A stretch of 64,000 nt of DNA from an uncultured Candidatus Saccharibacteria bacterium. GTDB taxonomy: Bacteria; Patescibacteriota; Saccharimonadia; CAILAD01; BJGX01. This document shows, piece by piece, positions 1 through 64,000 of the stretch. The stretch covers positions 6,224 to 70,223 of the forward strand of contig CAZKFZ010000005.1 in the NCBI GenBank assembly GCA_964552475.1, given 5' to 3'. The notes under the pieces were generated by a model, which was not told where the DNA came from, made no database searches, and saw nothing but the letters and a program-made list of their open reading frames with translations. The position numbers were made by a program, and so were the translations under genes. Within the stretch, counting starts at the first letter, position 1, and every line of letters begins with the position of its first letter.

Positions 1-34
1 AAAAAACCAACTCCATATGGGGTTGGTTTTTTAG
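1..34. terminator. Hairpin (aaccaac-tcc / ggg-gttggtt) flanked by an A-run and a T-run; intrinsic terminator downstream of rplA
   Basis: Sequence 1-34 aaaaaaccaactccatatggggttggtttttt forms a perfect 7-bp stem plus a GC extension, with poly-A/T flanks. It sits just 3' of the rplA stop on the minus strand. Confidence 0.5.
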
Positions 35-51
35 TGATTTATAGAAAGTGT

Positions 52-981
52 TTATTTTTTATATGCTTTAAAAGCCACTTCGGGGTCGAGTTTAATGCTT
101 GGGCTCATAGATGAAGTCACATAAATACTTTTTATATATGTACCTTTCACCCCACTGGGCTTGTTGGCTTTAATAGCACCTAAAATTGCCTGTAAATTAT
201 TTTCTAGGTCGGTCGTTTTAAAGCTTAGTTTACCAAATGGAACATGAACAATACCAGATGAGTCGTTTTTTATCTCGGCTCTGCCTTTCTTAATTTCTTC
301 TACTATAGCAGCAGGGTTATTGGTAACTGTACCACTTTTGGGCGACGGCATAAGCCCTTTTGGTCCTAAAACTTTGGCGTGACGACCAAGGTCGGCCATC
401 TTTTCTGGTGTAGCAATGAGAACATCAAAATCAAGTTTGCCTTTGCCGATTGCTGTCAATATATCTTGAGTATTGGTTAGATCAGCACCAGATTTTTTTG
501 CAGCTGCAGAATCTTTATCATTGGCAATTACAGCAATTTTAACAATCTTACCACTACCGGCTGGTAGACTAGCGCTTGTTCTTAGATTTTGATCTGCTTG
601 TTTGGTATCTAAGCTGAGTGCGACATGCACCTCAGCTGTAGCATCAAACTTAGTTTTAGATAGTTTGGGTAGTAACACTAAAGCTTCTTTAATCTCATAT
701 AGCTTAGTAGGCTCCACAAGTGCTCGGGCAGCTTTTTGATTCTTAGAATATTTAATAACTCGAGGTTTTTGGACTACTTTTGGTTTTGCTTCAGCTTCAG
801 TTTCTTTACTAGATTTTTTACGTTCTTGTTTTTGTGCTTTTGCTTCAGCTTCAGCAATTGCTTTTTTACTATGCTTGCCGGCCTTTGCTGTTGCGGGTGT
901 AGAACTCTCTTTACTCGATTCTTGTCTAAGAGCTTCTGCTAGAACTTCTTCTTGTTTTCTATTTGCTTTTTTATCGGCCAT
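52..981 (-). CDS. rplA: 50S ribosomal protein L1 with ~80-aa Lys/Glu/Ala-rich N-terminal extension
   Basis: The C-terminal 230 aa align in my memory to L1 (GPKGLMPSPKSGTVT, IKSIYVTSSMSPSIK). An AGGAGAG RBS lies immediately upstream of ATG 981, which supports the extended start. Confidence 0.9.
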   Translation of the reverse strand: MADKKANRKQEEVLAEALRQESSKESSTPATAKAGKHSKKAIAEAEAKAQKQERKKSSKETEAEAKPKVVQKPRVIKYSKNQKAARALVEPTKLYEIKEALVLLPKLSKTKFDATAEVHVALSLDTKQADQNLRTSASLPAGSGKIVKIAVIANDKDSAAAKKSGADLTNTQDILTAIGKGKLDFDVLIATPEKMADLGRHAKVLGPKGLMPSPKSGTVTNNPAAIVEEIKKGRAEIKNDSSGIVHVPFGKLSFKTTDLENNLQAILGAIKANKPSGVKGTYIKSIYVTSSMSPSIKLDPEVAFKAYKK

Positions 982-1063
982 AATTCTCTCCTATGTGGTA
1001 CAAGCGACTCGCGTCTCCCACTTATTAATTTTATTTGTTATCTTAACTATGAACGTATAAAAA

Positions 1064-1492
1064 CTACTCTACTTCAATCCCCATACTACGTGCCGTACCC
1101 GCCACAACTTTTTTAGCTGCTTCAACATCGTTAGCATTAAGATCGTTCATTTTTTCTTCAGCTATCTGGGAAAGTTGGGCCTGGGATAGTTTACCTACCT
1201 TGTCTTTATTGGGTACACCAGAGGCTTTTTTGAGTTTTAGTGCTTCTTTAATAAGGGTGGTGGTAGGAGTACCCTTGATAGTGAAGGTCATGCTTTTATC
1301 TTCATAGATTGTAACTAAGACTGGGGTTGGTTTGCCTTTTCGGTCGTTAGTTTGTTCGTTGAATGGGTTGATAAAATCCATCATATTAACCCCGTGTTGA
1401 CCTAGTGATGACCCAACTGGAGGAGCTGGAGTTGCACCACCTCCTGGTATTACCATTTTCACTTTTGCACTAATTTTTTTTGTTGCTGCCAT
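1064..1492 (-). CDS. rplK: 50S ribosomal protein L11
   Basis: Motifs MVIPGGGATPAPPVG and VTIYEDKSMTFTIKGTPTTTLIKEALKLKKASG are typical of L11. It sits at the conserved position before rplA. Confidence 0.93.
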   Translation of the reverse strand: MAATKKISAKVKMVIPGGGATPAPPVGSSLGQHGVNMMDFINPFNEQTNDRKGKPTPVLVTIYEDKSMTFTIKGTPTTTLIKEALKLKKASGVPNKDKVGKLSQAQLSQIAEEKMNDLNANDVEAAKKVVAGTARSMGIEVE

Positions 1493-1521
1493 AATAAATA
1501 CTCTTTTCGTTATCTAATAAT

Positions 1522-2061
1522 TTAAGTTTTCTTAACTTGTAAGCTGTCTAGCTCAACCGGCGTTTCGCGACCAAACATACTGACCAACACCTTAATCTTA
1601 CCTTTTTGCTCATCTATTTCGCTTACTGTGGCATCAAAGCCTTTAAAAGGACCGTCTGTAATAGCAACTAATTCACCGAGACTAAAGTCAATGTTGTATT
1701 TTGGCTCTTCTACACCCATACGTTTTTGAATAGCTTTAACCTCAGATTCATCAAGTGGTGATGGTGTGGTGCTAGTTCCAACAAAACCGGTTACGTTGGG
1801 TGTGTTTCTCACCACAAACCAACTGTCTTCGGTAACTATCATTTGTACCATTATATAGCCAGGGAAGATCTTTCGCTCTACTACTTTGCGCCGACCATTT
1901 TTTATTTCTATCTGATTTTCTTTAGGTACAATTACGTCAAAGATCTTGTCTTTCATTTCTAGTGATTCAATTCTTTGTCGTAGTTGGTCTGCCACTTGGT
2001 CTTCATATCCCGAATAGGTATGAATGACGTACCAAGCTTTTGTGCTGTCTTGTTGCTTCAT
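1522..2061 (-). CDS. nusG: Transcription antiterminator NusG
   Basis: WYVIHTYSGYE NGN motif and a C-terminal KOW motif (GELVAITDGPFKGFDATV); conserved secE-nusG-rplK synteny. Confidence 0.9.
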   Translation of the reverse strand: MKQQDSTKAWYVIHTYSGYEDQVADQLRQRIESLEMKDKIFDVIVPKENQIEIKNGRRKVVERKIFPGYIMVQMIVTEDSWFVVRNTPNVTGFVGTSTTPSPLDESEVKAIQKRMGVEEPKYNIDFSLGELVAITDGPFKGFDATVSEIDEQKGKIKVLVSMFGRETPVELDSLQVKKT

Positions 2062-2077
2062 TGAGCTTTTCCTTAAT

Positions 2078-2266
2078 TTAAGATTTAAAAATTAGTTTTT
2101 GCAATATAGTCTGAAAACCATAACCCAAAATTGTGAGGTAAATACCTACTGCTAAAGCACCAATAATAACGGTTGCTGTTAAAACTAAAGCTGTTTTGCG
2201 ACTTGGCCAAATAACTTTCTTGAGTTCTGCATAAGATGCAGAAAAATAGCTGGTAACTTTGTTCAT
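2078..2266 (-). CDS. secE: Preprotein translocase subunit SecE
   Basis: 62 aa with a single C-terminal TM; VIWPSRKTALVLTATVIIGALAVGIY is a SecE-like motif. Located upstream of nusG. Confidence 0.85.
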   Translation of the reverse strand: MNKVTSYFSASYAELKKVIWPSRKTALVLTATVIIGALAVGIYLTILGYGFQTILQKLIFKS

Positions 2267-2452
2267 CTATGAAATTATCTCACTTTAAGGTGGTATATTG
2301 GTTTATTCTAATGCCTTACACACTTTAGAATATCTCGTAATCTAAAAAAGCCCGAGGGCGGCTAACTGGTAACATTATACCTTTTTTAAATTACTTTTGT
2401 CAACACCTGGGTGTATCTGGTAATTTAATTATATTAAAATAGTAATTATTAC

Positions 2453-3934
2453 TTACTCTTTAACTGGTAGAGTAAAATTAATTTGGCTTGGTACTTCGGC
2501 ATGAAAATTTGCCAACACACCTTTAATTTGACCAGACTGCCAAATAACTATTATTGAATAAAGACCCACCATAAATCCGGCAAAGCCAATAGCTACAAAT
2601 AAAGGCCAAAGACTAGCGGGTTTCTCGCGTTCCATATAGAGTAGCTCTTGGTTGTTAGTGGCCTTTGAGGCGACAAAATAGTACTGTCTAGCCCAGGTAT
2701 TTTGTTGGTAATATTGCATGGTTGTTAGTATTACTACAGTAAGAATGGCAACAACAATTAACACCAATATAGTAGGGCTATTAACATGAGTAATAAAAAA
2801 ATCAGTAATTTGCCAATCTATAAATAAAATTGTACTGTAACCCAAGAAAATACCACTAATAGCTAAGAGACCAGTGGTAAAATTTCTTAAAGGACTTAGT
2901 TGTAGTAGCTTAAGACTCTGTAGTTGCAGATGACTAGTTTTACTACTACGCGCTAAAAGTCCAACCTGTAGCCAGTGCTTACTATAAAGCAAAACCAGAA
3001 CCACCAACCATATTACGGCTAAAAACACTATCAACTGGTATTTACTTGTAATTACCCAATGATTTTCCGAGTTAAATATTGTTATAGCAACCCACATAGT
3101 AAAAGCAGTGACTAAACAAATAATAACCAAGTGCAAAAGGTAGTTAATAGCTTGTCGTAGCATAGAATGAACTGCCGAGCGTAAAGCTGTGGTAAGTTGT
3201 AGAGTTCGATTATCTATCTGCCTAAGTCTTATTGCTATGCCAGCGTTTGATATTATTGATCGAAATATCACACCAATAAAGAATAGTGCTAGGGCCACTC
3301 CCGTAGACCACGCAAGAGCTGAAAAGTGGTCTGGACTAACCACGCCCTTAGCTTTTTGCAATACTTCATTTGTTGTAAAATTCTGTAATATCCTTAGTTG
3401 TAAAAGTATTACCGGCAAGCTAAGTAGAAGCCAGGTCTGCGGACTTACAATAGTTCTTATCAGACTCATTTGCCATAAACTAAATAGTGGCGAGGGCCAT
3501 ATTGACTTTATCAAAACAAACTCTAAATAATCTTGCGATAGAGACGATTTTGAGGTCTTTTTAACAGGAGTATTAGTAATTGATTTGGTGGTCGGAGCTA
3601 TTAGTGATTTTTTAATGCGCTTAGTGTGAACTTTTATTTTTTTCTTTAACTTTTCTTTCGTTGTCTTAAGTTTCTCTAATTTAGTGTACTCACTATCCTC
3701 ATAAAATTCCCGTTCGTTTTGAAGACTGGTAAGCGAAAGTTGGGTCTGTCTCTTACTTATGGCAGATTGCGATGGGCTTACAATGTTTTCTGGGGTGCGA
3801 AGGTCTAGCACCTCGGGATGTTTTTGTTTTGGCGATAACTGTGAATTACTTCTTGAACGACCAACAACTTCGCCAGTGTTGGAGTCATAAGCAATACCAT
3901 CAATAATTATGTGTTTCGGTGGGGGTTTTTTCAT
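2453..3934 (-). CDS. Polytopic membrane protein of unknown function (about 10 predicted TM helices, ~190-aa Lys/Ser-rich cytoplasmic N-terminus); last gene of the crtI-crtE-crtB minus-strand operon
   Basis: Long ORF with many hydrophobic segments; 44 nt downstream of crtB on the same strand. I recognise no motif. Confidence 0.55.
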   Translation of the reverse strand: MKKPPPKHIIIDGIAYDSNTGEVVGRSRSNSQLSPKQKHPEVLDLRTPENIVSPSQSAISKRQTQLSLTSLQNEREFYEDSEYTKLEKLKTTKEKLKKKIKVHTKRIKKSLIAPTTKSITNTPVKKTSKSSLSQDYLEFVLIKSIWPSPLFSLWQMSLIRTIVSPQTWLLLSLPVILLQLRILQNFTTNEVLQKAKGVVSPDHFSALAWSTGVALALFFIGVIFRSIISNAGIAIRLRQIDNRTLQLTTALRSAVHSMLRQAINYLLHLVIICLVTAFTMWVAITIFNSENHWVITSKYQLIVFLAVIWLVVLVLLYSKHWLQVGLLARSSKTSHLQLQSLKLLQLSPLRNFTTGLLAISGIFLGYSTILFIDWQITDFFITHVNSPTILVLIVVAILTVVILTTMQYYQQNTWARQYYFVASKATNNQELLYMEREKPASLWPLFVAIGFAGFMVGLYSIIVIWQSGQIKGVLANFHAEVPSQINFTLPVKE

Positions 3935-3978
3935 TGTACTAAAAAAGCATTTTATCTATTAATAGTATAGCCGAATTT

Positions 3979-4815
3979 CTATATATGAAGTAGTTTTTCA
4001 ACAAACACCACAAAATAAAGTAGTAACTTAGTGATATTAGTAACCCTTACTCGTTTCTCTCTTAATTCCTGAACACTAGTTTTTTGTATTTTCCTAAGTA
4101 GTAAACGATAGTACCAATAAGCCAGTAGAACTCCATATTTAGACGAATATGGGAGTTGGCTGATAGTGGACCTAGCAATCTTGAAATCATTGAGTATTTC
4201 TTGCTCAATTTGCTTTTTTTTATCATTTTGAAAATTATCTATATCGATATTCGGAAAGTAAACCCTACCCAATGCTTGGTTATCTTCATTTAGATCGCGT
4301 AAAAAGTTCACTTTTTGAAAAGCCGAACCCAAAGCTTTTGCACCATAGATAAGTTTTTTATATTTGGTCTTGCTACCCCCAAGAAAAACCATTAAACACA
4401 TCAGGCCAACAACTTCGGCAGAGCCATATATATAATCTTTATATTGTTTTTTTGTGTAAGAGTTTTTAGATATATCCATAGCCATACTACCTATGAAGGC
4501 CTGGATCAAACTAGAGTCTATTTGATATTTAATAACTGTTTGAGCGAAGGCGTGAATAACTGGATTTAAGCTAACACTCGACTTTACAGCCTGCGATGTC
4601 TCGGTGTTGAAATCTTTTAGCATGCGTAAACTATCTTTTGGCCGCAACGTATCCACTAACTCATCGGCAACCCTAACATAGCCGTATATGTTGTATATAT
4701 CTGTTCTTATAGGCTTGTCTAGCAACCTAATGGCCGCTGAAAATGATGTAGAATATTGCTTAGTGATAAAAGAGTTAATTACTTGCGAAACCTCGGTGTA
4801 TTGGTTTGGACTCAT
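3979..4815 (-). CDS. crtB: Phytoene synthase (squalene/phytoene synthase family)
   Basis: YSTSFSAAIRLL, YGYVRVADELVDT and YGSAEVVGLM correspond to conserved phytoene synthase motifs. Clustered with crtI and GGPP synthase. Confidence 0.85.
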   Translation of the reverse strand: MSPNQYTEVSQVINSFITKQYSTSFSAAIRLLDKPIRTDIYNIYGYVRVADELVDTLRPKDSLRMLKDFNTETSQAVKSSVSLNPVIHAFAQTVIKYQIDSSLIQAFIGSMAMDISKNSYTKKQYKDYIYGSAEVVGLMCLMVFLGGSKTKYKKLIYGAKALGSAFQKVNFLRDLNEDNQALGRVYFPNIDIDNFQNDKKKQIEQEILNDFKIARSTISQLPYSSKYGVLLAYWYYRLLLRKIQKTSVQELREKRVRVTNITKLLLYFVVFVEKLLHI

Positions 4816-4818
4816 TAG

Positions 4819-5895
4819 CTAACTACTCCTGGATACGCAATATTGCGCGAATTCGGCTAATATATGGGTTCTATTACTAGAGTTGGGTATCTTATTTGTT
4901 ATTTCGATAGCTGCATCCGCTAAATCTTGAGCCAACAATACAGTCTTCTGCCTGGCTCCAGATTCAATCAGTATATCTTGTACTTTTTTAACATCATTAG
5001 TGGTTAATTTAGGATTGTTAATGCAACTTTTCAAAAAATCTCTTTGAGATCCTTTTGTTAATTCAATACCATTATGTATAAGCACTGTTTGTTTTCCTTC
5101 TTTTATATCACTTCCTACAGGTTTACCAGTAAGCTTTGAGCTACCAAAGACTCCTAGATCATCATCGCTTAGTTGAAAAGCCACACCGGCATTGTTGCCA
5201 AAATTCGCGAATTGGGTATGCAATGTCGCTGGTCCATCTGCAAGTATCGCACCAAACTGTAAAGGCATTATTACTGTATAGTCTGCCGTTTTATATTGGT
5301 TTATCTTTTTAATATCACTTATAGTTAGGGATTTACTAACCGAACCAATTAGGTCAAGATGCTGACCAGCCGCTACGTCAAATGTTGCAGTGTTTAGCCT
5401 TGATATTGCCACTACTAATTGTTGAGGTTTCATACCCGACGCAATCAAAGATTCATAGCTTAAACCACAACAAATATCGCCTGCCAACATCGCTATAGAG
5501 TTCGCCACATGTTGAGCATCTATACTATTAAGTGTTTGGGAATACCTTTTTTTATAAACCCCAGTAACATTTAGCCCTCCGTGGCGCTTGTCGTCGTGAT
5601 CCATAATATCGTCATGCATAAGTAAATAATTGTGAAATATTTCTAATGATATTGCAGCTTTTAACATTTTATTTCTGTCGTTACCACCGGCAATTTCATA
5701 CCCCAACATTGCCAAGCATGGACGTAGTCGTTTGCCAGCACGCAAAGTTTGCTTTGCAATAACCTTAAGCAACTTTTGGTATTCGCCACCAATTTTAGAT
5801 GCATCAATAATTTTTTGATTCAAAAAATCGCTCAACAGAGCATCAATTTCTAGCTTCACCTTCGCAGCATATGATTTGAGATTTGTTTCAGTCAT
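4819..5895 (-). CDS. crtE: Polyprenyl (geranylgeranyl) diphosphate synthase
   Basis: First Asp-rich motif LLMHDDIMDHDDKRHG and second Asp-rich motif FQLSDDDLG are present. Sits between crtI and crtB with 3-nt gaps. Confidence 0.85.
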   Translation of the reverse strand: MTETNLKSYAAKVKLEIDALLSDFLNQKIIDASKIGGEYQKLLKVIAKQTLRAGKRLRPCLAMLGYEIAGGNDRNKMLKAAISLEIFHNYLLMHDDIMDHDDKRHGGLNVTGVYKKRYSQTLNSIDAQHVANSIAMLAGDICCGLSYESLIASGMKPQQLVVAISRLNTATFDVAAGQHLDLIGSVSKSLTISDIKKINQYKTADYTVIMPLQFGAILADGPATLHTQFANFGNNAGVAFQLSDDDLGVFGSSKLTGKPVGSDIKEGKQTVLIHNGIELTKGSQRDFLKSCINNPKLTTNDVKKVQDILIESGARQKTVLLAQDLADAAIEITNKIPNSSNRTHILAEFAQYCVSRSS

Positions 5896-5898
5896 AGG

Positions 5899-7404
5899 TT
5901 AATTTACTCCATTATCCTCGAGAATTCGCTCAACTACAAGTTTTGCAGATAATGTTACCATGGGAATACCGCCACCTGGATAAGTGCTGGCACCTACAAA
6001 GTATAGACCTTTTACGCTACGTTCAATATTGTGAGGCCTGAAATAACCAGACTGGAATAAGTGATGAGTTAGACCAAAAGCTGAGCCGGCAGTTAGGTTA
6101 AATTTAGTTTCAAAATCTTGGGGCGAAAATATCTTCTCTGTTTCAATATTTTTTTCTATGTCTTGGCCAAACTCACTATTTAGTCGCTTTATGACTTGGG
6201 TACGAATTTTTCCAATACCTTTGTCCCAGTTGTTTTCTCCTTGCAAGTTTGGAACAGGCACAAGTATATACATAACACTTCTGTTTTTTGGAGCAAGAGC
6301 AGGGTCGGTTTTGGTAGGAATGTAGGTGTAAAACGACGGATCACTAGGTAGTTTTTTGTTTTTTAATATTTCTTCGAGGTTGTTTTTAAAATCACTACAT
6401 AAATAAACGTTATGGTGCAACATACCGTCAAGCTGGTTATTAACGCCCCAATAGAATAAGAGCGCCGAACTGGCTTGTTTGAGATCTTCAGCTTTGCGAC
6501 CCAGGCTTTTTAGTTTTATAGGTGAGGATAGTAGATTTTTGTAAGCGTACACTAGGTCGGCATTGCAAACTACCAAATCCGCCTCTATAGCTTCTCCGCC
6601 CACAACAACCCCTTTGGCAATATTGTTTGTAATAGTAATTTGTGAGATAGGTGTATTGGTATATATTTTGCCACCCATACCTATTACGAGCTTCTCAAGC
6701 GCTTGACTTAAACTATACATACCACCTTTGGGGTACCAAATGCCGAGCCCAGTCTCCATATAGCTCAACACACTATAAACCGCCGGTGCCTCATATGGGC
6801 TCACGCCAAGATACATGCTCTGAAAACTAAATAGTTGGCGTAGTCTGTCGTCATTAAAATAACGACTCACAAACTTCCAAAGACTTATGAGCCCTCGTTT
6901 TTGTAGTAATTTAAGTCCAGAGCGAAAATTAATAAAATCTGTTAAACTGTCAAAGTTTTTATCTATAAAACCGCCGCGCGACAGCCTATATATCTCGGCC
7001 ACATCGGCAAAAAAACTATAAAATTGTTCAGGGGCCTTGGGGTCAAATTTGGCAAGCTCGCCTGTAAACTTTGGTAAGTTACTACTGACTGTAATACGTG
7101 ACCCATCGGCAAAGGCTACTTGATAATTGGGCTCGAGCTGAATAAGCTCAATATAGTCATTAAAGTCTTTACCACAATATGCAAAAGTGTCATAGAGTAC
7201 ATCGGTCATCATTAGTAGTGTTGGGCCGGTATCAAAAGTGTAGCCGTCTTGTTTTATTCGGTTGGCCCGCCCACCAACTAACGGCTCTTTCTCGTAAATA
7301 GATACTTGATAACCTTCTTTGAGTAGCCTGGCTGCCGTGCACATACCGCCTATGCCAGCACCTACTATTATTGCAGTTTTATTCTTTTTCATAGTGATTA
7401 TCAT
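5899..7404 (-). CDS. crtI: Phytoene desaturase, CrtI family FAD-dependent oxidoreductase
   Basis: N-terminal Rossmann motif AIIVGAGIGGMCTAARL...EKEPLVGGRA; ~500 aa; C-terminal GGGIPMV motif typical of CrtI. Confidence 0.85.
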   Translation of the reverse strand: MIITMKKNKTAIIVGAGIGGMCTAARLLKEGYQVSIYEKEPLVGGRANRIKQDGYTFDTGPTLLMMTDVLYDTFAYCGKDFNDYIELIQLEPNYQVAFADGSRITVSSNLPKFTGELAKFDPKAPEQFYSFFADVAEIYRLSRGGFIDKNFDSLTDFINFRSGLKLLQKRGLISLWKFVSRYFNDDRLRQLFSFQSMYLGVSPYEAPAVYSVLSYMETGLGIWYPKGGMYSLSQALEKLVIGMGGKIYTNTPISQITITNNIAKGVVVGGEAIEADLVVCNADLVYAYKNLLSSPIKLKSLGRKAEDLKQASSALLFYWGVNNQLDGMLHHNVYLCSDFKNNLEEILKNKKLPSDPSFYTYIPTKTDPALAPKNRSVMYILVPVPNLQGENNWDKGIGKIRTQVIKRLNSEFGQDIEKNIETEKIFSPQDFETKFNLTAGSAFGLTHHLFQSGYFRPHNIERSVKGLYFVGASTYPGGGIPMVTLSAKLVVERILEDNGVN

Positions 7405-7497
7405 ACCATATCAGCTCTATACTTATGGTAGACCTGTGTCTGGGTTGGGTGTACAATATTCACGTAAATTATTCGCACCCTTTGATTGGAGAGATTA

Positions 7498-8022
7498 ATG
7501 GAAACTTCAGTATCCGCTAGTGAGCTGATAGAAGAAGTGGAAGCACTGGTAATGAGTCATTGTAAAGCAGGTCAGACGAGAACTAAGCAGGGTCGAAAAG
7601 ATACCGTTGCCATTGCTAAGTTAATGTTAGAACAGACTGCCAAACCAGCTCGTCTGAGCAGGCAAGTACTATTCGGGCGATTAGATGATGTGCAAACTTT
7701 TTTGGGTTATTTGGTTTACTGGGCACCAGGGCTTGTTATATTCGAGCCGGCGCCTGAGTATATCGACTACTTTGGCATCGTCCGAGCTGAAAAAGTTGCA
7801 GGCAACACAATTGATGAAATACATATCGATAGCCTCTTTGATGAACCCGATCGAAGTCATAGCCACAAAATACTGATCAAATTCAGATATGATGGGTATG
7901 GTACTTATGCAGATATCTTCCCCACCATCGGAGGCGTCAATATGGGCGGCCATCGTATGTTTCCGCAGCACGCCTATACCATGCTTAACTGGCTAACAAT
8001 CATGCTTGGCCTCAATCTATAA
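7498..8022 (+). CDS. Hypothetical protein (~175 aa), first gene of the plus-strand carotenoid operon; locally higher GC (~47%) than its neighbours
   Basis: ORF with GGAGAG RBS 6 nt upstream of ATG 7498 (the ORF track starts at an upstream TTG at 7486). I recognise no motif and it has no Nudix box. Confidence 0.5.
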   Translation: METSVSASELIEEVEALVMSHCKAGQTRTKQGRKDTVAIAKLMLEQTAKPARLSRQVLFGRLDDVQTFLGYLVYWAPGLVIFEPAPEYIDYFGIVRAEKVAGNTIDEIHIDSLFDEPDRSHSHKILIKFRYDGYGTYADIFPTIGGVNMGGHRMFPQHAYTMLNWLTIMLGLNL

Positions 8023-8074
8023 CATATGCCCTCTCATATCATGAGAGGGTTTTTATTTGGAGTATAATAAAGAG

Positions 8075-8500
8075 ATGATTATGCGACTTATGTATACCCA
8101 CTACTTCTATGTTATTATTTTGATACTCAGTATTGGAGGTTTGCTTCTAGCCGACCGACGACTAAGACTGGCTTTTTGGCACAACAAAATTGCAAGTACA
8201 AAAGCAGTTGGCTATACCATGCTACTACTACTAATATTTGATGTTGCCGGGGTAATAAATAAAATATTCTCAACTAATCAAGATTATGTAGTGAGAATAA
8301 ATATTATTTCACCCAATATACCTATTGAAGAAATAATATTTTTGTTTATGCTATGCTATGTGACGCTGATTTTGTATCAATTAGTTGGAAGGCTAGAAGT
8401 ATTGAAACAAGTTGGGGCTAATAAGGGGCGAAAAAATGACAAGCTAGATCAGCCCCAAGCTACACTTAATGTGAGATCCAGGAAAAAAAATCATGACTAG
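8075..8500 (+). CDS. Lycopene cyclase domain protein, subunit 1 of a heterodimeric carotenoid cyclase (CrtYe/CrtYc-like)
   Basis: Small hydrophobic protein with the conserved hPhEE motif (NIPIEEIIFLF). The ORF track starts at 8057; ATG at 8075 is the more likely start. Adjacent to a second cyclase-domain gene and a UbiA elongase. Confidence 0.65.
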   Translation: MIMRLMYTHYFYVIILILSIGGLLLADRRLRLAFWHNKIASTKAVGYTMLLLLIFDVAGVINKIFSTNQDYVVRINIISPNIPIEEIIFLFMLCYVTLILYQLVGRLEVLKQVGANKGRKNDKLDQPQATLNVRSRKKNHD

Positions 8501-8786
8501 CTACTTAGTACTGGTAACTAGCTTGGTAGTAGTATCAGTCTTAATACTGGTGCGTTTGCGCATTACCCCACCAAAACCCAAAGTTTTGATGGTAGTAGGG
8601 CTAATTCTACTCATTGCTATGTTGGTATTTGACAACTACCTCACTACTCTGCCTATTGTGATGTATAATAATAGTTCTATATTAGGTTATAAAGTTGGCA
8701 ATATACCTATAGAAGATTTTGGCTACCTAGTTGCTGTAATACTACTGGTGCCCGCTTTGTTTGAATATTTTAAGAGCAATAAATAA
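8493..8786 (+). CDS. Lycopene cyclase domain protein, subunit 2 (CrtYf/CrtYd-like)
   Basis: 97 aa with 3 TM segments and motif NIPIEDFGYLV (the PxE(E/D) motif of lycopene cyclase domain proteins). Overlaps the upstream gene by 8 nt, which suggests translational coupling. Confidence 0.65.
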   Translation: MTSYLVLVTSLVVVSVLILVRLRITPPKPKVLMVVGLILLIAMLVFDNYLTTLPIVMYNNSSILGYKVGNIPIEDFGYLVAVILLVPALFEYFKSNK

Positions 8787-8787
8787 T

Positions 8788-10797
8788 ATGCCCAAAACAG
8801 ATAACAAACTCACTATCAAAGAAGTTTTGGCGACCAGTCGCCCAGTAAGTTGGATAAACACTGCTTTTCCTTTTTTGGTAGGATATTTGCTTGCTGCTCA
8901 AAGACTAAGTTTGCCTGGCTTAATAGGGTTTGGATATTTTCTGTTTTCTTACAATTTAATGCTTTATGGCGTAAACGATATATATGATTACGAATCAGAT
9001 ATTAAAAACCCTCGAAAGAATTCCATAGAAGGAGGTTTGCTTCTTAAGCAAAAGCACCGGAACCTATGGATAGCAATTGCAGTTATTAATTTACCTTTTG
9101 TGGTGTATTTTTTAGCTACCGGAACTACCACATCAAAGATACTATTTGTACTTATTATATTCTTTGCTTTCAGTTATAGCGCCAAGCCACTTCGTTTTAA
9201 AGAAGTTCCTTTTTTAGATTCAATAAACTCAGCATTACACTTTGTTTTGCCCTTTGTTTTCGGTCTTGCATATATGCAAAGTAATAACTACTATTGGCCA
9301 GCTGTAATTGCATTTTTAGCTTGGGGCATGGCGAGTCAAGCTTTTGGTGCAATACAAGATATTAAGCCAGATAGAGCCGCTAATATTAAATCAATTGCTA
9401 CAGTTATGGGTGCTAAGCGTACCAACATATTCGTCATTACACTCTACTTATTGTGTTGTGTACTGATTGCAGTGTTATACTTTCCGCTTGGCCTACTAGC
9501 TAGCGTGTTTTTGGGAATGTACGTCTTAAACGCTAGTTTTTTTATTAAATACAAATCCGATGCAAGATCATCACAATTTCATAGAGGTTGGCAAAATTTT
9601 ATGTGGCTTAATATGATAGTAGGGTTTTTTATTACCCAAATATTATTGTTTGCATTCGATCCGTTCGGTGTTAGGGAATATTTCATTGCATTAACTGGTT
9701 TTTTTCTATTAGTATTTTTCTTGATCCAACTTGGTTTAATAATATATAACCTAAGGGCTTTTGCTAGACCAAAGACAAAACGACTAAATGATTGGCCAAA
9801 AATTAGTATAATTATGCATGCTTATAATCAGGGTGATAATATATCTTCTACGCTCCTTTCACTTTTAGGTCAGCAATATCCTCAGTTCGAAATACTTTTT
9901 ACCGATCTAGGTTCGCAAGACAACACTCTAAGTATAGCCAAAGGATTTCAAGACCCAAGACTAAAGATAATAGAAACGAAACCACTTAAACCAAATTGGA
10001 CTCTTAACTCTTGGGTGTCTCAACAGTTGCTAGAAAAGTCGACAGGTGAAATAGTTTTGTTACTAAGTGCTGATACTATTCTATTGCCTAACGCTCTATC
10101 GGTAATGGCTAGTCTTATAGAGCAAGAAAAGTTAAGTTTAGTTTCGATATTACCATCAGACCAAAATAAAAGTTTTGCTCAACAAATTATACTGAGTCAA
10201 AACCATTACTTTATGCTTGGTCTATACCCTTCCGCTTATTTAGCAAAGGCTCACCCCAGGTCGGTTAATGCTAGTAGTAATATAACCGCCTTTGTGCGAT
10301 CGAGCGTATTAGCCCTTGGCGGTTTTGAACTTGTAAGAAAAAGTCCTTTGGAAGATTTCGACCTTGCGGCCGCCGCTAAGACAAGAGGTTTGAAAACTGG
10401 GTTCTATCTAGGATCAGACATGGCAATGAGCCAAAACCATGCTAGTTTAAGACTTATTGTGGCGCAAAACTTAAGACGTTTTTACCCAGCACTACACTTT
10501 TCTATGCCCTTAACAATCGCCTTAGTTTTATTTGGGTTGTTTGTCTTGGTCTTCCCAACTCTACTAATAAGCTACTTATTGCTATTTAATATTTACATAG
10601 GCTTATGGTTCTTAGCCTTGGCAATTGGACTTAGTTATATTAACCGATTAATTATTACTATAATTTCTCGTCAGAGTATTGTGTCTACGTTACTGTATCC
10701 TATTGGTTGCCTATGTTCATTTTATTTACTTGTTTACTCAATGATAAACTATGAAGTATTGAAGCCTAGGTGGCAAAATCGTAAAGAAGTGTTTTAG
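8788..10797 (+). CDS. Fusion protein. The N-terminal ~290 aa is a UbiA-family prenyltransferase (lycopene elongase CrtEb-like) and the C-terminal ~330 aa is a GT2 glycosyltransferase (CrtX/CrtQ-like) with a C-terminal TM anchor
   Basis: UbiA motifs NDIYDYESD (NDxxDxxxD) and QDIKPD (DxxxD) are present. The GT2 signature is ISIIMHAYNQGDNISSTLLSLLGQQYPQFEILFTDLGSQDNT, followed by hydrophobic C-terminal helices. The ORF track starts at 8761; ATG 8788 is the likely start. Confidence 0.7.
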   Translation: MPKTDNKLTIKEVLATSRPVSWINTAFPFLVGYLLAAQRLSLPGLIGFGYFLFSYNLMLYGVNDIYDYESDIKNPRKNSIEGGLLLKQKHRNLWIAIAVINLPFVVYFLATGTTTSKILFVLIIFFAFSYSAKPLRFKEVPFLDSINSALHFVLPFVFGLAYMQSNNYYWPAVIAFLAWGMASQAFGAIQDIKPDRAANIKSIATVMGAKRTNIFVITLYLLCCVLIAVLYFPLGLLASVFLGMYVLNASFFIKYKSDARSSQFHRGWQNFMWLNMIVGFFITQILLFAFDPFGVREYFIALTGFFLLVFFLIQLGLIIYNLRAFARPKTKRLNDWPKISIIMHAYNQGDNISSTLLSLLGQQYPQFEILFTDLGSQDNTLSIAKGFQDPRLKIIETKPLKPNWTLNSWVSQQLLEKSTGEIVLLLSADTILLPNALSVMASLIEQEKLSLVSILPSDQNKSFAQQIILSQNHYFMLGLYPSAYLAKAHPRSVNASSNITAFVRSSVLALGGFELVRKSPLEDFDLAAAAKTRGLKTGFYLGSDMAMSQNHASLRLIVAQNLRRFYPALHFSMPLTIALVLFGLFVLVFPTLLISYLLLFNIYIGLWFLALAIGLSYINRLIITIISRQSIVSTLLYPIGCLCSFYLLVYSMINYEVLKPRWQNRKEVF

Positions 10798-10821
10798 ATA
10801 TAAAAAAAATTTGTAACTTAT

Positions 10822-11577
10822 TTATTTAATTGATTCCTTCAGGGTAGTTTGAGCTTTCTGTATTGCAGAATTAAACTCTTCAATCATTTTAGATATCGTA
10901 CTTTGTCGCACATGTTGTGCAGTTTTAGTTGTAGAGACAATACTAGATTCTCCAAACGTGATAGATTGAATTATGTTTCGTGCATTTTGTAGATCGCTTT
11001 TTAACTCTTTACGTACGGCCGTGCCATTATTTCCTGCGTCACAACTTGATTGAGCCTTGACTAGTGAGGTAGAAACATAATTCTTATAAGCTGAAATAGC
11101 TAAGTCTATATTACTGTTGCGCTCAGAAATTATACCTATAACATCGTCATTGTAAGTATCGACAGCCTTGTCGACAGACGAGCGACGCTCGGCGATAGCC
11201 ATCTCTACACTGGTTTTAAAAACATTAATGGCTTGTTGTTGAGTATCTGTTTGAGACTTTTCGAGTAGTTTTGTATAGTGCTCCTGCCTATTACTGTCCC
11301 ACTTAGCTTGTATACTTGATATATCTTTGTCGCGTTTTGAAAAGATCTCGTTAAGTTCTTCTTTTTTAGCAACTCTGGTGTTATTTATACTAGTTATCTT
11401 TTGATCAATCTGACTATTTAGTCTTGAAGATATAGAGCTGAGTTGATTACAGAAAATATCATCAGTACCCTGTTGTGCCAAAGTAATTTGTGGACTAAAA
11501 ATACTGACAATAAATGTTAAAAATAACATAGTGGTAGATATAATAATTATAGGATTATGTTTATAGACTTGGGTCAT
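10822..11577 (-). CDS. Secreted or membrane-anchored coiled-coil protein of unknown function (signal peptide, cleavage near TLA-QQ)
   Basis: N-terminal hydrophobic segment followed by a Gln/Ser/Lys-rich helical region. Its start overlaps the stop of the upstream anti-sigma candidate by 17 nt. Confidence 0.5.
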   Translation of the reverse strand: MTQVYKHNPIIIISTTMLFLTFIVSIFSPQITLAQQGTDDIFCNQLSSISSRLNSQIDQKITSINNTRVAKKEELNEIFSKRDKDISSIQAKWDSNRQEHYTKLLEKSQTDTQQQAINVFKTSVEMAIAERRSSVDKAVDTYNDDVIGIISERNSNIDLAISAYKNYVSTSLVKAQSSCDAGNNGTAVRKELKSDLQNARNIIQSITFGESSIVSTTKTAQHVRQSTISKMIEEFNSAIQKAQTTLKESIK

Positions 11578-12034
11578 TGCTAATATCTCCTAATTGCTTG
11601 ATTTCGTTAGACACCTCTTGCACTACATTCTCTCCCTTAGTCATGGCTTGGTCGTTAATACTACTCTCATCGGCCAAGTCAGCACTAATGGAGTTGAAAG
11701 TATTCTCGATAGTACCATCTGGAGCAGATTGGCTTAGTTTGTTGGTGTTATTGTTATTGATATTGGAGTTATTATTCTTAAAGAAAAACACACCACCAAA
11801 TATCACTACCAACATAATAGTTGCAATAGGTATATATAACCTTAGTTGATTAAGTATTGGGTTATTTTTTGTTTCTGGTATTACACTTCTTGGGCTATTA
11901 TTTTCTTTATCTATTCTCTGAAGAGTATTATTAAGAAGGTGTCTCTTGTTAAATGAAAAGCCTTTCAACTCTTTTAGTTTCTTGGCATACTCTTCAGGAC
12001 TATTATTGCTCTTATTGTTATACATTTTATTCAT
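11561..12034 (-). CDS. Candidate anti-sigma factor. Single-pass membrane protein with a cytoplasmic N-terminus, one TM and an Asn-rich extracytoplasmic domain
   Basis: Immediately downstream of the ECF sigma gene and overlapping it. Topology is typical of ECF anti-sigma factors. The ORF track starts at 12100; MNKMYNN at 12034 is the likely start. Confidence 0.45.
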   Translation of the reverse strand: MNKMYNNKSNNSPEEYAKKLKELKGFSFNKRHLLNNTLQRIDKENNSPRSVIPETKNNPILNQLRLYIPIATIMLVVIFGGVFFFKNNNSNINNNNTNKLSQSAPDGTIENTFNSISADLADESSINDQAMTKGENVVQEVSNEIKQLGDISNDPSL

Positions 12035-12608
12035 TTTCTTGTTTAGAAACTTCTGATAGTGCCATTGTGGCTCTAGATAGTAACTTGCGGGTAGCAACAT
12101 CGCTTTTTCCGATTATCATAGCTATTTCTGCGCTAGATAAATTCTCCATATAACGAAGAATTAGGGCTTCTTGGTAGTTATTGGGTAATTTTTTTAAATT
12201 ACGATAAAGTTGTTTTATTTCTTCGGAATTTATAACGTCATCCTGAGGGTTTTGTGACTTATCTTCAAGAAGCAAAAGCACTTCTTCAGAGTTTTGTATT
12301 TTTGTTGCTTTTCTGCCTTTACTGCGATAAAAATCGACAATTACGCTTCGGGCAATACTAAATATATAGGCAGATGGCTGGTAGCCTTTATCTTGCCAAT
12401 TATGCAAATTTCTATAAAACTTAATAAAAACCTGCTGGGTAAGGTCGTCGGTCTCTTCGCTGTCACCCACCCTAATAAGAATATATCTATAAATAGGTGA
12501 AAAATACTCTTCATACAATTGTTCAAAAGCCGCCTCGTCACCACTTCTTGCTTTGGCAACTAGTGGTACAAAGTTATCGGGTTGTTCTTGGGGGTTTTGT
12601 GTAGTCAT
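12027..12608 (-). CDS. ECF-type (sigma-70 family group 4) RNA polymerase sigma factor
   Basis: A region 2 motif and a region 4 HTH-type segment (sequences in the ECF-module finding); 193 aa. Confidence 0.8.
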   Translation of the reverse strand: MTTQNPQEQPDNFVPLVAKARSGDEAAFEQLYEEYFSPIYRYILIRVGDSEETDDLTQQVFIKFYRNLHNWQDKGYQPSAYIFSIARSVIVDFYRSKGRKATKIQNSEEVLLLLEDKSQNPQDDVINSEEIKQLYRNLKKLPNNYQEALILRYMENLSSAEIAMIIGKSDVATRKLLSRATMALSEVSKQENE

Positions 12609-12701
12609 TATTTACTGCATTAGTATAGCATAATTAAAAAAATACATACTGAAACAACGTAAATGAACAATAAAAAGATTATTGGGTTCTACTATAAGAG
12701 T

Positions 12702-12956
12702 CTATAAACCCAAAATCTGAGCTTTTTTAGCTGAAAACTCTTCGTCAGTCAAGACACCATTGTCGTGTAGTTCACCAAGCTTTTCTAGTTGTTGAATTTG
12801 ATCATCACCACCTTGGACATTAGATTGTTGAGGAACCTGCTCGGCTTCTTCATTGGCCCATCTATTAGCTTGTCTACGACTAACGTTATTTGATACTGCA
12901 GTAGCTGTTCCGGCTATAACGGCAGTTCTAGCCATCCCTCTAAGTAATCCTGGCAT
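12702..12956 (-). CDS. SHOCT-domain protein
   Basis: C-terminal LEKLGELHDNGVLTDEEFSAKKAQILG matches the SHOCT short C-terminal domain pattern. Confidence 0.5.
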   Translation of the reverse strand: MPGLLRGMARTAVIAGTATAVSNNVSRRQANRWANEEAEQVPQQSNVQGGDDQIQQLEKLGELHDNGVLTDEEFSAKKAQILGL

Positions 12957-13381
12957 TATTTATCTCCTTTCTTATCTATCTCTTCGGCTGCGTCTGGATG
13001 TATGCGCCCTTCGACAATTAACTCGCCATTGGCATTAATAATAGCTTGTTTTAGACCTTTAGCCCAAAGTTGTTCAATTACAAGTAGGCCAACGGAACTA
13101 TTGTTATCTATAATGTCGCCTATTTCATCTATATCATCGGTAGTAATTAAGCCCGATTCAACCCTATTGGCCTTGGCAAAATTTACTATGCTAGTATCTT
13201 GCATATCGCTTAGCTCTATAGATGCTACCTCGCCGTTCTTATCTTTTGTCACCAAAGCAAGATCCAAAACTGCTATAGTTCCTTTTTTGACGACCTTAGA
13301 AAGTTCTTCTAATACTTCTCCGCTAAAGTTGTTATCTCTAAATTTAACAACAATATAATCAATAGGTCCGTGCATATTCAC
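12956..13381 (-). CDS. Hypothetical acidic protein (141 aa) whose stop overlaps the SHOCT gene start
   Basis: ORF only; stop/start overlap at 12956 with the SHOCT gene. I recognise no motif. Confidence 0.45.
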   Translation of the reverse strand: MNMHGPIDYIVVKFRDNNFSGEVLEELSKVVKKGTIAVLDLALVTKDKNGEVASIELSDMQDTSIVNFAKANRVESGLITTDDIDEIGDIIDNNSSVGLLVIEQLWAKGLKQAIINANGELIVEGRIHPDAAEEIDKKGDK

Positions 13382-13420
13382 TCCTTTTTCTTAGTTGTAT
13401 ATGTATTATATCATGCCAGT

Positions 13421-15034
13421 CTAACCAAGAGCTTTTGGTCCAGGCTTGTTGGCTGGTAACTTGATTGTGGCAAGCAAACCAAGACCACTTAGAACTGCTA
13501 GTAATATAAAGGTAGAGCTTAGGGCTTTTTGTCGTGCTTGAGCGTTAATATCTACCACTGCCTGAGACACCTCGGCCGGCTGATTGGCAGTAGCAGCTTC
13601 TATTTGAGTATTGCTAACTATCTGGGCTTGTGTAGAGTAAGCAGACTTAAGCTGATCTTTTTGAGCATTATTGAGCGTAGTGTTTTGGTTGATCGCGTTA
13701 GTGCTAGCAATTAGTAAAGTGCCTATCAACAAAACTCCACTAATAGCCGTACCAAAACTCATCCCCAGATTTTGGAAGGTAGCAAACAGGCCCGATGCCT
13801 CGGCCGAATCTTTAGTGGTTACTGCACTTTGCACTAGGTTTTGTAGTTGAGAAAATATTATACCAAGCCCAGAACCAATAAAAGCTAGTGATGGTACCAA
13901 TGCCCAGCCACTATTTGCAGAGTCAGCTCTTATGCCAAGCAGAATTGCGCCCAGCAGTACCAATACAAAACCTACTTGTACTATTTTTCTAGGAGCAAAC
14001 TTTGTAGACATTACCGACCCCCTACTAGCCAAAACTAGAATCATTAGAGATAGTGGCAACATGGTGACACCTGTTTTCATCGCATCGTAGCCTAATTCAA
14101 TCTGTAAAAATAGTGCTAAAGCATACATCGTTCCACCTAGCAAAAACTGTGTAGCAAATATAGAGCCGTTACCAGCATTAACTACACTATTTTTAAATAG
14201 CTCTAGGTGAATAAGCGGGAATAGTTTTTTGTTTTCACGATGTCTTTCCCATAGCACAAACAATCCAAGCGTGATTAATCCTATTAATATTAACCAAATA
14301 GTGGGAGAAATACCGCCGGCATTAATAATTACTTGCCCATTTATTGAAAAGTCTTGTCGGGCACGTAATAGCCCATAAGTGCTTGCATATAATATACCTT
14401 GCACAACCAAAGCCATGCCAGCCGCAATCAGCCCTACACCCAACCAATCTAGTTTTGGTTTAATCTTGTCGAGCTTAGAATCTACAATTATACCTTTTCT
14501 TAGTAAAATATACACCACAACTACCACTTCGGCGGCAAAAGCATAGCGCCAGCTAGCATAAGTGGTAAGAAAACCACCAATGAGTGGACCAATTCCAGCA
14601 CCAACTGCACCCATTGCGGCAACAGCACCATAGGCCTTCACTCTCCGGGTACCAGCTCCAAAGTTACTAGCAATAAGTGATATCATTGCAGGAATTATCA
14701 GAGCAGCACCCAAGCCCTCTAATAGCGACCAGCCAATCTTAAGAATGGTTATATTTGGCGCTAGAGCAGTTATTGCAGATCCGGTTCCATATATACAAAG
14801 ACCTATCACAAAAGCTTTTTTACGACCAATTATGTCACCTACTTTGGCTCCTGCAATCATAAAGGCGGCCATTACTAAGGTATAAAATGTAATTGCACTT
14901 TGCACACCGCTTATTGTGGTGTTTAAGTCTACCACTAACGTAGAAATAGATACATTCATTACGGTCGTATCTAGGGTTAGTATTAGCTGAGCCATTGCCA
15001 GCAATATGAGTATTTGTTTCTCTGTCTTTGTCAT
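13421..15034 (-). CDS. MFS transporter, DHA2 (14-TM drug:H+ antiporter, EmrB/QacA-like) family
   Basis: 537 aa with ~14 hydrophobic helices. MFS signatures GDIIGRKKAF and LEGLGAALIIPA. Confidence 0.8.
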   Translation of the reverse strand: MTKTEKQILILLAMAQLILTLDTTVMNVSISTLVVDLNTTISGVQSAITFYTLVMAAFMIAGAKVGDIIGRKKAFVIGLCIYGTGSAITALAPNITILKIGWSLLEGLGAALIIPAMISLIASNFGAGTRRVKAYGAVAAMGAVGAGIGPLIGGFLTTYASWRYAFAAEVVVVVYILLRKGIIVDSKLDKIKPKLDWLGVGLIAAGMALVVQGILYASTYGLLRARQDFSINGQVIINAGGISPTIWLILIGLITLGLFVLWERHRENKKLFPLIHLELFKNSVVNAGNGSIFATQFLLGGTMYALALFLQIELGYDAMKTGVTMLPLSLMILVLASRGSVMSTKFAPRKIVQVGFVLVLLGAILLGIRADSANSGWALVPSLAFIGSGLGIIFSQLQNLVQSAVTTKDSAEASGLFATFQNLGMSFGTAISGVLLIGTLLIASTNAINQNTTLNNAQKDQLKSAYSTQAQIVSNTQIEAATANQPAEVSQAVVDINAQARQKALSSTFILLAVLSGLGLLATIKLPANKPGPKALG

Positions 15035-15074
15035 TATCTGTTATTATAACCAACCTAAGTGGTTTATACAAAAA

Positions 15075-15440
15075 CTACTTGATGATTTTCTTTAGTTCTT
15101 TCTCGTGAGTTGCCATTTTTAAATTTAAATAACTCACTAGGGCGCTTACACCTGTAGCAAATAGTAGATAAAAAATAATTGCAAACAACGCACTTGCACT
15201 AAAATAGCCAGTTTCTCCTACTGGGTGGGTAGGAAAAATACCCCTAAATGGTTGTAAGAATTCATTGGCAATTTTATATACAAACTGCACAAACGGCGTA
15301 GTAGGATTAGCCGAAAACAAAAGGAAGAAAAACCCAAATGTTAAAGATACTATCGCAATCATCGTAAAACCATAAACAATATAGGTAATTACTCTACCTA
15401 TTTTAATAAATGTTAGTGTTGTATCGTTTTGTTGGGCCAT
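15075..15440 (-). CDS. Small membrane protein, YggT-like (2 TM)
   Basis: 121 aa, two TM segments, with a central LQPFRGIFP motif reminiscent of the YggT family. Confidence 0.4.
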   Translation of the reverse strand: MAQQNDTTLTFIKIGRVITYIVYGFTMIAIVSLTFGFFFLLFSANPTTPFVQFVYKIANEFLQPFRGIFPTHPVGETGYFSASALFAIIFYLLFATGVSALVSYLNLKMATHEKELKKIIK

Positions 15441-15456
15441 TTCATCTCCTTACTTA

Positions 15457-15792
15457 CTATTTATCTGAGTTTATTCTTCTTATTTCACGTTTTAAAACCG
15501 CTCGTCTAACAACTAAGTTTGCGAACGTAGCAATTATTCCAATACCTATTACTACGTAAAACATAATAAAAATCTTGCCTCCTGGCGTTGTTGGGGTGAT
15601 ATCTCCATAGCCTATAGTCGCGAGAGATATTGTACAAAAATAGAATGCGTCTAACCAACTTAGTTTTTGTACGTAATGAAAGAATATTGCGCCTACACTA
15701 AGTAAAGTAATTGCCGTGACACCAGCCATTCTGAACTGTTGAATAACGCCTTTGTATTCATCTAAGGTTTGTTGTTTGTAACTTTTGCTCAT
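15457..15792 (-). CDS. Minimal two-TM potassium channel (pore-only, KcsA-like)
   Basis: Carries the canonical K+ selectivity filter TIGYGD between two TM helices; 111 aa. Confidence 0.75.
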   Translation of the reverse strand: MSKSYKQQTLDEYKGVIQQFRMAGVTAITLLSVGAIFFHYVQKLSWLDAFYFCTISLATIGYGDITPTTPGGKIFIMFYVVIGIGIIATFANLVVRRAVLKREIRRINSDK

Positions 15793-15834
15793 TTTTTAAT
15801 ATTAACACTTATTTAGTTTTTTTATCAAAAACCT

Positions 15835-16533
15835 TTACTCACTATCTGGTGTTGATGCTACGCCGGCATCTTGTGCGTTAGGGCTCATAAATACCGAGTC
15901 GACTTGACCATTCTCATTAATAACAATTGCCACAATATAACCATCAGTTGACTGCCCCACAATAGCGTTGTCACCAAAGTACTGAGCATTATTCCCCTGT
16001 TGAAGTTGTTGAAGTTGATTAGCAGTTAGGTTCCAGTTCCATCCGCCAGTTGAGCTATTTAAATATCCAAGCGAGTCGAGCACTTGTTGCCTAGTTTGTT
16101 GCGATGTACTCGAGCCCGCTACTACCACTGTAGTGTTTTCACCAAGAAGCGATGTAATATCTTGATACTTCTTGCCATCAATAAGAGCTTGAATCTTTTT
16201 GCGCGTGTCTTCAGACACGGCACTGTCGGTAGAGCCAGGGTTCTTATTGTTTTTACCTATAAGATTGTTGTTCTTTTCTTCTGCTTGATTGAGCTTAGTT
16301 TGTAAATCTTTATTTTTACTATCGGCATCACTCAAACGTTTGTTGTAAATTGATGTCACAATAAAATAGGTTGCTATATTTGTTACCAAAACCACTATTA
16401 CTACTAAAATAACCCAATAAAGAGGTGGTATGTTAGGCAATACAGATGTGGTGTTTTTTCCACCTTTGCCTTTTAGAGAGTTATTTTTAGATTTGTCGTC
16501 TGTTCTGTTTGAGAGTGTGTAACGTTCTGGCAT
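15835..16533 (-). CDS. Single-pass membrane protein with extracellular coiled-coil and Gln-rich domain, unknown function
   Basis: ORF with one TM (WVILVVIVVLVTNIATYFIV) and a Lys/Asn-rich helical region. Confidence 0.5.
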   Translation of the reverse strand: MPERYTLSNRTDDKSKNNSLKGKGGKNTTSVLPNIPPLYWVILVVIVVLVTNIATYFIVTSIYNKRLSDADSKNKDLQTKLNQAEEKNNNLIGKNNKNPGSTDSAVSEDTRKKIQALIDGKKYQDITSLLGENTTVVVAGSSTSQQTRQQVLDSLGYLNSSTGGWNWNLTANQLQQLQQGNNAQYFGDNAIVGQSTDGYIVAIVINENGQVDSVFMSPNAQDAGVASTPDSE

Positions 16534-16574
16534 AAGTACTTTTGATTATGACAAAATATAGCTCAATAAGCAAC

Positions 16575-16599
16575 AAAAAGCCCCTCCTGGGGGCTTTTT
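16575..16599. terminator. Intrinsic terminator immediately 3' of the major pilin gene
   Basis: aaaaagcccctcctgggggcttttt: GC stem with a tetraloop, A-run and T-run flanks. Lies 24 nt after the pilin stop. Confidence 0.7.
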
Positions 16600-16622
16600 G
16601 AAGACCATTAGTCAGTTAATGA

Positions 16623-17081
16623 CTAACGAGTTACTGAAATTGTGGCGCCTTGTTCTGCATCTGGAGCAGAGACCACTAGTCTATTGTTAGCATCTTTTAC
16701 AATAGTATATTTGGTGTCGTTAGCTGTTGCAGTGCTAGGATCTTTTGGTATAGATACTAAGTATTTACCATTGGTAGTAAGTACAGCTAGGTCTGTAAGG
16801 CCAGTGCAAGTTCCGCCAGTTACACAGATATCGTTAGCTGGGGCTGTACCGGCTACTAGAATGCTTGCAGGTAAGTTACCATTGTTATCAATAGAGTACT
16901 GATAAGCAGCGTTAATAATAGTATTTACGTCGGCTCTACGCTGGGCATTACGTGTGTCAGCCAACTGCTTGGCAGGGTTAACCGCAAGTATAACAATACC
17001 AGCAAGAATTGCGATAATTGCAACTACTAGCAAAACTTCAATTAAGGTAAATCCTTTTTTACTTTTTAATAATTTGAACAT
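16623..17081 (-). CDS. pilA: Type IV major pilin (PilA-like)
   Basis: Class III signal MFKLLKSKKG/FTLIEVLLVVAIIAILAGIV with Gly-1, Phe+1 and Glu+5. 152 aa with a C-terminal Cys pair (CVTGGTCTG). Has its own terminator. Confidence 0.85.
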   Translation of the reverse strand: MFKLLKSKKGFTLIEVLLVVAIIAILAGIVILAVNPAKQLADTRNAQRRADVNTIINAAYQYSIDNNGNLPASILVAGTAPANDICVTGGTCTGLTDLAVLTTNGKYLVSIPKDPSTATANDTKYTIVKDANNRLVVSAPDAEQGATISVTR

Positions 17082-17174
17082 CTTTTTTTAACCTCTTTCT
17101 TTAGTAATTTTTACTTACTATCATATTAAAGTACTTATGCTTATTTTGCAATAGGCTTTTTTTATTTTTTTCAA

Positions 17175-17600
17175 TTAAGGAATTTCTTGCCAACTGTAGA
17201 TATTTAGAGTAGGTCCTACCCTGTTTAATGTGATATTTACACGCTTTTTAATATTTTTACCACTACCGTCTGCAACACCCACAGCATCGATCACATAATT
17301 GGGGCTAGTTCCGGTAATAGTATAATTGCATGTAGTCTTGTTTGTAGCGTCTATTGTATAGTTAGCACTAGATGGCGTAGTAAGCACAATATTTGCCTGT
17401 ATTGCAGCAAGGGCCAGTTCGGCGCAACCATCGGCGCCAGCCTTTGCTTGAGCAGATTGCTGAATGCTTAGGCTAGTTTTACTGGATGTGACGCCGGAAA
17501 AAAGTAGCAGCAAGCCCACAAGTGAGCCTATTGCTGCTATGGCAATTACAGTTATTAAAGTAATATAGCCCGATTGTTGATTGATATTTGGTGTATTCAT
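17175..17600 (-). CDS. Minor pilin-like protein (PilX-like; prepilin-like N-terminus lacking Glu+5)
   Basis: N-terminus QQSG/YITLITVIAIAAIGSLVG is hydrophobic and pilin-like, but has T at +5. Confidence 0.5.
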   Translation of the reverse strand: MNTPNINQQSGYITLITVIAIAAIGSLVGLLLLFSGVTSSKTSLSIQQSAQAKAGADGCAELALAAIQANIVLTTPSSANYTIDATNKTTCNYTITGTSPNYVIDAVGVADGSGKNIKKRVNITLNRVGPTLNIYSWQEIP

Positions 17601-18124
17601 CTTAATGTTGAGACTCCATAAAAGTTCTTCTGATACTGCAAAGTAGATTTATTACTAGGGTTGTAGTAAGTGAGAGTAAAGCTTATATCTATTGAGTCTC
17701 TACCACCACTAATCGCCTTGTTGGTAAAACTCAAGTTACTAACGCTTACTCTAGAGCTAGTTAAGTATTCGGGGCTTGCACTACCAACTTTCATACGCAT
17801 CTTATTTACATTTTGGTCGATTGCGGTGTCGAATATCGTTGGGTTATTTGTAGCAGTAGTTGTATTAAGTGATAAGCTAGATGACGAATTGCCTACCGAA
17901 GGATTATTTATGGTGCTAGCATTGCGAAGGCTCTGGGTGATACTCGATATTATCAACCGTCCCTGAGCATCAACCTCTTGGTTTATTTGGTTTTGAATAC
18001 GTTGATTGGTAATCGAGACCGCCACAGCAAGTATTGATCCAATAATAAGTGAAAATACCGTAATATAAAGTAGCATTTCAATTATTGTGTAGCCTTTTTG
18101 ATTGTCTTTATCAATGTGTTTCAT
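17597..18124 (-). CDS. Type IV minor pilin / pseudopilin
   Basis: Prepilin motif NQKG/YTIIEMLLYITVFSLIIG. Confidence 0.7.
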   Translation of the reverse strand: MKHIDKDNQKGYTIIEMLLYITVFSLIIGSILAVAVSITNQRIQNQINQEVDAQGRLIISSITQSLRNASTINNPSVGNSSSSLSLNTTTATNNPTIFDTAIDQNVNKMRMKVGSASPEYLTSSRVSVSNLSFTNKAISGGRDSIDISFTLTYYNPSNKSTLQYQKNFYGVSTLR

Positions 18125-18137
18125 GCTTTAATCATCC

Positions 18138-19925
18138 TTAGTTATCCCACGCAAAATCAAACCATACGGCATCGTTGGTTGGCCCACTGGACAGGTGATT
18201 AGTCCATGCCTTACCCGATGGAGTAGTAAATAGAGCGTTGGTAGTACCGTCTAAAACAACTGAGTATAGATTACGGAAAGCATCTGATACCATCACCATC
18301 GTTTCGTCAGCATTTGGTCTTCCCACTATTCGTGTTTTTCCAATATTATCACTGGCGTTTGGAAGAGCGATAGCACTATTCGCCCATGAGTTAATACTAC
18401 TATTGTATATTTTTAACTTACCGCTTCTAGTATTATCAGAGTACGCGATAACCCCATCGTTAGAATTAACGTATTTATAAGCAACATCAAAGGTTATTTG
18501 ACCTCCATAGTCGGTATTGTTGGTAATTAAGTTATTTGTAGGCGTAACAAAACCAACTCCAACAGGATTAATTTCATAGCAAAATATTGAACCAGGATTG
18601 ATATCGCTTTTAGCGCATGCAATAAGTTCATTTGCGGTGTTGGGTCTAGAAATTTGACGTATAGAAATAATTGATTGTCCAGATGGAATATTGCTACTAG
18701 TAATAACCGAGCCCCAACTACCCGACCCGCTACCATCAATAGTGAATGTTTGAGCGCGCAATGCACGATCATTGGCGGATGTGGTATATATTACAGTTCC
18801 TTGGCTGGTATTAACATTACTCCAGTCAAAATCTACAAGTAGCGAACCATTACCGGCTGAGCTATTAGTGTGTTGAGTGTATGTTGACCATACACTATTA
18901 GAATAGAAACTAGTGTTTACTTTATAATCATTTGTTAAAAAAACCGTCATCATATCATTAGATGCAGGTCTAGCTTTTATCATCATTGCGGTAATGTAAT
19001 TATTGCTAGAACCAATCTGACCCAAACCAACCTCCGGACCCCATGTAGCACCATTAAATGATCTCGATTTGGGATTATTACTCCCATCAGAATAGACAGC
19101 CACAAACGAACCGTCGGCCAAGAAATCTCCTCCGTAATTACCTGAGTTTAGTGCGCTACTAGACGTCCACTGAGCTAGTAATTGTGGAGTTGCCCAACTA
19201 GAGCCGTTCCAAGCTGTAGCATACATATACTGCTTAGTGCCATCATAGTGGCGAGAAACCATCATTTTTGCCGAACCAGTTTGAGCAGAATAGAGTTTTA
19301 GAGAACGCGGTACTCTATTATTTGTGGTAGTACTCACATCTGGTATTACAGTCTGGGCCGTCCACGACCCAGTGGTTAACAACTGCCTAAACTCCATTCT
19401 GTCAGTTGTGGTACCGCCATCGGCATAGACAAAAAGTCCACTCTTAATGGGGGCTGAGGTTGGTTGTCTCCAGTTAGCGAAATACATTACAACACTGAGT
19501 GAAGAACTGACTACCAGAGTGCGTTGCCAGCTCACTGTGACTGTAACTTTTCGTGAGCCATTTGGTCCATCACTAAAATTAACTATTCTAGTATATTTAC
19601 TATCTACTAGCTGAGGAATTGTAGTTAGCTGCCACTGGTTGTTGATAGAACTAATATAATAATTAGTACCGTTTGAATAGCTAGATAAATTGGAGTAGTT
19701 GGGATTGGCAATATTACGTACCACCTCCAGACCAGCACTAGATAGCTCAGTAGCCCTTGTACGCTCTCCGGCTTGTCTTACCCCATCTCGGCCGTATATA
19801 AAAGAACTCAACATTACCGTACCAAAGAGTGCAAATATTGCTACGGCCAATAAAATCTCTATCAAACTAAATCCCATTGGCATCGATGTAGCTGTAAGAT
19901 TTTTTGATGTCATGCTAATACTCAA
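18138..19925 (-). CDS. Giant prepilin-type protein (595 aa), candidate tip-associated minor pilin or adhesin
   Basis: N-terminal MPMG/FSLIEILLAVAIFALFG class III signal, followed by a ~560-aa Ser/Thr/Asn-rich beta-type domain. Confidence 0.7.
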   Translation of the reverse strand: MSISMTSKNLTATSMPMGFSLIEILLAVAIFALFGTVMLSSFIYGRDGVRQAGERTRATELSSAGLEVVRNIANPNYSNLSSYSNGTNYYISSINNQWQLTTIPQLVDSKYTRIVNFSDGPNGSRKVTVTVSWQRTLVVSSSLSVVMYFANWRQPTSAPIKSGLFVYADGGTTTDRMEFRQLLTTGSWTAQTVIPDVSTTTNNRVPRSLKLYSAQTGSAKMMVSRHYDGTKQYMYATAWNGSSWATPQLLAQWTSSSALNSGNYGGDFLADGSFVAVYSDGSNNPKSRSFNGATWGPEVGLGQIGSSNNYITAMMIKARPASNDMMTVFLTNDYKVNTSFYSNSVWSTYTQHTNSSAGNGSLLVDFDWSNVNTSQGTVIYTTSANDRALRAQTFTIDGSGSGSWGSVITSSNIPSGQSIISIRQISRPNTANELIACAKSDINPGSIFCYEINPVGVGFVTPTNNLITNNTDYGGQITFDVAYKYVNSNDGVIAYSDNTRSGKLKIYNSSINSWANSAIALPNASDNIGKTRIVGRPNADETMVMVSDAFRNLYSVVLDGTTNALFTTPSGKAWTNHLSSGPTNDAVWFDFAWDN

Positions 19926-20370
19926 TTACTCCTTTTGAGCTAATTGTGATGGTTTTGTTGTCACCCTTGTTTACAACGGTAACAGCACCTGGTACAGATA
20001 ACTTTCCACTAAATTTATCAAAAACAAATTCAGTTTGACCAGAAAAAGTAATAGATGAGGTAAAAGGATAAACCTCATCCTTGCTTTGATTTCTACTTGC
20101 ATAGCTATTTCCCTGGAATATTGTAATGCTGCCATTTTGCACGCGCACACCCCAGTTGCCATCATTCTCACCCGCGCGTGCTAAGCTTTGAGCACGATAC
20201 ATATCTTGAACAATAATACTACTAATTACTTCTAAATCGTTTCGCAACACATAACGCTGAAGTACTGGTGCTGTTACCATTAGAATTATAGAAATTATTC
20301 CAATAGAAAGCATTAGCTCAATTAAGGTGAAGCCGTATTTATGTCTAAGAAGGTATTTTTTAAAAACCAT
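19915..20370 (-). CDS. GspH/FimT-like pseudopilin
   Basis: Prepilin motif HKYG/FTLIELMLSIGIISIIL; 151 aa. Confidence 0.7.
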   Translation of the reverse strand: MVFKKYLLRHKYGFTLIELMLSIGIISIILMVTAPVLQRYVLRNDLEVISSIIVQDMYRAQSLARAGENDGNWGVRVQNGSITIFQGNSYASRNQSKDEVYPFTSSITFSGQTEFVFDKFSGKLSVPGAVTVVNKGDNKTITISSKGVIEY

Positions 20371-20375
20371 ATCAA

Positions 20376-21563
20376 TTATTTTATCCCTCCAAGCAAACCA
20401 TATATCGGCAATATTACCGATAATGCAATAAACAATACACCTACCGCAATAGCAATTAGGATAATAGGCTCTAACACAGTTTCTAAGTTCTCGGCCGTTA
20501 TCTCTACCTTCTCTTCATAAGTACTGCTAATTTTGAGCAAAGTATCGGAAAGGTTGCCCGACTGTTCAGAGCTAACAATAAGTTGTCTTATTGGTCCAGG
20601 CAGAGCTTTTCTATCTGGAATCTTCTCTAGAGTAGTAGCCAGAGACTGACCTTCTTCTACATTGATTCTAATAATTTTTGCAATATTGCTATACCTTTCT
20701 GTAGCAAAAGAATCTACTAAAGAGTCGAGCACATCTACAATTGGTAGGCCGGCCTCTAATAGTGAGCCCATGATAAAGCCAAACCTAGAAATTTCGGATT
20801 GATAAATAAGAGTTTTTACGCCAGGAATAACATAGAGTACTTTCTCGGCTAAAGTTCTGATAGGTTTTACATAAGCAATACCCATACCAATAATAAAAAC
20901 TACCACCACAAAAAGACCCGACAATAGTAATCCCCAGTGCGACCAAAACAGCCCAAAGCCAATCATTACTTTTGTAAGTAAGTTTAGTTCTACATCTAAA
21001 CCTTCAAATATTTCTGCTAATCTTGGCAATAGAAATAAGCTTATACCACTACCAACTATTAGCATAAGCACCACAAGAAATGTAGGATAAATAAGTGCTG
21101 AACGCACTTTAGAGTTAATCATGTTAATTCTGTGGGTTTGCTCAGAAACAACTTTTAAGTTCTCAGATAGTCGTCCAGACTCTTCACCGGCCCTAATTAA
21201 TGCGACCGAAGAGGCGTTTAACATACCCGACTCACCTATGGCCCGCCATAACGTGCCACCCTCGTCTACTTTATCGCGCATAGCAAGGATTGCTGCCTTA
21301 ACTTTTTTTGTAGGTGCTTCCTTACTAAGTATTTCAAGTGAGAGACCTACAGTTACTCCTGTAGATATTAGCATGCTCAAAGTCTCGGTAAAATACTCTC
21401 GGGCATCTCTGCTAACGGCGTGCTTGGTAAGTGGTTTAGATTTAGTTTTTTTCTCTACAACTTCGCCCGATTTTTTTTCTACAGTAATTTTGGACTCGTC
21501 TTTAGATGGCCCATCATTACTTACACCGTCCACTTTTATAGGATTATTTTGGTTCGGCGACAC
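20376..21563 (-). CDS. pilC: Type IV pilus inner-membrane platform protein PilC (GspF family)
   Basis: GspF-domain repeats (sequences in the pilus-locus finding); 3 TM; sits downstream of pilB. Carries a Lys-rich N-terminal extension. Confidence 0.85.
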   Translation of the reverse strand: MSPNQNNPIKVDGVSNDGPSKDESKITVEKKSGEVVEKKTKSKPLTKHAVSRDAREYFTETLSMLISTGVTVGLSLEILSKEAPTKKVKAAILAMRDKVDEGGTLWRAIGESGMLNASSVALIRAGEESGRLSENLKVVSEQTHRINMINSKVRSALIYPTFLVVLMLIVGSGISLFLLPRLAEIFEGLDVELNLLTKVMIGFGLFWSHWGLLLSGLFVVVVFIIGMGIAYVKPIRTLAEKVLYVIPGVKTLIYQSEISRFGFIMGSLLEAGLPIVDVLDSLVDSFATERYSNIAKIIRINVEEGQSLATTLEKIPDRKALPGPIRQLIVSSEQSGNLSDTLLKISSTYEEKVEITAENLETVLEPIILIAIAVGVLFIALSVILPIYGLLGGIK

Positions 21564-23316
21564 GCATTAACTCCTCTAGGGTTGATCTACCATTTTGTAC
21601 TTTTATTATCCCGTCTTCAAACAACGTACGGGCGCCTTCTTTTCTAGCTTGATCCCATATTAGTTTGCTAGATGGATTTTTGACTATCAACTCTTTAATT
21701 GCTGGCGACACTACTAGTATTTCGTATAAAGCTACCCTGCCTTTGTAGCCTGAGTAATTACAAGACTCACAACCCTCACCATAATAAAGTGTCACTTGAG
21801 GTCTTTTGAAATACATTTCGGCATGAGGAATCTTTTTTTGTATGTCACTAAGATTTACCAAGTAACTTTTTCTACAAGTAACACAAATGGTTCGCATTAA
21901 TCGTTGGGCAATTACGGCGTTTAGAGTGGATGAAAGTAAGAATGGCTCTACTCCCATATCTATAAAACGAGGTATTGCCGTTGCAGAGTCGTTGGCGTGA
22001 AAAGTTGAGAATAGTAAGTGTCCGGTTAACGCTGCATTTACGGCCATTTTGGCTGTCTCTTTGTCGCGAATTTCACCAACTAAAATTATGTCGGGGTCTT
22101 GTCGAACAATAGTTCTTAAACCCTCGGCAAAAGTAAGGTTTGTAGCACGGTTTACCTGTATTTGATTCACGCCAAAGAGTTTGTACTCTACAGGGTCTTC
22201 TATGGTGGTGATATTTATATCTGAGCTGTTTAGTTGTTTGAGCATAGCATAAAGCGTAGTCGTCTTACCCGAGCCAGTTGGCCCGGTAGTCACTATCATA
22301 CCAAATGGTCTGTGCATTTGAGTTTCAATCAGTTTAAGATCAAAGACATTAAAACCAAGGTTTTTGAAGTTGAGGTTTTTGGAGTTACCTGCGAGCAATC
22401 TAAGAGCAACCTTCTCTCCATTGAGTGTAGGAACAATAGAAATACGAATATCTACAGATTCTTCATCTACACTATAGCGTATAGCACCATCTTGGCTAGC
22501 GCCGTGTTCGTCTATTCGCATTCTAGCCTGCACCTTCAATCTATTTAAGACATTTTCGTAATACTGAATAGGTATTTGACCAGCTTCACGCAATACACCA
22601 TCAATACGAAACCTTATTAAAACGACTTTTTCTTCTGGCTCAAAATGAATATCACTCACATCAAACACAATAGCATCTTTAATAATTTCGTCTATTATTT
22701 CTGGCGCAACACGTTCTTGCTCTTGAATTATTTGGTTAAATCGCGTAGCTAGTGGCTTACGGTAATGCGCCAAAATCACGTCAATATCGTCACTTAGTGA
22801 GTATGCAATAGATACCGGTAGGCCATTGGTGTAGGTAGCTAGCTTTTCTTTTAGGCCTACTTGGCCGGGCTCGTCGGTAACAAAAACGGCTCTAGTTTTG
22901 TCTACATAATAAAATATTACTCGGTTTTCAGTTGTGACATTTTTAGGTATTTTAAGTACCAAATCCTTGGGGGGTTGATTGTTTTCTAAATCTATATAGG
23001 AGGTGTTGTAATAGTTGGCTAGAGTTTGGCCAATAAAATCTTTATTGACGATATTTTGAGATATCAAATAATCTATAAAGTTAATGTTGTGTAGCTTGGT
23101 AATGTGCTCAATAGTATCTAGCTGTTTTTGAGAAATCTTATTTTGGCTAAGCATAGCCTCTTTAATACGCTTGGCCGTATTAATTCTAGAGTTCTGGGCT
23201 TCTTCAATAGTTACGCCTTGAGCAGCAGTAACTTTTGGCTTCTGACTGCTCTCGTCTTTTGTAGCATTTTGATCAACTACATCTGAAGATTTGGGGGATT
23301 GATTTGTTTTATCCAT
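21544..23316 (-). CDS. pilB: Type IV pilus assembly ATPase PilB (GspE family)
   Basis: Walker A GPTGSGKTT; Asp and His boxes; C-terminal tetracysteine CVTCRKS...CESCNYSGYKGR; 590 aa. Confidence 0.9.
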   Translation of the reverse strand: MDKTNQSPKSSDVVDQNATKDESSQKPKVTAAQGVTIEEAQNSRINTAKRIKEAMLSQNKISQKQLDTIEHITKLHNINFIDYLISQNIVNKDFIGQTLANYYNTSYIDLENNQPPKDLVLKIPKNVTTENRVIFYYVDKTRAVFVTDEPGQVGLKEKLATYTNGLPVSIAYSLSDDIDVILAHYRKPLATRFNQIIQEQERVAPEIIDEIIKDAIVFDVSDIHFEPEEKVVLIRFRIDGVLREAGQIPIQYYENVLNRLKVQARMRIDEHGASQDGAIRYSVDEESVDIRISIVPTLNGEKVALRLLAGNSKNLNFKNLGFNVFDLKLIETQMHRPFGMIVTTGPTGSGKTTTLYAMLKQLNSSDINITTIEDPVEYKLFGVNQIQVNRATNLTFAEGLRTIVRQDPDIILVGEIRDKETAKMAVNAALTGHLLFSTFHANDSATAIPRFIDMGVEPFLLSSTLNAVIAQRLMRTICVTCRKSYLVNLSDIQKKIPHAEMYFKRPQVTLYYGEGCESCNYSGYKGRVALYEILVVSPAIKELIVKNPSSKLIWDQARKEGARTLFEDGIIKVQNGRSTLEELMRVAEPK

Positions 23317-23348
23317 ATATAAAGCTAAATAACCTCAATTCCGGTTAT

Positions 23349-23381
23349 GTTAATTATACCCCATGGCGGGGCATAATTAAC
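23349..23381. promoter_or_regulatory. 14-bp inverted repeat with one mismatch (gttaattatacccc atggc ggggcataattaac) lying between the membrane-protein gene and the pilB start
   Basis: Read directly from the sequence. Stable stem-loop or operator-like palindrome in the pilB upstream region. Confidence 0.45.
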
Positions 23382-23415
23382 CAATAAAACACAATTTTTT
23401 TACTTCAACATTTTG

Positions 23416-24273
23416 TTATAAATGGTGTTTGTTAGTAGCAACTCTTGCTAAAGCCAAAAGCGCAATCGTGCCAAGACCAAATAGCGCAATAAGCGACATT
23501 GGCTCGGTAATAGTAGTAGGCTTTGCAGTTAGTAAAGGACTTAAGACTACAGATACTACAGGTATTATAAACAACACAATTGGCTCTGTTAGAAACCTTC
23601 GGCTTGGCAGTGCACTTAGGTTGGGTGATTTAGTAATATAGCCAAGTATTAGCGATATGATTAAAAACAATACTACAGTCTCCCCTAACCAACCAGTAAA
23701 GTTCTGGTATGGCACACCAAAAAATATTCCACCTTGGGTCCATATATATATCTTATCGACAGTTGAGTTAATGGGGTCATTGGCCAGATCGGATAGTGTC
23801 ATAAGCATACCGCTTAGCAAGCTTAGTATTACTATTTCTAAGCCCTTTACCAACTTGAGCCACCCCAATATTATTCTAATTACTAGATAACTACTATAGG
23901 CTAAACTAAAGTATGTGAGCATTAAAAGAACCGGTACGCCACCTAGCAAAGGACCATTGCCTATTAGATTGTAGTAGTACGAACCAAAAATGTGGCCGGT
24001 ATTGACACCCAAGTACTCGGCTATAAAAGTAACAATGTAAGTAACCACAAAAAATATGAGTATATTTTTACCCCCCAAATACCTAGCGCCATGCAAGAAC
24101 ACAAAGATTGCCGGCAACAAGTAGATTATTAGGGCAAGTGGGCCAGCAATAGTTGGTAGCAGAGCGGTAATTAATAGTGTTACTAATATTACCCAGCGCA
24201 GTGGCGCAAATTTATCGTGCTGCTTAGGGCGCTTTGATGTCGCTTGTGCTTTCATTTGTTTAAATTGTAGCAC
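23416..24273 (-). CDS. 8-TM integral membrane protein of unknown function
   Basis: 285 aa, many hydrophobic helices; no CxxC pairs, so it is not a PilD prepilin peptidase. Confidence 0.5.
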   Translation of the reverse strand: MLQFKQMKAQATSKRPKQHDKFAPLRWVILVTLLITALLPTIAGPLALIIYLLPAIFVFLHGARYLGGKNILIFFVVTYIVTFIAEYLGVNTGHIFGSYYYNLIGNGPLLGGVPVLLMLTYFSLAYSSYLVIRIILGWLKLVKGLEIVILSLLSGMLMTLSDLANDPINSTVDKIYIWTQGGIFFGVPYQNFTGWLGETVVLFLIISLILGYITKSPNLSALPSRRFLTEPIVLFIIPVVSVVLSPLLTAKPTTITEPMSLIALFGLGTIALLALARVATNKHHL

Positions 24274-24338
24274 AAGTTAATATTTTAACTTAGTACACTT
24301 TAAAAAAACACATTCGTGTCTTTTTAAAAATAATTTCT

Positions 24339-24414
24339 GGCAGGGGTGGCAGGAGTCGAACCCGCGGCCTTTGGTTTTGGAGACCAACGCTCTAGCCAAC
24401 TGAGCTACACCCCT
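24339..24414 (-). tRNA. tRNA-Trp (anticodon CCA), CCA end encoded
   Basis: The reverse complement gives AGGGGTG TA GCTC AGTTGGCTA GAGC G TTGGT CTCCAAA ACCAA ... GCGGG TTCGACT CCTGC CACCCCT G CCA. This is a full cloverleaf with the anticodon loop CT-CCA-AA. Confidence 0.85.
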
Positions 24415-24481
24415 CTATTTATAGTGTTACTGATTTATTCTACCAGAAAAAAATAAAAAAATCTGCTTAAAACTATAGGTT

Positions 24482-24490
24482 TGGTATAAT
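24482..24490 (+). promoter_or_regulatory. Extended -10 promoter element (TGgTATAAT) positioned to give a leaderless mRNA for the 24497 orf
   Basis: tTGgTATAAT at 24482-24490 lies only 6 nt upstream of ATG 24497, with no RBS in between. Confidence 0.45.
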
Positions 24491-24496
24491 TATCCT

Positions 24497-25090
24497 ATGG
24501 AAAAATCACCAGAAAAAACAAAGCATTGGGAGGCGCTAAGCGAACACTATAAGAATGAGGTTGGTGACAAACTAGGTAGGGGTATCGACCCTTTGGCAGT
24601 TGAAGCTGTGGTTGGGTTAAATGCTCTAGGCTATACTACAAGCGGCTCGTGTGAAGGTCACCTAGACAGAGGCACCCGAGGACCCTACCTAGATGTTCAT
24701 TCAAGAGAAGCTGAGTTATTTATGCAGAAGTTTCAGAGATTTTGGGAAGAATTAGGTATAGTAGACATAGAATCTCAACTTGTTCAAAAATTAACACCCG
24801 ATCAAAAAGAAAAGTATAATCAGTTACAAGAAGAAAAAGATAGGATAGTATCCAAGTTAATTGAACCTATTCAAACTTTACTAGATGAATTTAATATTGG
24901 TTACCCATATAAAGAAGGTACTCAGTTTACTTATGAATTGGGCCCTGAATGGTTACGAATACAGCCGGCCGATATAGAAACCCAATATCAAAGAACCCCA
25001 GAAGAACAGGCTAAATATTTAGCTACATATCAAGATACTCTCAATGCATTTGGTGAGTTTCTTAAGAACAAATATTACCACCAAGCATAA
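24497..25090 (+). CDS. Hypothetical protein (197 aa), lone plus-strand gene
   Basis: ORF with a strong promoter-like element upstream. I recognise no motif. Confidence 0.5.
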   Translation: MEKSPEKTKHWEALSEHYKNEVGDKLGRGIDPLAVEAVVGLNALGYTTSGSCEGHLDRGTRGPYLDVHSREAELFMQKFQRFWEELGIVDIESQLVQKLTPDQKEKYNQLQEEKDRIVSKLIEPIQTLLDEFNIGYPYKEGTQFTYELGPEWLRIQPADIETQYQRTPEEQAKYLATYQDTLNAFGEFLKNKYYHQA

Positions 25091-25095
25091 ATTTA

Positions 25096-26379
25096 TTACT
25101 TTATGAGAGGTGGTCGCTTACCAATATCGGTACGATATTGCATGCCTTTGAAGTGAATCTTTTTTACTGCTTTATAAGCTTTGGTAAGGGCTACCTCAAG
25201 AGTGTTACCAGTTGCCGTTACATTGAGTACTCTGCCACCGTTAGTAACTAATTTATCGCCGTCTAATCGGGTACCAGCATGGAATATTACTACCTCTTCA
25301 AGTTCTTCGGCCTCAGCTATTCCTGTTATAACTTCGCCTTTGTTATAGTCACCTGGGTATCCACCAGATGCCAATACAATACAACAAGCAAACTCGTCGG
25401 CCCACTCAATATTTTGTGAGGCTAGATCACCCTTAGCGCAGGCTATCAATATTTCTAGTAGATCACTTTTTAGTAGGCGCATATAGCTTTGGGTTTCGGG
25501 GTCGCCAAAACGAGCGTTATACTCTATAACATTATAACTTTGTTTAGTTAACATTAAGCCAGGGTAAAGCAAACCACTAAACTTACTATTTTTTGTTTTG
25601 AGTTCTTTAAGTATTGGGCCAACTAGTTGCTCACCTAGTTGTTCGGTTCGTTCATGGCTCAGCCATGGTACCGGAGCAATTGTACCCATACCGCCGGTAT
25701 TTAAGCCAGTATCTCCTTCACCAATAGGCTTATGATCTTGCGAACTAGGAAACATTACATAGTTGTTACCATCACTAATTGCGTGCAAACTCACCTCTTG
25801 ACCGTGCAAAAACTCTTCAATAATTACTACGTCACCAGACTTACCAAAAACCTTGTCTTTCATTATAGAACCAAGAGCTTTTTGGGCTTCTTTTTTGTTC
25901 TTACATATAACTACGCCTTTACCTAGGGCCAAGCCGTCGGCTTTTATTACAATAGGAAACTTAATATTATCTAAATACTCAACTGCTTTTTTGTGGTTAG
26001 TAAACTCTCTGTATCTTGCGGTATGTACACCCGCACTTTTCATGATATTCTTTGCAAACGACTTAGACGACTCAATTTGAGTGGCTTTTTTTGTTGGTCC
26101 AAAGACTAAAATATTATTCTCTATTAGGTCGTCGGCTAGCCCAGAGGCCAAAATATCATCGGGCCCGATTACTACAAGGTCTATTTTGTTTTGCTTGCAA
26201 ATGTCTATTATTTGTTTATGATCGGCTAAATTCAAACTTAAGTTTTTAGCCAACTCGCTGGTTCCGCCATTGCCTGGCGCTACAAATAAGCTATTTAGTT
26301 TGGACGATTGTTTTATTTTCCAGGCGATAGAGTGTTCTCTACCACCCGATCCTATTACCAATACATTGAGTTTCTTCAC
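25096..26379 (-). CDS. purD: Phosphoribosylamine--glycine ligase (GAR synthetase)
   Basis: N-terminal VLVIGSGGREHSIAWKI and an ATP-grasp core; 427 aa. Confidence 0.9.
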   Translation of the reverse strand: MKKLNVLVIGSGGREHSIAWKIKQSSKLNSLFVAPGNGGTSELAKNLSLNLADHKQIIDICKQNKIDLVVIGPDDILASGLADDLIENNILVFGPTKKATQIESSKSFAKNIMKSAGVHTARYREFTNHKKAVEYLDNIKFPIVIKADGLALGKGVVICKNKKEAQKALGSIMKDKVFGKSGDVVIIEEFLHGQEVSLHAISDGNNYVMFPSSQDHKPIGEGDTGLNTGGMGTIAPVPWLSHERTEQLGEQLVGPILKELKTKNSKFSGLLYPGLMLTKQSYNVIEYNARFGDPETQSYMRLLKSDLLEILIACAKGDLASQNIEWADEFACCIVLASGGYPGDYNKGEVITGIAEAEELEEVVIFHAGTRLDGDKLVTNGGRVLNVTATGNTLEVALTKAYKAVKKIHFKGMQYRTDIGKRPPLIK

Positions 26380-26606
26380 TTGGTTTTCTTACCCTCGCTA
26401 GTTTTTTTCATAAGCAAATAGAAAACCGAATAAATTAGTAAGCCAGGAACAATACCTGTAAGAATAATCAAGACTACAGCCCCCACTCTCACCCAGGCAG
26501 GATCTTGTTTGTAATATTCGGCTATACCACCGGTGACCCCTGTAAATTTAACGTCTTTTTTAGATAGTTTAATTTCTGTTCTTTGTTTTTTAGATTTGTG
26601 TGTCAT
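26376..26606 (-). CDS. PspC-domain membrane protein
   Basis: Motif GVTGGIAEYYKQDPAWVRVGAVVL matches the PspC domain. One TM. Four-nt overlap with the purD start. Confidence 0.6.
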   Translation of the reverse strand: MTHKSKKQRTEIKLSKKDVKFTGVTGGIAEYYKQDPAWVRVGAVVLIILTGIVPGLLIYSVFYLLMKKTSEGKKTK

Positions 26607-26726
26607 ATTGTCCTACTCGTTCTATAGCCGAATCAAAATTGTATTTTGATTCGAAAAGGAGATTTATTGCATAAGTTGTAGCAGAATTGTCTGACAATTT
26701 TGCGAAAACTCGAGCAATAAATCGAC

Positions 26727-26813
26727 GTGGTGCCGGGTGAGAGATTCGAACTCCCGAAGGCACAAGGCCGTCAGATTTACAGTCTGATGCGTTTAACCAC
26801 TTCGCTAACCCGG
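26727..26813 (-). tRNA. tRNA-Tyr (anticodon GTA), class II with a long variable arm, CCA encoded
   Basis: The reverse complement gives GCCGGGT TA GCGA AGTGGTTAAA CGC A TCAGA CTGTAAA TCTGA CGGCCTTGTGCCTTCG GGGAG TTCGAAT CTCTC ACCCGGC A CCA. Confidence 0.85.
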
Positions 26814-26831
26814 CATAAAATATAAAGTTAC

Positions 26832-26906
26832 TGGAGCCTCGAGCGAGGATTGAACTCGCGACCTCTTCCTTACCATGGAAGCGCTCTACCACTGAGCTAT
26901 CGAGGC
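26832..26906 (-). tRNA. tRNA-Thr (anticodon GGT)
   Basis: The reverse complement gives GCCTCGA TA GCTC AGTGGTA GAGC G CTTCC ATGGTAA GGAAG AGGTC GCGAG TTCAATC CTCGC TCGAGGC T CCA. Confidence 0.8.
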
Positions 26907-26907
26907 C

Positions 26908-26984
26908 TGGAGCCGATGGAGGGATTCGAACCCACGACCTGCTGTTTACAAAACAGCTGCTCTAACCAACTGAGCTACATCGGC
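26908..26984 (-). tRNA. tRNA-Thr (anticodon TGT)
   Basis: The reverse complement gives GCCGATG TA GCTC AGTTGGTTA GAGC A GCTGT TTTGTAA ACAGC AGGTC GTGGG TTCGAAT CCCTC CATCGGC T CCA. Confidence 0.8.
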
Positions 26985-27103
26985 GCATTCAACCGCTACT
27001 ACTTCTCCATTCGTTTTGTTAAAACAAAAGATATTTTTTCATTAACAAAACGATAAGAAAAACATGACAGATAAGACGAAAATTCAAACTTTAGTTTATC
27101 ATT

Positions 27104-27793
27104 TTAGGTTACTTTTTTCAATTGCTTAGCAGGCTTCAGTGCAGAGTGTGCGCGAATATTTTTGGGGTCGAGCTTAAGAATTTGTCTAAACAAGGCTTGG
27201 GCAGATTTTTCATCCTTCTCGTGTATGAAGGCCTCTGCTAAAAGTTGCATAATTTCTATATTATTTGGTTCAAGATTATGAGCTTTTTTAAGTGCCGATA
27301 GTTGCATATCAAATTTATTCATTATTCTATATATTCTAGCCAAGCTGACCAATCTGTTTACATGCATTTCCATACTCAACGACTTTTCTAATGCTGTGGC
27401 AGAACTTGGAAAGTCTCGGGTCTTAAAATACATCATTGCAAGGTTGTGGTAACTAGCAGCATTGGGATAGGTATCGGCAACAATTTTAAAACACTCAATA
27501 GCATCTTCGTTTTTGCCAAGCCCTGAGTAAACAAAACCCAGCCTGCTATAGGCTAGGCTATTTTTGTGATCAACGCGCAAAACTTTTAAATAGGCTTTTT
27601 CTGCTGCAAGATAATTTTTTTCCGCATAGTAGCGACCAGCAACATCAAGTAATGTGTCGAGGGCTTCATCTTGGCTGGGAAGATTAGTTGATAGGTTGTT
27701 TATTAAATAATCTGCAATAGTACTTCGCTTATTAATTATTGCCGAAACCACCACGCAAAACACAAAAATCATTAATAAATATTCAAAAGTCAT
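27104..27793 (-). CDS. Tetratricopeptide-repeat protein with N-terminal TM anchor
   Basis: Repeated AEKAYLKVLRVD...AYSRLGFVYS-type 34-residue repeats after one TM. Confidence 0.7.
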   Translation of the reverse strand: MTFEYLLMIFVFCVVVSAIINKRSTIADYLINNLSTNLPSQDEALDTLLDVAGRYYAEKNYLAAEKAYLKVLRVDHKNSLAYSRLGFVYSGLGKNEDAIECFKIVADTYPNAASYHNLAMMYFKTRDFPSSATALEKSLSMEMHVNRLVSLARIYRIMNKFDMQLSALKKAHNLEPNNIEIMQLLAEAFIHEKDEKSAQALFRQILKLDPKNIRAHSALKPAKQLKKVT

Positions 27794-27800
27794 ACCAGTT

Positions 27801-28664
27801 CTATTCCTGCACTACATTAAGCTGCAGCCCTAGATTCTCTAATACTGTCCTGTTATTAACATTAGATTGTAACTGCTCTACGGCTTTCATTATTATCTCC
27901 AGACTATTTACACCACCTAGTATAGTAGATTTATCTCTAATTTCATAGGTGAGCTCATCAAGAAAGTCTTTGGTAGAATCGTCGGTGTATATACTTTTGG
28001 CAATAAAAAATCGCTTAGTAATATCACCTTTTATGAAATCCTTGGCATTCTTATGAACTTTAAGTATAAGTTCTTTTTTTTCTAAATCTATTAACTCTAT
28101 TGCTCTTCCTAAAGAGCCATGGGCAAGTTTTATTAGGTTCTTGGCGTCTTCTTTACTAATATTTGCGTGCTTATTTAAGAATTCCGTTGCCATATCTATC
28201 GGTGTAGGTTCAAAAAAAACTAGTTGCGATCTTGAGCGTATGGTTGGTAATACCTGGGACAACATATTAGTAATAAGAAAAAAAACGGTATTCTTGGGAC
28301 ATTCTTCTAGGTTTTTTAGTAAGGCATTAGCGGCTTCTATTGTTAGTTTATTTGCGCCAACAATTATTATAACTTTGTATGCATTTTCTCCACTAGCTGT
28401 TCGCCACATGTTGTCATTTAATTCTCTTATTTGTGCAATAGTGATAGTATTTTTTTTAGGTAACGGCCTTATAACAAATAGGTTGGGGTGAGCAAAATTA
28501 TCTATGTTTATTATTTTTTCGTCACCAATTATTCTTGCTGCCAAGTCTAGAGAGGCAAGATATTTGCCCGATCCCTTAGATCCATGTAGTAGGTAAGCAT
28601 GTTGTGGGTCCGCTCCAATACTATTAAGATAATGGAGAGTTTTCTTGGTATATATAAATCTCAT
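27801..28664 (-). CDS. holB: DNA polymerase III delta-prime subunit
   Basis: Clamp-loader motifs GSKGSGKYLAS (degenerate P-loop), LLKNLEECPKNTVFFLIT (LLKtLEEPP box) and TIRSRSQ (SRC motif). Confidence 0.75.
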   Translation of the reverse strand: MRFIYTKKTLHYLNSIGADPQHAYLLHGSKGSGKYLASLDLAARIIGDEKIINIDNFAHPNLFVIRPLPKKNTITIAQIRELNDNMWRTASGENAYKVIIIVGANKLTIEAANALLKNLEECPKNTVFFLITNMLSQVLPTIRSRSQLVFFEPTPIDMATEFLNKHANISKEDAKNLIKLAHGSLGRAIELIDLEKKELILKVHKNAKDFIKGDITKRFFIAKSIYTDDSTKDFLDELTYEIRDKSTILGGVNSLEIIMKAVEQLQSNVNNRTVLENLGLQLNVVQE

Positions 28665-29554
28665 GACAGTTTAGTTAAAATATTTTTTAACTCAGTAGGT
28701 AGGCTAGCCCTAAAAACTTTTAGAGTTTTTGAGGGTAGTTCTAAACTTATTGAGCTAGCATGCAAAAATTGTCGAGTAAATAGACTATCAACTTTTTTGT
28801 TTCCGTATTGTTTGTCGCCTGCAACCGGGTGCCCAATATGTGCAAATTGTACCCTAATTTGGTGTGTACGACCAGTCAAGATTGAAACATCTAGTAAGCT
28901 ATAGCCGTTATATTCCTTAATAAGTTGGTACTCACTTATTGCAGACTTTCCAGAGCTGTGTATGCTCATCTTCTGAGGATTTTTTATACCACGTTTGATT
29001 GGTAACTCAAGTCTAGCACTATCACTATTGGGTCTCCCTACTACTAAAGCTGTATAATGTTTTTTAACTCTTCGCTGTTTAAAAGCTGACAATAAAAATT
29101 CCTTGGCGTGATCGTTTCTTGCCAAAATCATTACTCCAGAAGTGTCTTTATCTAAACGATGTACAATGCCTGGTCTTACTGGGTCATTGTCGTTAATTAA
29201 GTCTTTAAATGCTCCTGCAACTGATGACTGTGGATTATTTGCTGTAGTATAAACTACTAATCCAGCAGGCTTGTTTATAACTAACACATCTTCGTCTTTG
29301 TAAATAATTTTTGGCACTACATCGGGACTAATAAGTAAGCTTAGGGCGTTTATAGTTGGAAGTTCACCATATATTAAAGAGCCATTTTTTAATTTTTCCG
29401 ATGCCTTTACTACCCTTTCATCTACCTTTACGCTACCCGATTGTATTTGTTCTCTCCATCTAGCACGACTAAACTTAGGGTAAACTTCAGCCAATACAAA
29501 ATCTACTCGCTTACCCTCCTGCGCTTCTTGAGCAGTAAAAGAAAAATTTTTCAT
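28661..29554 (-). CDS. RluA-family (RluD-like) 23S rRNA pseudouridine synthase with N-terminal S4 domain
   Basis: Catalytic motif HRLDKDTSGVMILAR and an S4-like N-terminus; 297 aa. Confidence 0.85.
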   Translation of the reverse strand: MKNFSFTAQEAQEGKRVDFVLAEVYPKFSRARWREQIQSGSVKVDERVVKASEKLKNGSLIYGELPTINALSLLISPDVVPKIIYKDEDVLVINKPAGLVVYTTANNPQSSVAGAFKDLINDNDPVRPGIVHRLDKDTSGVMILARNDHAKEFLLSAFKQRRVKKHYTALVVGRPNSDSARLELPIKRGIKNPQKMSIHSSGKSAISEYQLIKEYNGYSLLDVSILTGRTHQIRVQFAHIGHPVAGDKQYGNKKVDSLFTRQFLHASSISLELPSKTLKVFRASLPTELKNILTKLS

Positions 29555-29563
29555 AAGAATATT

Positions 29564-30550
29564 TTATATATAGCGACCCAATTGATCTAACTGTTCGCGA
29601 GTACCCATCATTATTAGTCTATCACCAGCATAAAGTATTTCCTGACCACTTGGGTTAACCTTACTTGATCCCTCATGACTATTGAGTGCTAAAACGGTTG
29701 TGCCTGTATTACTAGCTTGCATGAAATGCCCAAGCCTAGTACCAACTAGCTTAGACCCTTTGGCAACAACCATCTCTTCTACTTGTAACTCCGCACTAGA
29801 CTTATTACTTAGTACCTCAAAAAAATCTAGCACTCCTGGTCTTATTAGCATTGTGGCCATATGGAAACCACCAATTTGATTAGGCATTGCCACCTTGTCG
29901 GCGCCAGCCTTCTCTATTCTATCAACATTCTCCTCTCTATTTGCTCTGGCTACAATATACAAAGATGGGTTGAGTTGTCTTGAAGTAAGTGTGATAAATA
30001 GGTTGCATGAGTCGTCACCAAGTGCAGCAACTATGCCGTGGGCTTTTTCTACTTTTGCTTTTTTTAAAACATCTTCTTTAGTGCTATCTCCAACAAATGC
30101 TGTGTAGCCCTTAGCGACGGCTTTTTTTACCGCCTCCTCGTCTCTGTCTATACCGACAAATTTTATATTCTCATTAGCTAACTCGTCGGCTATATGGCTA
30201 CCTACCCGACCTAGTCCGCAAACTACATAATGATCTTTAGTATTTACAAGTTTTGCTTTCACTTTATTGCGTTTTAATCCGTCTCCTAGATTCATCATAT
30301 AATCTGCGAGGATCTTTAGCAAATATGCAATCACTAATAAACTAGCTGCTATAAGAACTATGGTAGTAATTTTAGAACCCCACTGCTCAGCATGAAAATT
30401 ATCGTGATGAGTTAATGCTATATATATTGTTCTGTATAAACTTTCTTGAACGCTTATATGTTCAAAGTAGCCCAGTAGCGCACTAGAAATAGCTATAATT
30501 ATTACTGTAATAGCAGAAAGTTTTAGTAGTGTCTTAATTGTGGGTGACAT
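29564..30550 (-). CDS. Membrane protein with 2 N-terminal TM helices and tandem RCK (TrkA-N / TrkA-C) domains; no canonical K+ selectivity filter
   Basis: VVCGLGRVGSHIADEL Rossmann GxGxxG motif of TrkA-N, then a TrkA-C-like C-terminus. The N-terminal TM region lacks T[VI]GYG. Confidence 0.65.
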   Translation of the reverse strand: MSPTIKTLLKLSAITVIIIAISSALLGYFEHISVQESLYRTIYIALTHHDNFHAEQWGSKITTIVLIAASLLVIAYLLKILADYMMNLGDGLKRNKVKAKLVNTKDHYVVCGLGRVGSHIADELANENIKFVGIDRDEEAVKKAVAKGYTAFVGDSTKEDVLKKAKVEKAHGIVAALGDDSCNLFITLTSRQLNPSLYIVARANREENVDRIEKAGADKVAMPNQIGGFHMATMLIRPGVLDFFEVLSNKSSAELQVEEMVVAKGSKLVGTRLGHFMQASNTGTTVLALNSHEGSSKVNPSGQEILYAGDRLIMMGTREQLDQLGRYI

Positions 30551-30633
30551 AAGTACTATTATAGTGTGAATTTAGTGTACAGGCTAGCAGAGAATTAGTT
30601 TAGATACAAAAATGAGTAGTTTTATAATACATA

Positions 30634-30663
30634 AAACAAGACCTTTTGAATATGGTCTTGTTT
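30634..30663. terminator. Intrinsic terminator 3' of rpsI (end of the ribosomal mega-cluster)
   Basis: aaacaagacc ttttgaatat ggtcttgttt: 10-bp perfect stem, 6 nt after the rpsI stop. Confidence 0.6.
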
Positions 30664-30668
30664 GATGA

Positions 30669-31091
30669 TTATCGCTTAGAGAACTGTGGTGCTTTACGAG
30701 CTTTCTTAAGTCCGGGCTTTTTACGCTCTTTAACGCGAGCATCTCTGGTAAGATAGCCTTCTCGGCGCAAACTCACCTTAAAATCTTCGCTCATACCTAA
30801 TAGAGCGCGGGCTATACCTAATCTAATAGCTTCGGCTTGTCCCTTCAAACCACCTCCAGAGACTCGAGCATTAATATCTACAGTCTTGTCTTTTGCTAAC
30901 AGCACAAGCGGAGATCTCAGTAGTTCGTCATAGGTATCGGTACCAAAGTATTCTTGTGGTGTTTTATCGTTAACTGTAATAACGCCTTTGCCAATAGTTA
31001 GCCTGATAGTTGCAATGGAACGTTTACGACGTCCTACTCCAGGATAATACTGCTGCTTTTTTGCGGGTGACTTGGTTGTACTTTCGGCCAC
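30669..31091 (-). CDS. rpsI: 30S ribosomal protein S9
   Basis: GGGLKGQAEAIRLGIARALL and C-terminal KKARKAPQFSKR. Confidence 0.93.
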   Translation of the reverse strand: MAESTTKSPAKKQQYYPGVGRRKRSIATIRLTIGKGVITVNDKTPQEYFGTDTYDELLRSPLVLLAKDKTVDINARVSGGGLKGQAEAIRLGIARALLGMSEDFKVSLRREGYLTRDARVKERKKPGLKKARKAPQFSKR

Positions 31092-31528
31092 TATTTTTTC
31101 TCCGTTTCAATTAATGTAGGGTTTTGAGAGGCATGAGGATGTTCGGCGGTAGCATAAACTTTAAGGTTTTTAAGCATTTGTGCCTGCAATTTATTCTTGG
31201 GCAACATACCTGCAACAGCGTGCTCAATAACAGTATTAGGTTCTTTTACCAACTGGTCACGCAAGCTTATTTCACGTATACCACCTGGATATCCTGTGTG
31301 ATGATAGTATATTTTATCAGTTAATTTTTGACCAGTTACTTCTATCTTGGATGAATTAATCACAATCACTACATCGCCACCCACAACGTGGGGGGTATAG
31401 CTTGGTTTGTTTTTACCCATTAGTAATCTTGCAATTTGAGTAGCTACCCTACCTAAAGTTTGGCCCTTAGCATCAATAATATACCAATCTTGAGTAGCCT
31501 CAGCGGTTTTTAGACTATATGTTTTCAT
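31091..31528 (-). CDS. rplM: 50S ribosomal protein L13
   Basis: WYIIDAKGQTLGRVATQIARLLMGK. Confidence 0.93.
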   Translation of the reverse strand: MKTYSLKTAEATQDWYIIDAKGQTLGRVATQIARLLMGKNKPSYTPHVVGGDVVIVINSSKIEVTGQKLTDKIYYHHTGYPGGIREISLRDQLVKEPNTVIEHAVAGMLPKNKLQAQMLKNLKVYATAEHPHASQNPTLIETEKK

Positions 31529-32067
31529 TTTGCCACCCTTCTAGCCGACTTTGGCTTTTGTGCGGTGGAGTTTTTAACTCCGGTAATCTTGGTTTTTACG
31601 ATATCTCCCTTTTTTGCAGATTTATTAACTTTTGATTCATCCGTAGATTTAGTAGATTTTTCTGGTTTTTTTGAATCTTTTGATTTTGTTTGTTCAGAAG
31701 TATAGTTTTCATCTAGCACTAGTTCAATAACTGCCATAGCTGCGCCATCACCCAGTCTATTGCCGGTCTTAATAATTCGAGTATAGCCTCCTTGTCGAGA
31801 CGAGAAGCCATTTACTAGATCGTAATTGAGTTTCTGGGCGGCAACAGGATTAATGGTTTCGGCAAGGATCATTCTATATGCGGGAAGGGTTTGTTTTTTT
31901 GCCAAAGTAACTTGACGTTCAAAATATGGAGCAAGTTCTTTAGCTTTGGCTTGAGTAGTCTCGAGTCTCTCATACAGAATTAAACTGTCAAGAAGGCCAC
32001 GCAAAAGAGCCCGGCGTGGGCCGGCTGCGCGAGAAAGTTTTCGTCCTGCGTATGCGTGGCGATGCAT
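31525..32067 (-). CDS. rplQ: 50S ribosomal protein L17 with ~60-aa Lys/Ser-rich C-terminal extension
   Basis: N-terminal 120 aa are L17-like (RKLSRAAGPRRALLRGL...GGYTRIIKTGNRLGDGA); followed by a tail rich in K/S/T. Confidence 0.9.
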   Translation of the reverse strand: MHRHAYAGRKLSRAAGPRRALLRGLLDSLILYERLETTQAKAKELAPYFERQVTLAKKQTLPAYRMILAETINPVAAQKLNYDLVNGFSSRQGGYTRIIKTGNRLGDGAAMAVIELVLDENYTSEQTKSKDSKKPEKSTKSTDESKVNKSAKKGDIVKTKITGVKNSTAQKPKSARRVAK

Positions 32068-32073
32068 TTTATT

Positions 32074-33024
32074 CTACTCCGTTTCCTTTACGACGTTGTT
32101 CACACCTAGCTCTTCTAGTTTCTCAACTACCTCTTCGTAGGCCTTTTGTCCAAAACCTTTTAGCTCTTTTAGATCACTAGCCTTGAGTTCCATTATTTCT
32201 TTTATAGTTTTAATATCATTATTCATTAATGCATTGGTTGTGCGTGGGCTAAAATTGACTTCATCTATAGATATTTGCGCCATGTCAGCTTCTTGTTTTT
32301 CTGCAGCCGTCACAATACCACCCGTTCCAACACTCACAACATCATGACCAGCTAATACCTGGAAGTGACCTACTAGAATCTCGGCAGCTTGTGCTACAGC
32401 CTCTGAAGGGGCCATAGTGCCGTCTGTTTCTACATCTAAAATTAATTTGTCAAAGTTGGTCATTTGTCCTACGCGAGTGTTTTCTATATTGTATCTCACC
32501 CTTTTTATTGGTGTATATATGGCATCTACAGCTATCATACCCACTGGTAGCTTTTCGCTAGCCCGACTTTCTACTGCAACGTATCCTCTGCCTTTTTCTA
32601 TCTGTAGTTCCATCTCTAACTTACTCTTGCTATTATCTAGGTTGGCAATTACTTGATCTGGATTGGCAACTTCTACTCCAGATACCGTCTTAATATCAGC
32701 AGCAGTAACCTCGCCTTTTCCAGTTTTTTTGAGACTCACTATAACTTTGTCTTCATTAACATTAGCAAATCTAACCTGTTTAAGGTTTAAAATAATTTCT
32801 ATAACATCTTCGCGCACTCCAGCAACAGCGGTAAATTCGTGATTAGCTCCTTCTATTTTTACTCCAGTAATGGCGCTGCCGGCTAAGCTAGAAAGTAAAA
32901 CACGGCGCATTGAGTTGCCAAGAGTCATACCGTAGCCAGGGTAAAGTGGCTCAACTTCAAAGGTTGAGTTGTTTTGGCTGGTACTTACTTCTTTTATTTC
33001 TGGTAGATTGATATCGTATAACAC
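32074..33024 (-). CDS. rpoA: DNA-directed RNA polymerase alpha subunit
   Basis: 316 aa with an alpha-NTD (PLYPGYGMTLGNSMRRVLLSS) and an alpha-CTD (helix-hairpin-helix) at the C-terminus; conserved position. Confidence 0.93.
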   Translation of the reverse strand: MLYDINLPEIKEVSTSQNNSTFEVEPLYPGYGMTLGNSMRRVLLSSLAGSAITGVKIEGANHEFTAVAGVREDVIEIILNLKQVRFANVNEDKVIVSLKKTGKGEVTAADIKTVSGVEVANPDQVIANLDNSKSKLEMELQIEKGRGYVAVESRASEKLPVGMIAVDAIYTPIKRVRYNIENTRVGQMTNFDKLILDVETDGTMAPSEAVAQAAEILVGHFQVLAGHDVVSVGTGGIVTAAEKQEADMAQISIDEVNFSPRTTNALMNNDIKTIKEIMELKASDLKELKGFGQKAYEEVVEKLEELGVNNVVKETE

Positions 33025-33054
33025 TTGGTATCTCCTTATAAAGATATTAATTAA

Positions 33055-33669
33055 TTAACGTGAATAATACTCAATGATAAGCTGTTCTTCTATAACTTCT
33101 GGTATTTCTTCTCTTAGTGGCACTCCTGTAACAGTAGCGGTCATTTTCTTGGTGTCAAAACTCAACCAACTTGTTGAATTACTGTTTGCGTTCAGGCTTT
33201 CTGAGATAGATTTGAAATATTCATTTTTTAAGCTGGCTGCTCTTACAGATATAACATCTTTTGGGTTAACTTGAATTGAAGGAATATCGACTTTTTTGCC
33301 ATTTAGAGTGATGTGGGCGTGAGTAACTAGCTGTCTAGCTGATTGACGGGATGGAGCGAGTCCTACGCGATAAACTACATTATCTAGTCTTTGTTCTAGC
33401 AATACTAATAGATTCTCGCCACTCACTCCGGGCATTCTCTCAGCGGAATGAACATAATTTCTAAATTGACGCTCCAATATACCATAGGTTCTTTTTACTT
33501 TTTGTTTCTCACGTAGCTGTAATGAATAATCACTTGGTTTACTACGCCTACTTTGGCCGTGTTGACCAGGTCCATAACTTCGCTTAGTCATAACCTTCAC
33601 GGCCTTTGGGTGTAATTCTATACCTTCTCGACGTGATAATTTAACAATAGGGGTAAGATTTCGTGCCAT
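33055..33669 (-). CDS. rpsD: 30S ribosomal protein S4
   Basis: MARNLTPIVKLSRREG... and S4-domain VVYRVGLAPSRQSARQLVTHAHITLNGKKVDIPS. Confidence 0.93.
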   Translation of the reverse strand: MARNLTPIVKLSRREGIELHPKAVKVMTKRSYGPGQHGQSRRSKPSDYSLQLREKQKVKRTYGILERQFRNYVHSAERMPGVSGENLLVLLEQRLDNVVYRVGLAPSRQSARQLVTHAHITLNGKKVDIPSIQVNPKDVISVRAASLKNEYFKSISESLNANSNSTSWLSFDTKKMTATVTGVPLREEIPEVIEEQLIIEYYSR

Positions 33670-33671
33670 CG

Positions 33672-34064
33672 CTAAACCCTACGTGCCTTTCTAGGTCGAC
33701 AACCATTATGTGGAATACCGGTAACATCTTTTATGCCCACAATAGTAATACCTGAGGCCATTAGTGCTCTTACTGCCGATTCTCTACCAGATCCAATCCC
33801 TTTAATAATCACATTAACTTTGGCTAGACCAAACTCTTTGGCTTTTTCAATAGCTTTTTCGGCGGCAATTTGTGCAGCGTAAGGTGTACTCTTACGACTA
33901 CCTTTAAACCCAGCTGAGCCAGATGATTTCCAGGCAACTACGTTACCGCCGTCGTCGGTAATACTCACGATAGTGTTATTGAAAGTCGCTTGTACATGAA
34001 CAGTACCTTTAGGTAGGTTGCGCTTCGTCTTTTTTCGTCTGGTTTTTTTCTTTAATTCTGCCAT
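33672..34064 (-). CDS. rpsK: 30S ribosomal protein S11
   Basis: [18 protein letters not shown]...[11 protein letters not shown]. Confidence 0.93.
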
Positions 34065-34089
34065 ATTATTCTCTATATTGGGTTAAATT

Positions 34090-34476
34090 TTAAGTTTTTG
34101 CAGCAGCCTTTTTGCGTCCTGAGCCAACCGTTACCTTCTTGCCACGCTTGGTTCGGGCATTTGTTTTGGTTCTTTGTCCGCGAACCGGTAAACTAGCACT
34201 ATGTCTTAGCCCACGGTAGGCTTTAATATCTTTAAGTCGTTTAATATTACCGCTCACTTCTCTTGCTAGGTCAGCTTCAACTTTTAAGTTTTTGTCTATG
34301 TACTCCCTAATGCTTGATAAGTCTTTTTCATTCAGTTCTTTCACTCTGGTGTTAGGGTCTATCTTAACACTGCTGAGCAATGCGCGAGAAGCAGACAAAC
34401 CAATACCGTAAATATAAGTCAGTGCAACCTCTACTCTTTTCTCATTAGGTATATTTGTGCCAGCTATTCTAGCCAC
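34090..34476 (-). CDS. rpsM: 30S ribosomal protein S13
   Basis: [26 protein letters not shown]. Confidence 0.93.
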
Positions 34477-34478
34477 CG

Positions 34479-34592
34479 CTAACCTTGCCTCTGTTTATGT
34501 TTAGGATTTTCACAAATAACCGACACTCTACCACGTCGTTTAACGATCTTGCATTTCACACACATTTTTTTTACTCCTGCTCGTACTTTCAT
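34479..34592 (-). CDS. rpmJ: 50S ribosomal protein L36 (not listed in the ORF track; 37 aa)
   Basis: Manual translation of the minus strand gives [37 protein letters not shown]. Its stop lies 3 nt before the rpsM start. Confidence 0.85.
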
Positions 34593-34610
34593 TTGTATGA
34601 ATCCTTTAAT

Positions 34611-34832
34611 TTATCTATGCCGATATGTTATGCGACCTTTATCTAGGTCGTAGGGGGTCATTTCGATGGTAACTTTATCTCCAGGTAAAATCTTGATGTA
34701 GTGCATACGCATTTTACCAGATATATGCGCCAATATTTCGTGGCCGTTCTCTAGCTGCACTCTAAAATTAGCATTCGGCAATGCCTCTAGTATAGTGCCT
34801 TCAACTTCAATTACTTCCTTTGTTTGTGTCAT
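34611..34832 (-). CDS. infA: Translation initiation factor IF-1
   Basis: S1-like 73-aa protein: [43 protein letters not shown]. Confidence 0.9.
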
Positions 34833-34919
34833 GAGAAAAATCGTATCAGGTTAGTATTATAGACGTTACAGGTTGAAATGTAAAGACCTTTTTTCATCTT
34901 TTTTAGTAAAACCTTCAAC

Positions 34920-36236
34920 TTAATATTGCTCGTAGGTAGCCATTAATGCTCTAGATTCTATTTGTTTAATCGTCTCTATAATAACAGCCACAATAATAAG
35001 TAGTCCGGTACCACCAATACTTAAGAAATTGGATGTTTTAAAGATACTTTCTACGATAAACGGAAAAACTGCCAATAGTCCAAGAGCAAGGGCACCAAAT
35101 AAAGTCAGTCGATTAATAATTTTCTTCAAATACTTACTAGTCTCTACACCTGGTCTAACCCCAGGAATAAAACCACCTTGTTTTTGGAGATTTTCGGCAA
35201 TTTCGTTAGGTTTAAATACAATCGCTGTATAAAAATAAGTAAAGGCCACAACCAATACGAAATATGTAATCGTATATACTGGTTTATTAGGCTGAAAAGC
35301 AGTTTGCATCCACTGGGCCATATGCGCAAGCCAAGCCGATTTAGCATTCGAGAAAAGTTGTCCTATAAAACCTGGAATTGAAAGGAAGGCAAGGGCAAAT
35401 ATAATTGGTATTACCCCCGCCGTGATGAGTCGAATAGGTAAATGCGTATCTACCCCGCCATAGCGTGAATCCCCAGCAATACGCCTGGCGTAAGATATGG
35501 GGATGTTGCGTTGACCTTCATTGAGTAAAACTACAAACAATACCACCGCAACGATTATTACCGCAAAAAATATTAATGTAAAAATTTTAGCACTGTCTGC
35601 CTGTGCCAAACTAAATTGTTGGGCTAATTGAGTAGGTAGATGTGAGACTATGCCGGCTAGAATAAGAATAGATATACCGTTTCCAATACCACGGTCAGTA
35701 ATAATCTCACCAAGCCACATTAGAAGCATTGATCCCCCAGTAATTGCTGCGATCATTAACACCCACTGCGCAATAGTTGGTTGACCAATCAAATCAACGC
35801 CAGCAATCTGTTGAGACAAAGTTCGGGTTAGGGTGATCATAGCAACAGATTGTATTATTGCGAGAGGTAGAGTTAGGAGCCTAGTGTAATAATTAAGCTT
35901 ATTCCTGCCAGCCTCACCTTCTTTTTGTAAAGCTTCTAGCTGTGGTACCACCTGGCTAAGTAGCTGAATAATAATTGAGGCATTAATATATGGGCCAAGC
36001 CCCATTAGTAATATAGAAAAATTACTAAGTGCACCGCCCGTAAATAGATTGGCAAAACCTAATAATGGGTTACTCTGAAAAAGTCTCAATAAAAAACTTT
36101 GGAGCTTAGCAGTATCGGGTACAGGCACTGGAACATGGGAAAGCAGACTATAAACAGCCAAAATCGCCAATACAATAATGATCCGCCTGCGCAAATCTTT
36201 ATTTTTATACATCTGCCTAAACAGTGCGCTATTCAC
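34920..36236 (-). CDS. secY: Preprotein translocase subunit SecY
   Basis: 438 aa, 10 TM, conserved GGTGLLI and GIFLG-type segments; conserved position after rplO. Confidence 0.93.
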   Translation of the reverse strand: MNSALFRQMYKNKDLRRRIIIVLAILAVYSLLSHVPVPVPDTAKLQSFLLRLFQSNPLLGFANLFTGGALSNFSILLMGLGPYINASIIIQLLSQVVPQLEALQKEGEAGRNKLNYYTRLLTLPLAIIQSVAMITLTRTLSQQIAGVDLIGQPTIAQWVLMIAAITGGSMLLMWLGEIITDRGIGNGISILILAGIVSHLPTQLAQQFSLAQADSAKIFTLIFFAVIIVAVVLFVVLLNEGQRNIPISYARRIAGDSRYGGVDTHLPIRLITAGVIPIIFALAFLSIPGFIGQLFSNAKSAWLAHMAQWMQTAFQPNKPVYTITYFVLVVAFTYFYTAIVFKPNEIAENLQKQGGFIPGVRPGVETSKYLKKIINRLTLFGALALGLLAVFPFIVESIFKTSNFLSIGGTGLLIIVAVIIETIKQIESRALMATYEQY

Positions 36237-36249
36237 CCGTCAACCCTCC

Positions 36250-36780
36250 TTATTTTTTAACTTTATTAGATTTTTCTTTGGGCTTGTTTATATTTTTATC
36301 AGTAGTTTCGGGATTAGGCTGGTGACTAGGCTTGTTTGGTCTACTATCTAGTAAAATAACCTCGCCGCCAGCATCCTGCACGAGTTTAAGAGCGCTCTTG
36401 CTAGATGCATCAATAGTAAGTTTGATTTTTTTGGTTATCTTACCCGAGCCAAGCAGTAGTTTTGCCGGTAACTTCGAATTGATTAGACCAGCTTTTTGTA
36501 GGGTGTCTTTGTCTATACTAGCAGATCCAATTTTTTCTAGCTGGTCTAGTGTAACAACTTGGTAGGTGGTGTGGTTTCTAGCTTTAAAACCACGGTTTTT
36601 TGGCAAACGCATACTTAGCTTGGTTTGGCCGCCTTCAAAGCCAATTTTTACTCCACCGCCGGTACGTGAGTTCTGTCCTTTTGTGCCTCTACCAGAAGTC
36701 TTTCCGCTACCACTACCTATACCGCGACCTAATCTTTTGGTGTCGGGATATTTAACTGCTTTTATCTCATGAAGCTTCAT
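36250..36780 (-). CDS. rplO: 50S ribosomal protein L15 with Lys-rich C-terminal tail
   Basis: MKLHEIKAV...GRGIGSGSGKTSGRG. Confidence 0.9.
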   Translation of the reverse strand: MKLHEIKAVKYPDTKRLGRGIGSGSGKTSGRGTKGQNSRTGGGVKIGFEGGQTKLSMRLPKNRGFKARNHTTYQVVTLDQLEKIGSASIDKDTLQKAGLINSKLPAKLLLGSGKITKKIKLTIDASSKSALKLVQDAGGEVILLDSRPNKPSHQPNPETTDKNINKPKEKSNKVKK

Positions 36781-37271
36781 TATTTTTTCACCTCTTTAGC
36801 GGTCTTGCCTATCTTAGCACTGTCGGCCTGAAGAGATTGAAGTGCCATAATAGTTGCATAGGCATTGTTTATCTTATTACTAGAACCAAGCGACTTAGTT
36901 AGAATATCTTTTACGCCTGCTACCTCTAGTATAGAGCGTACTGTACCGCCAGCTATCACACCAGTACCGGGAGCTGCTGGCTTTAAAAATACCACTGCGC
37001 CATCAGACCGTACCTGAACTTGGTGTGGAATAGTATTATTTACTAGAGGGAAGGAAATTAGAGCTTTTTTGGCGGTCGCAACTGCTTTTACTATTGAGGT
37101 TGGGGCATCTCCGCCTTTTCCTACGCCAACACCTACACTACCCTTACCGTTACCTACAACCACTGTTGCGCGAAAACGAAATCGGCGTCCACCCTTAACA
37201 ACTCTAGTTACTCTATCTAAAGCAATAATCTTTTCTTCATATTCACTTGGTGTATCTTGAAAATCTCTCAT
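36780..37271 (-). CDS. rpsE: 30S ribosomal protein S5. It directly abuts rplO, so no L30 gene lies between them
   Basis: [31 protein letters not shown]. Confidence 0.93.
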
Positions 37272-37281
37272 ATTTATTCCT

Positions 37282-37638
37282 TTAAAATTTTAACCCACCT
37301 TTGCGTGCAGCCTCAGCAAGCTTCTTTACTCGCCCATGATAAGTTCGCCAACCCCGGTCAAAAACTACCGAGCTTACTTTTTTACTATTGGCCTGTTTGG
37401 CTAGCTCTGTACCTACCCACCCAGCTTTATCTGACATAGATTTTTTAGCAATAGTCTTATTGCCTACGGTTGAAACATACAACAAACTCTTGCTAGATTC
37501 ATCATCGATAAGTTGGGCGGTGACATTAATGTTTGTTATGCTTACACTTAATCGTGGTCGCAAAGCAGTGCCACTTATTCTTGATCTTACACGATTTTTA
37601 GTTAATTTTCTTCTGTTAGATAATATTGATTTCTTCAT
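37282..37638 (-). CDS. rplR: 50S ribosomal protein L18
   Basis: RPRLSVSITNINVTAQLIDD... C-terminal YHGRVKKLAEAARKGGLKF. Confidence 0.93.
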   Translation of the reverse strand: MKKSILSNRRKLTKNRVRSRISGTALRPRLSVSITNINVTAQLIDDESSKSLLYVSTVGNKTIAKKSMSDKAGWVGTELAKQANSKKVSSVVFDRGWRTYHGRVKKLAEAARKGGLKF

Positions 37639-37643
37639 AATGT

Positions 37644-38189
37644 TTATCCTGCCGTCTTAGCTGCTGTTTTACCAGCTTTTCTACGAACTACTTCGTCTTG
37701 ATATCTTATGCCCTTACCCTTGTATGGTTCTGGCTTCTTAAATTCTCGAATAGCTGCAGCCACTGAGCCTACTTTTTGCTTATCTACTCCACTAACCGTA
37801 ATAGTGGTCTGCTCTACCTTGAGATCAATGCCTTCTGGGGTAATGTATTCTACAGGGTGAGAAAAACCAAGGTTCAGAACTAATTTATTACCCTGCAATG
37901 AAACTCTAAATCCAACCCCATTCACCTCAAGAGTCTTACTAAATCCTTCTGAAACTCCTTTAATTGTATTGCCAATTAAAGTTCTCTGTAGACCCCAAAA
38001 CTGTGCTAGCTCTTTACTGTCGTCTTTTGGTGTAATTTCAATTCTATTCTCTTTTTGGACTACATTAAAGCCATCCATTATTTGAACTGCTAGCTCGCCT
38101 TTAGGCCCTTTTGCTACAAAACTCTGGTCTTCTATTTCGATATTTGTACCATTCGGTACTTCTACTGGTAATTTTCCAATTCTACTCAT
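37644..38189 (-). CDS. rplF: 50S ribosomal protein L6
   Basis: MSRIGKLPVEVPNGTNIEI and a two-domain L6 fold signature. Confidence 0.93.
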   Translation of the reverse strand: MSRIGKLPVEVPNGTNIEIEDQSFVAKGPKGELAVQIMDGFNVVQKENRIEITPKDDSKELAQFWGLQRTLIGNTIKGVSEGFSKTLEVNGVGFRVSLQGNKLVLNLGFSHPVEYITPEGIDLKVEQTTITVSGVDKQKVGSVAAAIREFKKPEPYKGKGIRYQDEVVRRKAGKTAAKTAG

Positions 38190-38196
38190 GATACAC

Positions 38197-38586
38197 CTAA
38201 TAAACCGTACATATTAATTCGCCACCGATACCTTTGTTGCGTGCTTCTTTGTCGGTCATAATACCTGACGGAGTTGATATAATAACAATTCCACGGCCAC
38301 CTAGTACATAAGGGATGTCGGTCTTTGGAGCATACATACGTCGTCCTGGTTTACTTACCCGAGTAATTGTATTGATCTTGCGGTTAGATCCGCTAATCTG
38401 TAGCTCTAAAGATGCAAAAGCACCATTCTTCTGTTCTTTTACTCCAGCAATAAAGCCTTGGTCTTTAAGGATTTGTGCAATTGCAAGTTTGATTTTTGAG
38501 TAGGGAACAGTAACGGTTGATTTATTTGCACTCAAACCGTTGCGTATTCTTGTTAGCATGTCTGCGATTGGATCTGTTGTCATCAT
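38197..38586 (-). CDS. rpsH: 30S ribosomal protein S8
   Basis: DPIADMLTRIRNG; C-terminal GGELICTVY. Confidence 0.93.
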   Translation of the reverse strand: MMTTDPIADMLTRIRNGLSANKSTVTVPYSKIKLAIAQILKDQGFIAGVKEQKNGAFASLELQISGSNRKINTITRVSKPGRRMYAPKTDIPYVLGGRGIVIISTPSGIMTDKEARNKGIGGELICTVY

Positions 38587-38600
38587 ATATTCCTTAATTA

Positions 38601-38870
38601 TTACCAGCTAGATTTTGTTACACCAGGAATTCTTCCTTTGGAGGCCTGCTCTCGAAAAGTGATTCTGCTTAGGCCAAAATCCCGAATAAAAGCTCTGGGC
38701 CTACCGGTAATCTCGCATCTATTATGCAATCTTACTGGGTTGGCGTTTCTAGGAAGCTTAGCCAAACCTTCAATATCGCCGGCAGCCTTTAGCTGAGCTC
38801 TCTTGCTTGCATACTTAGCAGCAAGTTTTTGTCTTTTCAATTCACGTTGTACAAGTGCTTTTCTGGCCAT
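38601..38870 (-). CDS. rpsN: 30S ribosomal protein S14 (long, non-zinc type)
   Basis: [20 protein letters not shown]...[21 protein letters not shown]. The true start is at MARKAL; the ORF track extends upstream to 38900. Confidence 0.9.
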
Positions 38871-38871
38871 A

Positions 38872-39417
38872 TTACTTTCCTTTCTCCAATGGTAATCCAA
38901 GTTTTCTTAATAATGCTTGGGCATGATCTTTATTATTTGTTGAGGTAACTATAGTTGCCTGTAGTCCATGGGTAGCGCTTGCATCTTCAAAGTTAATTTC
39001 TGGAAACACGGTTTGGTCACTAAAGCCAATACTATAGTTGCCCTGAGGATCAAAGGCTTTTAGTGGTAGTCCGCGAAAATCGCGCATTCTAGGTATTACC
39101 ACCGCCACCATTCTGTCTAAAAAATCCCACATCCTCTCTCCTCGCAAAGTCACTTTCACGCCAATAGGGTTGCCTTCTCTAAGCTTGTAAGCTGCAATAC
39201 TATGACGAGCTTTAGTAACAACTGGTTTTTGACCACTAACTTTTGTTAGAGTTGAGGTTGCCGCTTCTAGGTGTTTACTGTCTTGAGTAGCTCTACCTAC
39301 TCCAGCGTTTATAACAATCTTAGTAATTGCTGGCACCTGATGAATATTGTCTAATTCAAGCTCAGACTTTAGCTCACTCTTGATATTCTTTTGGTATTTT
39401 TCTTGTAATCGATTCAT
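38872..39417 (-). CDS. rplE: 50S ribosomal protein L5
   Basis: [20 protein letters not shown]...[15 protein letters not shown]. Confidence 0.93.
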
Positions 39418-39785
39418 TTTTTAACCTCTTTTGGCGACTTTTTACTGTCGTTCTTGGTGGTTTTTGACTTGGTAGTATTCTTAAACTTAGAGACTTTATA
39501 TACCCGTTCTTTTTTGTTATTTTTACCTACTTTATAACCAATTCTTGCAGGGCGTCCCGATGAAGGATCTATAACCATTAACTTACTAGCGATTATAGGT
39601 TTCGTTAACTCTACAATACCGCCTTTAGGGTTTTTCTGAGATGGTTTGGTGTGTCGCTTTACAACATTCACGCCCTCTACTACCACCTGGGAAGTCTTAG
39701 GTAAAACAGCTAAAACTTCGCCCTTCTTGCCACGGTCTTTGCCCTGAATAACCATTACTTGGTCTTTCTTTTTCAGTTTCATACT
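39414..39785 (-). CDS. rplX: 50S ribosomal protein L24 with Lys-rich C-terminal extension
   Basis: MKLKKKDQVMVIQGKDRGKKGEVLAV (KOW). The ORF track starts at 39803. Confidence 0.9.
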   Translation of the reverse strand, partial: SMKLKKKDQVMVIQGKDRGKKGEVLAVLPKTSQVVVEGVNVVKRHTKPSQKNPKGGIVELTKPIIASKLMVIDPSSGRPARIGYKVGKNNKKERVYKVSKFKNTTKSKTTKNDSKKSPKEVKK

Positions 39786-40152
39786 AGAGCACCTCCGGAG
39801 CAAGAGAGATAATCTTCATGTAGCCGTGCTCTCTTAGTTCTCTTGTTACAGGACCAAAAATTCGTGTTCCAATTGGCAGTTTTGCTTTATCAATAATAAC
39901 TGCAGCGTTTTCATCAAAGCAGATTGCCGAACCGTCGGCTCTATTAATAGTTTTTTTAGTTCTAACTATAACAGCTCGAACAACCTCTTTTTTCTTAACC
40001 GCTCCGTTTGGTGTAGCAGTTTTTACAGAAGCAACAATAATATCACCAACTCTTGCGTAGCGTCGTTTACTGCCACCAAGTACCTTGATGCAGTAAATTT
40101 CTTTTGCTCCTGTGTTGTCAGCAACCCTTAGTCGGGTTTCGGCTTGTATCAT
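39784..40152 (-). CDS. rplN: 50S ribosomal protein L14
   Basis: [39 protein letters not shown]. Confidence 0.93.
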
Positions 40153-40400
40153 TTTTTCTCCTTACGCTCCTGCAATAGTTTGCTCACCTCAAAGTGTTTA
40201 TCGCGACTAATTGGTCGGGTTTCGATAATTTCAACCATATCACCTGGTTTATACTGGTTTTTTTCATCATGTGCTTTAAAAGTATTAGTAACCTTGTATC
40301 GCTTCTTATAAATTGGGTGTGTTTTATAACGTTCTACAGAAACCACAACGGTTTTATCCATTTTATTACTTACGACTTTACCGGTAATTGTGCGGCTCAT
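40149..40400 (-). CDS. rpsQ: 30S ribosomal protein S17
   Basis: [33 protein letters not shown]. Confidence 0.93.
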
Positions 40401-40597
40401 TTGGATTCTCCTTTAGTGTTTTCACCCAAAACAGTTAAAATTCTAGCTATATCCTTTTTTATAGCTGCTATCTGCTTAACATTCTTTACTTCCTTTGTTC
40501 GATATTCTACGGATACAGCTGTGAGCTGGCTTCTCAGCTCGTCAAGGTTTTTTGTAAGTTCTTTTTCTGATTTTGCTCGCATATCTTTAGCCTTCAT
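40397..40597 (-). CDS. rpmC: 50S ribosomal protein L29
   Basis: [25 protein letters not shown]. An alternative start is at 40612. Confidence 0.88.
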
Positions 40598-41018
40598 GAC
40601 TTTCTCCTGCATGACCTTTAACTAAAAACTTTGTGCGTACAGGTAACTTCATAGCACCCAAACGCATAGCTTCTTTTGCGGTTGCTTCATCTACGCCATC
40701 CATTTCAAATAAGATTTTGCCAGCCTGTACTCTAGCCACGTAGTGATCTAGGGCGCCTTTACCAGAACCCATCCTAACTTCAGCGGGCTTACGAGTTACA
40801 GGAGTGTGCGGGAATATTCGTATCCATATTTTACCACCACGCTTTACATAACGAGTCATTGCACGTCTAGCGGCTTCTATCTGTCGAGATGTTACTCTTT
40901 CATTATCCATGCTTTTTAAGCCGTATCGACCAAAGTTAATATCAGAACCTCTAGACGAGACTCCTCTATTTCGACCCTTCATTGCCTTTCTGTACTTGGT
41001 TTTTCTTGGTAACAACAT
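40587..41018 (-). CDS. rplP: 50S ribosomal protein L16
   Basis: [19 protein letters not shown]...[22 protein letters not shown]. Confidence 0.93.
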
Positions 41019-41020
41019 AA

Positions 41021-41638
41021 CTATCCTTTATAAATCCAGACTTTTACACCGATAATTCCATAGGTAGTTTGAGCACTAGCTGTACCATAATCAATATTAG
41101 CCTTAATAGTATGAAGAGGAATACTACCTTGAGATGTGCTCTCGCGTCGAGCCATTTCTGCGCCATTGAGTCTACCAGATACTGTAATCTTTGCTCCTAG
41201 CATACCAGCCTTCATAGCGTTCTCACACGCCCCCTTAATGACACGTCTAAAGGCCATTCTACGCTCTAGTTGGGATGCGACATTTTCAGCAATCAGTTGA
41301 GCGTGAGTTTCGGGATTTTTCATCTCCTCAATATTAAGCTTCAACTCTTCTTTGGTGAGCTTAGTTAATTCCTTTTTCAAACCTTCTACACCAACTCCAC
41401 CACGCCCAATTACTACACCTGGCTTACTAGTAAATATAGTTACAACTAGTTGACCTGTAGATCTTTCTATCTCTACTTTACCAACACCAGCTCTAAATCC
41501 TAGCTTTTTAGAAATAGTGTCACGTATTTTAATATCAGCAATTAATTTATCGCGGAATTGTTTACCACCAAACCACTTACTTTCCCAGTCCTTGGTTGCC
41601 GGTAGTCTTAGGCTAATTGGATTTACTTTTTGTCCCAT
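41021..41638 (-). CDS. rpsC: 30S ribosomal protein S3
   Basis: [12 protein letters not shown]...KH domain...[23 protein letters not shown]. Confidence 0.93.
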
Positions 41639-42042
41639 TATTTTTTCACCTCAGTTTTACTTGCTGATTTATTATTAGTGTTGTTTTTATCAAGCTTAGT
41701 CTTAGAATTTGGTTGGTCGCTAACTACAATAGTAAGATGTGCTCTTTGATGCTCAATCGGTGCTGTCATTCCACGTGATCTTGGTCGCCAACGCTTAAGC
41801 TTGGTAGCCTGATCTACTCTTATTTCATCTATAACTAGCTGGGTGATATTTGCACTATTGTTATTTGTAGCATTTGCAGAGGCGCTCTTTAGTACATCAA
41901 AAGCCATGGTTGCACCTTTTTGAGGCTTTGCCGCTAACTGCTGTAAGGCAACGTTAACCGACTGACCAGACATACCATCTATAGAAACTCGTAGTTTTTG
42001 AGCTGATATTTTTAAATTTCGTCCAATAGCATGAACTCTCAT
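41638..42042 (-). CDS. rplV: 50S ribosomal protein L22 with short Lys/Asn-rich C-terminal tail
   Basis: RVHAIGRNLKISAQKLRVSIDGMSGQSVNVA. Confidence 0.9.
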   Translation of the reverse strand: MRVHAIGRNLKISAQKLRVSIDGMSGQSVNVALQQLAAKPQKGATMAFDVLKSASANATNNNSANITQLVIDEIRVDQATKLKRWRPRSRGMTAPIEHQRAHLTIVVSDQPNSKTKLDKNNTNNKSASKTEVKK

Positions 42043-42323
42043 TACTTGCCTCCCTCAGCCTTAGCGAGTTTGCCGCCGTGGCCTTTGAATTTACGAGTTG
42101 GAGAAAATTCTCCAAGCTTATGACCTACCATATTTTCAGTTATCAAGACTGGCACAAAAGTCTTACCGTTGTGTACAGCGATAGTTCTACCAACCATTTC
42201 TGGAGAAATAGTACTAGAGCGAGCCCAGGTTTTTATAATAGTTTTGTCTGTAGGGCTAAGCGCTACTACTTTTTTCAGTAGTTTTGCATCAATAAATAAA
42301 CCTTTTTTGGCTGATCGACTCAT
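42042..42323 (-). CDS. rpsS: 30S ribosomal protein S19
   Basis: [19 protein letters not shown]...[39 protein letters not shown]. Confidence 0.93.
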
Positions 42324-43153
42324 CGTTTACCTTTCTTTCTTGTTCGTACTATCATAGCGTTAGAGTATTTACGGCGTCTGGTTTTTAGACCAAGAGCAGG
42401 TTTACCCCAGGGTGTTTTAGGGTGTTTTAGACCAATTGGGCTACCACCTTCACCACCACCGTGTGGGTGATCTACTGGATTCATAGCCTTACCACGTACT
42501 TGCGGTCTACGACCCATATTACGCTTTCTACCAGCACTTCCAATCTTGATATTTTGGTGGTCTATGTTACCAACCTGACCTAGTGTAGCATGACAATCTC
42601 GGTGCACCAAACGAACTTCACCCGAAGGCAGTTTAACCTGTACAAATTCACCTTCTTTAGCAGCCAGTTGAGCTCTAGCACCTGCCGAACGAGCCATTTG
42701 TGCACCACCGCCAAGTTTTAGCTCAATATTACATATCACTGAACCAACCGGTATGTTACGTAGCGGCAGTCTATTGCCGGCTTTTACTTCCACATCTTTA
42801 CCAGAATTAATTTTTTTACCTACTCGCATAGTTGTGGTTGCTAATATATAAACCTTACTACCATCGGCTAGCTTAAGTAATGCAAGGTTAGCACTTCTGT
42901 TGGGATCGTATTCGATTGCAACTATTTCGGCGCCAGTGGTGTTGTCGAGCTTAAAGTCAACCATACGAATATGGCGTTTTACTCCACCACCTCTGTGTCG
43001 AATAGTGATCTTGCCTTGATTATTTCGGCCAGATTTCTGTTTTCGCTTAACAAGTAATGACTTTTCTGGGCGCTTTTTAGTAAGTATTGAAAAGTCAGCA
43101 ACACTCATGTTGCGTCTTGCTGAAGTATTTTGCTTTAATACTCTAGTTGCCAT
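42320..43153 (-). CDS. rplB: 50S ribosomal protein L2
   Basis: [19 protein letters not shown]...[13 protein letters not shown]. Confidence 0.95.
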
Positions 43154-43434
43154 TATTTACTTTCCTCAAACACGGCTATTTTCTGGCCTTTTTTAATTGT
43201 TACGTAAGCTCTTTTTTTATCTGTTCGCTTACCAGTAACACCCTTAAATTTCTTAATCTTACCTTTTAATACAGAAATTCTAACTTTTTCAACTTCTACC
43301 TTGAAGTTTTTGGCCACACTATCTGCTACCATAAGCTTGTTGGCATTTTTAGGTACTTCAAACATATAAGTTTTAGTAGATGCCAGGTGCATGCTTTTTT
43401 CTGTAATTATGGGTTTTAACACGATTTGACTCAT
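43153..43434 (-). CDS. rplW: 50S ribosomal protein L23
   Basis: ILKPIITEKSMHLASTKTYMFEVPKNANK. Confidence 0.9.
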   Translation of the reverse strand: MSQIVLKPIITEKSMHLASTKTYMFEVPKNANKLMVADSVAKNFKVEVEKVRISVLKGKIKKFKGVTGKRTDKKRAYVTIKKGQKIAVFEESK

Positions 43435-44060
43435 GATTTTTTACCCCCCAGCCACTTATCGAGCTCGTCTAAAGCAGGTTTTTCAAAAATAATACAATCA
43501 GCCTGCAAGATATCGTAGCTTCTTAGTTGGTTGTATTTTACCAACAACACCCCTGGTATATTTGCGACGCTTTTAATAAAATTGTCATCTACGCCAGCGT
43601 GCACTAATAACACATTGCCGTTTGCATCTAGCTTATCGAGTAGTTGATCGGCCAATTTAGTTTTGGGTTCTGACACCACAAATTTCTCAATCACCTTAGT
43701 GATAGAGCTCTGAGAAGACAAGGCCATTTTAATACTTGTACGAATCATGCCTTTTGGCATATCTTTTTGATAATTTTGTAAACCGGTTGGCCCGTGAGCT
43801 ACGCCACCATGTCGCCAAATATTTACTCTAGTTGAACCAAATCTTGCTCGACCAGTACCTTTTTGTCGCCATGGCTTTCTACCGCCGCCACGAACCTCAC
43901 CCCTGGTAAGTGTTTTGGCGTTGCTTTGTCGCAAGTTAGCTTGTGCTCTTACTACAGCTTGTTTTAGTAGATCCTGACTTATCTTAACCTCAAAGATAGC
44001 CTTTGATAGTGCGGTTTCACTAGATTTGTTTCCGGTGCGTGTATAGGTGATGGCTTTCAT
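43431..44060 (-). CDS. rplD: 50S ribosomal protein L4
   Basis: RQSNAKTLTRGEVRGGGRKPWRQKGTGRARFGS. Confidence 0.93.
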   Translation of the reverse strand: MKAITYTRTGNKSSETALSKAIFEVKISQDLLKQAVVRAQANLRQSNAKTLTRGEVRGGGRKPWRQKGTGRARFGSTRVNIWRHGGVAHGPTGLQNYQKDMPKGMIRTSIKMALSSQSSITKVIEKFVVSEPKTKLADQLLDKLDANGNVLLVHAGVDDNFIKSVANIPGVLLVKYNQLRSYDILQADCIIFEKPALDELDKWLGGKKS

Positions 44061-44689
44061 TTTACTATCCCCTGCACGCGTACCAGACCCTTTTTTGGTC
44101 CAGGCACAGCGCCTTTAATACCTAGAATGCTATTTTTGCTATCTATAAATACTACTTTTAGATTCTTAACTGTCACAGTATCGCGGCCCATACGTCCTGA
44201 CATTTTTTGACCTTTAAATACATGTTGTGGATAACCAGCACCAATAGAACCTGGTGCTCTATAATTGTGTGATCCGTGTGTTTTTGGCCCTCTAGAAAAG
44301 TTATGACGCTTGATAGTGCCGGCAAAGCCCTTACCTTTGCTAACTGCCTGTACAGTCACAGAGTCGCCTACTTCAAAGACATCGGTTTTTATAGAGTCAC
44401 CAACCGAGGGAAAATCTGATGTTTCACTAGTACCTTCTGCCAGATTAATACGAAATTCTGAGATATACTTGCTTGATGCTTTAGCCTTTTTTAGGTGACC
44501 AGCTTGTGGCTTGGCTATTTTTTTGGTTTCGCCCAGGCCCAATTGAACAGCGTTGTATCCGTCGGTGGTGTGGTCTTTTATTTGTGTAACAACACATTTC
44601 TCGGCTTCTAATAGCGTAACCGAACTCACCCGTCCTTTTTCGTCGAACAGTTGGGTCATTCCTAATTTTGTTGCTAGCAAAGCTTTCAT
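44057..44689 (-). CDS. rplC: 50S ribosomal protein L3
   Basis: MKALLATKLGMTQLFDEKG... The true start is at MKALLA (44689); the ORF track runs upstream to 44770. Confidence 0.9.
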   Translation of the reverse strand: MKALLATKLGMTQLFDEKGRVSSVTLLEAEKCVVTQIKDHTTDGYNAVQLGLGETKKIAKPQAGHLKKAKASSKYISEFRINLAEGTSETSDFPSVGDSIKTDVFEVGDSVTVQAVSKGKGFAGTIKRHNFSRGPKTHGSHNYRAPGSIGAGYPQHVFKGQKMSGRMGRDTVTVKNLKVVFIDSKNSILGIKGAVPGPKKGLVRVQGIVK

Positions 44690-44802
44690 AAAATATATCT
44701 TTTTAAAAAATAATAGCTGCGAAACAATTGGTTTCCAACACCTGTTGGACCTTAATGTTTTGCAGTTCACTCAGACCAAGAGCATTTTTATTAGTCGCGT
44801 AT

Positions 44803-44833
44803 AAGTGTATCAGATTACTATACCTGGTGTCAA
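44803..44833 (-). promoter_or_regulatory. Candidate sigma-70 promoter for rplC and downstream genes: -35 TTGACA, 19-nt spacer, -10 TACACT (minus strand)
   Basis: Plus strand carries tgtcaa at 44828-44833 and agtgta at 44803-44808. The same TTGACA/TACACT pair is found upstream of rpoB. Confidence 0.4.
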
Positions 44834-44906
44834 CACCCTGGTACTAGGGTTTGATATGTGATGATGTATTTTAGAAAATTTGCTATAAATTTACGTAACA
44901 AAAAGA

Positions 44907-44932
44907 AATACACCTCAAAAACAAGGTGTATT
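44907..44932. terminator. Intrinsic terminator 3' of the DUF4870 gene
   Basis: aatacacct caaaaacaa aggtgtatt: 9-bp stem. On the minus strand it is followed by a T-rich tract (ttctttttgtt). Confidence 0.5.
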
Positions 44933-44985
44933 ATCTAGATATATCACGCCTGAAATCTGTTTTTTATCAACTTTTAGCTAAAAAC

Positions 44986-45369
44986 TTACTTAATTAAGTG
45001 AATTCCACCAATAATAGGTAGTGGGGTTTTCTTCTTACCTACAGCGTTAACTATACCTATAATAGCTAGTACAAGTACGCCTAGGTAAACGAGCCACATT
45101 AACATCGAGATAATGCTATACAGTCCAAAGCCACCGTATCCTACTGAAGCAATAAAGATCATACCAAGAACAAAATTGACTACCCATAGCACTATCTCTA
45201 ATGCAAAGAGGGTAAGACCTTGTTTGGCGTGGAACTGGGCAAATTCTGAATCTTTTGCTGCTAGTAGAGGTATTAGGCAGAGTATACCTAGGTATGATAG
45301 CACTCCCATTAATACGTCGTTGTCACCACTTGATTTGGTTTTAGTTGCTGGTTGCTTTTCTTCGGGCAT
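44986..45369 (-). CDS. DUF4870-like small membrane protein inserted between rpsJ and rplC
   Basis: LMGVLSYLGILCLIPLLAAKDSEFAQFHAKQGLTLF resembles the DUF4870 signature; 3 TM. Confidence 0.55.
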   Translation of the reverse strand: MPEEKQPATKTKSSGDNDVLMGVLSYLGILCLIPLLAAKDSEFAQFHAKQGLTLFALEIVLWVVNFVLGMIFIASVGYGGFGLYSIISMLMWLVYLGVLVLAIIGIVNAVGKKKTPLPIIGGIHLIK

Positions 45370-45466
45370 GATTACTCCTTATTTATTGAATTGTTTACTT
45401 ATGGCTATTGTAAACCATTGGCTACTCTCACTGCAAGTACTTATGGTTATTTTTATGGTCTGTATC

Positions 45467-45494
45467 AAAAAAGCCCCTTTACTGGGGCTTTTTT
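45467..45494. terminator. Intrinsic terminator immediately 3' of rpsJ
   Basis: aaaaaagcccc tttact ggggctttttt: GC stem with poly-A/T flanks, 4 nt after the rpsJ stop. Confidence 0.7.
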
Positions 45495-45497
45495 GAT

Positions 45498-45836
45498 TTA
45501 CATTTTTATTTCAATATCTACACCAGCCGGCAAACTAAGATTCATGAGGTTATCAATTGTCTTAGGCGTAGGCTCGGTAATATCTATAAGACGCTTGTGA
45601 GTACGCATTTCAAATTGCTCACGTGAGGTTTTATACACATGGGGGCTTTTTACTACGGTGTATTTGCGCTTGTTGGTCGGTAGCGGAATAGGGCCGGCTA
45701 CATTGGCGTTGGTACGCACAGCTACATCTATTATTTGCTTAGTAGACTGGTCTATCACTTTATTGTCATAGGCTTTTAGTTTAATGCGTATGCGTTGCTT
45801 AGTCGATACTTCTGCTTCTGGTGTTGTAGGTGCCAT
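45498..45836 (-). CDS. rpsJ: 30S ribosomal protein S10
   Basis: [41 protein letters not shown]. Confidence 0.93.
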
Positions 45837-45856
45837 AGTTTATTTATTACTTTGAA

Positions 45857-47041
45857 TTACTTGGTAATTTTAGTTACTACTCCGGCGCCAACAGTCTTAC
45901 CACCTTCACGAATTGCGAATCGCAGACCTTCGTCCATTGCGATTGGGGCAAGTAGTTTTACCTTGATACTAATATTATCTCCAGGCATAACCATCTCGGT
46001 ACCTTCTGGTAGTTCTACTTCGCCAGTAACGTCGGTAGTTCGGAAGTAGAATTGTGGTTTGTAACCCTTAAAGAATGGGGTGTGACGTCCACCTTCGTCT
46101 TTTTTAAGCACGTATATTTCGGCATCAAATTCAGTATGTGGTTTTACACTACCTGGTTTGGCTAGAACCTGACCACGTTCAATATCGTCGCGTTCTACTC
46201 CACGTAGTAATACACCAACATTGTCGCCTGCTTGACCTTCGTCGAGCATCTTTTTAAACATCTCTACGCCAGTTACGACTGTTTTGGTAGTATCTTTAAT
46301 ACCAACAATTTCAACTTCTTCGTTAACATTTACCTTACCTTGCTCAATACGACCAGTTGCTACTGTACCACGGCCTTTAATAGAGAAAACGTCTTCTATT
46401 GGCATAAGGAATGGTTTGTCTAGCTCACGCTTTGGTTCCGGAATATAGTCATCCATAGCTTTTACAAGCTCCATAATAGCTTCTTCGTTAGGACCGTCAC
46501 CCTCTAGTGCCTTAAGAGCAGAACCTTTTACAATAGGGGCATCTTTGTCGTATTCGTATTTTTCTAAGAGTTCGCGAATTTCAACTTCTACAAGCTCAGC
46601 AAGTTCTGGGTCGGCTTGATCCATTTTGTTCATAAATACGATAATTTTTGGTACACCAACCTGTTTGGCCAAGAGTACGTGCTCGCGAGTTTGAGGCATT
46701 GGGCCGTCAGCAGCACTTACTACCAATATTGCTCCGTCAATCTGAGCTGCACCAGTAATCATGTTCTTTACGTAGTCAGCGTGACCAGGCATATCTACGT
46801 GAGCGTAGTGGCGTTTTTCACTTTCGTATTCTTCGTGTGAGGTTGCAATAGTAATACCACGCTCTCGCTCTTCTGGAGCGTTGTCGATAGTAGCATAGTC
46901 AACTGGTTTGTTAATATCGCTAGGAAGTTTTTTTGATAGTACAGTTGTAATTGCTGCAGTTAGGGTAGTTTTACCATGGTCTACGTGACCCATAGTTCCT
47001 ACGTTTACGTGTGGTTTATCGCGCTTATATGATTCGGCCAT
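45857..47041 (-). CDS. tuf: Elongation factor Tu
   Basis: [36 protein letters not shown]; 394 aa. Confidence 0.97.
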
Positions 47042-47127
47042 TGTTTCTCCTTATAGAAAATGATTATTTTAACTTTAGATTATTTTTTTAGACAATCAAA
47101 AAATCGCCTCAAAAATAGCTTGCTTAT

Positions 47128-47156
47128 AGTATAGTCAATATTGTCTGTTTTGTAAA
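47128..47156 (-). promoter_or_regulatory. Candidate tuf promoter: -35 TTTACA, 17-nt spacer, -10 TATACT (minus strand)
   Basis: Plus strand carries tgtaaa at 47151-47156 and agtata at 47128-47133, with an exact 17-nt spacing. Confidence 0.45.
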
Positions 47157-47179
47157 GAGGTAATTATATTGAGTTTTTT

Positions 47180-49300
47180 CTACCTCGTACTGGCTTCGCC
47201 AGCCTCACGAGCTGCACTATACTTGGTGCTCAACTCTTCAGCCACGTTGTGAGGCACCTCTGCGTAGTGGTCAAACTCCATAGCATAGCTAGCCCGTCCT
47301 TGGGTCATAGATCGCAAACTTGTGGCATAACCAAACATTTCAGCTAGTGGCACAAACGAGTGAATAATCTTTACACCTGAACGATCTTCCATATTATCTA
47401 CACGGCCACGCTTAGCGTTGATATCACCAATTACATCACCCATAAAATCTTCTGGGGTAGTAATTTCTACCTTCATGAGTGGCTCTAAGATTACTGGCTG
47501 GGCTTTTTTTACACCATCTTGCAAGGCCATAGACCCAGCGATTTTAAAAGCTAGCTCAGATGAGTCAACATCGTGATAACTACCGTCATAAAGTTTGGCG
47601 TGAATATCTACTACGGGGTATCCGGCAAGTACGCCGTTTTGCATGGCTTCAATTATGCCAGCCTCTACGGGCTTAATAAACTCCTTGGGAATGGCTCCAC
47701 CGACAATGGCGTTTTCAAACTCAAATATTTTAGTTTTGTCGTCTTCTTCGGTTTTGACTAGCGGACTAAGCTCTAGATAAACATGACCATACTGACCACG
47801 ACCACCAGATTGACGTACAAATTTACTTTCTACCTGGGCTGTGCCTTTAATGGTTTCGCGATAAGCTACTTGTGGACGACCAACGTTGGCCTCTACCTTA
47901 AACTCGCGCTTCATTCTATCAACAATAACCTCTAAGTGTAGCTCGCCCATCCCATCTATAATAGTCTGGCCCGAGTCTTCGTCGGTGTGAACACGAAATG
48001 TTGGGTCTTCTTCGGCCAAGCGGCTAAGCGCAATACTCATCTTCTCTTGGTCGGCTTTGGTTTTGGGTTCAATAGCAATACTAATAACTGGCTCTGGGAA
48101 GGTAATACTTTCTAAAACTACCGGCTTAGCCACATCGCTTAGGGTGTGCCCGGTAATAGTGGCTTTAAGGCCTACTGCGGCGGCAATTTCGCCAGCGTAT
48201 ACCTCATTTACTTCTTCGCGGTTATTGGCGTGCATACGCACTATACGGCCAATGCGTTCTTTTTCGCCAGTACTAGCATTTAACACATAGCTACCAGACT
48301 TAATTGTGCCCGAATATACTCTAAAGAAAGCTAGTTTACCCACAAATGGGTCGGTGGCTATCTTAAAAGCTAGAGCAGCAAATGGCGCGTCGTCGCTTAC
48401 CTCTAGCACTTTTTCTTCGCCAGTTTTATTATCGATCGCTAGAGGTGGCGTTACATCTAGAGGGCTAGGTAGATATTCGGTCACAATATCAAGTAGTTTT
48501 TCAACAATTACGCCTCGACCGTCACCACCAGATACTATAAAGAAGTCGCCCTTAAGTACACTTTTGCGTATGCAAGTTTTAATCTCTTCGTTGGTTAACT
48601 CGGTACCTTCAAGGTATTTTTCCATTATCGTGTCGTCAGACTCTACCGCAGCCTCTATAAGGTGTTGGCGGTAATTGGTGGCTTTTTCTACCATATCTTC
48701 AGGAATCTCAGACTCTACTAGCTCTTTGTCGGTGTAGTCTTTGTAGGTGTAGGCTTTCATAGCTATTAGATCTACTACGCCATTAATAGCTTGTTCATAA
48801 CCAATTGGTAAATGTATGGGGTAAGCTCGCTTGGTAAGGCGACCGTGAATACTCTCTAAGCTTTTGTAAAAATCGCCGCCGGTTTGGTTAATTTTATTTA
48901 TAAAACAAATGCGTGGAACGCCATATTTGTCGGCCTGACGCCAAACTGTTTCTGATTGTGGCTCTACACCCATTTTACCGTCAAAAACAGTTACAGCACC
49001 GTCAAGTACGCGAAGTGATCGCTCTACCTCTACGGTAAAGTCGATGTGACCAGGAGTATCGATTATATTAATGCGTTTTTTGTTCCAGAAACATGTAGTA
49101 GCCGCGCTAGTAATGGTAATGCCGCGTTCTTGCTCTTGCTCCATCCAGTCCATAGTGGCTTCACCTTGATGAACCTCGCCTATTTTGTGCACTTTACCGG
49201 TACGATAAAGAACTCCTTCAGTTACTGTTGTTTTACCAGCATCAATATGGGCAATAATACCAATATTACGGGTATCTTCTAAGCTATAGTCTCGTGCCAT
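47180..49300 (-). CDS. fusA: Elongation factor G
   Basis: [29 protein letters not shown]; 706 aa. Confidence 0.97.
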
Positions 49301-49478
49301 GGGATTTTAAATTGTCTCCTTTAAATGTTTACTAGAATAATTATTCCAAAATGAAAAAAGCGCCAGTTTTGGCTATTTCTGATTAATTGTAACAATTTGT
49401 CGACTTTTTTACAAGTTGAATATAATATAGCAAATTTTTTAACGATATTAATTTAAAAAAAACAAGTCGTTATGGCTA

Positions 49479-49507
49479 TTGACAGGTTAAAATGCTTATG
49501 CTATTGT
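49479..49507 (+). promoter_or_regulatory. Candidate promoter: -35 TTGACA (49479-84), 17-nt spacer, -10 TATTGT (49502-07), plus strand, reading into the structured RNA region
   Basis: Perfect -35 hexamer with exact 17-nt spacing. There is no ORF downstream for ~400 nt. Confidence 0.4.
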
Positions 49508-49644
49508 TAAATTGAACAGTGTCAACAACAAAAGAGACACAATAGCACCAAAAAAGTTCTGTACATAAATAATTCTCGACAGCACTTTTACTAATTGATA
49601 CAAACATTAAAATCAACACCAAAACATATTTAATGTTTGTGTCA

Positions 49645-49861
49645 TAACAATTGTGCTCTCAGGTGAGAGTTTTTTTATAATCTGGGTTCTTGTTGGTTAT
49701 TATGTGGCAACAGAGTGCAACGAGGGTTCTTAACACAGCCACTAAAGCAAAGATGAGAACCAGAATGCCGTGGACCGGAAGAAGCACTAACACAATGTGG
49801 TGTTTGCTTCTTCCGGCCTCGGCTAACCACATCTCTAAGGTACGCTTTAGAGATTTTTTTG
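49645..49861 (+). ncRNA. Candidate structured small RNA or cis-regulatory leader, GC-rich (~50%) in an AT-rich intergenic region. It contains a 12-bp perfect hairpin (49765-49806) and ends in a strong intrinsic terminator
   Basis: Hairpin 1 (ctctc aggt gagag plus T7) at 49645-49667 overlaps a TATAAT box. Hairpin 2 (ccggaagaagca ...18 nt... tgcttcttccgg) at 49765-49806 is a perfect 12-bp stem. A long-range pairing joins ctgggttct (49671-79) with agaaccag (49746-53). Hairpin 3 (atctctaagg tacg cctttagagat, 10-bp stem with a tetraloop) is followed by T7 at 49855-61. Its class is unknown. Confidence 0.45.
49831..49861 (+). terminator. Strong intrinsic terminator (10-bp stem, UACG loop, T7 run) closing the structured RNA, located 70 nt upstream of the first island gene
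   Basis: atctctaagg tacg ct ttagagat ttttttt, read directly from the sequence. Confidence 0.7.
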
Positions 49862-49932
49862 TACAAAATTAGTTTGACCCAATTCAAAGACTGTGTTAGT
49901 TTAAAACCTACTTCCAAAAGGAGTAGAACCTT

Positions 49933-50380
49933 GTTGAATCGCAAAAAAATACTTATCGGTATAGTTGCTGTCGTATTACTAGCGTTGCCATTTGGAATTC
50001 ATTGGTACGTTGGCTATGAAGCTCGTCATTTTGGTAGAGAAGCTGCTGATGAAGCGGTATCAAGAGCTAATCGCGCCAACTTTGCAGAGAACGAATGGAA
50101 TAAGCTTCTAAGGCTGGCCAGGGATGAAGATTTTAGAACTCTTATTGAGCAACAACTTGCCGAACAGTGTATAGATGCTAACTACATTGTTAGCCTTATG
50201 ATTCAAAGTCAATATGGCGAAACAGATAGTGAGCTTGCTGACATACTAACAGAATTACTACCGGAGCCTGCTTCACCAGAAGAATGTGCTGCCTCTAGTG
50301 GGGATAATCAAGAAGCTCAACCAGATAGTAGCGAGCAAGACACGACCACTACAACTGTCGCCATCTTGCCAGATGACTAA
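49933..50380 (+). CDS. Small membrane-anchored protein with an acidic, low-complexity C-terminus (island gene 1)
   Basis: AAGGAG RBS 7 nt before TTG 49933. One N-terminal TM (ILIGIVAVVLLALPFGIHWYV). The ORF track begins at 49859, inside the terminator, which is unlikely to be the true start. Confidence 0.5.
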
Positions 50381-50386
50381 CCTTAG

Positions 50387-50414
50387 CCCGATCAATCAAG
50401 ATCGGGTTTTTATT
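50387..50414 (+). terminator. Intrinsic terminator after island gene 1
   Basis: cccgatc aatcaa gatcggg followed by tttttatt. Confidence 0.6.
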
Positions 50415-50419
50415 GCTAA

Positions 50420-50839
50420 TTGACTCACTTTGTGCTATTATCGTCGCATTATTGTACCCTGTCAGAAAGTGAGTACTTGTTACACCCAGAGCCAGAAAAA
50501 AAACCTGAAGTTGCAAACAGACCCATATCGCCTAAAGATATCGAATTGTTCCAGCTTGAGTTAAGGTCTGAACAGCTGCTGGCAGAAAGTAAAAATTTGT
50601 TTCAAGATAATTTGGATTCTTTTAAAAGAGTAGGTTATGGTATATTAGCCAATTGGGTGCTTTTTTGTGTAGTCTTTGGTGTTGTCTTGCAAGATATTGG
50701 AGTGATTATTTTTATTACAGCACTGTGTATTGCTATTTATCTCATTATGCATATCGATCATTATCATTTCTATAAACATATCGCCAAGCCAGTTCTTGAT
50801 CTACCAAGCATCTTTGAACTACCTCATGAAAAATCATGA
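50420..50839 (+). CDS. Small membrane protein with a 2-TM C-terminus (island gene 2); start uncertain, possibly TTG near 50468
   Basis: ORF with hydrophobic segments LANWVLFCVVFGVVL and VIIFITALCIAIYLIM. A possible promoter is TTGCTA-17-TATTAT at 50413-50441. Confidence 0.4.
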   Translation: MTHFVLLSSHYCTLSESEYLLHPEPEKKPEVANRPISPKDIELFQLELRSEQLLAESKNLFQDNLDSFKRVGYGILANWVLFCVVFGVVLQDIGVIIFITALCIAIYLIMHIDHYHFYKHIAKPVLDLPSIFELPHEKS

Positions 50840-50844
50840 GGTTT

Positions 50845-51528
50845 TTACTTATATACAAGCTCTACAAAAAACCGTTCTTTTGAGCTCTCTACTAAGTTTG
50901 CTAGCTCAGGCATGCTAGCCATAAAGGGGCTATGGTTAAATTCTTCTCGCCAAGCCCAACTAGCTATACCCGGCTTTTGGGTTTTCTTGATTTCACCGTA
51001 GGGGTTTTTACCATAAAACAAATGAAACATTATCTGACTAACCAGCTCGGTGTTTTCATAGATAGTTATATAACCATCACCACGATGCGAAAGCTCGCAC
51101 TGTAGTCCAGTTTTTTCTTTTAGTTCTCGGTGAGCAGCCTGAGATACCGTTTCGCCCATATGTAGTTTGCCATACACAAACCCAACTTGCTCTATCAAGG
51201 GCTGGCGTTTACGTCTGTAGACTAGCCATTGTCCTTTTTCGTTTTGACAGGTTATAAGAGTCACTATACTTGGTTGTTTACGTGGAGTGTAGTCTTGCAG
51301 ACTCAAGCTATCAGCAAAAACCTTGCCTTCTGGGCTAAGTAAGTACAGTCCGTCTTCATTTTTTACCACCAAACCATCCTTGATAAGCGCATTTAGATGA
51401 TACATGAAGTGATTGCCTTCTACGTCCGAGGGTTTGAGTTTACTGTAACGCAAATAAGGATTGGTAATGAGTTTTGATAGAATGTCTTTTTGGATTCTAT
51501 GAGGCATATACATATGATATATCCACAT
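50845..51528 (-). CDS. Winged-HTH-like N-terminal domain fused to a Nudix hydrolase domain (island gene 3); candidate nucleotide-sensing regulator or enzyme
   Basis: Nudix box GKLHMGETVSQAAHRELKEKTGL (Gx5Ex7REUxEKxGU, one E-to-K substitution). The N-terminal ~75 aa have a wHTH-like pattern (ILSKLITNPYLRYSKLKP...GNHFMYHLNALIKDGLV). Confidence 0.6.
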   Translation of the reverse strand: MWIYHMYMPHRIQKDILSKLITNPYLRYSKLKPSDVEGNHFMYHLNALIKDGLVVKNEDGLYLLSPEGKVFADSLSLQDYTPRKQPSIVTLITCQNEKGQWLVYRRKRQPLIEQVGFVYGKLHMGETVSQAAHRELKEKTGLQCELSHRGDGYITIYENTELVSQIMFHLFYGKNPYGEIKKTQKPGIASWAWREEFNHSPFMASMPELANLVESSKERFFVELVYK

Positions 51529-51704
51529 ACTTCTTTAGTCAATAAACATATTGTATATTCAAATTTGAGTCATTTCAAATAGTAACCATTTATTTTTAGT
51601 TAATCTTTTTGTGTATAAGTACTGTTATTTATTATATTATTGCCAATTTAGAATTAAAATGATATTATAGCTTTCAGTTTTGCACCTACTGTTAGGAGAA
51701 AAGA

Positions 51705-52733
51705 TTGAAAGAGTCACAGTATTATCGTGGCTACAGCCACTTTAAAAATTGTGTATCAGCTTGGTTTGCAGTTCTATTCTTTGTCGGACTAGCTGTTGTA
51801 TCGGGACTTATCTGGAACAACAACAGACTCTGGGGTGATGAGAACAAAGACATTCGAATTGCACAAGCTAATAATGATTTTTGGGCGATGGTTTCGGGGC
51901 AGTTGTCAATTCAAGATAATGTCTATGGGAACTTTGCGAGTGATCTGTATGAATTCACTCAAAAAGACGCTCCAAGCGATGGATTAGTAGAAGTAACTAC
52001 CGACACCATCAATACTCAACAAACCACTCCGGGTTACAACCCTTTGGTGGTAGATTCGCTAGATGAGTTTGTTGCACCGATCGATTTGTATGACGGGTTT
52101 GAAGAAGCAACTGGCATTAATGCCTTTGCCGGAGTGGATGTTTCTGAAGACTCCATAAGAGACGCTGGAAGACTAAAGAGTAGCTTTGTCGACAATGTTA
52201 ATCAGGTAGTCTCTGGAGATAGTACTGGGCTGTTAGAGCAATCAACTAGCCACAAATACACATATTACAGCTGGAATATCTGGCGAGAGTTAGCTGGACT
52301 ATACCTTTTAGTGGGCGTAATAGCTCTACTGCTAGGTGGGGTGCACTTTAGGTGCGATGACTACTACTGTAATAAACCACACTACACTATGTATGGGTGG
52401 TCAAAACCAGCTCATCATACGGGTGCGAAGATCTGGCTAGCAATTCTTTGCCCCATAATGTTTGTACTGTGGCTAGCACTACGGCTGGTTAGTTGGCCGT
52501 TTAGGGTGTTGATAAACTGGATCAACAATCAATACGATATCATTCAAGGTAGAGTTAAAATTAAGAAACAGGGTGATAGCCTTCAAATTTCTACAACAAA
52601 GTTGATTGACGACTTAAGCCTGTACCGAGACAATATAGTTCAGCTTCAACCTCAAAGTGAACAAGAAATTTATCTCGAAGAGATTAACAGACTTATTGAG
52701 ACACTAAAAGCCAACCAACCTCAATCTCTATAA
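51705..52733 (+). CDS. 3-TM membrane protein with a ~190-aa extracytoplasmic domain and a C-terminal coiled coil (island gene 4), GC ~45%
   Basis: AGGAGA RBS 5 nt before TTG 51705; hydrophobic segments at residues ~20-38, ~200-220 and ~250-270. I recognise no motif. Confidence 0.55.
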   Translation: MKESQYYRGYSHFKNCVSAWFAVLFFVGLAVVSGLIWNNNRLWGDENKDIRIAQANNDFWAMVSGQLSIQDNVYGNFASDLYEFTQKDAPSDGLVEVTTDTINTQQTTPGYNPLVVDSLDEFVAPIDLYDGFEEATGINAFAGVDVSEDSIRDAGRLKSSFVDNVNQVVSGDSTGLLEQSTSHKYTYYSWNIWRELAGLYLLVGVIALLLGGVHFRCDDYYCNKPHYTMYGWSKPAHHTGAKIWLAILCPIMFVLWLALRLVSWPFRVLINWINNQYDIIQGRVKIKKQGDSLQISTTKLIDDLSLYRDNIVQLQPQSEQEIYLEEINRLIETLKANQPQSL

Positions 52734-52764
52734 AATGCATTGTAAGCAAAAACCCCGATTAATA

Positions 52765-52793
52765 CTCGGGGTTTTTAACTATCAAAAAACCAC
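52765..52793. terminator. Bidirectional intrinsic terminator
   Basis: aaaaa ccccg attaatact cgggg ttttt. Confidence 0.7.
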
Positions 52794-52800
52794 CGATACT

Positions 52801-52828
52801 GGTGGTTTTTTGATAGTTTATACAGAAT
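52801..52828. terminator. Second bidirectional intrinsic terminator, 3 nt after the rpsG stop
   Basis: aaaaaa ccacc gatact ggtgg tttttt. Confidence 0.7.
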
Positions 52829-52830
52829 GT

Positions 52831-53307
52831 TTAATATCTGGCAAAGTGGGCAAAGGCTTTATTGGCTTCAGCCATCTGGTGAGCATCTTGACGCTTCTTA
52901 ATAGCATCACCTTCGTTGTTGTAGGCATTAATTAGCTCGTTGGCCAATCGCTTATCGAAGCTTTTACCTGATTTATTGCGGGCACTGTCTAGTATCCATA
53001 TGAGTGCATAGTGAGTCTTACGATCACCCTTCACTTCCATGGGCACCTGGTAGTTAGCACCACCAATTCTTTTACTTTTTACCATAACATTAGGACTAAC
53101 GTTTTTTACCGCCGTTTCTAGTACCTCGGCTGGTTCTACCTTGGTTTTTACAGCTGCTTGTTCAATGGCCGAATACACCAATCGTTCTGCGATTTGCTTC
53201 TTACCGTGGTTCATTACCTTGTTAATGGTCTTCGAAACCAAAACACTTTTATAGACGCGGTCTGGTGGTATTACTCTTTTTAGTGATTTTGTAACTTTTC
53301 TTGGCAT
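52831..53307 (-). CDS. rpsG: 30S ribosomal protein S7
   Basis: [21 protein letters not shown]...[36 protein letters not shown]. Confidence 0.95.
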   Translation of the reverse strand: [158 protein letters not shown]

Positions 53308-53316
53308 AACAAACTC

Positions 53317-53739
53317 TTAAGCTTTCTTGGCGCCTTCGCGCTTTGTGCCGTATTTACTTCTACCCTGTTTACGATCTGAAACACCTGCGGTATCTAGTGC
53401 TCCACGCACCACATGATAACGCACACCAGGTAAGTCTTTCACTCTTCCACCACGAATAAGCACTACAGAGTGCTCTTGTAAATTGTGTCCTTCGCCACCA
53501 ATATAAGCAGTAACTTCCATACCGTTAGTAAGGCGCACACGGGCCACCTTACGAAGCGCTGAGTTTGGCTTTTTGGGCGTTTGAGTAAAAACCTTGGTGC
53601 ACACACCACGCTTTAAGGGTGAGTTTAGATTGCTTGAGCGTACTTTTAGAGCATTAAAACTACGAGCCAAAGCTGGTGCTTTGTTCTTTTTGCCTTTGCT
53701 AGCTCTAGGCTTTCTAATTAGTTGATTTATAGTCGGCAT
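53317..53739 (-). CDS. rpsL: 30S ribosomal protein S12
   Basis: [12 protein letters not shown]...[19 protein letters not shown]... Confidence 0.95.
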
Positions 53740-53801
53740 AATATAGTATCTTTTTTAAACTAAATTTAACTTCATTAGCTTATCAGATAGACCCCTTCTG
53801 G

Positions 53802-56800
53802 TCAAGCTTCTTCTCTTTCACTAAAACCTGTACCTACTGGAATGAGTCTACCAATAATCACATTCTCTTTAAGACCTCGTAGCTTGTCTTGTTTACCACG
53901 CATGGCTGCAGATATTAGCACTTTAGTGGTTTCTTGGAAACTTGCTGCAGAAAGCCAACTATCTGAACTTGTTGATATCTTAGTAATTGGCATTAGAAGA
54001 TTTTCAAAGCTAGCTGGTTTACCCTTACCCTCTTTGGCTTTGGTATTTTCTTCTATTAGCGCTGCTCGAGAAACAATATCTCCAGATATAAACTCGGTGT
54101 CCGCAGGTTCTTCAATCCGAACTCTTGAGAACATCTGTCTTATTATCACTTCAATATGTTTAGCAGCGATAGTCTGACCTTGACTTAAGTAGATTGCTTG
54201 AACTTCGTCAATAATATATCTTTGAACAGATTCTTCACCTTGAAGCTTGAGCATATCTTGAAGATTTACCGAGCCTTCGGTTAGACGCTGGCCAATCTCT
54301 ACTCGATCACCATTTTTTACTTCTACAGAGGTGTACTCGCTTGTAGTATATTGGCGAGTGTTACCGCTATCGTGAGTAAGCACTATTTCATCCTTTTCAA
54401 CCGTTACTGTGCCTATTCCACCTGCTTTAACAGTCTTTTTACCATCGGCAGAAATAGCCAATACCTGCGAGCGCGTTACCTGCACACCTGTTTTCACTTT
54501 TGGTTTCATATCTTTTAGCGGATAACGAGTTATCTTTTGATCATCAGGAACAATACTAATAACTTGTTTGGTGTCTTTTTTGGTAATCTTTGCTGTACCT
54601 GCTATTTCTGAGAGTATTGCCTGTCCTTTAGGAGCTCGGGCTTCGAATATTTCCTCTACTCGAGGTAGACCCTGAGTAATATCTCCGCCAATACCAGTTT
54701 GGTGCTTTGTGTCCATGGTTAGCTGCGTTCCTGGCTCACCAATACTCTGGGCAGCCATAATACCTACCGCCTCACCCAACACAACAGGATCACCCTTGGC
54801 TAAGTCAATACCATAACACTTCTGACAAAGTCCCCACGCACTTCTACATTTTAGAATTGAGCGAATTCTAATACTTTCTAGCTCTAAATCTTCAATACGA
54901 CGAGCTGCAGTATCTGAAATTAACTGACCTTTTTTTACAATTACTTCAGATGTCTTAGGATCGATAACTTTCTCCATAGAAGTCCTACCAACTATCCAGG
55001 CTGATAAGCCCTCTTCTCCGGTTGCAATTGCTTCTGCTCGACTCATTACATAACCTTCTTTGTCACCACAATCGTTTTCAGAAATAACAATGTCTTGAGC
55101 GACATCGACAAGACGTCTAGTAAGATATCCAGATTCCGAAGTACGTAGTGCAGTATCGGTTAAACCTTTTCGAGCACCGTGAGTAGATATAAAGTACTCA
55201 AGTACACCCAGCCCATCTTTGTAATTAGATCGAACAGGTAGTTCAATAACTCGCCCAGCAGGACTAAGCATTAAGCCAAGCATACCACTCATCTTGTTTA
55301 TTTGTCCCAAGCTCGCACGAGAACCAGATTCTAAATCGTCCTGCAAAGTTGAACTTGAATTTGCCAAGGTTTCGCCAAGTAGAGCTTCAATGTCTTCACC
55401 GACCTTTTTCCAGGTTTCCACGGTACGTGCGTATCTTTCATTGTTGGTAATAAGACCCTGTTGATATTGTCCAACATACTCCAAGACCTTAGATTCACCC
55501 TCTTTGATTAGTCGACCCCGATCTTCTGGCACTACTAAATCATCCATGCCAATTGATATACCAGACTGGGTAGCATACTTAAAACCAAGATCTTTGATGT
55601 CGTCTACTAAATTAGCTGTGGCTTCTTGGCCGTGCTCTGTAAATACTTCAGCCATAATCTTCTGTAGACTAGATTTTACTAATGTGTCGTTTACATAGCT
55701 CATATTTTCTGGCAAAATTTCATTAAAGAACACTCTACCTACGGTAGTATCTTCAATTTTATCCTTAACTCTTACCTTTACCATAGCTCGTAGATCTATA
55801 TGGCCTTCTTGATAGGCCATAATAGCTTCAGCGGTATCACTAAATACCTTACCCTCACCGTTTAAGCCTGGTTTAGTGCCAGTCAAGAAAAAGCAACCTA
55901 ATACAACGTCCTGACTAGGCTTAACTACCGGCTCACCGCTAGACGGTTTTAGCAAGTTGTGCTTAGACAACATTATTTCTCTTGCTTCTTTTTGAGCAGC
56001 TTCAGAGAGAGGTACATGTACGGCCATTTGATCACCATCAAAGTCGGCGTTAAAGGCAGTACATACCATTGGGTGTAATTGAATAGCCTTACCTTCTATA
56101 AGGATAGGTTTAAAAGCTTGTATACCAAGTCTGTGTAGGGTTGGCGCTCTATTGAGTAATACGTATTTGTCAGCAATGACCTCATCAAGGGTGTCCCAAA
56201 CTTCACTACGTGCTCGTTCAATCATGCGAGTAGTTGATTTTACATTGTGTGCAATACCTTTTTCTATTAGCTTACCTATTACAAATGGCTTAAACAGCTC
56301 AAGGGCCATCATTTTTGGCAATCCACATTGGTCGAGTTTTAGGTGGGGTCCAATAACAATTACCGATCTACCAGAGTAGTCTACACGTTTACCAAGTAGG
56401 TTTTGACGAAATCTACCTTGCTTACCTTTTAGTAGGTCGGTAAGGCTCTTAAGTTTTTTACGGCTACCGGCTGCAGAAACCGCTCTATCGCGACGAGCAT
56501 TATTATCTATTAACGCATCAACAGCTTCTTGAAGCATACGTTTTTCGTTTCTACAAATAACTTCTGGAGCTTCTAGAGCAAAAAGTTTCTTAAGTCGGTT
56601 GTTTCGATTGATTACACGGCGATATAGATCATTAAGATCAGAGGCGGCAAAACGCCCACCGTCTAGCTGAACCATTGGTCGAAGATCTGGTGGTATCACA
56701 GGCAGGTTGGTGGTTATCATCCAATCGGCTTTGATGCCAGATTGTACCATGCCCTCAATAAGCTTGAGTCTTTTAAGGGCTTTTTTCTTCTTCTGACCTA

Positions 56801-57590
56801 CCGACTCATCAGCTTCTATGCGTAATTTTTTAGCGAGTTCAGCCAAGTCGATATTCTCTAGTAATTGTTGTAATGCTTCTGCGCCAATACCTGCTCTAAA
56901 AACTTGACCAAATTTCATGTTTAGCTCACGATAACGACTTTCTGGTAAGAGTTGGTGTGGAGCTAGGTTTGTAAGATCTGTCTTTGCGCTTGTGTAATTT
57001 GCATCTAGCTCTTCAAGCTCTTGAGCGGCTTCGTCTGGTATAATGTCTGCCTTAGAGCCCTTAAGATTATATTTTTTCAAGATATCTTTATGTTTGCTTT
57101 CGAAATCATTCTTTAAATCTTTCAAGGCAGCAGCTTTTGCATCCTCATCTACGTCGGTTACGATAAAATTAGCAAAATAAACCACTCTTTCTAAATCTCT
57201 AATACCAACGTTTAGAACGAGACTAATAGGACTAGGTGTACCTCTTAAGAACCATATGTGAGCAACCGGAACCGAAAGGGCAATATGTGCCATACGTTCT
57301 CGTCTTACAATGCTGCGAGTCACTAATACACCACATTTATCACATTCTATACCTTTGTAGCGAATACCCTTGTACTTACCACAGTAACATTGCCAGTCTT
57401 TGGTGGGTCCAAATATCTTTTCGCAAAACAATCCGTCTTTTTCAGGTTTTTGTGTTCGATAATTAATGGTTTCTGGTTTTGTAACTTCACCATGCGACCA
57501 ATCTAATATGTGCTCAGGACTAGCTACTGATAGCTTAATGGCATCAAAGTCGATTATTTGGGGTTCGTGTATCATGTTTTCGTTATTCAT
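53802..57590 (-). CDS. rpoC: DNA-directed RNA polymerase beta-prime subunit
   Basis: [16 protein letters not shown] catalytic motif and Zn-finger [21 protein letters not shown]; 1262 aa. Confidence 0.97.
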
Positions 57591-57592
57591 CT

Positions 57593-60500
57593 CTATACCT
57601 CTTCCGATTCTATTTCATTTTTTAGTTCTGCCTCTGCCAATGTTGCAAAGTCATCCTCCGACTTTGAATCCCCTAAGTCAACCACAGCTTCATTTTCAAC
57701 GGGTGTTTGACCAGACAAAAGTTCGTCGTTACCAAGATCAACTGCTTCTTCTTCTGTAGCACTAGATATGAGTGATTCTGCATCTATCGAGATAGACTGA
57801 GAACTTCTTTCCAGGTCTACAACCAAGGTAAGGCTTTGTAGTTCTTTTACTAATACATTAAACGATTCAGGTACGCGAGGGCCTTTTATATCTTCGCCCT
57901 TTATGATAGATTCATAGGCTTTTGATCGGCCAATAACGTCGTCTGATTTAATGGTTAGAATTTCTTGCAGGGTATTAGATGCCCCATAGGCCTCGAGAGC
58001 CCAAACTTCCATTTCTCCAAAGCGTTGTCCGCCCATTTGAGCCTTACCACCGAGTGGCTGTTGAGTAACCATCGCGTATGGGCCAGTAGACCGTGCGTGA
58101 ATCTTGTCGTCTACCATATGTTGAAGTTTCAACATGTATTTTACACCAACTGTAGTGCGGTTGGCATATGGTTCGCCAGTATAGCCCGAGTAAAGCTGGG
58201 CTTTCCCATCCTCTGGCAATCCAGCTTTTTTAAGTTCGGCTTTAATTTCGTCTATCTTAACACCATCAAACACCGGGCTAGCAATTTTATAACCGATAGC
58301 GCTAGCTGCCCAACCTAGGTGGGTTTCGAGGATCTGACCCAAGTTCATTCTAGAACCAACACCCAAAGTGTTTAAGATAATATCTACCGGGGTACCATCT
58401 TCTAGATGTGGCATATCTTCTACCGGCATTATCTTAGAAATAACCCCTTTGTCACCATGTCGTCCGGCCATTTTGTCACCTACTTGTATCTTACGCAGTT
58501 CCGCAACAGCAACATATATCTGAAGAGATACGCCAGCTGGTAAGTCGTCGTCATTTTCGCGTGATAATATTTTTACATCTACAACTTTACCCGTTGCGCC
58601 GTTAGGCATTCTTAAGCTAGTGTCTTTTACATCGCGGGCTTTTTCACCAAATATTGCGCGTAACAAACGTTCTTCACTAGACAATTCAGTCTCACCTTTA
58701 GGAGTAATTTTACCCACCAAAATATCTCCGGCTCCCACCTCGGCTCCAATTCTTACAATCCCTTCTTCATCTAGATCTTTTAAGCTTTCTTCGGAAACAT
58801 TAGGTATATCACGTGTTACAACTTCTGGACCAAGTTTGGTGTCGCGAACGTCTATTTGGTGTGTTTCGATGTGTATGCTAGTATATCTGTCGTCTTGCAC
58901 TAAGCTTTGGGAAACGATAATTGCATCTTCAAAGTTTAGCCCTTCAAAAGGCATGAAAGCTACAAGAACATTTTGTCCTAGAGCTAATTCGCCTGCCTGA
59001 GTACTCATACCATCTGCCAGTACATCACCTTTTTTAACTTTTTGACCGGATGATGCTACGGCTTTCTGATGAATACAGCTACCTTGGTTAGATCTCACAA
59101 AATTTGATAATTCGTATGTTTTTAGCCCAAGCTTGTTGTATTTCACACTAACAGCCTCAGCAGTTGAAGAAACTACCTGACCATCGGCTTCGGCCAAAAT
59201 AACCTGTCCGGAGTCTACAGCAACGGTACCTTCAATGCCTGTACCAACTACAGGTGAGTCTGGGCGTACCAGAGCCACTGCTTGACGTTGCATATTTGCA
59301 CCCATCAAAGCTCGTTTTGCATCATCACTTTCTAAGAAAGGAATTAGGCTAGCTGACACCCCTACAGTCTGCTTGCTAGTAACATCCATATACTCAACGT
59401 TGTCGGCATCTTCTTCATCGGCTTCACCGCCAATTCCTCTTACTGCTATACGTTTTTCTACAAAATAACCTTCTTTGTCGGTAGAAGTATTAGCTTGAGC
59501 AATTACGGCCTTTTCTTCGTCGCTGGCATCGAGATAGATGACTGTAGATGTTACGCGAGCCTTCACGGGTACGGCTTCAATGCCTGATGATTTTAGTTGT
59601 TTAGCTAGTGTAGTCGTAATTTTATCGCCAGCCTTAACTATTACTTTGCCTTTTTTGTCTTTTACTTGAGTTCTTGCTATTTCACCTACAGATTTTTCCG
59701 GAGCGACGGAGTTAATAACTTTTAGATAAGGACTTTCTAAAAATCCATACTCATTTACCTGCGCATAAGTTGCAAGTGTACTCACTAAACCAATATTTGG
59801 TCCTTCTGGAGTTTCGATAGGGCAAATTCGACCATAGTGAGTACGATGGACATCACGTACTTCAAAACCAGCACGTTCACGGTTGAGCCCACCAGGTCCC
59901 ATAGCGTTGAGTCGTCTTTTGTGTACTATCTCGGCGAGCGGATTGATTTGATCCATAAACTGACTAAGTTGGTGTGAGGCAAAAAATTCCTTAACACTTG
60001 CTACAATGGGCCTAACATTCACTAGCTGGGCCGGCTGAATAGTGTCGGGATCAGCAAGACTCATGCGGTCTTTAACAATACGCTCCATTCGCAAAATACC
60101 TACTCTAAATCTCGACTGTATAAGTTCACCAACCATTTTGAGTCTGCGATTACCAAGGTGGTCTATATCCTCAGTAGGAGCATTTTCATTACTCATTCGA
60201 ATAACTTCTTTTACTATGGCTACAAAATCTTCACGTCTTAAAATTCTATTTTCTGGAGTGTTTTTAACATTTAGTCCAAGACGTTTATTCACCTTGTATC
60301 GTCCGACTTTTGAAAAATCATACCGTTTATAATCAAAAAACATACCGTCTATTAAACTTTTGGAGTTTTCTACAGTAGCTAGATCGCCCGGTCGAATACG
60401 TCTATAAACTTCCATTAAGGCTTCGGCGGTCGTACTACTAGGGTCTTTAGCTATTGTTTCATCTATAAACTTAACCTCGCCTGTATCAACGTCGGCAAAC

Positions 60501-61117
60501 AGTTCTTTAATTTCTTTATCACTTCCGTATCCAAAAGCTCGTAAAAGTGCGGTTACAGCAATCTTACGTTTTCTATCAATCTTCACACTCATTACACCAT
60601 TTTGGCCAGTTTCTAACTCCAACCACGCCCCACGATTAGGAATAATTTTGGCACCAAAATAACTAGCATTATTATCGCGCGTAAAAAATACGCCCGGAGA
60701 GCGCACCAACTGACTAACTACTACTCTTTCTACACCATTAATAATAAAGGTACCGCGATCGGTCATAATTGGATAATCACCCATGAATATCTCCTGGGTT
60801 TTAACCTCGCCGGTTTCTTTATTAACGAGTTCTGCACTAACTTTGAGCGATGCTTCGTAGCTAATGTTTTTGTCTTTCGTTTGTGCTTTGGTAAATTTAG
60901 GTTTTTCAAAGTGGTAGTCTTTGAAACTAAGAGCATATTTTTTGCCAGTGAAGTCCTCTATTGGAGAAAGTTCGGCAAACAGTTCTTTAAGACCTTCGTC
61001 TACAAACCAATCGTAGGCGTCAGTTTGAATTTTTATTAAATTAGGAAGTTCAAGTAGTTCTTTGTTTTGGTGTAAAAAAATACGCGTGTTCGCGGGGGCT
61101 TTTTGCATGTTTCCCAT
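57593..61117 (-). CDS. rpoB: DNA-directed RNA polymerase beta subunit
   Basis: Conserved [13 protein letters not shown] and RFGEMEV segments; 1174 aa; abuts rpoC with a 2-nt gap. Confidence 0.97.
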
Positions 61118-61248
61118 TTTCTCCTATTAATTTGTTGCTGCACTGCTTAATTTAGGAGGTTTTTCTAAACCGACAAAAAACCGGTACACCAAATATTTTT
61201 GGATATACAAACCGGTTGAAATAGTTTAAGCGTCCTCTTATATGTTCA

Positions 61249-61278
61249 AGTGTATCTTAATATGAGGTGTACTGTCAA
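61249..61278 (-). promoter_or_regulatory. Candidate rpoB promoter: -35 TTGACA, 18-nt spacer, -10 TACACT (minus strand), overlapping the stop codon of the upstream MFS gene. The leader carries AACCGGT ... ACCGGTT repeats plus a T-run, a possible attenuator
   Basis: Plus strand carries tgtcaa at 61273-78 and agtgta at 61249-54. The leader sequence ...aaccggtttgtatatccaaaaatatttggtgtaccggttttttgtc... lies downstream. Confidence 0.45.
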
Positions 61279-62519
61279 GCACTTTTTATCTGTATTTTTG
61301 TAAATGAGTAATGCTGATAAACACCAAATATTCCTATTAATACCCCGGAAATAGTTAAAACGCTTAGTGGGCTCACTAAATCAGCCGTTATTCCAGCCAG
61401 AAAGACCGGTACAATGGCTGCTAAATTCATCATCATATTTAGAGTGCCAAATATTTTACCTCTAGCCTCATCGGTAGAATTGAGCTGCACGAGGGTTTGG
61501 GCTGATACACTCACTAAGCCGTTGGTTACACCTAAAAACAACGAGATAGTAGCAACTATTAGTCCGAAAAACTTTAGGCCGTTCAGGGCAGGTACAAAAC
61601 TCAAACCAATTAATAATGCCGCGGCAGATAGTATACCAATATCGATTACTCTAGATTTATTGACATTTTTAAATACTCTACCCACCATAATAGCGCCCAA
61701 TATCATACCTACCGCAGCAGGCACAATGAGCTTATAGCTAACATTGGCTAGGCTCTGGTTAAACACCAAAAACGCGATTGCAGGTGCAAGCACCGATATT
61801 ACTCCTAGCATTGCTTGAGAAATGGTCAGGTTTAGTATTGGAAAAATCAATTTTGGATTTGTAACAATTTGTTTGAAGTTTGAACGAATTGTTGAAAATA
61901 CTTCTGCATTGACTGCGCTAAGTTTCTTAGGTAACGCCTCGGCTCGCAAACTAGGTAGGCCAAAACAAAGTATGGCGGCTATTGCAAAGGCTATAGATGC
62001 CACCCAGTAGACACTGTCTGGTCCGCCAACTGCCACTAGTGGCCCAGCTAAACTGTAGCCGACCACAAAACTACCGTATAGCGTAAACAAAAATAGGGAG
62101 TTGGCGCCCAAGAATTCAGGCTTTTTAACTAACTTTGGTAGGGCAGCTCCTTCAGCAGGCGTGAAGAATTGCGAAAATATCGAGATCGCAAAAACTGTCA
62201 GGTAGATAAATATTAAATTGCTACTTGTAAATAAAAAACTTAGTACCAAAATAGCACGAGCAATATTGGTAATTATCAAGACTTTCTTCCTATCCCAATG
62301 ATCTACGTAGGCACCAGCGAGTACCGCAAATATAATCGAAGGTATACCAAAGGCCAAAATAAGTAAACTTACGGCGATGTTGGCATACGAAGTGTGTGCC
62401 GCTAAATCATAGACTCTAATTATTAAGGCAAAGTTAAGTAGGTTAGCCGCTAATTGGCTAGTAAGTTGAGCTATCCAAATCTTTAAAAAATTGGGGTTCT
62501 TTAGCAGTTCTGAATACAC
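61275..62519 (-). CDS. MFS transporter (12 TM)
   Basis: 414 aa with 12 hydrophobic helices; MFS-like motif GAYVDHWDRKKVL. Confidence 0.75.
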   Translation of the reverse strand: MYSELLKNPNFLKIWIAQLTSQLAANLLNFALIIRVYDLAAHTSYANIAVSLLILAFGIPSIIFAVLAGAYVDHWDRKKVLIITNIARAILVLSFLFTSSNLIFIYLTVFAISIFSQFFTPAEGAALPKLVKKPEFLGANSLFLFTLYGSFVVGYSLAGPLVAVGGPDSVYWVASIAFAIAAILCFGLPSLRAEALPKKLSAVNAEVFSTIRSNFKQIVTNPKLIFPILNLTISQAMLGVISVLAPAIAFLVFNQSLANVSYKLIVPAAVGMILGAIMVGRVFKNVNKSRVIDIGILSAAALLIGLSFVPALNGLKFFGLIVATISLFLGVTNGLVSVSAQTLVQLNSTDEARGKIFGTLNMMMNLAAIVPVFLAGITADLVSPLSVLTISGVLIGIFGVYQHYSFTKIQIKSA

Positions 62520-62536
62520 AACTTTCGTTTATTCCA

Positions 62537-63166
62537 CTACTTATTCTTTTTATATACTGGTTTTTTCTCGACTACAGCATCGACCAATCCATACTTTTTT
62601 GCTTCATCGGCAGATAGCCAAAAATCTCTATCGCTATCAGCAGTGATTTTGGTAACCGATTGACCAGTTTTTTGGGCTAATATTTCATTTAGGCGATGAC
62701 GTATCTTTATAATTTCGTTAGCCGTAATTTCAATATCTGCAGCAGTTCCAGAAAATCCACCAGAAGGTTGATGAATCATTACTCTAGAATTTGGTAATGA
62801 ATAACGCTTTCCTTTTTGGCCGCAAGCCAATAAAAAAGCTCCCATGCTAGCAGCCATGCCGACACATATCGTACTCACATCGGGGCTGATATGTTGCATA
62901 GTGTCATAAATTGCTAGCCCAGCAGTTACGCTTCCGCCTGGACTATTAATATAAAGACTAATATCAGAGCTAGGGTCTTCACTTTGTAAAAAAAGTAACT
63001 GGGCAATCACTAAATTTGCTACCGTGTCGTCAATCTGTGTACCTAAAAATATAATTCTTTCATTGAGTAGACGTGAGTAGATATCATAGGCTCGTTCACC
63101 TGCTTGAGTTTTTTCAATTACGGTTGGTATAAGTATGGAGTTATTCGAAAAGTCATTGTTGTTCAT
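62537..63166 (-). CDS. clpP: ATP-dependent Clp protease proteolytic subunit
   Basis: Active-site Ser and His contexts [20 protein letters not shown] and [14 protein letters not shown], and MIHQPSGG. Confidence 0.93.
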
Positions 63167-63232
63167 AGTGATATTTTAACACAATAGGCAATATATTATT
63201 TGTCGGTTACTTTACTCTCAAATAGAGTTAGG

Positions 63233-64000
63233 CTACTTTGTGGCTGCGGTTGTTAATGTAGTGACTGCTTTTTGTGTTAATAAATGATTCTTAAGATCTT
63301 CTCTGAAGTGGTTGTGCGAGAGTTCTTCTTGCATCTTCGGGTCGGTATATTGAGTTTTCATACGATCCAACTCAGACTCAATTTCTTGTTCACTAATTTG
63401 TATATTTTCACTTTCTATTACTGACCGCAAAATAATGCCAAGTTTTACTCTTTTCTCGGCTTCGGTTTTAAGTTGCAACTCAAAGTCTTGGGGTTTTTGA
63501 CCTTGTAGTTGTAGGTACTTTTCTAGATCTAAGCCACTATTTTTCAAATTGTCTTCTGTTTCTTGTCGTAGTTTATTGGCTTGTTCACCTACCAGACTCT
63601 CGGGAGCGTCAATTTTAGCTTGCTTAATTGCTAACTCAAGCACTTCGTTTTCAAACTGCTTATCGGCTTCAGTCTGCTTATTTTGCACTAGGCTTTTTTC
63701 AATTTCTGTTCTTAGTTCACTTAAGTTATTAACAGGCCCAACAGTTTTTGCCCAAGCGTCATCTACTTTGGGCTTCTCTACAGTTTTTACATCTACAATA
63801 TTAATACTAAACTCTACTTTTTTATCAGCTAAGTCTTTAGCGTGATATTCTTTAGGAAACCTAATAGTAAAGGTTTTTTTATCACCTTTTTTAAGACCAA
63901 TCATTTCTTCTTCAAAACCAGGTATAAAACTTCCTTCGCCAATAATCATTATATGATTTTTTGCCGAAGCACCTTCAACTGGCTTACCTTCTCTTACCCC
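63233..64000 (-). CDS. tig: Trigger factor, C-terminal portion (gene continues beyond the window end)
   Basis: FKBP-type PPIase segment GEGSFIPGFEEEMIGLKKGDKKTFTIRFPKEY plus a C-terminal helical arm domain; canonical tig-clpP synteny. Confidence 0.8.
   Translation of the reverse strand, partial: GVREGKPVEGASAKNHIMIIGEGSFIPGFEEEMIGLKKGDKKTFTIRFPKEYHAKDLADKKVEFSINIVDVKTVEKPKVDDAWAKTVGPVNNLSELRTEIEKSLVQNKQTEADKQFENEVLELAIKQAKIDAPESLVGEQANKLRQETEDNLKNSGLDLEKYLQLQGQKPQDFELQLKTEAEKRVKLGIILRSVIESENIQISEQEIESELDRMKTQYTDPKMQEELSHNHFREDLKNHLLTQKAVTTLTTAATK

What the first reader, a model, noticed from the sequence alone, without database searches (positions are those of the whole stretch)
16575..23400. 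Type IV pilus locus with a 595-aa giant prepilin and a palindromic element in the pilB leader
The locus runs pilB, pilC, a GspH-like pseudopilin, a 595-aa prepilin (MPMG/FSLIE signal followed by a large Ser/Thr/Asn-rich domain), a minor pilin, a PilX-like protein lacking Glu+5, and the major pilin with its own terminator. PilC shows GspF-domain repeats (LEILSKEAPTKKVKAAILAMRDKVDEGG, IRAGEESGRLSENL). There is no pilD, pilT or pilMNOPQ in the window. The giant prepilin would place a large domain at the pilus tip or along the shaft, which makes it a candidate adhesin. That is relevant if this is an epibiotic CPR organism. A 14-bp near-perfect inverted repeat at 23349-23381 sits right upstream of pilB, a possible operator or attenuator.
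Basis: partly seen in the sequence, partly recalled or inferred. Interest (0 to 1): 0.6.

Follow-up and report, generated by a model that had tools for sequence, protein, structure and literature searches.

The report
Pilus operon with propeller-bearing tip pilin
A Saccharibacteria (CPR) type IV pilus operon encodes a 595-residue minor pilin with a large predicted beta-propeller head, a likely pilus-tip adhesin conserved across many CPR phyla, whereas the palindrome upstream of pilB is mostly a lineage-specific hairpin lying over the promoter's -10 box.

Summary
All seven genes, the terminator and the 14-bp inverted repeat lie at the stated coordinates.

- **Organism and operon.** The window is from a Saccharibacterium. 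The operon reads pilB, pilC, an H-like minor pilin, a 595-aa pilin, a J-like pilin, a small Glu5-less pilin and the major pilin. This order recurs in 34 of 38 related loci from Saccharibacteria, Microgenomates, Parcubacteria and Peribacteria.
- **The 595-aa protein.** It is intact and conserved, with 62 full-length homologues and 424 cluster representatives at E<=1e-30. Gly-1 and Glu+5 are invariant. The pilin module is GspI/PilV/ComGE-like.
- **The head domain.** The "Ser/Thr/Asn-rich domain" is a confidently predicted beta-propeller. Repeat analysis suggests eight blades arranged as (AB)4. It matches no Pfam or NCBIfam family, and its nearest solved folds are PLL-type lectins.
- **Closest precedent.** It is a modular minor pilin and most probably a tip-displayed binding head. 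PilX2 of N. lyticus TM7x is the closest precedent, but PilX2 carries a different propeller (seven blades, RCC1) on a different subunit.
- **The palindrome.** It is real but found only in the closest relative. Its 3' arm is the conserved TATAAT box. An attenuator role is unlikely.

This is a new member of a known kind and is of moderate interest.

The parts
23349..23381 (-). 14-bp-arm inverted repeat with a 5-nt loop. It lies between the stop of the cruF-like gene (23416) and the pilB start (23316).
   Evidence: Searches show it is one of four such hairpins in the window, against 0.1 expected from shuffles. Across 10 orthologous upstream regions only 57% of cells pair, compared with 38-47% for slid controls. 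The 5' arm is present only in the window and L005.
23353..23358 (-). Conserved TATAAT, the putative -10 box of the pilB promoter. It lies inside the 3' arm of the palindrome.
   Evidence: It is invariant in the window and in L001-L005, L007, L008, L010, L011 and L014, about 40-45 nt upstream of the pilB ATG. No transcription start has been mapped.
23329..23348 (-). Short conserved stem-loop (A)TAACC-N8-GGTTA(T), at the predicted 5' end of the pilB mRNA.
   Evidence: In alignment A3, 96% of cells pair, against 18-44% for slid controls. A C-G to G-C change occurs in L007, L008 and L010. This rests on only 10 sequences, so the evidence is modest.
21544..23316 (-). pilB, the assembly ATPase (590 aa), with an N-terminal MshEN-type domain.
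   Evidence: Pfam T2SSE E=2e-121 and MshEN E=2e-6. NCBIfam PilB scores 472 bits and GspE 463 bits, both below their equivalog cut-offs.
20376..21563 (-). pilC, the platform protein (395 aa). It overlaps the pilB stop by 20 nt.
   Evidence: Pfam T2SSF E=3e-44 in two stretches. GspF scores 192 bits, below its cut-off.
19915..20370 (-). p151, a minor pilin of the H type (GspH/ComGD-like) with motif G/FTLIE.
   Evidence: N_methyl scores 29.4 bits, above its cut-off. ComGD gives E=8e-9 over residues 13-143 but is below its cut-off. It is always directly upstream of the giant pilin in related loci.
19461..19925 (-). p595 residues 1-155. These comprise the leader ending in Gly18, the Phe+1/Glu+5 motif, the alpha1 helix (residues 21-72) and a small beta-sheet (88-149). 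Together they form an I-type (GspI/PilV/ComGE-like) pilin module.
   Evidence: Gly-1 is present in 39 of 39 sequences and Glu+5 in 44 of 44. N_methyl matches 25 of 47 family members. ComGE matches 23, XpsI 12, PilV 11 and GspI 10, all below their cut-offs.
18138..19448 (-). p595 residues 160-595 plus the stop codon: the beta-propeller head. It probably has eight blades arranged as four two-blade units. The last strand (589-593) closes onto the first strands (163-192).
   Evidence: AF2 pLDDT is mostly above 90. HHalign self-matches occur at offsets of about 108, 216 and 325 residues, with E=6e-12, 2e-16 and 2e-5. An eight-segment alignment shows alternating RP-type and DF-type blades. The best compact Foldseek matches are PLL/PHL/BP39L lectins, with target-normalised TM 0.62-0.66. 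No Pfam or NCBIfam family matches the region in 47 of 47 members.
17597..18124 (-). p175, a minor pilin of the J type (ComGF/GspJ-like, weakly supported) with motif G/YTIIE.
   Evidence: N_methyl scores 23.1 bits, above its cut-off. ComGF gives E=1.6e-5 but is below its cut-off. It is syntenic in nearly all loci.
17175..17600 (-). p141, a small pilin-fold protein lacking Glu+5 (G/YITLI) and carrying two invariant Cys. It is the candidate cap subunit, occupying the K/ComGG position. Its start overlaps the p175 stop by 4 nt.
   Evidence: It matches no family. Alignment A2 shows no Glu+5 in 25 of 25 sequences. The AF2 model has pLDDT 81, with helix 10-69 and five strands. The best fold match is the Glu5-less minor pilin PilA of S. 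sanguinis, with probability 0.99, E=0.13 and TM about 0.5.
17123..17151 (-). Promoter-like site for the major pilin, TTGCAA-17 nt-TAATAT. The spacer motif TAAGCATAAGT is conserved. A Shine-Dalgarno GAGG lies at 17092-17095.
   Evidence: The sequence is. The site is conserved in L002-L007, L009 and L010. It matches only 8 of 12 sigma-70 consensus positions, so the consensus scan did not list it.
16623..17081 (-). p152, the major pilin (152 aa) with motif KKG/FTLIE.
   Evidence: N_methyl gives E=1.4e-8 and TIGR02532 scores 34.5 bits, above its cut-off. GspG and ComGC match below their cut-offs. Among the operon's pilins it keeps the highest identity in distant loci, 40-63%.
16574..16600 (-). Intrinsic-terminator-like hairpin with a T-run after the major pilin gene.
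   Evidence: One search reports 11 pairs, 6 of them G-C, a 5-nt loop and the tail TTGCTTATTG.

Best explanation
**The operon.** The region is a compact seven-gene type IV filament operon of a Saccharibacterium. It encodes the assembly ATPase PilB, the platform PilC, four minor pilins in H-I-J-K order, and the major pilin. The major pilin has its own promoter and terminator.

**The 595-aa protein.** It is the I-type (GspI/PilV/ComGE-like) minor pilin. A large beta-propeller, probably eight-bladed, is joined to it by a linker of about 10 residues.

**Inferred mechanism.**
1. A prepilin peptidase encoded elsewhere cleaves after Gly18.
2. The four minor pilins assemble in the membrane into the priming complex. 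This complex becomes the pilus tip, with the Glu5-less p141 on top.
3. The propeller is therefore displayed once per filament at the tip.
4. There it acts as the ligand-binding head, most likely for a glycan on a host cell.

In effect it combines the PilV and PilY1 of diderm T4aP in one chain. It parallels the modular pilins PilB and PilC of Streptococcus sanguinis and PilX2 of N. lyticus TM7x.

**The upstream palindrome.** It is not a conserved regulatory element. It is a lineage-specific hairpin that ends the cruF-like gene region and overlaps the conserved -10 box of the pilB promoter.

**Shown and inferred.** The gene content, family conservation, signal motif, predicted fold and synteny are shown. 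Processing, tip location, the ligand and the promoter are inferred.
For: - **Gene identities.**
- **An intact, conserved family.** There are 62 full-length homologues of 575-636 aa. An exhaustive profile search finds 424 representatives at E<=1e-30.
- **Class III motif.** Gly-1 is present in 39 of 39 sequences and Glu+5 in 44 of 44.
- **I-type assignment.** Sub-threshold but consistent hits are ComGE in 23, XpsI in 12, PilV in 11 and GspI in 10 of 47 members. The gene also sits between an H-like and a J-like gene.
- **Structure.** The AF2 model has pLDDT 86.6. It shows a pilin helix and sheet, a low-confidence linker at 154-156, and an all-beta domain with pLDDT above 90.
- **Lectin-like neighbours.** PLL, PHL and BP39L match at E about 1e-8 with target-normalised TM 0.62-0.66.
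- **Synteny.** pilB-pilC-H-I*-J-(K)-major is found in 34 of 38 loci across several CPR phyla.
- **The Glu5-less p141.** It has a small pilin fold and most resembles the Glu5-less S. sanguinis PilA. PilA nucleates a tip complex of modular adhesin pilins (PMC9934059).
- **Extracellular binding context.** The same propeller occurs in giant proteins with ConA-like lectin arrays. The same pilin module is fused to DUF2341 plus Laminin_G_3 in P0236.
- **Composition.** Gly+Ala+Ser+Thr (GAST) is 38.5% in p595 against 23.6% in PilB, the trend reported for exposed pilins (PMC11623550).
- **Functional precedent.** Deleting the propeller-bearing pilX2 in TM7x halves host binding but does not stop filament extrusion (PMC11623550).
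- **Palindrome.**
Against: - **No experimental data.** There are none for this family. Tip location and ligand binding are inferred from analogy and gene order.
- **Sub-threshold profile hits.** The I, J and H assignments rest on HMM hits below the curated cut-offs. The N_methyl hit of p595 itself scores 13.9 bits against a cut-off of 21.2.
- **Conservation pattern.** The propeller is as conserved as the pilin module, at 34% against 32% identity to distant phyla. That is unexpected for a host-specific adhesin. It fits a conserved ligand or a structural or priming role better.
- **Structural matches.** The lectin matches are to seven-bladed proteins at 11-15% identity, and many unrelated propellers score similarly.
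- **Blade number.** It was inferred from repeats and DSSP, not from coordinates.
- **Missing partners.** PilD, PilT and PilMNO were not found in the window. No second PilB-like ATPase lies within 10 kb in any related locus. Processing and retraction partners are therefore unknown.
Confidence: 0.6

Rival explanations
1. The propeller has a conserved structural or priming role rather than being an adhesin. Like the C-terminal propeller of PilY1, it would plug or stabilise the minor-pilin complex, start assembly, or modulate extension and retraction. Any binding function would lie elsewhere.
For: The propeller is conserved as strongly as the pilin module from Saccharibacteria to Microgenomates. 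It has 18 invariant positions, including ring-like alternating Arg and Asp in the inner strands. It is a fixed component of the operon in 34 of 38 loci. PilY1 and the minor pilins prime the T4aP (cited in PMC11623550 and PMC9934059).
Against: In TM7x the propeller pilin PilX2 is dispensable for filament extrusion but is needed for host binding (PMC11623550). The same pilin module occurs with other C-terminal modules and as a short pilin, so the head behaves as an exchangeable effector. The propeller also occurs in giant lectin-rich surface proteins.
Confidence: 0.2
2. The operon is a Com-type DNA-uptake filament. It has seven genes, no PilMNO and no PilT, with the peptidase encoded elsewhere, as in comGA-GG. 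The propeller pilin would capture DNA or serve nucleotide scavenging.
For: The best NCBIfam hits for the pilins are ComGD, ComGE, ComGF and ComGC. PilB and PilC also hit ComGA and ComGB. The gene content matches comGA-GG. CPR bacteria are naturally competent and lack nucleotide synthesis (PMC10633639).
Against: All Com hits fall below their cut-offs. PilB is 590 aa with MshEN and N-terminal domains, unlike the short ComGA, whose match covers only residues 210-475. The propeller is neutral to acidic across the family, with median net charge -3 and median pI 5.7, which is poor for DNA binding. TM7x T4P-2 mutants show no competence defect (PMC11623550).
Confidence: 0.1
3. The propeller is an enzyme, for example a sialidase-like or other glycoside hydrolase or a peptidase-associated propeller. 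It would be carried to the host surface on the pilus tip to remodel the host envelope.
For: Foldseek lists sialidase NanC, a putative neuraminidase, prolyl oligopeptidase propellers and a gluconolactonase among hits at E about 1e-7. Several Arg, Asp and Tyr residues are invariant or nearly so.
Against: The sialidase alignments have rmsd above 20 A and TM about 0.3, so they are poor matches. No catalytic family was detected in 47 members. No Asp-box motif was seen. The best compact matches are non-enzymatic lectins.
Confidence: 0.08
4. The 14-bp palindrome at 23349-23381 is a functional operator for a dimeric repressor, or an attenuator controlling pilB.
For: The hairpin is statistically unusual, at 4 in the window against 0.1 expected. 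It overlaps the -10 box, a classic operator position. As RNA the region folds with z=-2.9.
Against: The 5' arm is absent from relatives whose operon proteins are 61-87% identical (L001-L004). L005 carries two uncompensated changes in it. The motif does not recur in the window. A transcript starting downstream of the conserved TATAAT would lack the 5' arm, which rules out attenuation from this promoter. In L004, L007, L008, L010 and L011 an ordinary terminator hairpin occupies the equivalent position. This suggests the element terminates or insulates the upstream gene.
Confidence: 0.12

Closest known systems
PilX2 of Nanosynbacter lyticus TM7x and its orthologue SEML1_0690 of Southlakia epibionticum (PMC11623550; PMC10633639 supplementary tables)
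   Same: It is a Saccharibacteria minor pilin of almost the same size, 590 aa against 595 aa. The layout is also the same: a pilin module up to about residue 160, then a propeller to the C-terminus. It is encoded in a five-pilin gene set. PLL-type lectins are its nearest structural neighbours. It is implicated in host binding.
   Different: PilX2/SEML1_0690 has seven RCC1 repeats (Pfam PF00415) and is classed as seven-bladed. Its pilin module is classed as GspK-like. It is the fourth of the five pilin genes. It has no predicted PilD signal, and its locus lacks pilB and pilC. p595 shows no RCC1 hit in 47 of 47 members and appears eight-bladed. It is I-type and second in gene order, and it has an invariant Gly-1/Glu+5 motif. 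TM7x pilins reportedly have only 10-25% coverage hits in other Patescibacteria phyla, whereas p595 has 97% coverage hits there. I could not compare the sequences directly.
PilY1/PilC tip adhesin with the FimU-PilVWX core minor pilins of diderm T4aP
   Same: A beta-propeller protein is presented at the pilus tip by an H-I-J-K minor-pilin complex. That complex also primes assembly.
   Different: PilY1 is not a pilin. It docks non-covalently and carries the PilY1/PilC propeller signature, a modified seven-bladed fold. No PilY1 family hit was found in any member, and PilY1 is not among the top 50 fold matches. Here the propeller is covalently fused to the I subunit.
Modular pilins PilB (vWA) and PilC (lectin) with the Glu5-less PilA of Streptococcus sanguinis (PMC8179133, PMC9934059)
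   Same: The organism is monoderm-type. A short pilin module is linked to a bulky binding module. A small Glu5-less pilin is encoded in the same operon, and p141's best fold match is this PilA. A tip-complex model has been proposed.
   Different: The modules differ: vWA and ConA-like lectin there, a propeller here. There is no sequence homology. The S. sanguinis system has three minor pilins rather than an H-I-J-K set of four.
GspH-I-J-K, ComGD-GE-GF-GG and XcpUVWX minor pseudopilin sets
   Same: The gene order and number match. The last member lacks Glu5. Weak HMM similarity links p151 to ComGD/GspH, p595 to ComGE/GspI/PilV/XpsI, and p175 to ComGF.
   Different: All matches fall below the curated cut-offs. 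The I subunit normally has about 100-130 residues. The K-position protein here is small, with no GspK alpha-domain.
PLL/PHL/BP39L seven-bladed fucose-binding lectins
   Same: They are the best compact structural matches to the head domain, with E about 1e-8 and target-normalised TM 0.62-0.66. The blades are Trp-rich.
   Different: Sequence identity is 11-15%. They have seven blades against a probable eight. They are soluble tetrameric lectins, not pilins. Their binding-site residues were not compared.

Membership tests
Type IV pilin / class III signal peptide proteins (PF07963, TIGR02532) | A short leader ending in Gly, a hydrophobic residue at +1 and Glu at +5, followed by a hydrophobic segment of about 20 residues | tested here: met
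   The window sequence reads MPMG/FSLIEILLAVAIFALFG. Across the family Gly-1 is present in 39 of 39 sequences and Glu+5 in 44 of 44.
Type IV pilin / class III signal peptide proteins (PF07963, TIGR02532) | A profile score above the curated cut-off | tested here: inconclusive
   p595 scores 13.9 bits against PF07963 (cut-off 21.2) and 14.7 against TIGR02532 (cut-off 16.3). Of 47 family members, 25 match PF07963 at E<=0.01, and several have precomputed PF07963 hits.
Type IV pilin / class III signal peptide proteins (PF07963, TIGR02532) | A long N-terminal alpha1 helix packed on a beta-sheet head | tested here: met
   The AF2 model has helix 21-72 and strands 88-149, with pLDDT about 80-87. This is a prediction only.
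Type IV pilin / class III signal peptide proteins (PF07963, TIGR02532) | Cleavage and N-methylation by a PilD-type prepilin peptidase | not testable with these tools
   No A24 peptidase is encoded in the window. The rest of the genome is not available.
I-type core minor pilin (GspI / PilV / ComGE) | A match to GspI, PilV or ComGE profiles above the cut-off | tested here: not met
   XpsI scores 19.5 bits (cut-off 150) and GspI 16.4 (cut-off 44.35). Across the family ComGE matches 23, XpsI 12, PilV 11 and GspI 10 of 47 members at E<=0.01. These hits mostly cover the N-terminal helix.
I-type core minor pilin (GspI / PilV / ComGE) | A gene position between the H-type and J-type pilin genes in one operon | tested here: met
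   The order is p151 (ComGD/GspH-like), p595, p175 (ComGF-like), p141 (no Glu5). This order is conserved in the related loci.
Modular pilins (sensu Raynaud et al. 2021, PMC8179133) | An N-terminal pilin module joined by a short linker to an additional domain that is not specific to T4P | tested here: met
   The AF2 model shows a pilin module at 19-155, a low-confidence linker around 154-156, and a propeller at 160-595. The propeller also occurs in non-pilin giant proteins.
PilY1/PilC adhesins | The PilY1/PilC C-terminal propeller signature, in a protein that is not a pilin | tested here: not met
   No PilY1/PilC Pfam hit was found in 47 members at E<=0.01. p595 is itself a prepilin. PilY1 is not among the top 50 Foldseek matches.
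PilX2 (TM7x) / SEML1_0690 family | RCC1-repeat seven-bladed propeller | tested here: not met
   No RCC1 (PF00415) hit was found in any of 47 members. The repeat offsets of 108, 216 and 325 residues and the eight-segment alignment indicate eight blades. SEML1_0690 has seven PF00415 repeats.
PilX2 (TM7x) / SEML1_0690 family | Direct sequence homology to PilX2 | not testable with these tools
   The PilX2 and SEML1_0690 sequences could not be obtained. The scan of GTDB species genomes with the family's most conserved motif returned no Nanosynbacter locus.
PLL-type propeller lectins | A seven-bladed fold with inter-blade sugar pockets, and demonstrated sugar binding | tested here: inconclusive
Type IV pilus / type IV filament assembly operon | A PilB/GspE-family ATPase and a PilC/GspF-family platform encoded with the pilins | tested here: met
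   T2SSE gives E=2e-121 and T2SSF gives E=3e-44 in two stretches. Both are adjacent to the pilins and have overlapping or tightly spaced ORFs.
Type IV pilus / type IV filament assembly operon | A retraction ATPase PilT, alignment proteins PilMNO and the peptidase PilD | tested here: not met
   None is in the 64-kb window. No second PilB-like ATPase lies within 10 kb in any of the 38 loci. They may be encoded elsewhere, as in S. epibionticum.

The most novel reading that the evidence does not exclude
The propeller-bearing I-type pilin is an ancestral core part of a pan-Patescibacteria pilus. It would be the common host-contact head of CPR episymbionts. It would recognise a widely conserved bacterial envelope glycan rather than a host-specific receptor, and would stand in for PilY1 in organisms without an outer membrane. 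Its uncatalogued, probably eight-bladed (AB)4 propeller would be a CPR-specific binding module that is reused in their giant surface proteins. Oral Nanosynbacter lineages would later have replaced it with the RCC1-type PilX2.
Probability: 0.25. Interest if true: 0.65.

Novelty: new member of a known kind. Interest (0 to 1): 0.4.

Why it matters
Type IV pili are the best-supported host-attachment organelles of CPR/Patescibacteria. Functional work so far concerns a few cultivated Saccharibacteria, chiefly oral Nanosynbacter and Southlakia strains. Their pilins were reported to be poorly conserved in other phyla.

This locus belongs to a different, compact operon. Its giant propeller pilin is conserved at full length from Saccharibacteria to Microgenomates, Parcubacteria and Peribacteria. 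No domain family yet covers the head. It therefore offers a concrete, widely applicable candidate for how environmental CPR cells contact their hosts.

It also gives a defined domain, residues 160-595, for binding and structural studies. The palindrome has little general significance.

Tried and rejected
- **Profile search of the indexed protein database.** This search was almost redundant with the single-sequence search. It added only four partial hits.
- **PDB sequence search.** A search with the family profile matched only pilin N-termini.
- **Recurring motifs.** I tested whether the palindrome arm or the conserved spacer motif of the major-pilin promoter recurs in the window as a regulon signal. 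Neither is enriched.
- **Downstream genes.** I compared the 232-aa gene downstream of the major pilin with the 189-aa gene in the same position in a Woesebacteria genome. They are not similar, and neither has a Pfam family.
- **Frameshift or artefact.** I rejected this for the 595-aa ORF because its length is conserved in 62 clusters.
- **Low-complexity domain.** I rejected this description because the AF2 model is confidently folded.
- **Attenuator.** I rejected this for the palindrome because its 3' arm is the conserved -10 box.

Full report
**Observation**

- Pfam and NCBIfam identify a PilB/GspE-family ATPase at 21544-23316. T2SSE gives E=2e-121, and there is an N-terminal MshEN domain.
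- They identify a PilC/GspF platform at 20376-21563 with two T2SSF stretches.
- N-terminal methylation motifs score above their cut-offs in the 151-, 175- and 152-aa proteins.
- Read directly from the sequence, four of the five small-N-terminus proteins carry G/(F,Y)xxxE. The 141-aa protein has G/YITLI, with no Glu+5.
- A terminator-like hairpin follows the major pilin gene at 16574-16600.
- The inverted repeat at 23349-23381 has 14-nt arms, one mismatch that is a G-U pair in RNA, and a 5-nt loop. Only four hairpins of this quality occur in the window, against 0.1 expected in shuffles. The other three are A-run/T-run bidirectional terminators.
- No PilD, PilT or PilMNO family was found. I scanned all but eleven short ORFs of at least 100 aa (26590-26892 and ten in the ribosomal-protein region). 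The rest of the window encodes ribosomal proteins, SecY, RpoA/B/C, EF-G/Tu, carotenoid genes and similar housekeeping functions.

**Organism**

Homologues of the giant pilin are named Candidatus Saccharibacteria or Patescibacteria. An identical protein sits on an 89.5-kb NCBI contig. The closest GTDB locus, L005, is an uncultured Saccharibacteria MAG with 86-99% protein identity across the operon.

**The 595-aa protein is real and conserved**
- It has 62 full-length homologues of 575-636 aa at 31-100% identity.
- An exhaustive profile search of 1.84 billion cluster representatives finds 424 at E<=1e-30.
- Gly-1 is present in all 39 sequences that reach that column, and Glu+5 in all 44.
- The window protein's own N_methyl score is below threshold, at 13.9 bits against 21.2. 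Even so, 25 of 47 members match at E<=0.01.
- The most frequent named hits are ComGE (23 members), XpsI (12), PilV (11) and GspI (10). All fall below their cut-offs and mostly cover the helix.
- Its position between a ComGD/GspH-like gene and a ComGF-like gene makes it the I-type member of an H-I-J-K set.

**Predicted structure**

The AlphaFold2 model, built on a 47-sequence alignment, has mean pLDDT 86.6 and pTM 0.74. It shows a helix at 21-72, a small sheet at 88-149, a low-confidence linker around 154-156, and an all-beta domain at 163-595 with pLDDT mostly above 90.

Profile self-alignment of the head gives significant matches at offsets of about 108, 216 and 325 residues, with E=6e-12, 2e-16 and 2e-5. 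The match at about 51 residues is weak. Cutting the domain at the DSSP-defined blades gives eight alignable segments, each with a G-x-x-W motif. "xxRP" and "DFxW" inner strands alternate between blades. The C-terminal strand (589-593) completes the blade begun by residues 163-192. I therefore read it as an eight-bladed (AB)4 propeller. This is inferred from sequence and secondary structure, not from coordinates.

No Pfam or NCBIfam family covers the head in any of the 47 members, and no PDB sequence matches it. By Foldseek, the best compact matches are the seven-bladed PLL, PHL and BP39L fucose lectins, with E about 1e-8, target-normalised TM 0.62-0.66 and 11-15% identity. Many other propellers score similarly with poor superposition.

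**Operon conservation**

Thirty-eight GTDB loci encode a relative. In 34 of them pilC and the H-like gene lie directly upstream. pilB also lies upstream except where the contig ends (L009, L032). The J-like gene, often a small Glu5-less gene, and one or two major-pilin genes usually follow downstream.

The loci come from Saccharibacteria, Levy-, Woese-, Gottesman- and Amesbacteria, Moranbacteria, a Parcubacteria-group MAG and Peribacteria. A few are probably mis-binned MAG contigs. In a complete Woesebacteria chromosome the same seven genes are present, including a 135-aa Glu5-less protein. There they are preceded by a histidine kinase and three single-domain response regulators.

The head is as conserved as the pilin module, at 34% against 32% identity to the distant members.

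**The small Glu5-less protein (p141)**

It matches no family. Its 44 homologues share G/(Y,F)(I,V,M)(T,A,S)L, never have Glu+5, and have two invariant cysteines. The model (pLDDT 81) is a minimal pilin with one long helix and five strands. Its best, though weak, fold match is PilA of Streptococcus sanguinis. PilA is the Glu5-less minor pilin that nucleates a tip complex carrying two modular adhesin pilins (PMC9934059).

**Modularity**

In the exhaustive search, the propeller (profile positions about 145-586) also occurs inside proteins of 1.8-7.9 thousand residues. Three that I scanned carry arrays of ConA-like lectin (Laminin_G_3) domains. Conversely, the same pilin module is found fused to other C-terminal parts, for example DUF2341 plus Laminin_G_3 in P0236, and also as short pilins. 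This is the pattern described for "modular pilins" (PMC8179133).

**Comparison with known Saccharibacteria pili**

Grossman et al. (PMC11623550) showed two pili in N. lyticus TM7x. The thin T4P-2 needs the propeller-bearing minor pilin PilX2 for efficient host binding but not for extrusion.

The supplementary tables of Wang et al. (PMC10633639) list the S. epibionticum orthologue SEML1_0690.
- It is 590 aa, with a pilin module at 31-160 classed with GspK and a seven-bladed domain at 161-590 with seven RCC1 repeats.
- It is the fourth of five pilin genes, in a locus without pilB or pilC.
- The T4P-1 locus of that organism has pilMNO, pilB, pilT, pilC, pilD and different pilins.

So the size and layout are strikingly similar to p595. 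The propeller family, blade number, carrier subunit, gene position and signal motif all differ. The TM7x pilins were also reported to lack full-length homologues in other phyla, unlike p595. I could not obtain the PilX2 sequence for a direct test.

**Mechanism**

The most likely reading is a tip complex of p151 (H), p595 (I), p175 (J) and p141 (cap). This complex would prime polymerisation of p152 and display one propeller per filament as a binding head. The head is probably glycan-directed.
- Shown: genes, motifs, conservation, predicted fold and synteny.
- Inferred: processing by a peptidase encoded elsewhere, tip location and the ligand.

The strong conservation of the head argues for a conserved ligand, or for an additional structural role like that of PilY1. 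A DNA-receptor role is disfavoured by the head's neutral-to-acidic charge across the family and by the PilB-type rather than ComGA-type ATPase. An enzymatic role has no specific support.

**The palindrome**

I aligned the pilB upstream regions of ten Saccharibacteria loci.
- The block TATAAT-(A/T)AACATAA...AATTG...TT is highly conserved about 40-45 nt before the ATG. The 5' arm of the palindrome exists only in the window and in L005, where two substitutions are uncompensated.
- Across the alignment only 57% of palindrome cells pair, against 38-47% for slid controls.
- The 3' arm is simply the conserved -10-like hexamer (23353-23358).
- In L004, L007, L008, L010 and L011 an ordinary terminator hairpin occupies the equivalent place just upstream of the TATAAT.
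- The element is therefore best read as a lineage-specific hairpin that ends or insulates the upstream cruF-like gene. It lacks a T-run. A transcript from this promoter would not contain it, so attenuation is unlikely.
- What is conserved downstream is a short stem-loop at 23329-23348. It pairs in 96% of cells against 18-44% for slid controls, and shows a C-G to G-C swap. It may form the 5' end of the pilB mRNA. With ten sequences this is modest evidence.

The major pilin has its own conserved promoter-like site at 17123-17151 and a Shine-Dalgarno sequence.

**Verdict**

The head is a folded propeller, not a low-complexity region. The protein is a new, widely conserved member of the known class of modular minor pilins. 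It is analogous to PilX2 but apparently distinct from it. The palindrome is real but not a conserved regulator.

Noticed in passing
window 3979-10797 and 23416-24273: This Saccharibacterium carries a carotenoid gene set. It comprises phytoene synthase (3979-4815), a polyprenyl synthetase (4819-5895), a phytoene-desaturase-like oxidase (5899-7404) and a UbiA prenyltransferase fused to a GT2 glycosyltransferase (8761-10797). A CruF-like carotenoid hydratase (23416-24273) lies directly upstream of pilB. The cruF-like gene keeps that position in L001, L002, L003 and L005. The combination resembles C50/bacterioruberin-type pathways and is unusual for a CPR genome.
   Followed up: partly
window 25096-26379: The 427-aa minus-strand ORF at 25096-26379 looks, by reading its translation, like purD (phosphoribosylamine-glycine ligase). 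It has an ATP-grasp-like sequence and a size typical of purD. It was not scanned against any family library. If confirmed, it would be notable because CPR genomes generally lack de novo purine synthesis.
   Followed up: no
window 28688-28759 (+): ARAGORN calls a 'tRNA-Stop' with anticodon tta here. Rfam's tRNA model does not reach its gathering score at this site, and the site lies antisense to coding ORFs. It is probably a false positive.
   Followed up: partly
window 15835-16533 (-); L013, L015, L036: A 232-aa protein with a TM helix, a coiled coil and a C-terminal domain has no family. It follows the major pilin gene throughout the Saccharibacteria relatives. In L013, L015 and L036 a homologue lies between the Glu5-less pilin gene and the major pilin genes, which suggests a link with the pilus. 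It is not similar to the 189-aa gene in the same position in Woesebacteria.
   Followed up: partly
L026 4028-6779 and 13747-15409 (Woesebacteria chromosome CP066693.1): Here the same pilus operon is preceded by an ORF that by its sequence looks like a PAS histidine kinase, and by three single-domain receiver ORFs. One of these (6414-6779) matches Pfam Response_reg at E=1.5e-24. The operon is followed by ORFs that look like an OmpR-type regulator and a kinase. Several other Microgenomates and Parcubacteria loci also end a receiver-like ORF just before pilB.
   Followed up: partly
L006, L007, L009, L013, L015, L021, L028, L034, L036: The major pilin gene is tandemly duplicated in many relatives, whereas the window has a single copy.
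   Followed up: no
proteins P0162, P0170, P0171, P0175, P0180, P0183: The head propeller also occurs inside giant proteins of 1,846-7,926 residues, in up to 27 matched stretches. The three I scanned carry arrays of ConA-like lectin (Laminin_G_3) domains, and one has a Gly-rich domain.
   Followed up: partly
L029 10001-12475; L032 1522-4005: In these two loci roughly 200 extra residues separate the pilin module from the propeller. Several representatives of 733-902 aa show similar insertions or extensions.
   Followed up: no
window 17133-17143 (-): The spacer of the major-pilin promoter contains TAAGCATAAGT. This motif is conserved in relatives down to about 56% protein identity and is partly present in L013. 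It is unique in the window. A related CATAA(C/G) string follows the pilB -10 box. It may be a shared cis-element, but this is untested.
   Followed up: partly

Follow-up and report, generated by a model that had tools for sequence, protein, structure and literature searches.

In Bacillus-type genomes, the spc-alpha junction is arranged as rpsE-rpmD-rplO-secY-adk-map-infA-rpmJ. Escherichia coli also lacks adk and map, together with infA, at the secY junction, and the departure of adk-map from the cluster is therefore common and not specific to the Candidate Phyla Radiation (CPR; Patescibacteria). Loss of uL30 (L30, encoded by rpmD) across this group is ascribed to Brown et al. (2015), as cited by Tsurumaki et al. 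(2022; bioRxiv 10.1101/2022.01.07.475337). A survey of 69 complete CPR genomes detected no L30, and in a closed Saccharibacteria genome it is the one ribosomal protein missing from the full set. The bL9 gene (rplI), which normally lies outside the cluster described here, has also been reported absent from Saccharibacteria. In the cultivated Saccharibacterium Southlakia epibionticum ML1, adk (SEML1_0172) and map (SEML1_0173) lie together beside ftsA/ftsZ, about 260 kb from the ribosomal cluster, and both are essential by Tn-seq (Wang et al., 2023, Cell, PMC10633639).

We analyzed a 64-kb stretch of DNA, referred to here as the window, in which the minus strand between positions 30669 and 47041 carries tuf-rpsJ-[DUF4870 ORF]-rplCDWB-rpsS-rplV-rpsC-rplP-rpmC-rpsQ-rplNXE-rpsNH-rplFR-rpsE-rplO-secY-infA-rpmJ-rpsMKD-rpoA-rplQ-rplM-rpsI (Table 1). 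The genes and coordinates named in the original prediction were all recovered with NCBIfam equivalog models, and the small unannotated ORF that had been proposed as rpmJ is genuine. As the genes from rpsJ to rplQ are collinear on one strand, they constitute an S10-spc-alpha supercluster. With a probability of roughly 0.93, we regard the region as the fused str/S10-spc-alpha ribosomal-protein supercluster of Candidatus Saccharibacteria (TM7), with a gene order typical of the class, an L30 gene lost CPR-wide, and an adk-map pair that has been relocated. The cluster is ordinary for Saccharibacteria, and both the absence of L30 and the direct secY-infA junction are already documented traits of the lineage.

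Table 1. Features of the ribosomal-protein cluster and its immediate surroundings, in window coordinates.
Feature	Position	Strand	Support
fusA, just upstream of tuf	47180-49300		identified from translation only
tuf (EF-Tu), 394 aa	45857-47041	-	translation; 99% identical to L001 fragment
rpsJ (S10)	45498-45836	-	translation; tblastn matches at S10 position of related loci
terminator-like palindromic hairpin, 14-bp stem, directly after rpsJ	45464-45497	.	consensus scan only
DUF4870 membrane ORF, 127 aa, between rpsJ and rplC	44986-45369	-	Pfam PF09685, 27.1 bits (cutoff 25)
rplC (L3), ATG start	44057-44689	-	TIGR03625, 234 bits
rplD (L4)	43431-44060	-	TIGR03953, 193 bits
rplW (L23)	43153-43434	-	NF004363, 88 bits
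rplB (L2)	42320-43153	-	TIGR01171, 364 bits
rpsS (S19)	42042-42323	-	TIGR01050, 131 bits
rplV (L22), C-terminal tail	41638-42042	-	TIGR01044, 81 bits
rpsC (S3)	41021-41638	-	TIGR01009, 261 bits
rplP (L16)	40587-41018	-	TIGR01164, 190 bits
rpmC (L29)	40397-40612	-	TIGR00012, 50 bits
rpsQ (S17)	40149-40400	-	TIGR03635, 109 bits
rplN (L14)	39784-40152	-	TIGR01067, 182 bits
rplX (L24), ATG start	39414-39782	-	TIGR01079, 107 bits
rplE (L5)	38872-39417	-	NF000585, 247 bits
rpsN (S14), 89-aa long form, one Cys, non-zinc	38601-38870	-	NF006477, 112 bits
rpsH (S8)	38197-38586	-	NF001109, 161 bits
rplF (L6)	37644-38189	-	TIGR03654, 228 bits
rplR (L18)	37282-37638	-	TIGR00060, 91 bits
rpsE (S5)	36780-37271	-	TIGR01021, 188.8 bits
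rplO (L15), 176 aa	36250-36780	-	TIGR01071, 124.3 bits, residues 12-141
secY	34920-36236	-	TIGR00967, 404 bits
secY-infA spacer, 87 nt	34833-34919	-	sequence read
infA (IF-1)	34611-34832	-	TIGR00008, 125 bits
rpmJ (L36), 37 aa, CxxC...C...H motif	34479-34592	-	TIGR01022, 71.9 bits (cutoff 22.7); motif from sequence
rpsM (S13)	34090-34476	-	TIGR03631, 160 bits
rpsK (S11)	33672-34064	-	NF003698, 185 bits
rpsD (S4)	33055-33669	-	NF003717, 267 bits
rpoA	32074-33024	-	NF003519, 350 bits
rplQ (L17), 180 aa, Lys-rich C-terminal tail	31525-32067	-	TIGR00059, 98.7 bits, residues 9-117
rplM (L13)	31091-31528	-	TIGR01066, 190 bits
rpsI (S9)	30669-31091	-	NF001099, 160 bits

Between rpsJ and rplQ, neighboring genes overlap or are separated by no more than 30 nt, with the exceptions of the two gaps flanking the DUF4870 ORF (128 nt on the rpsJ side and 296 nt on the rplC side) and the 87 nt between secY and infA. 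The longest ORFs of rpsN, rplX, and rplC begin at upstream TTG or GTG codons, but the profile matches favor internal ATG starts at 38870, 39782, and 44689, respectively. Rfam at gathering thresholds detected only four tRNAs in the 64-kb window; the cluster gave no match to a ribosomal-protein leader, and the window contains no rRNA gene.

Neither adk nor map lies in the secY-infA spacer, as had been claimed originally, and similarity to Adk or Map is absent from every frame of the 64-kb window. A tblastn search over the 64 kb with three L30 proteins and the E. coli Adk and Map proteins gave nothing better than E=0.26. The queries for Adk and Map were validated by detecting both genes in other Patescibacteria loci, whereas those for L30 have no positive control among the examined loci because the gene is present in none of them. 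None of 55 Saccharibacteria loci carries adk or map after secY (±10 kb around secY), whereas 23 of the 25 other Patescibacteria loci keep one or both directly after secY. Among the Patescibacteria loci compared, direct joining of secY to infA is a Saccharibacteria-specific feature, and the original view that the absence of adk and map is a CPR trait has to be abandoned. Nor is it evidence of gene loss: the complete Saccharibacteria genome has both genes elsewhere, and their absence at the junction very probably reflects relocation. The spacer measures 5-188 nt in 44 of 53 measurable Saccharibacteria loci and contains insertions of 0.5-2 kb in the other nine. Divergent copies of adk or map inside these insertions were considered and rejected, as the ORFs found there match neither query.

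It is very unlikely that the source organism truly lacks adk and map owing to extreme genome reduction and reliance on a host. Many biosynthetic genes are missing from CPR bacteria, and neither gene was found in the window or near secY in any of the 55 Saccharibacteria loci, but the cultivated S. epibionticum, which shares the cluster order, has retained both as essential genes at another site. Methionine aminopeptidase is essential in bacteria and present in nearly all of them, which also counts against a true absence. With relocation as the preferred reading, the pair would lie elsewhere on the chromosome in the Saccharibacteria lineage, and relatives and the literature suggest the same for the source genome; in the single complete genome consulted, that of S. 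epibionticum, this site is the one beside ftsA-ftsZ. Relocation of the pair would leave secY followed by a short spacer with a promoter-like element. Such an element, TTTACA-17-TATAAT, is present at 34884-34856 (11 of 12, consensus match only) and would serve infA-rpmJ-rpsM and the genes that follow. Judging from sequence, both this putative promoter and the candidate terminator after rpsJ may be functional.

On the minus strand, the rpsE/rplO junction reads ...AAAAAATAATGAAGCTT..., with one base common to the TAA stop and the ATG start (TAATG). This 1-nt overlap leaves no room for rpmD (~180 nt), and a small L30 HMM run against all six-frame segments of the window gave a best E-value of 18, which upholds the earlier statement that rpsE abuts rplO without an L30 gene. 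S5 adjoins L15 in all 77 Patescibacteria loci carrying both genes, and 76 of the spacings fall between -4 and +41 nt; the outlying value, at L049, is artefactual and stems from the start codon chosen. We also considered whether L30 might be fused to S5 or to L15 and rejected this, as S5 is of normal length and the C-terminal tail of L15 (~35 aa) is low-complexity, Lys/Pro-rich, and not L30-like. The absence of rpmD would follow from the absence of L30 in the CPR lineage as a whole; S5 and L15 would thereby have become directly adjacent, and the TAATG overlap probably couples their translation.

It is likewise very unlikely that L30 has been retained outside the spc cluster. The region examined spans 64 kb, and ribosomal-protein genes can move, a relocation for which the adk-map pair serves as an example. 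However, neither the 69 complete CPR genomes nor the closed Saccharibacteria genome has L30, the S. epibionticum gene tables do not contain it, and a six-frame search of ~1.3 Mb of Patescibacteria loci revealed no L30-like segment (best E-value 2.5). Relatives and the literature thus suggest that the entire source genome lacks L30. A metagenome assembly is the probable source of the window, and collapsed or chimeric joins could in principle have deleted genes at the two junctions. We nevertheless consider such assembly or binning artefacts highly improbable, as 76 independent assemblies have these junctions too, no reading frame is interrupted, and the overlap is precise. In addition, two independent short-read assemblies of unrelated origin (L081 and L082) have an S5-L15 junction identical to that of the window and encode the same L15 protein.

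The original prediction took the missing L30 as the mark of a CPR-type lineage. It is indeed a documented CPR hallmark, but it is not diagnostic by itself, as it also occurs in some non-CPR phyla. The lineage itself is confirmed by the protein comparisons. SecY of the window is 99.5% identical to that of a GTDB representative titled Candidatus Saccharibacteria (a MAG, assembly CAYZYH01), and its neighbors range from 60% to 99.5% identity. Of the best 40 SecY loci, most bear Saccharibacteria or Saccharimonadia titles and a few have generic or other CPR titles, these titles being submitter labels of which some are clearly wrong (several "Gammaproteobacteria" loci have CPR-type clusters). A placement by concatenated proteins, as had been proposed for a check, gave the same result: in a simple neighbor-joining tree of 10 proteins (65 loci and 1870 columns; unbootstrapped and without a non-CPR outgroup), the window stands next to L001 within the Saccharibacteria clade. 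Furthermore, the L1 ORF (52-981, 309 aa) has its Ribosomal_L1 domain beginning at residue 106, and such an N-terminal extension, here of ~105 aa, has been reported for Saccharibacteria at ~40-130 aa, which we count as a Saccharibacteria feature. These SecY matches, the tree, and the L1 extension effectively refute an independent loss of L30 in a non-CPR bacterium, of the kind seen in some symbionts.

The S14 protein had been described as the long, non-zinc-binding form, which proved correct. With 89 aa and one Cys, it belongs to the long (C-, non-zinc) type of ~89-101 aa without CxxC...CxxC; its score is 112 bits against the long-form model NF006477 (cutoff 77), whereas at 72.5 bits it falls short of the cutoff of 77 set for the type Z model. 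Most other CPR loci encode a 61-aa four-Cys form, and the long S14 is therefore a trait within Saccharibacteria. The long one-Cys form occurs in the clade of the window and in a deep Saccharimonadales clade, the short four-Cys form in a nested sister clade within Saccharimonadia, and the S14 of L058 is long yet has four Cys. We would give even odds to a scenario in which a single ancient move of the adk-map pair made the direct secY-infA junction a synapomorphy of all Saccharimonadia, with the S14 form switching more than once within the class. If true, the S14 changes would offer a modest example of how ribosomal proteins switch form in CPR.

The DUF4870 ORF is kept at its position between rpsJ and rplC in 10 Saccharibacteria loci, and in S. 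epibionticum the same slot is occupied by SEML1_0475, a hypothetical, non-essential gene (Wang et al., 2023, PMC10633639). Elsewhere in the window, purD and carotenoid genes are somewhat atypical for Saccharibacteria with reduced biosynthesis; gene content of this type has been reported for freshwater Saccharibacteria.

The missing L30 and the protein similarities rightly mark the window as Saccharibacteria/CPR, which aids the reading of its remaining genes but has little importance beyond identifying the source. That CPR bacteria have lost L30 has been part of textbook knowledge since 2015, and a published complete Saccharibacteria genome has the same gene order. The split between Saccharibacteria (secY-infA) and other Patescibacteria (secY-adk-map) could, however, be of some use as a rapid synteny check on MAGs with wrong labels.

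Compared with the Bacillus-type junction, the window has the shared genes in the same order and an equally compact, operon-like layout, but is without rpmD, adk, and map. With rpsE and rplO adjacent, it adds a further example of the CPR-wide uL30 loss already published and differs from it in nothing. Other Patescibacteria (L042-L080; Parcubacteria, Magasanikbacteria, Moranbacteria, and others) likewise have no L30 and an S5 gene adjoining L15, but for the most part have adk and/or map after secY (23 of 25) and the 61-aa four-Cys S14, two features that the window and the majority of Saccharibacteria lack. By comparison of gene tables, the closest agreement is with S. epibionticum ML1 (PMC10633639), whose table lists neither L30 nor L9 and places neither adk nor map between SecY and IF-1, and whose S5 and L15 genes are 1 nt apart. 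Its SecY has 543 aa versus 438 aa in the window, and its ORF between S10 and L3 encodes 106 aa without a Pfam match versus the 127-aa DUF4870 protein, but the order tuf-S10-small hypothetical ORF-L3 ... L18-S5-L15-SecY-IF1-L36-S13-S11 is shared.

The minus-strand genes from tuf to rpsI form a single long, densely packed ribosomal-protein cluster, in which each gene was named by NCBIfam equivalog models and neighboring genes mostly overlap by 1-4 nt or lie no more than 30 nt apart. The ORF following infA, which the original prediction had read as rpmJ, is a genuine L36 gene (71.9 bits, cutoff 22.7). The C-terminal tails of L17, L15, L24, and L22 are Lys-rich, and L17 gives a partial match, below cutoff, to the NCBIfam "sunset domain variant" model. 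The str operon is split, with about 3.5 kb between fusA and rpsL-rpsG that contain a NUDIX hydrolase gene and three ORFs without Pfam match (two of 139-173 aa, one of 342 aa), some of them on the opposite strand.

Coordinates of features in the window
Feature	Position	Strand	Remark
L1 gene	52-981		309 aa
Phytoene/squalene synthase	3979-4815		carotenoid set, 3979-10797
Polyprenyl synthetase	4819-5895		carotenoid set
Amine-oxidase-type desaturase	5899-7404		carotenoid set
UbiA prenyltransferase fused to GT2 glycosyltransferase	8761-10797		carotenoid set
Type IV pilus set	16623-23316	-	
ORF among pilus genes	18138-19925		595 aa, no Pfam match
PF04240 carotenoid biosynthesis protein	23416-24273		distant from other carotenoid genes
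purD	25096-26379	-	full-length (GARS_N, GARS_A, GARS_C)
ARAGORN "tRNA-Stop (tta)"	28688-28759	+	probably false positive
Ribosomal-protein cluster	30669-47041	-	
Cluster order, part 1		-	tuf, rpsJ, 127-aa DUF4870 membrane ORF
Cluster order, part 2		-	rplC, rplD, rplW, rplB, rpsS, rplV, rpsC, rplP, rpmC, rpsQ
Cluster order, part 3		-	rplN, rplX, rplE, rpsN, rpsH, rplF, rplR, rpsE, rplO
Cluster order, part 4		-	secY, infA, rpmJ, rpsM, rpsK, rpsD, rpoA, rplQ, rplM, rpsI
L17 gene	31525-32067		
rpmJ	34479-34592		
Putative promoter	34884-34856	-	secY-infA spacer
L15 gene	36250-36780		
L24 gene	39414-39782		
L22 gene	41638-42042		
Promoter-like site	44833-44804		between second hairpin and rplC
Second hairpin	44932-44907		with T-run, 3' of DUF4870 ORF
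DUF4870 gene	44986-45369	-	
First hairpin	45464-45497		14-bp stem, 3' of rpsJ
fusA	47180-49300		directly upstream of cluster; translation only
Region between fusA and rpsL	49301-52830		
rpsL-rpsG	52831-53739		

The SecY of the window was scanned against one genome per GTDB species, which returned 80 loci (L001-L080). The top match, L001, has 99.5% identity and bears the title uncultured Candidatus Saccharibacteria. Approximately 40 matches follow at 93-60% identity, most of them under the names Saccharibacteria, Saccharimonadia, or Saccharimonadales and a few under generic names or those of other CPR groups; the remaining loci, at about 50%, belong to a deeper group of Saccharimonadales or to other Patescibacteria. 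In a neighbor-joining tree of concatenated SecY, S5, L18, L6, S8, L5, L14, S3, L16, and L2 (1870 columns, 65 loci), a check that had been named beforehand, the window stands beside L001 inside a clade holding L001-L039. The sister of this clade is another Saccharimonadales clade (L041, L044-L060), and the other Patescibacteria are separate from the two. Having neither bootstrap support nor a non-CPR outgroup, the tree gives a position within CPR and is not proof of CPR monophyly. SecY identity and tree position thus bear out the proposed CPR-type lineage. An independent signature agreeing with the placement in Saccharibacteria is the L1 protein, which has about 105 additional N-terminal residues, an extension reported for this group.

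Ten GTDB-representative MAGs among the 80 loci are titled "uncultured Gammaproteobacteria" (L042, L043, L053, L063, L065, L071, L072, L074, L077, L078); they show CPR-type spc clusters, with S5 adjoining L15 and without L30, and those taken into the tree cluster with Patescibacteria. L067, titled Bdellovibrionales, shows secY and then map only. The submitter taxonomy of these MAGs is probably wrong. In many of these loci, infA, rpmJ, and rpsM were not found 3' of map within 10 kb.

In most bacteria, rpmD is located exactly at the rpsE/rplO junction. In the window these genes abut, as had been predicted, in the sequence TAATG, whose one base common to stop and start leaves no room for rpmD. In tblastn, three L30 proteins gave no match below E = 0.26 across the 64 kb; these queries had no positive control, as the gene is absent from every locus surveyed. 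A small L30 HMM, run unfiltered on the full set of 30,114 six-frame segments from the window plus the 80 related loci, reached a lowest E-value of 2.5 overall and 18 within the window. Among the 77 loci carrying both genes, the spacing from S5 stop to L15 start was -4 to +41 nt in 76, and the sole outlier, L049, is an artefact of start-codon choice. This survey agrees with the published CPR pattern: L30 loss has been documented since 2015 (Brown et al., 2015, as cited in Tsurumaki et al., 2022), and in a closed Saccharibacteria genome L30 is the one ribosomal protein missing. The absence of L30 is therefore consistent with CPR, by literature and survey alike, but it is not diagnostic alone as originally implied, and the lineage assignment rests chiefly on protein similarities. 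E. coli stays viable when its L30 gene is deleted, and this dispensability fits the repeated evolutionary loss of L30.

The secY-infA spacer is indeed 87 nt long. E. coli Adk and Map queries, validated by clear matches in other Patescibacteria loci, gave no tblastn match below E = 0.26 across the 64 kb, and Pfam showed no adenylate kinase or M24 peptidase among the ORFs checked in the remainder of the window. None of 55 Saccharibacteria loci (members of the two clades, plus loci closely resembling them) had an Adk or Map match within 10 kb of secY. The spacer, measurable in 53 of them, was 5-188 nt in 44; the other nine have insertions of 0.5-2 kb, whose ORFs did not match the Adk or Map queries. 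In contrast, adk and/or map immediately follow secY in 23 of 25 other Patescibacteria loci, and one of the two exceptions, L069, ends 0.8 kb past secY. Two loci titled Saccharibacteria do contain adk-map: L068, which lies outside the Saccharibacteria clade and adjoins a Nealsonbacteria locus in the tree, and L047, which was too short for the tree. The direct secY-infA junction is thus a synteny trait at the level of Saccharibacteria, and the view that absence of adk and map is a CPR trait does not hold.

Regarding expression, S5 and L15 may be translationally coupled, as the TAATG overlap suggests. The secY-infA spacer contains an 11/12 match to TTGACA-17-TATAAT, a putative promoter that could drive infA-rpmJ-rpsM and subsequent genes as a separate unit. 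The two hairpins and the promoter-like site around the DUF4870 gene, which is inserted between rpsJ and rplC, indicate that S10 may be transcriptionally separate from the remaining S10 operon. All these calls are consensus-pattern matches, with scan counts little above shuffled expectation. The DUF4870 gene is kept at this position in a subset of Saccharibacteria (L001, L002, L005, L008, L016, L018-L020, L022, and L024); in many of the remaining Saccharibacteria loci, over 1.4 kb of sequence 5' of rplC holds no rpsJ.

S14 is the long form, as predicted (89 aa from ATG, one cysteine); only the long-form model scores it above cutoff. Across L001-L080, the window's clade and the deep Saccharimonadales clade share this form. 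A nested clade (L026-L034, L037-L039) has the 61-aa four-Cys type Z form, as do all the other Patescibacteria loci; an 89-aa protein with four Cys is seen in L058, and L057 has no Cys. The S14 form varies within Saccharibacteria.

Outside the cluster, the solitary purD adjoins a tRNA cluster; genes for making purines de novo are unusual among CPR bacteria. The pilus set includes a pilin with N-terminal methylation motif, a T2SSF platform protein, a T2SSE ATPase, and several ORFs without Pfam match. The tRNA-Stop call sits within a pseudouridine synthase gene on the opposite strand and is not confirmed by Rfam. The carotenoid set resembles lyeJ/crtD/cruF, the bacterioruberin genes reported for Lake Baikal freshwater Saccharibacteria and Patescibacteria, in whose MAGs cruF stands apart from the other carotenoid genes, as the PF04240 gene does here. 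L022 is one of the MAGs with bacterioruberin genes (Baikal-deep-G192).

The cluster's exact gene order is already published for Southlakia epibionticum ML1, a cultivated Saccharibacterium with a complete genome, which likewise has tuf, S10, a hypothetical protein, L3 ... S5, L15, SecY, IF-1, L36, and S13; the hypothetical gene in the rpsJ-rplC slot, where the window has the DUF4870 ORF, is non-essential. Its gene tables have no L30 or L9 entry (Wang et al., 2023, PMC10633639). SEML1_0172, a nucleoside monophosphate kinase with a Pfam adenylate kinase domain, and SEML1_0173, a type I methionyl aminopeptidase, form a neighboring pair at about 170 kb, just ahead of ftsA and ftsZ and about 260 kb from the ribosomal cluster, and both are essential by Tn-seq (PMC10633639). 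In this one checkable genome, the absence of adk and map from the cluster is a relocation of essential genes and not a loss, and by analogy with S. epibionticum we infer that the pair would lie elsewhere in the window's own genome and that L30 would be missing from it.

Follow-up and report, generated by a model that had tools for sequence, protein, structure and literature searches.

NrtR proteins are Nudix-related transcriptional regulators of NAD metabolism, among which those with a perturbed Nudix signature tend to have lost catalysis, and enterobacterial NadR is a fusion of a helix-turn-helix (HTH) with an enzyme that acts as a repressor (PMC2330246). The rpsG-fusA interval considered here, from a Saccharibacteria genome, encodes a winged-helix (wHTH)-Nudix protein that can be compared with both. 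Like NrtR, it has a conserved palindrome in the promoter region of its own gene, from which autoregulation is predicted, but the domain order is reversed: in NrtR the Nudix domain is N-terminal and the wHTH C-terminal, whereas here the wHTH is N-terminal. Its Nudix domain is also closer to MutT/MTH1 than to the ADP-ribose pyrophosphatases and, whereas NrtR regulates NAD metabolism, NAD biosynthesis genes are absent from the locus in this window (the whole 64-kb stretch of DNA that was analysed). With NadR it has in common an N-terminal HTH fused to a nucleotide-handling domain, a palindromic operator (a candidate one in our case) and a metabolic domain apparently turned regulator; by contrast, the NMN adenylyltransferase and kinase of NadR are unrelated to Nudix and no homology between them was detected. 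The MutT/MTH1 8-oxo-(d)GTP diphosphatases are single-domain proteins with a full REUXEE motif, whereas the family at this locus carries the additional N-terminal wHTH and an invariant REL.EK.

As a locus, the interval resembles flexible genomic islets or hotspots in its fixed core flanks, its cargo replaced between close genomes, its many orphans and its small indels (the B segment, below). Unlike these, it lies inside the normally contiguous rpsL-rpsG-fusA-tuf cluster, has kept one resident gene over the long term and has no mobility genes or repeats.

We consider it probable that the rpsG-fusA spacer of this Saccharibacteria clade is an old, persistent variable region built around the wHTH-Nudix gene rather than a recent insertion, and that the Nudix protein is a self-regulating, ligand-sensing factor. 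The fixed element is this gene of about 220 aa, with an N-terminal winged helix and a C-terminal MutT/MTH1-like Nudix domain, co-directional with rpsL-rpsG and fusA-tuf. It is surrounded by short lineage-specific genes for membrane or secreted proteins, for the most part on the other strand, which are quickly gained, lost and replaced, the cargo in this genome being D342, B, A149 and a small structured RNA.

Gene content and borders

The rpsG-fusA gap covers 3,530 bp (49301-52830 of the window) and contains four ORFs according to ORF calls and Pfam, in agreement with a preliminary description that had placed the end of rpsG at 52831, the start of fusA at 49300 and four genes between them. The features are as follows.

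47180-49300, minus strand: fusA (EF-G), downstream border of the gap; Pfam GTP_EFTU, EFG_III, EFG_IV and EFG_C
49301-49669, strand not specified: fusA control region and upstream plus-strand unit (promoter/terminator scan)
49670-49864, plus strand: candidate small RNA (about 195 nt), non-coding and structured
49931/49934-50380, plus strand: A149, signal-anchored small protein with an acidic C-terminal tail, antisense to fusA; ribosome-binding site (RBS) AAGGAG at 49918-49923
50385-50408, plus strand: predicted terminator hairpin of gene A (terminator scan; fold -14.1 kcal/mol, z -4.6)
50420/50432-50839, plus strand: B, orphan protein called at 50432-50839 (135 aa), with its own promoter-like site
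50821-50842, plus strand: predicted terminator hairpin of B
50845-51528, minus strand: wHTH-Nudix, 227-aa ORF, the conserved anchor of the locus
51529-51704, strand not specified: Nudix/D342 divergent control region, AT-rich (about 23% GC), with promoter-like sites for both genes
51705-52733, plus strand: D342, orphan protein antisense to the str genes; RBS AGGAG at 51694-51698
52748-52776 and 52777-52818, strand not specified: tandem bidirectional intrinsic terminators, perfect inverted repeats with an A-run and a T-run around each stem
52831-53307, minus strand: rpsG (ribosomal protein S7), upstream border of the gap; Pfam Ribosomal_S7, E = 2e-53

The two small membrane proteins and the 342-aa protein with three transmembrane (TM) segments announced in the preliminary description were recovered, with one predicted TM segment in A, two in B and three in D342, and the RBSs and promoter-like sites that it had attributed to the interval are present. 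Its statement that the four genes are unannotatable is correct for three of them, which belong to no known family, and not for the Nudix gene, which matches PF00293 (E = 2e-11); the latter, moreover, is on the opposite strand only with respect to the other three genes, being co-directional with rpsL-rpsG-fusA, and it is D342, B and A that are antisense.

At the borders, rpsG is 98% identical to its ortholog at locus L081, in the sister species (dN/dS 0.02), fusA is also 98% identical to that of L081, and the S7 protein shows 95-98% identity to Saccharibacteria MAGs. Apart from 50413-50839, the window aligns collinearly with L081 (87-88% identity). As the source is a metagenome-assembled genome, one may ask whether a chimeric assembly or binning join, which the preliminary description had itself envisaged, put unrelated sequence between rpsG and fusA. 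This explanation is already refuted and its probability is negligible, since 49487-53175 is matched at 99.9-100% identity in three independent assemblies from different runs and L081 is collinear across both junctions.

Age and turnover of the interval

In the preliminary description the interval was regarded as an inserted, compositionally foreign island, with gene GC of 43-50% against about 38% in the flanks. The measured values are otherwise: 35.8-43.0% for the four genes and 23-39% for the intergenic parts, against 41.9% for rpsG, 45.4% for rpsL and 44.6% for fusA, the values for the whole interval and for the window being 38.2% and 39.2%. Genes of the interval and of the flanks alike have a GC3 of 30-40%. 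Composition is thus host-like and does not mark a horizontally acquired island. Family searches detected no integrase or recombinase among the four ORFs, no tRNA lies within 20 kb, and the short direct repeats suggested for 49300-49700 versus 52735-52830 were not found at the borders by a repeat search, which returned only short chance-level repeats. A defence cassette had also been proposed; the four proteins have no specific match in PADLOC-DB (only PDC-S07, a generic Nudix-domain match at E = 3.5e-7, and matches at chance level) or in PHROGs, and a scan of viral contigs, made with B alone, gave no relative.

The str cluster had been described as one of the most conserved gene neighbourhoods, a premise that fails for this phylum: rpsG-fusA gaps have a median length of 359 bp, 26/66 being longer than 500 bp and 13/66 longer than 1.5 kb, and interruptions are just as frequent in the fusA-tuf and rpsJ-rplC gaps. 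Split str/S10 clusters are common in Saccharibacteria (TM7, Patescibacteria). A wHTH-Nudix gene lies between rpsG and fusA, co-oriented with them, in about 20 related Saccharibacteria (L001, L003-8, L012, L013, L016, L081, L086, L090, L091, L093, L094, L096, L116, L144 and L176), with protein identity falling from 91% to 45-55%; this conserved synteny and orientation indicate old, lineage-typical content. According to the preliminary description, the same four genes with host-like composition in related genomes would have had that meaning; the composition is host-like and the Nudix gene is shared, but the other genes are not.

Most relatives whose S7 is at least 68% identical have the Nudix gene; it is absent from L002, L009-L011 and L014. 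L002 and L009-L011 have a bare rpsG-fusA gap of 134-267 bp, so that ancestral presence of the gene needs several losses, and many members of the wHTH-Nudix family that were found on long contigs lie away from rpsG and fusA. The neighbours of the Nudix gene turn over almost completely from genome to genome (85 of the 115 neighbour clusters are singletons), the upstream one being divergent in 74 of 89 cases.

That a sensor, defence or host-interaction cassette was recently acquired and integrated as a unit into the str operon would fit the gene-free gap of the fairly close relatives L002 and L009-L011, the orphan status of three of the four proteins and the recent insertion of component B (about 435 bp, with an 8-bp repeat on each flank). 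Host-like GC and GC3, the absence of integrase, tRNA and border repeat, the lack of specific PADLOC and PHROGs matches, the synteny of the core Nudix gene down to 45-55% identity and the fact that the four-gene set was not found travelling together at any other locus largely refute this explanation, which we regard as very improbable. For annotation, genes in the rpsG-fusA gap of a Saccharibacteria genome should not be taken as a sign of a foreign island or of faulty assembly; the findings at this locus do not overturn current understanding.

The winged-helix Nudix protein and its candidate operator

The product of the Nudix gene has the Nudix alpha/beta/alpha fold, scores above the PF00293 gathering threshold and is modelled confidently as a wHTH followed by a Nudix domain; the conserved start is probably M6 or M8 (51513 or 51507). 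The gene is under purifying selection (dN/dS 0.057 against L081). The NrtR C-terminal domain family was not detected in the protein by Pfam. Its Nudix box, GKLHMGE-TVSQAAH-RELKEKTGL, departs from the canonical GX5EX7REUXEEXGU at the second Glu of the EE pair, which is Lys in 38/38 aligned family members while the other box positions are kept. In the family alignment the recognition-helix motif E-G/S-N-x-F-M-Y-H-L is invariant.

Upstream of the gene, the promoter scan found promoter-like sites for Nudix on the minus strand (51542>51514, TTGACT-17-TATCAT) and for D342 on the plus strand (51640-51668, TTGCCA-17-TATTAT). An operator-like site, ATGACTCAAA, occurs at 51564-51573 by motif match, and a second, degenerate one, TTGACTAAA, overlaps the Nudix -35. 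Of 88 non-redundant loci, 77 have an exact TGASTCA within 200 bp upstream of the Nudix gene, compared with 4% of background windows; the symmetry continues outwards to TTTGAsTCAAA and then to A/T at +/-11, and paired sites recur at a spacing of 31 bp or 15 bp. The palindrome is thus conserved in the gene's own promoter region across orthologs, as would be expected of an NrtR-like mode of working, and we infer that TTTGAsTCAAA is a candidate operator of the Nudix protein. A near-match at 50419-50427 overlaps the B promoter. Elsewhere in the 64-kb window the palindrome is not enriched (six exact 7-mers, about the chance number), and no wider regulon is visible. As it includes TTGACT, the palindrome could be a -35 element shared by the divergent promoters, or double as one.

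Taken with the known regulators, these features lead us to infer an autoregulated, ligand-sensing transcription factor that is NrtR-like but of reverse domain order. The protein would bind TTTGAsTCAAA in its own promoter region as a dimer and thereby control its own gene and the divergent neighbour, here D342. In the NrtR family, ADP-ribose or a related metabolite frees the protein from its operator; in a similar manner, the Nudix domain with the invariant Lys would be mainly a nucleotide-ligand sensor and not an efficient hydrolase.

With a single box position altered and the catalytic residues mostly in place, the protein may have remained an active hydrolase. It might even be primarily an enzyme, either a MutT/MTH1-type sanitiser of the nucleotide pool or a hydrolase of nucleotide derivatives. 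Under that explanation the winged helix would serve dimerisation or targeting, and TTGAsTCAA would be a strong -35 of a leaderless or short-leader promoter. We find it rather unlikely, as the conservation is symmetric beyond a -35 hexamer, the motif is frequently doubled at helical-repeat spacing, a -10-like box stands at promoter distance for only 18/77 sites, the HTH residues are the most invariant part of the protein, and the E-to-K change (REL.EK.G) is invariant across a family diverged to 35% identity.

Very few regulators can be recognised in Saccharibacteria. The wHTH-Nudix protein, being widely conserved and having a clear candidate operator, offers a directly testable entry into nucleotide-status sensing in these episymbionts. 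A bolder proposal, which we hold to be distinctly doubtful, is that this protein belongs to the small number of dedicated transcription factors in reduced episymbiont genomes and couples a nucleotide-derived signal to the expression of translation factors and of adjacent variable envelope proteins; it would then represent an undescribed class of Nudix regulators, with reversed architecture and TTTGAsTCAAA as its own operator. The signal in that case could be a product of NAD breakdown or salvage, damaged GTP or an alarmone-like dinucleotide. The proposal appeals to position, since the Nudix gene often immediately precedes an ABC-F translation ATPase gene and fusA-tuf.

Orphan membrane-protein genes

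D342 has predicted TM segments at residues 13, 192 and 239. From the N terminus it consists of an anchor, an acidic outer domain (about 150 aa), a pair of TM helices on either side of CDDYYC and a helical C-terminal tail; its AF2 model is unusable (pLDDT 61). It has no family in Pfam, NCBIfam, PADLOC or PHROG, and searches of 5.8e9 and 1.84e9 sequences returned only the L081 ortholog (79%) and one protein of 32% identity. A149 has only three homologs, at 88, 72 and 65% identity, and weak relatives at the same place in L001 and L086, and on these comparisons it is restricted to the genus. The low dN/dS values against L081 (0.13 for D342 and 0.06 for A149, to be set beside that of Nudix) indicate real genes, D342 and A149 being orphans under purifying selection.

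The B segment (50413-50839, about 435 bp) is missing from the otherwise collinear L081, where the terminator hairpin of gene A also directly follows the Nudix stop codon, and B is absent between Nudix and A in L176 and L177 as well. The segment is flanked by the 8-bp repeat TAAAAACC, and B recurs in three independent samples of this species; tblastn found no relative of it in the 80 genome-contig loci L001-L080, in viral contigs or in the rest of the window. From this comparison, the segment is a lineage-specific insertion gained in this species. For work on how genes arise and turn over, the locus provides a natural series of fast-replaced orphan membrane proteins and a candidate small RNA.

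D342, B and A149 might be surface proteins of the episymbiotic lifestyle, acting in host attachment or envelope remodelling, which would make the locus a diversifying host-interaction hotspot. The three proteins share a membrane anchor and predicted outward-facing or acidic domains, they evolve 5-10 times faster than the flanking genes, yet under purifying selection, the cargo is replaced from species to species, and a lineage with B and a lineage without it co-occur in one sample, SRR16481184. Family searches, however, gave no homology to adhesins, pili or secretion components, and the cargo in other genomes consists of cytoplasmic or metabolic proteins (AAA_28 kinase-like, ABC-F, aldehyde dehydrogenase, sugar transferase), so the site is not dedicated to surface proteins; we judge this role for the cargo to be unlikely. 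It is compatible with the variable region around a self-regulating Nudix gene that we favour, to which it adds a cargo function, the Nudix regulator then switching on D342, B and A149.

Transcript ends, the fusA leader and a structured RNA

The tandem bidirectional terminators reported at the rpsG-proximal end are real in that the stems are perfect and both hairpins fold on both strands (-42 to -43 kcal/mol, z -9.2 and -9.9); on both strands of 52748-52818 a G+C hairpin is followed by a U-run, as in Rho-independent terminators, and the second hairpin is conserved in L081, L001 and L003-L007. They are predicted to end the convergent rpsL-rpsG and D342 transcripts.

At the other end, the fusA control region has promoter-like sites for fusA at 49525>49498 and 49414>49386, one on the plus strand at 49479-49507, an inverted-repeat hairpin (49596-49644) and a terminator-like hairpin (49655-49676). 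Over the 230 nt next to fusA the sequence hardly differs from that of L081 despite a dS of about 1 in the neighbouring genes, and 49320-49400 is still recognisable in L001 and L007. A physically split str cluster is thus supported at the sequence level, with terminators after rpsG and conserved promoter-like sites and a leader before fusA. A gene-filled variable spacer with its own signals suggests that the cluster runs as separate units, in which rpsL-rpsG would stop at the two bidirectional terminators and fusA would have its own promoter and leader. Of the autonomously regulated accessory module first proposed, the gap's own transcription signals stand, but not the foreign accessory insertion, the content being host-like and lineage-typical.

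The structured RNA placed at the fusA-proximal end was recovered too, this spacer being strongly structured on the plus strand (z -7.7). The conserved element at 49670-49864 combines a long-range stem with a hairpin (49766-49826, about 25 bp) and with an intrinsic terminator (49831-49854) followed by T7. No Rfam family matched it at the gathering threshold or at E <= 1. Its indels relative to L081 are not multiples of 3, RNAalifold on three sequences gives 53 pairs, 8 of them with compensatory changes, and its covariance model, R1, recovers an independent copy at the same position in L093 with 162.7 bits.

Layout of the rpsG-fusA gap

Using the ORF list and Pfam, we located rpsL, rpsG and fusA on the minus strand of the window, where tuf and rpsJ also lie, and found four ORFs in the 3,530 bp between rpsG and fusA.

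Features of the rpsG-fusA gap and its flanks
53317-53739 (-), rpsL
52831-53307 (-), rpsG
51705-52733 (+), D342, orphan membrane-protein gene, three TM helices
50845-51528 (-), wHTH-Nudix, winged-helix and Nudix domains, the Nudix domain from Pfam/NCBIfam
50420 or 50432-50839 (+), B, orphan membrane-protein gene, two TM helices
49931/49934-50380 (+), A (A149), orphan membrane-protein gene, one TM helix and an acidic tail
49670-49864 (+), non-coding element: long-range stem, ~25-bp hairpin, terminator then T7
47180-49300 (-), fusA

The preliminary description had presented this gap as a GC-rich island of four unannotatable genes, with terminators and a structured RNA. The four ORFs, the terminators and, as a candidate, the RNA stood up to analysis, but the composition and the strands did not. 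The wHTH-Nudix gene, placed there on the "opposite strand", is in fact co-directional with the str genes and it is the other three genes that oppose them. The claimed GC excess is wrong, the island having 38.2% GC against 39.2% for the window, and its genes 35.8-43.0% against 41.9% for rpsG, 45.4% for rpsL and 44.6% for fusA. D342, A and B are indeed without a family match in Pfam, NCBIfam, PADLOC and PHROGs, but wHTH-Nudix has its Nudix domain, the sole family match for the four proteins; as PADLOC and PHROGs gave nothing beyond generic Nudix matches, a defence or phage cassette finds no support.

The tandem bidirectional terminators described at the rpsG-proximal end were recovered as two perfect hairpins (52748-52776 and 52777-52818), each lying between an A-run and a T-run and stable when either strand is folded (z near -9 to -10), and they are predicted to serve the convergent rpsG and D342 transcripts. 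Sub-threshold Rfam matches at 52744-52818 were dismissed as terminator look-alikes. Direct repeats at the borders of the island, a check suggested earlier, were searched for and none were found. Elsewhere in the window, ARAGORN called a tRNA with anticodon UUA ("tRNA-Stop") at 28688-28759 (+), within ORFs of both strands and unreported by the Rfam tRNA model, which is probably a false positive.

A split str cluster in Saccharibacteria

Positions 49487-53175 recur at 99.9-100% identity in three independent assemblies made from other sequencing runs and both gap junctions are collinear in the sister species (locus L081; L numbers denote loci from other genomes), so an assembly join across the gap is excluded. 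The S7 scan matched only Saccharibacteria/Patescibacteria MAGs. When gap sizes were measured in 80 species representatives, the rpsG-fusA gap had a median of 359 bp and a maximum of 6.9 kb, exceeding 500 bp in 26/66 and 1.5 kb in 13/66; the fusA-tuf gap exceeded 500 bp in 27 of 51 and the rpsJ-rplC gap in 24 of 35. The idea of an inviolate neighbourhood thus fails in this phylum. The rpsJ-rplC gap of the window likewise holds a small membrane gene of the DUF4870/MamF_MmsF type (44986-45369, minus strand), so that the S10 cluster is also interrupted, and this gene is kept between rpsJ and rplC in L002-L005, L010, L011, L014 and L081 (39-99% identity). Literature searches found no published work on Saccharibacteria with either a Nudix regulator or the str operon.

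The wHTH-Nudix gene lies co-oriented between rpsG and fusA in L081 (91% identity) and L086 (80%), and in the same position at 58-78% identity in L001, L003-L008, L093, L094, L096 and L176, and at 45-55% in L012, L013, L016, L090, L091, L116 and L144. The gap is bare (134-267 bp) in the relatives L002 and L009-L011 and contains other genes in L014, and no copy was found within 10 kb of rpsG in more distant Saccharibacteria (S7 identity <=61%). Because this core gene is co-oriented in the gap of many relatives, we regard it as old, lineage-typical content around which the cargo turns over; its persistence down to 45-55% identity and the host-like GC of the island leave an inserted foreign island unsupported. 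It had also been considered that relatives might carry the same four genes here, which would speak against an island, and this holds for wHTH-Nudix, which is retained, but not for its neighbours, which are almost never the same. On this comparative evidence, the locus appears to be a persistent but variable stretch within a divided str cluster, characteristic of a single Saccharibacteria clade.

Two side observations concern these loci. Two distant relatives share a pair of small genes in the gap (L007:11481-12286(-) and L016:10886-11766(-)), encoding a ~87-aa protein and one of 181-207 aa that weakly resembles the core of class II aminoacyl-tRNA synthetases (PheS-like, E ~1e-4). In L090 (4608-5085, on a 1.09-Mb contig) the rpsG call is broken into two pieces (117 + 57 aa), likely a frameshift or sequencing error of a long-read assembly.

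The wHTH-Nudix protein and its candidate operator

The 137 homologs found for the protein, each of ~220 aa, are annotated at most as NUDIX-domain proteins. In an alignment of 38 members, invariance is greatest in a putative recognition helix, K-P-x3-E-G/S-N-x-F-M-Y-H-L, and the Nudix box is also invariant (GK.H.GE-x7-REL.EK.G); as it reads REL.EK.G throughout the alignment, the second Glu of REUXEE is always Lys.

The regions upstream of wHTH-Nudix have a palindrome in common: in 77 of 88 non-redundant loci the 200 bp before the start contain an exact TGACTCA or TGAGTCA, as do 4% of background windows of the same size, and the palindrome is often paired, at a spacing of 31 bp or 15 bp. The window has an operator-like site matching the motif (ATGACTCAAA, 51564-51573), a degenerate one (TTGACTAAA) overlapping the -35 of the Nudix promoter and a near-match (TTGACTCAC, ~50419-50427) overlapping the B promoter; neither the motif nor TGTGGATATAT is enriched elsewhere in the 64-kb window. 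That the palindrome is merely a -35 region and the protein an active MutT-like enzyme seems to us the less likely reading, since the conservation of the aligned sites extends symmetrically to TTTGAsTCAAA, plus A at -11 and T at +11, and a -10-like hexamer stands at promoter spacing in only 18 of the 77 sites. We consider the family to be, probably, an autoregulated nucleotide-sensing regulator, in which a dimeric transcription factor would control its own gene and the Nudix domain would sense a nucleotide ligand.

This working principle, a ligand-sensing Nudix domain in an autoregulated transcription factor, resembles that of NrtR (Nudix domain N-terminal, wHTH C-terminal, effector ADP-ribose), in which a perturbed Nudix signature accompanies lost catalysis (PMC2330246). 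The likeness is one of function and not of family, as wHTH-Nudix differs from NrtR in domain order and in its C-terminal domain.

On long contigs, many members of the family occupy other genomic positions. Of the neighbour clusters, 85 of 115 contain a single gene, and among 89 upstream neighbours 74 are transcribed divergently. Only two partners recur. The most frequent, a divergent neighbour in 9 loci and usually divergent overall, is an AAA_28 P-loop gene (NadR ribosylnicotinamide-kinase-like; L006, L007, L008, L093, L096, L120, L138, L147, L155 and L176), without a specific NCBIfam name; its recurrence may point to a connection with nucleotides or NAD salvage. The second, a ribosomal-protection-like ABC-F ATPase, is directly downstream and co-directional in L012, L013, L015, L016, L090, L117 and L144; in the deeper-branching str-context genomes it stands between wHTH-Nudix and fusA, and it is absent from the window, where paralogs of the island genes, of ABC-F and of AAA_28 were looked for and not found.

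Cargo genes

Compared with L081 (DNA identity 87-88%, dS ~0.5-1.2), D342 has 79% amino-acid identity (dN/dS 0.13) and A 86% (0.06), the corresponding values being 91% (0.057) for wHTH-Nudix and 98% (0.01-0.02) for EF-G and S7. By these measures D342 and A are real genes, evolving fast under constraint. Large-database searches gave 2 close relatives for D342 and 3 for A149, and a full HMMER profile search with D342 yielded one further protein, of 32% identity and in an unrelated context. Among 5.8e9 and 1.84e9 sequences, the ortholog and this protein are all that D342 has. The AF2 model of D342 (pLDDT 61) was too poor for use.

The B segment (50413-50839) includes a promoter-like site and a terminator hairpin of its own; gene callers start B at a GTG at 50432 and the longer ORF has 139 aa. 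It is the sole break in collinearity with L081, and L176 and L177 likewise have no B between wHTH-Nudix and A. B-bearing and B-lacking lineages share one metagenome sample (SRR16481184: L084 and L173; the window type has B, the L081 type lacks it). Most plausibly, B was gained recently in the species of the window, and the viral-contig scan contained no relatives of it. An 8-bp direct repeat, TAAAAACC, flanks the segment (copies within 50837-50848 and 50405-50416), and because each copy makes up the 5' arm of a terminator hairpin it may reflect terminator duplication rather than a transposition footprint.

Candidate structured RNA and probable fusA control region

The spacer between fusA and A (~630 bp; 633) is 82-90% identical to that of L081, and the 230 nt adjoining fusA are nearly invariant despite a dS of ~1; with promoter-like sites at 49525>49498 and 49414>49386, this is consistent with fusA having a promoter and leader of its own.

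The structured RNA described at the fusA-proximal end is backed, as a candidate, by several observations on the element at 49670-49864. Indels relative to L081 break every reading frame, for which reason the short ORFs 49659-49832(-) and 49690-49872(+) were rejected; compensatory changes affect 8 of 53 pairs among three sequences; and R1, the covariance model of these three, recovered a fourth copy, an independent one, in the corresponding place in L093 (162.7 bits). The copies (L081:7212-7409(-), L178:137-330(+) and L093:2993-3185(-)) all run antisense to fusA, with fusA on one side and gene A (or Nudix) on the other. We therefore retain the element as a candidate genus-restricted sRNA of ~195 nt, its covariation evidence being modest because few sequences were sampled. 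It matched no Rfam family, leaving SRP, 6S or RNase P RNA without support as its identity, and tblastn gave no signal that would make the spacer a degenerate remnant of the 191-aa gene which L176 carries there.

Just upstream there is a second possible plus-strand unit (49479-49676), with a promoter-like TTGACA-17-TATTGT, a hairpin (49596-49644, arms of 16 nt) and a terminator-like hairpin, GCTCTC...GAGAGT+T7, at 49655-49676 that is kept in L081 and L178.
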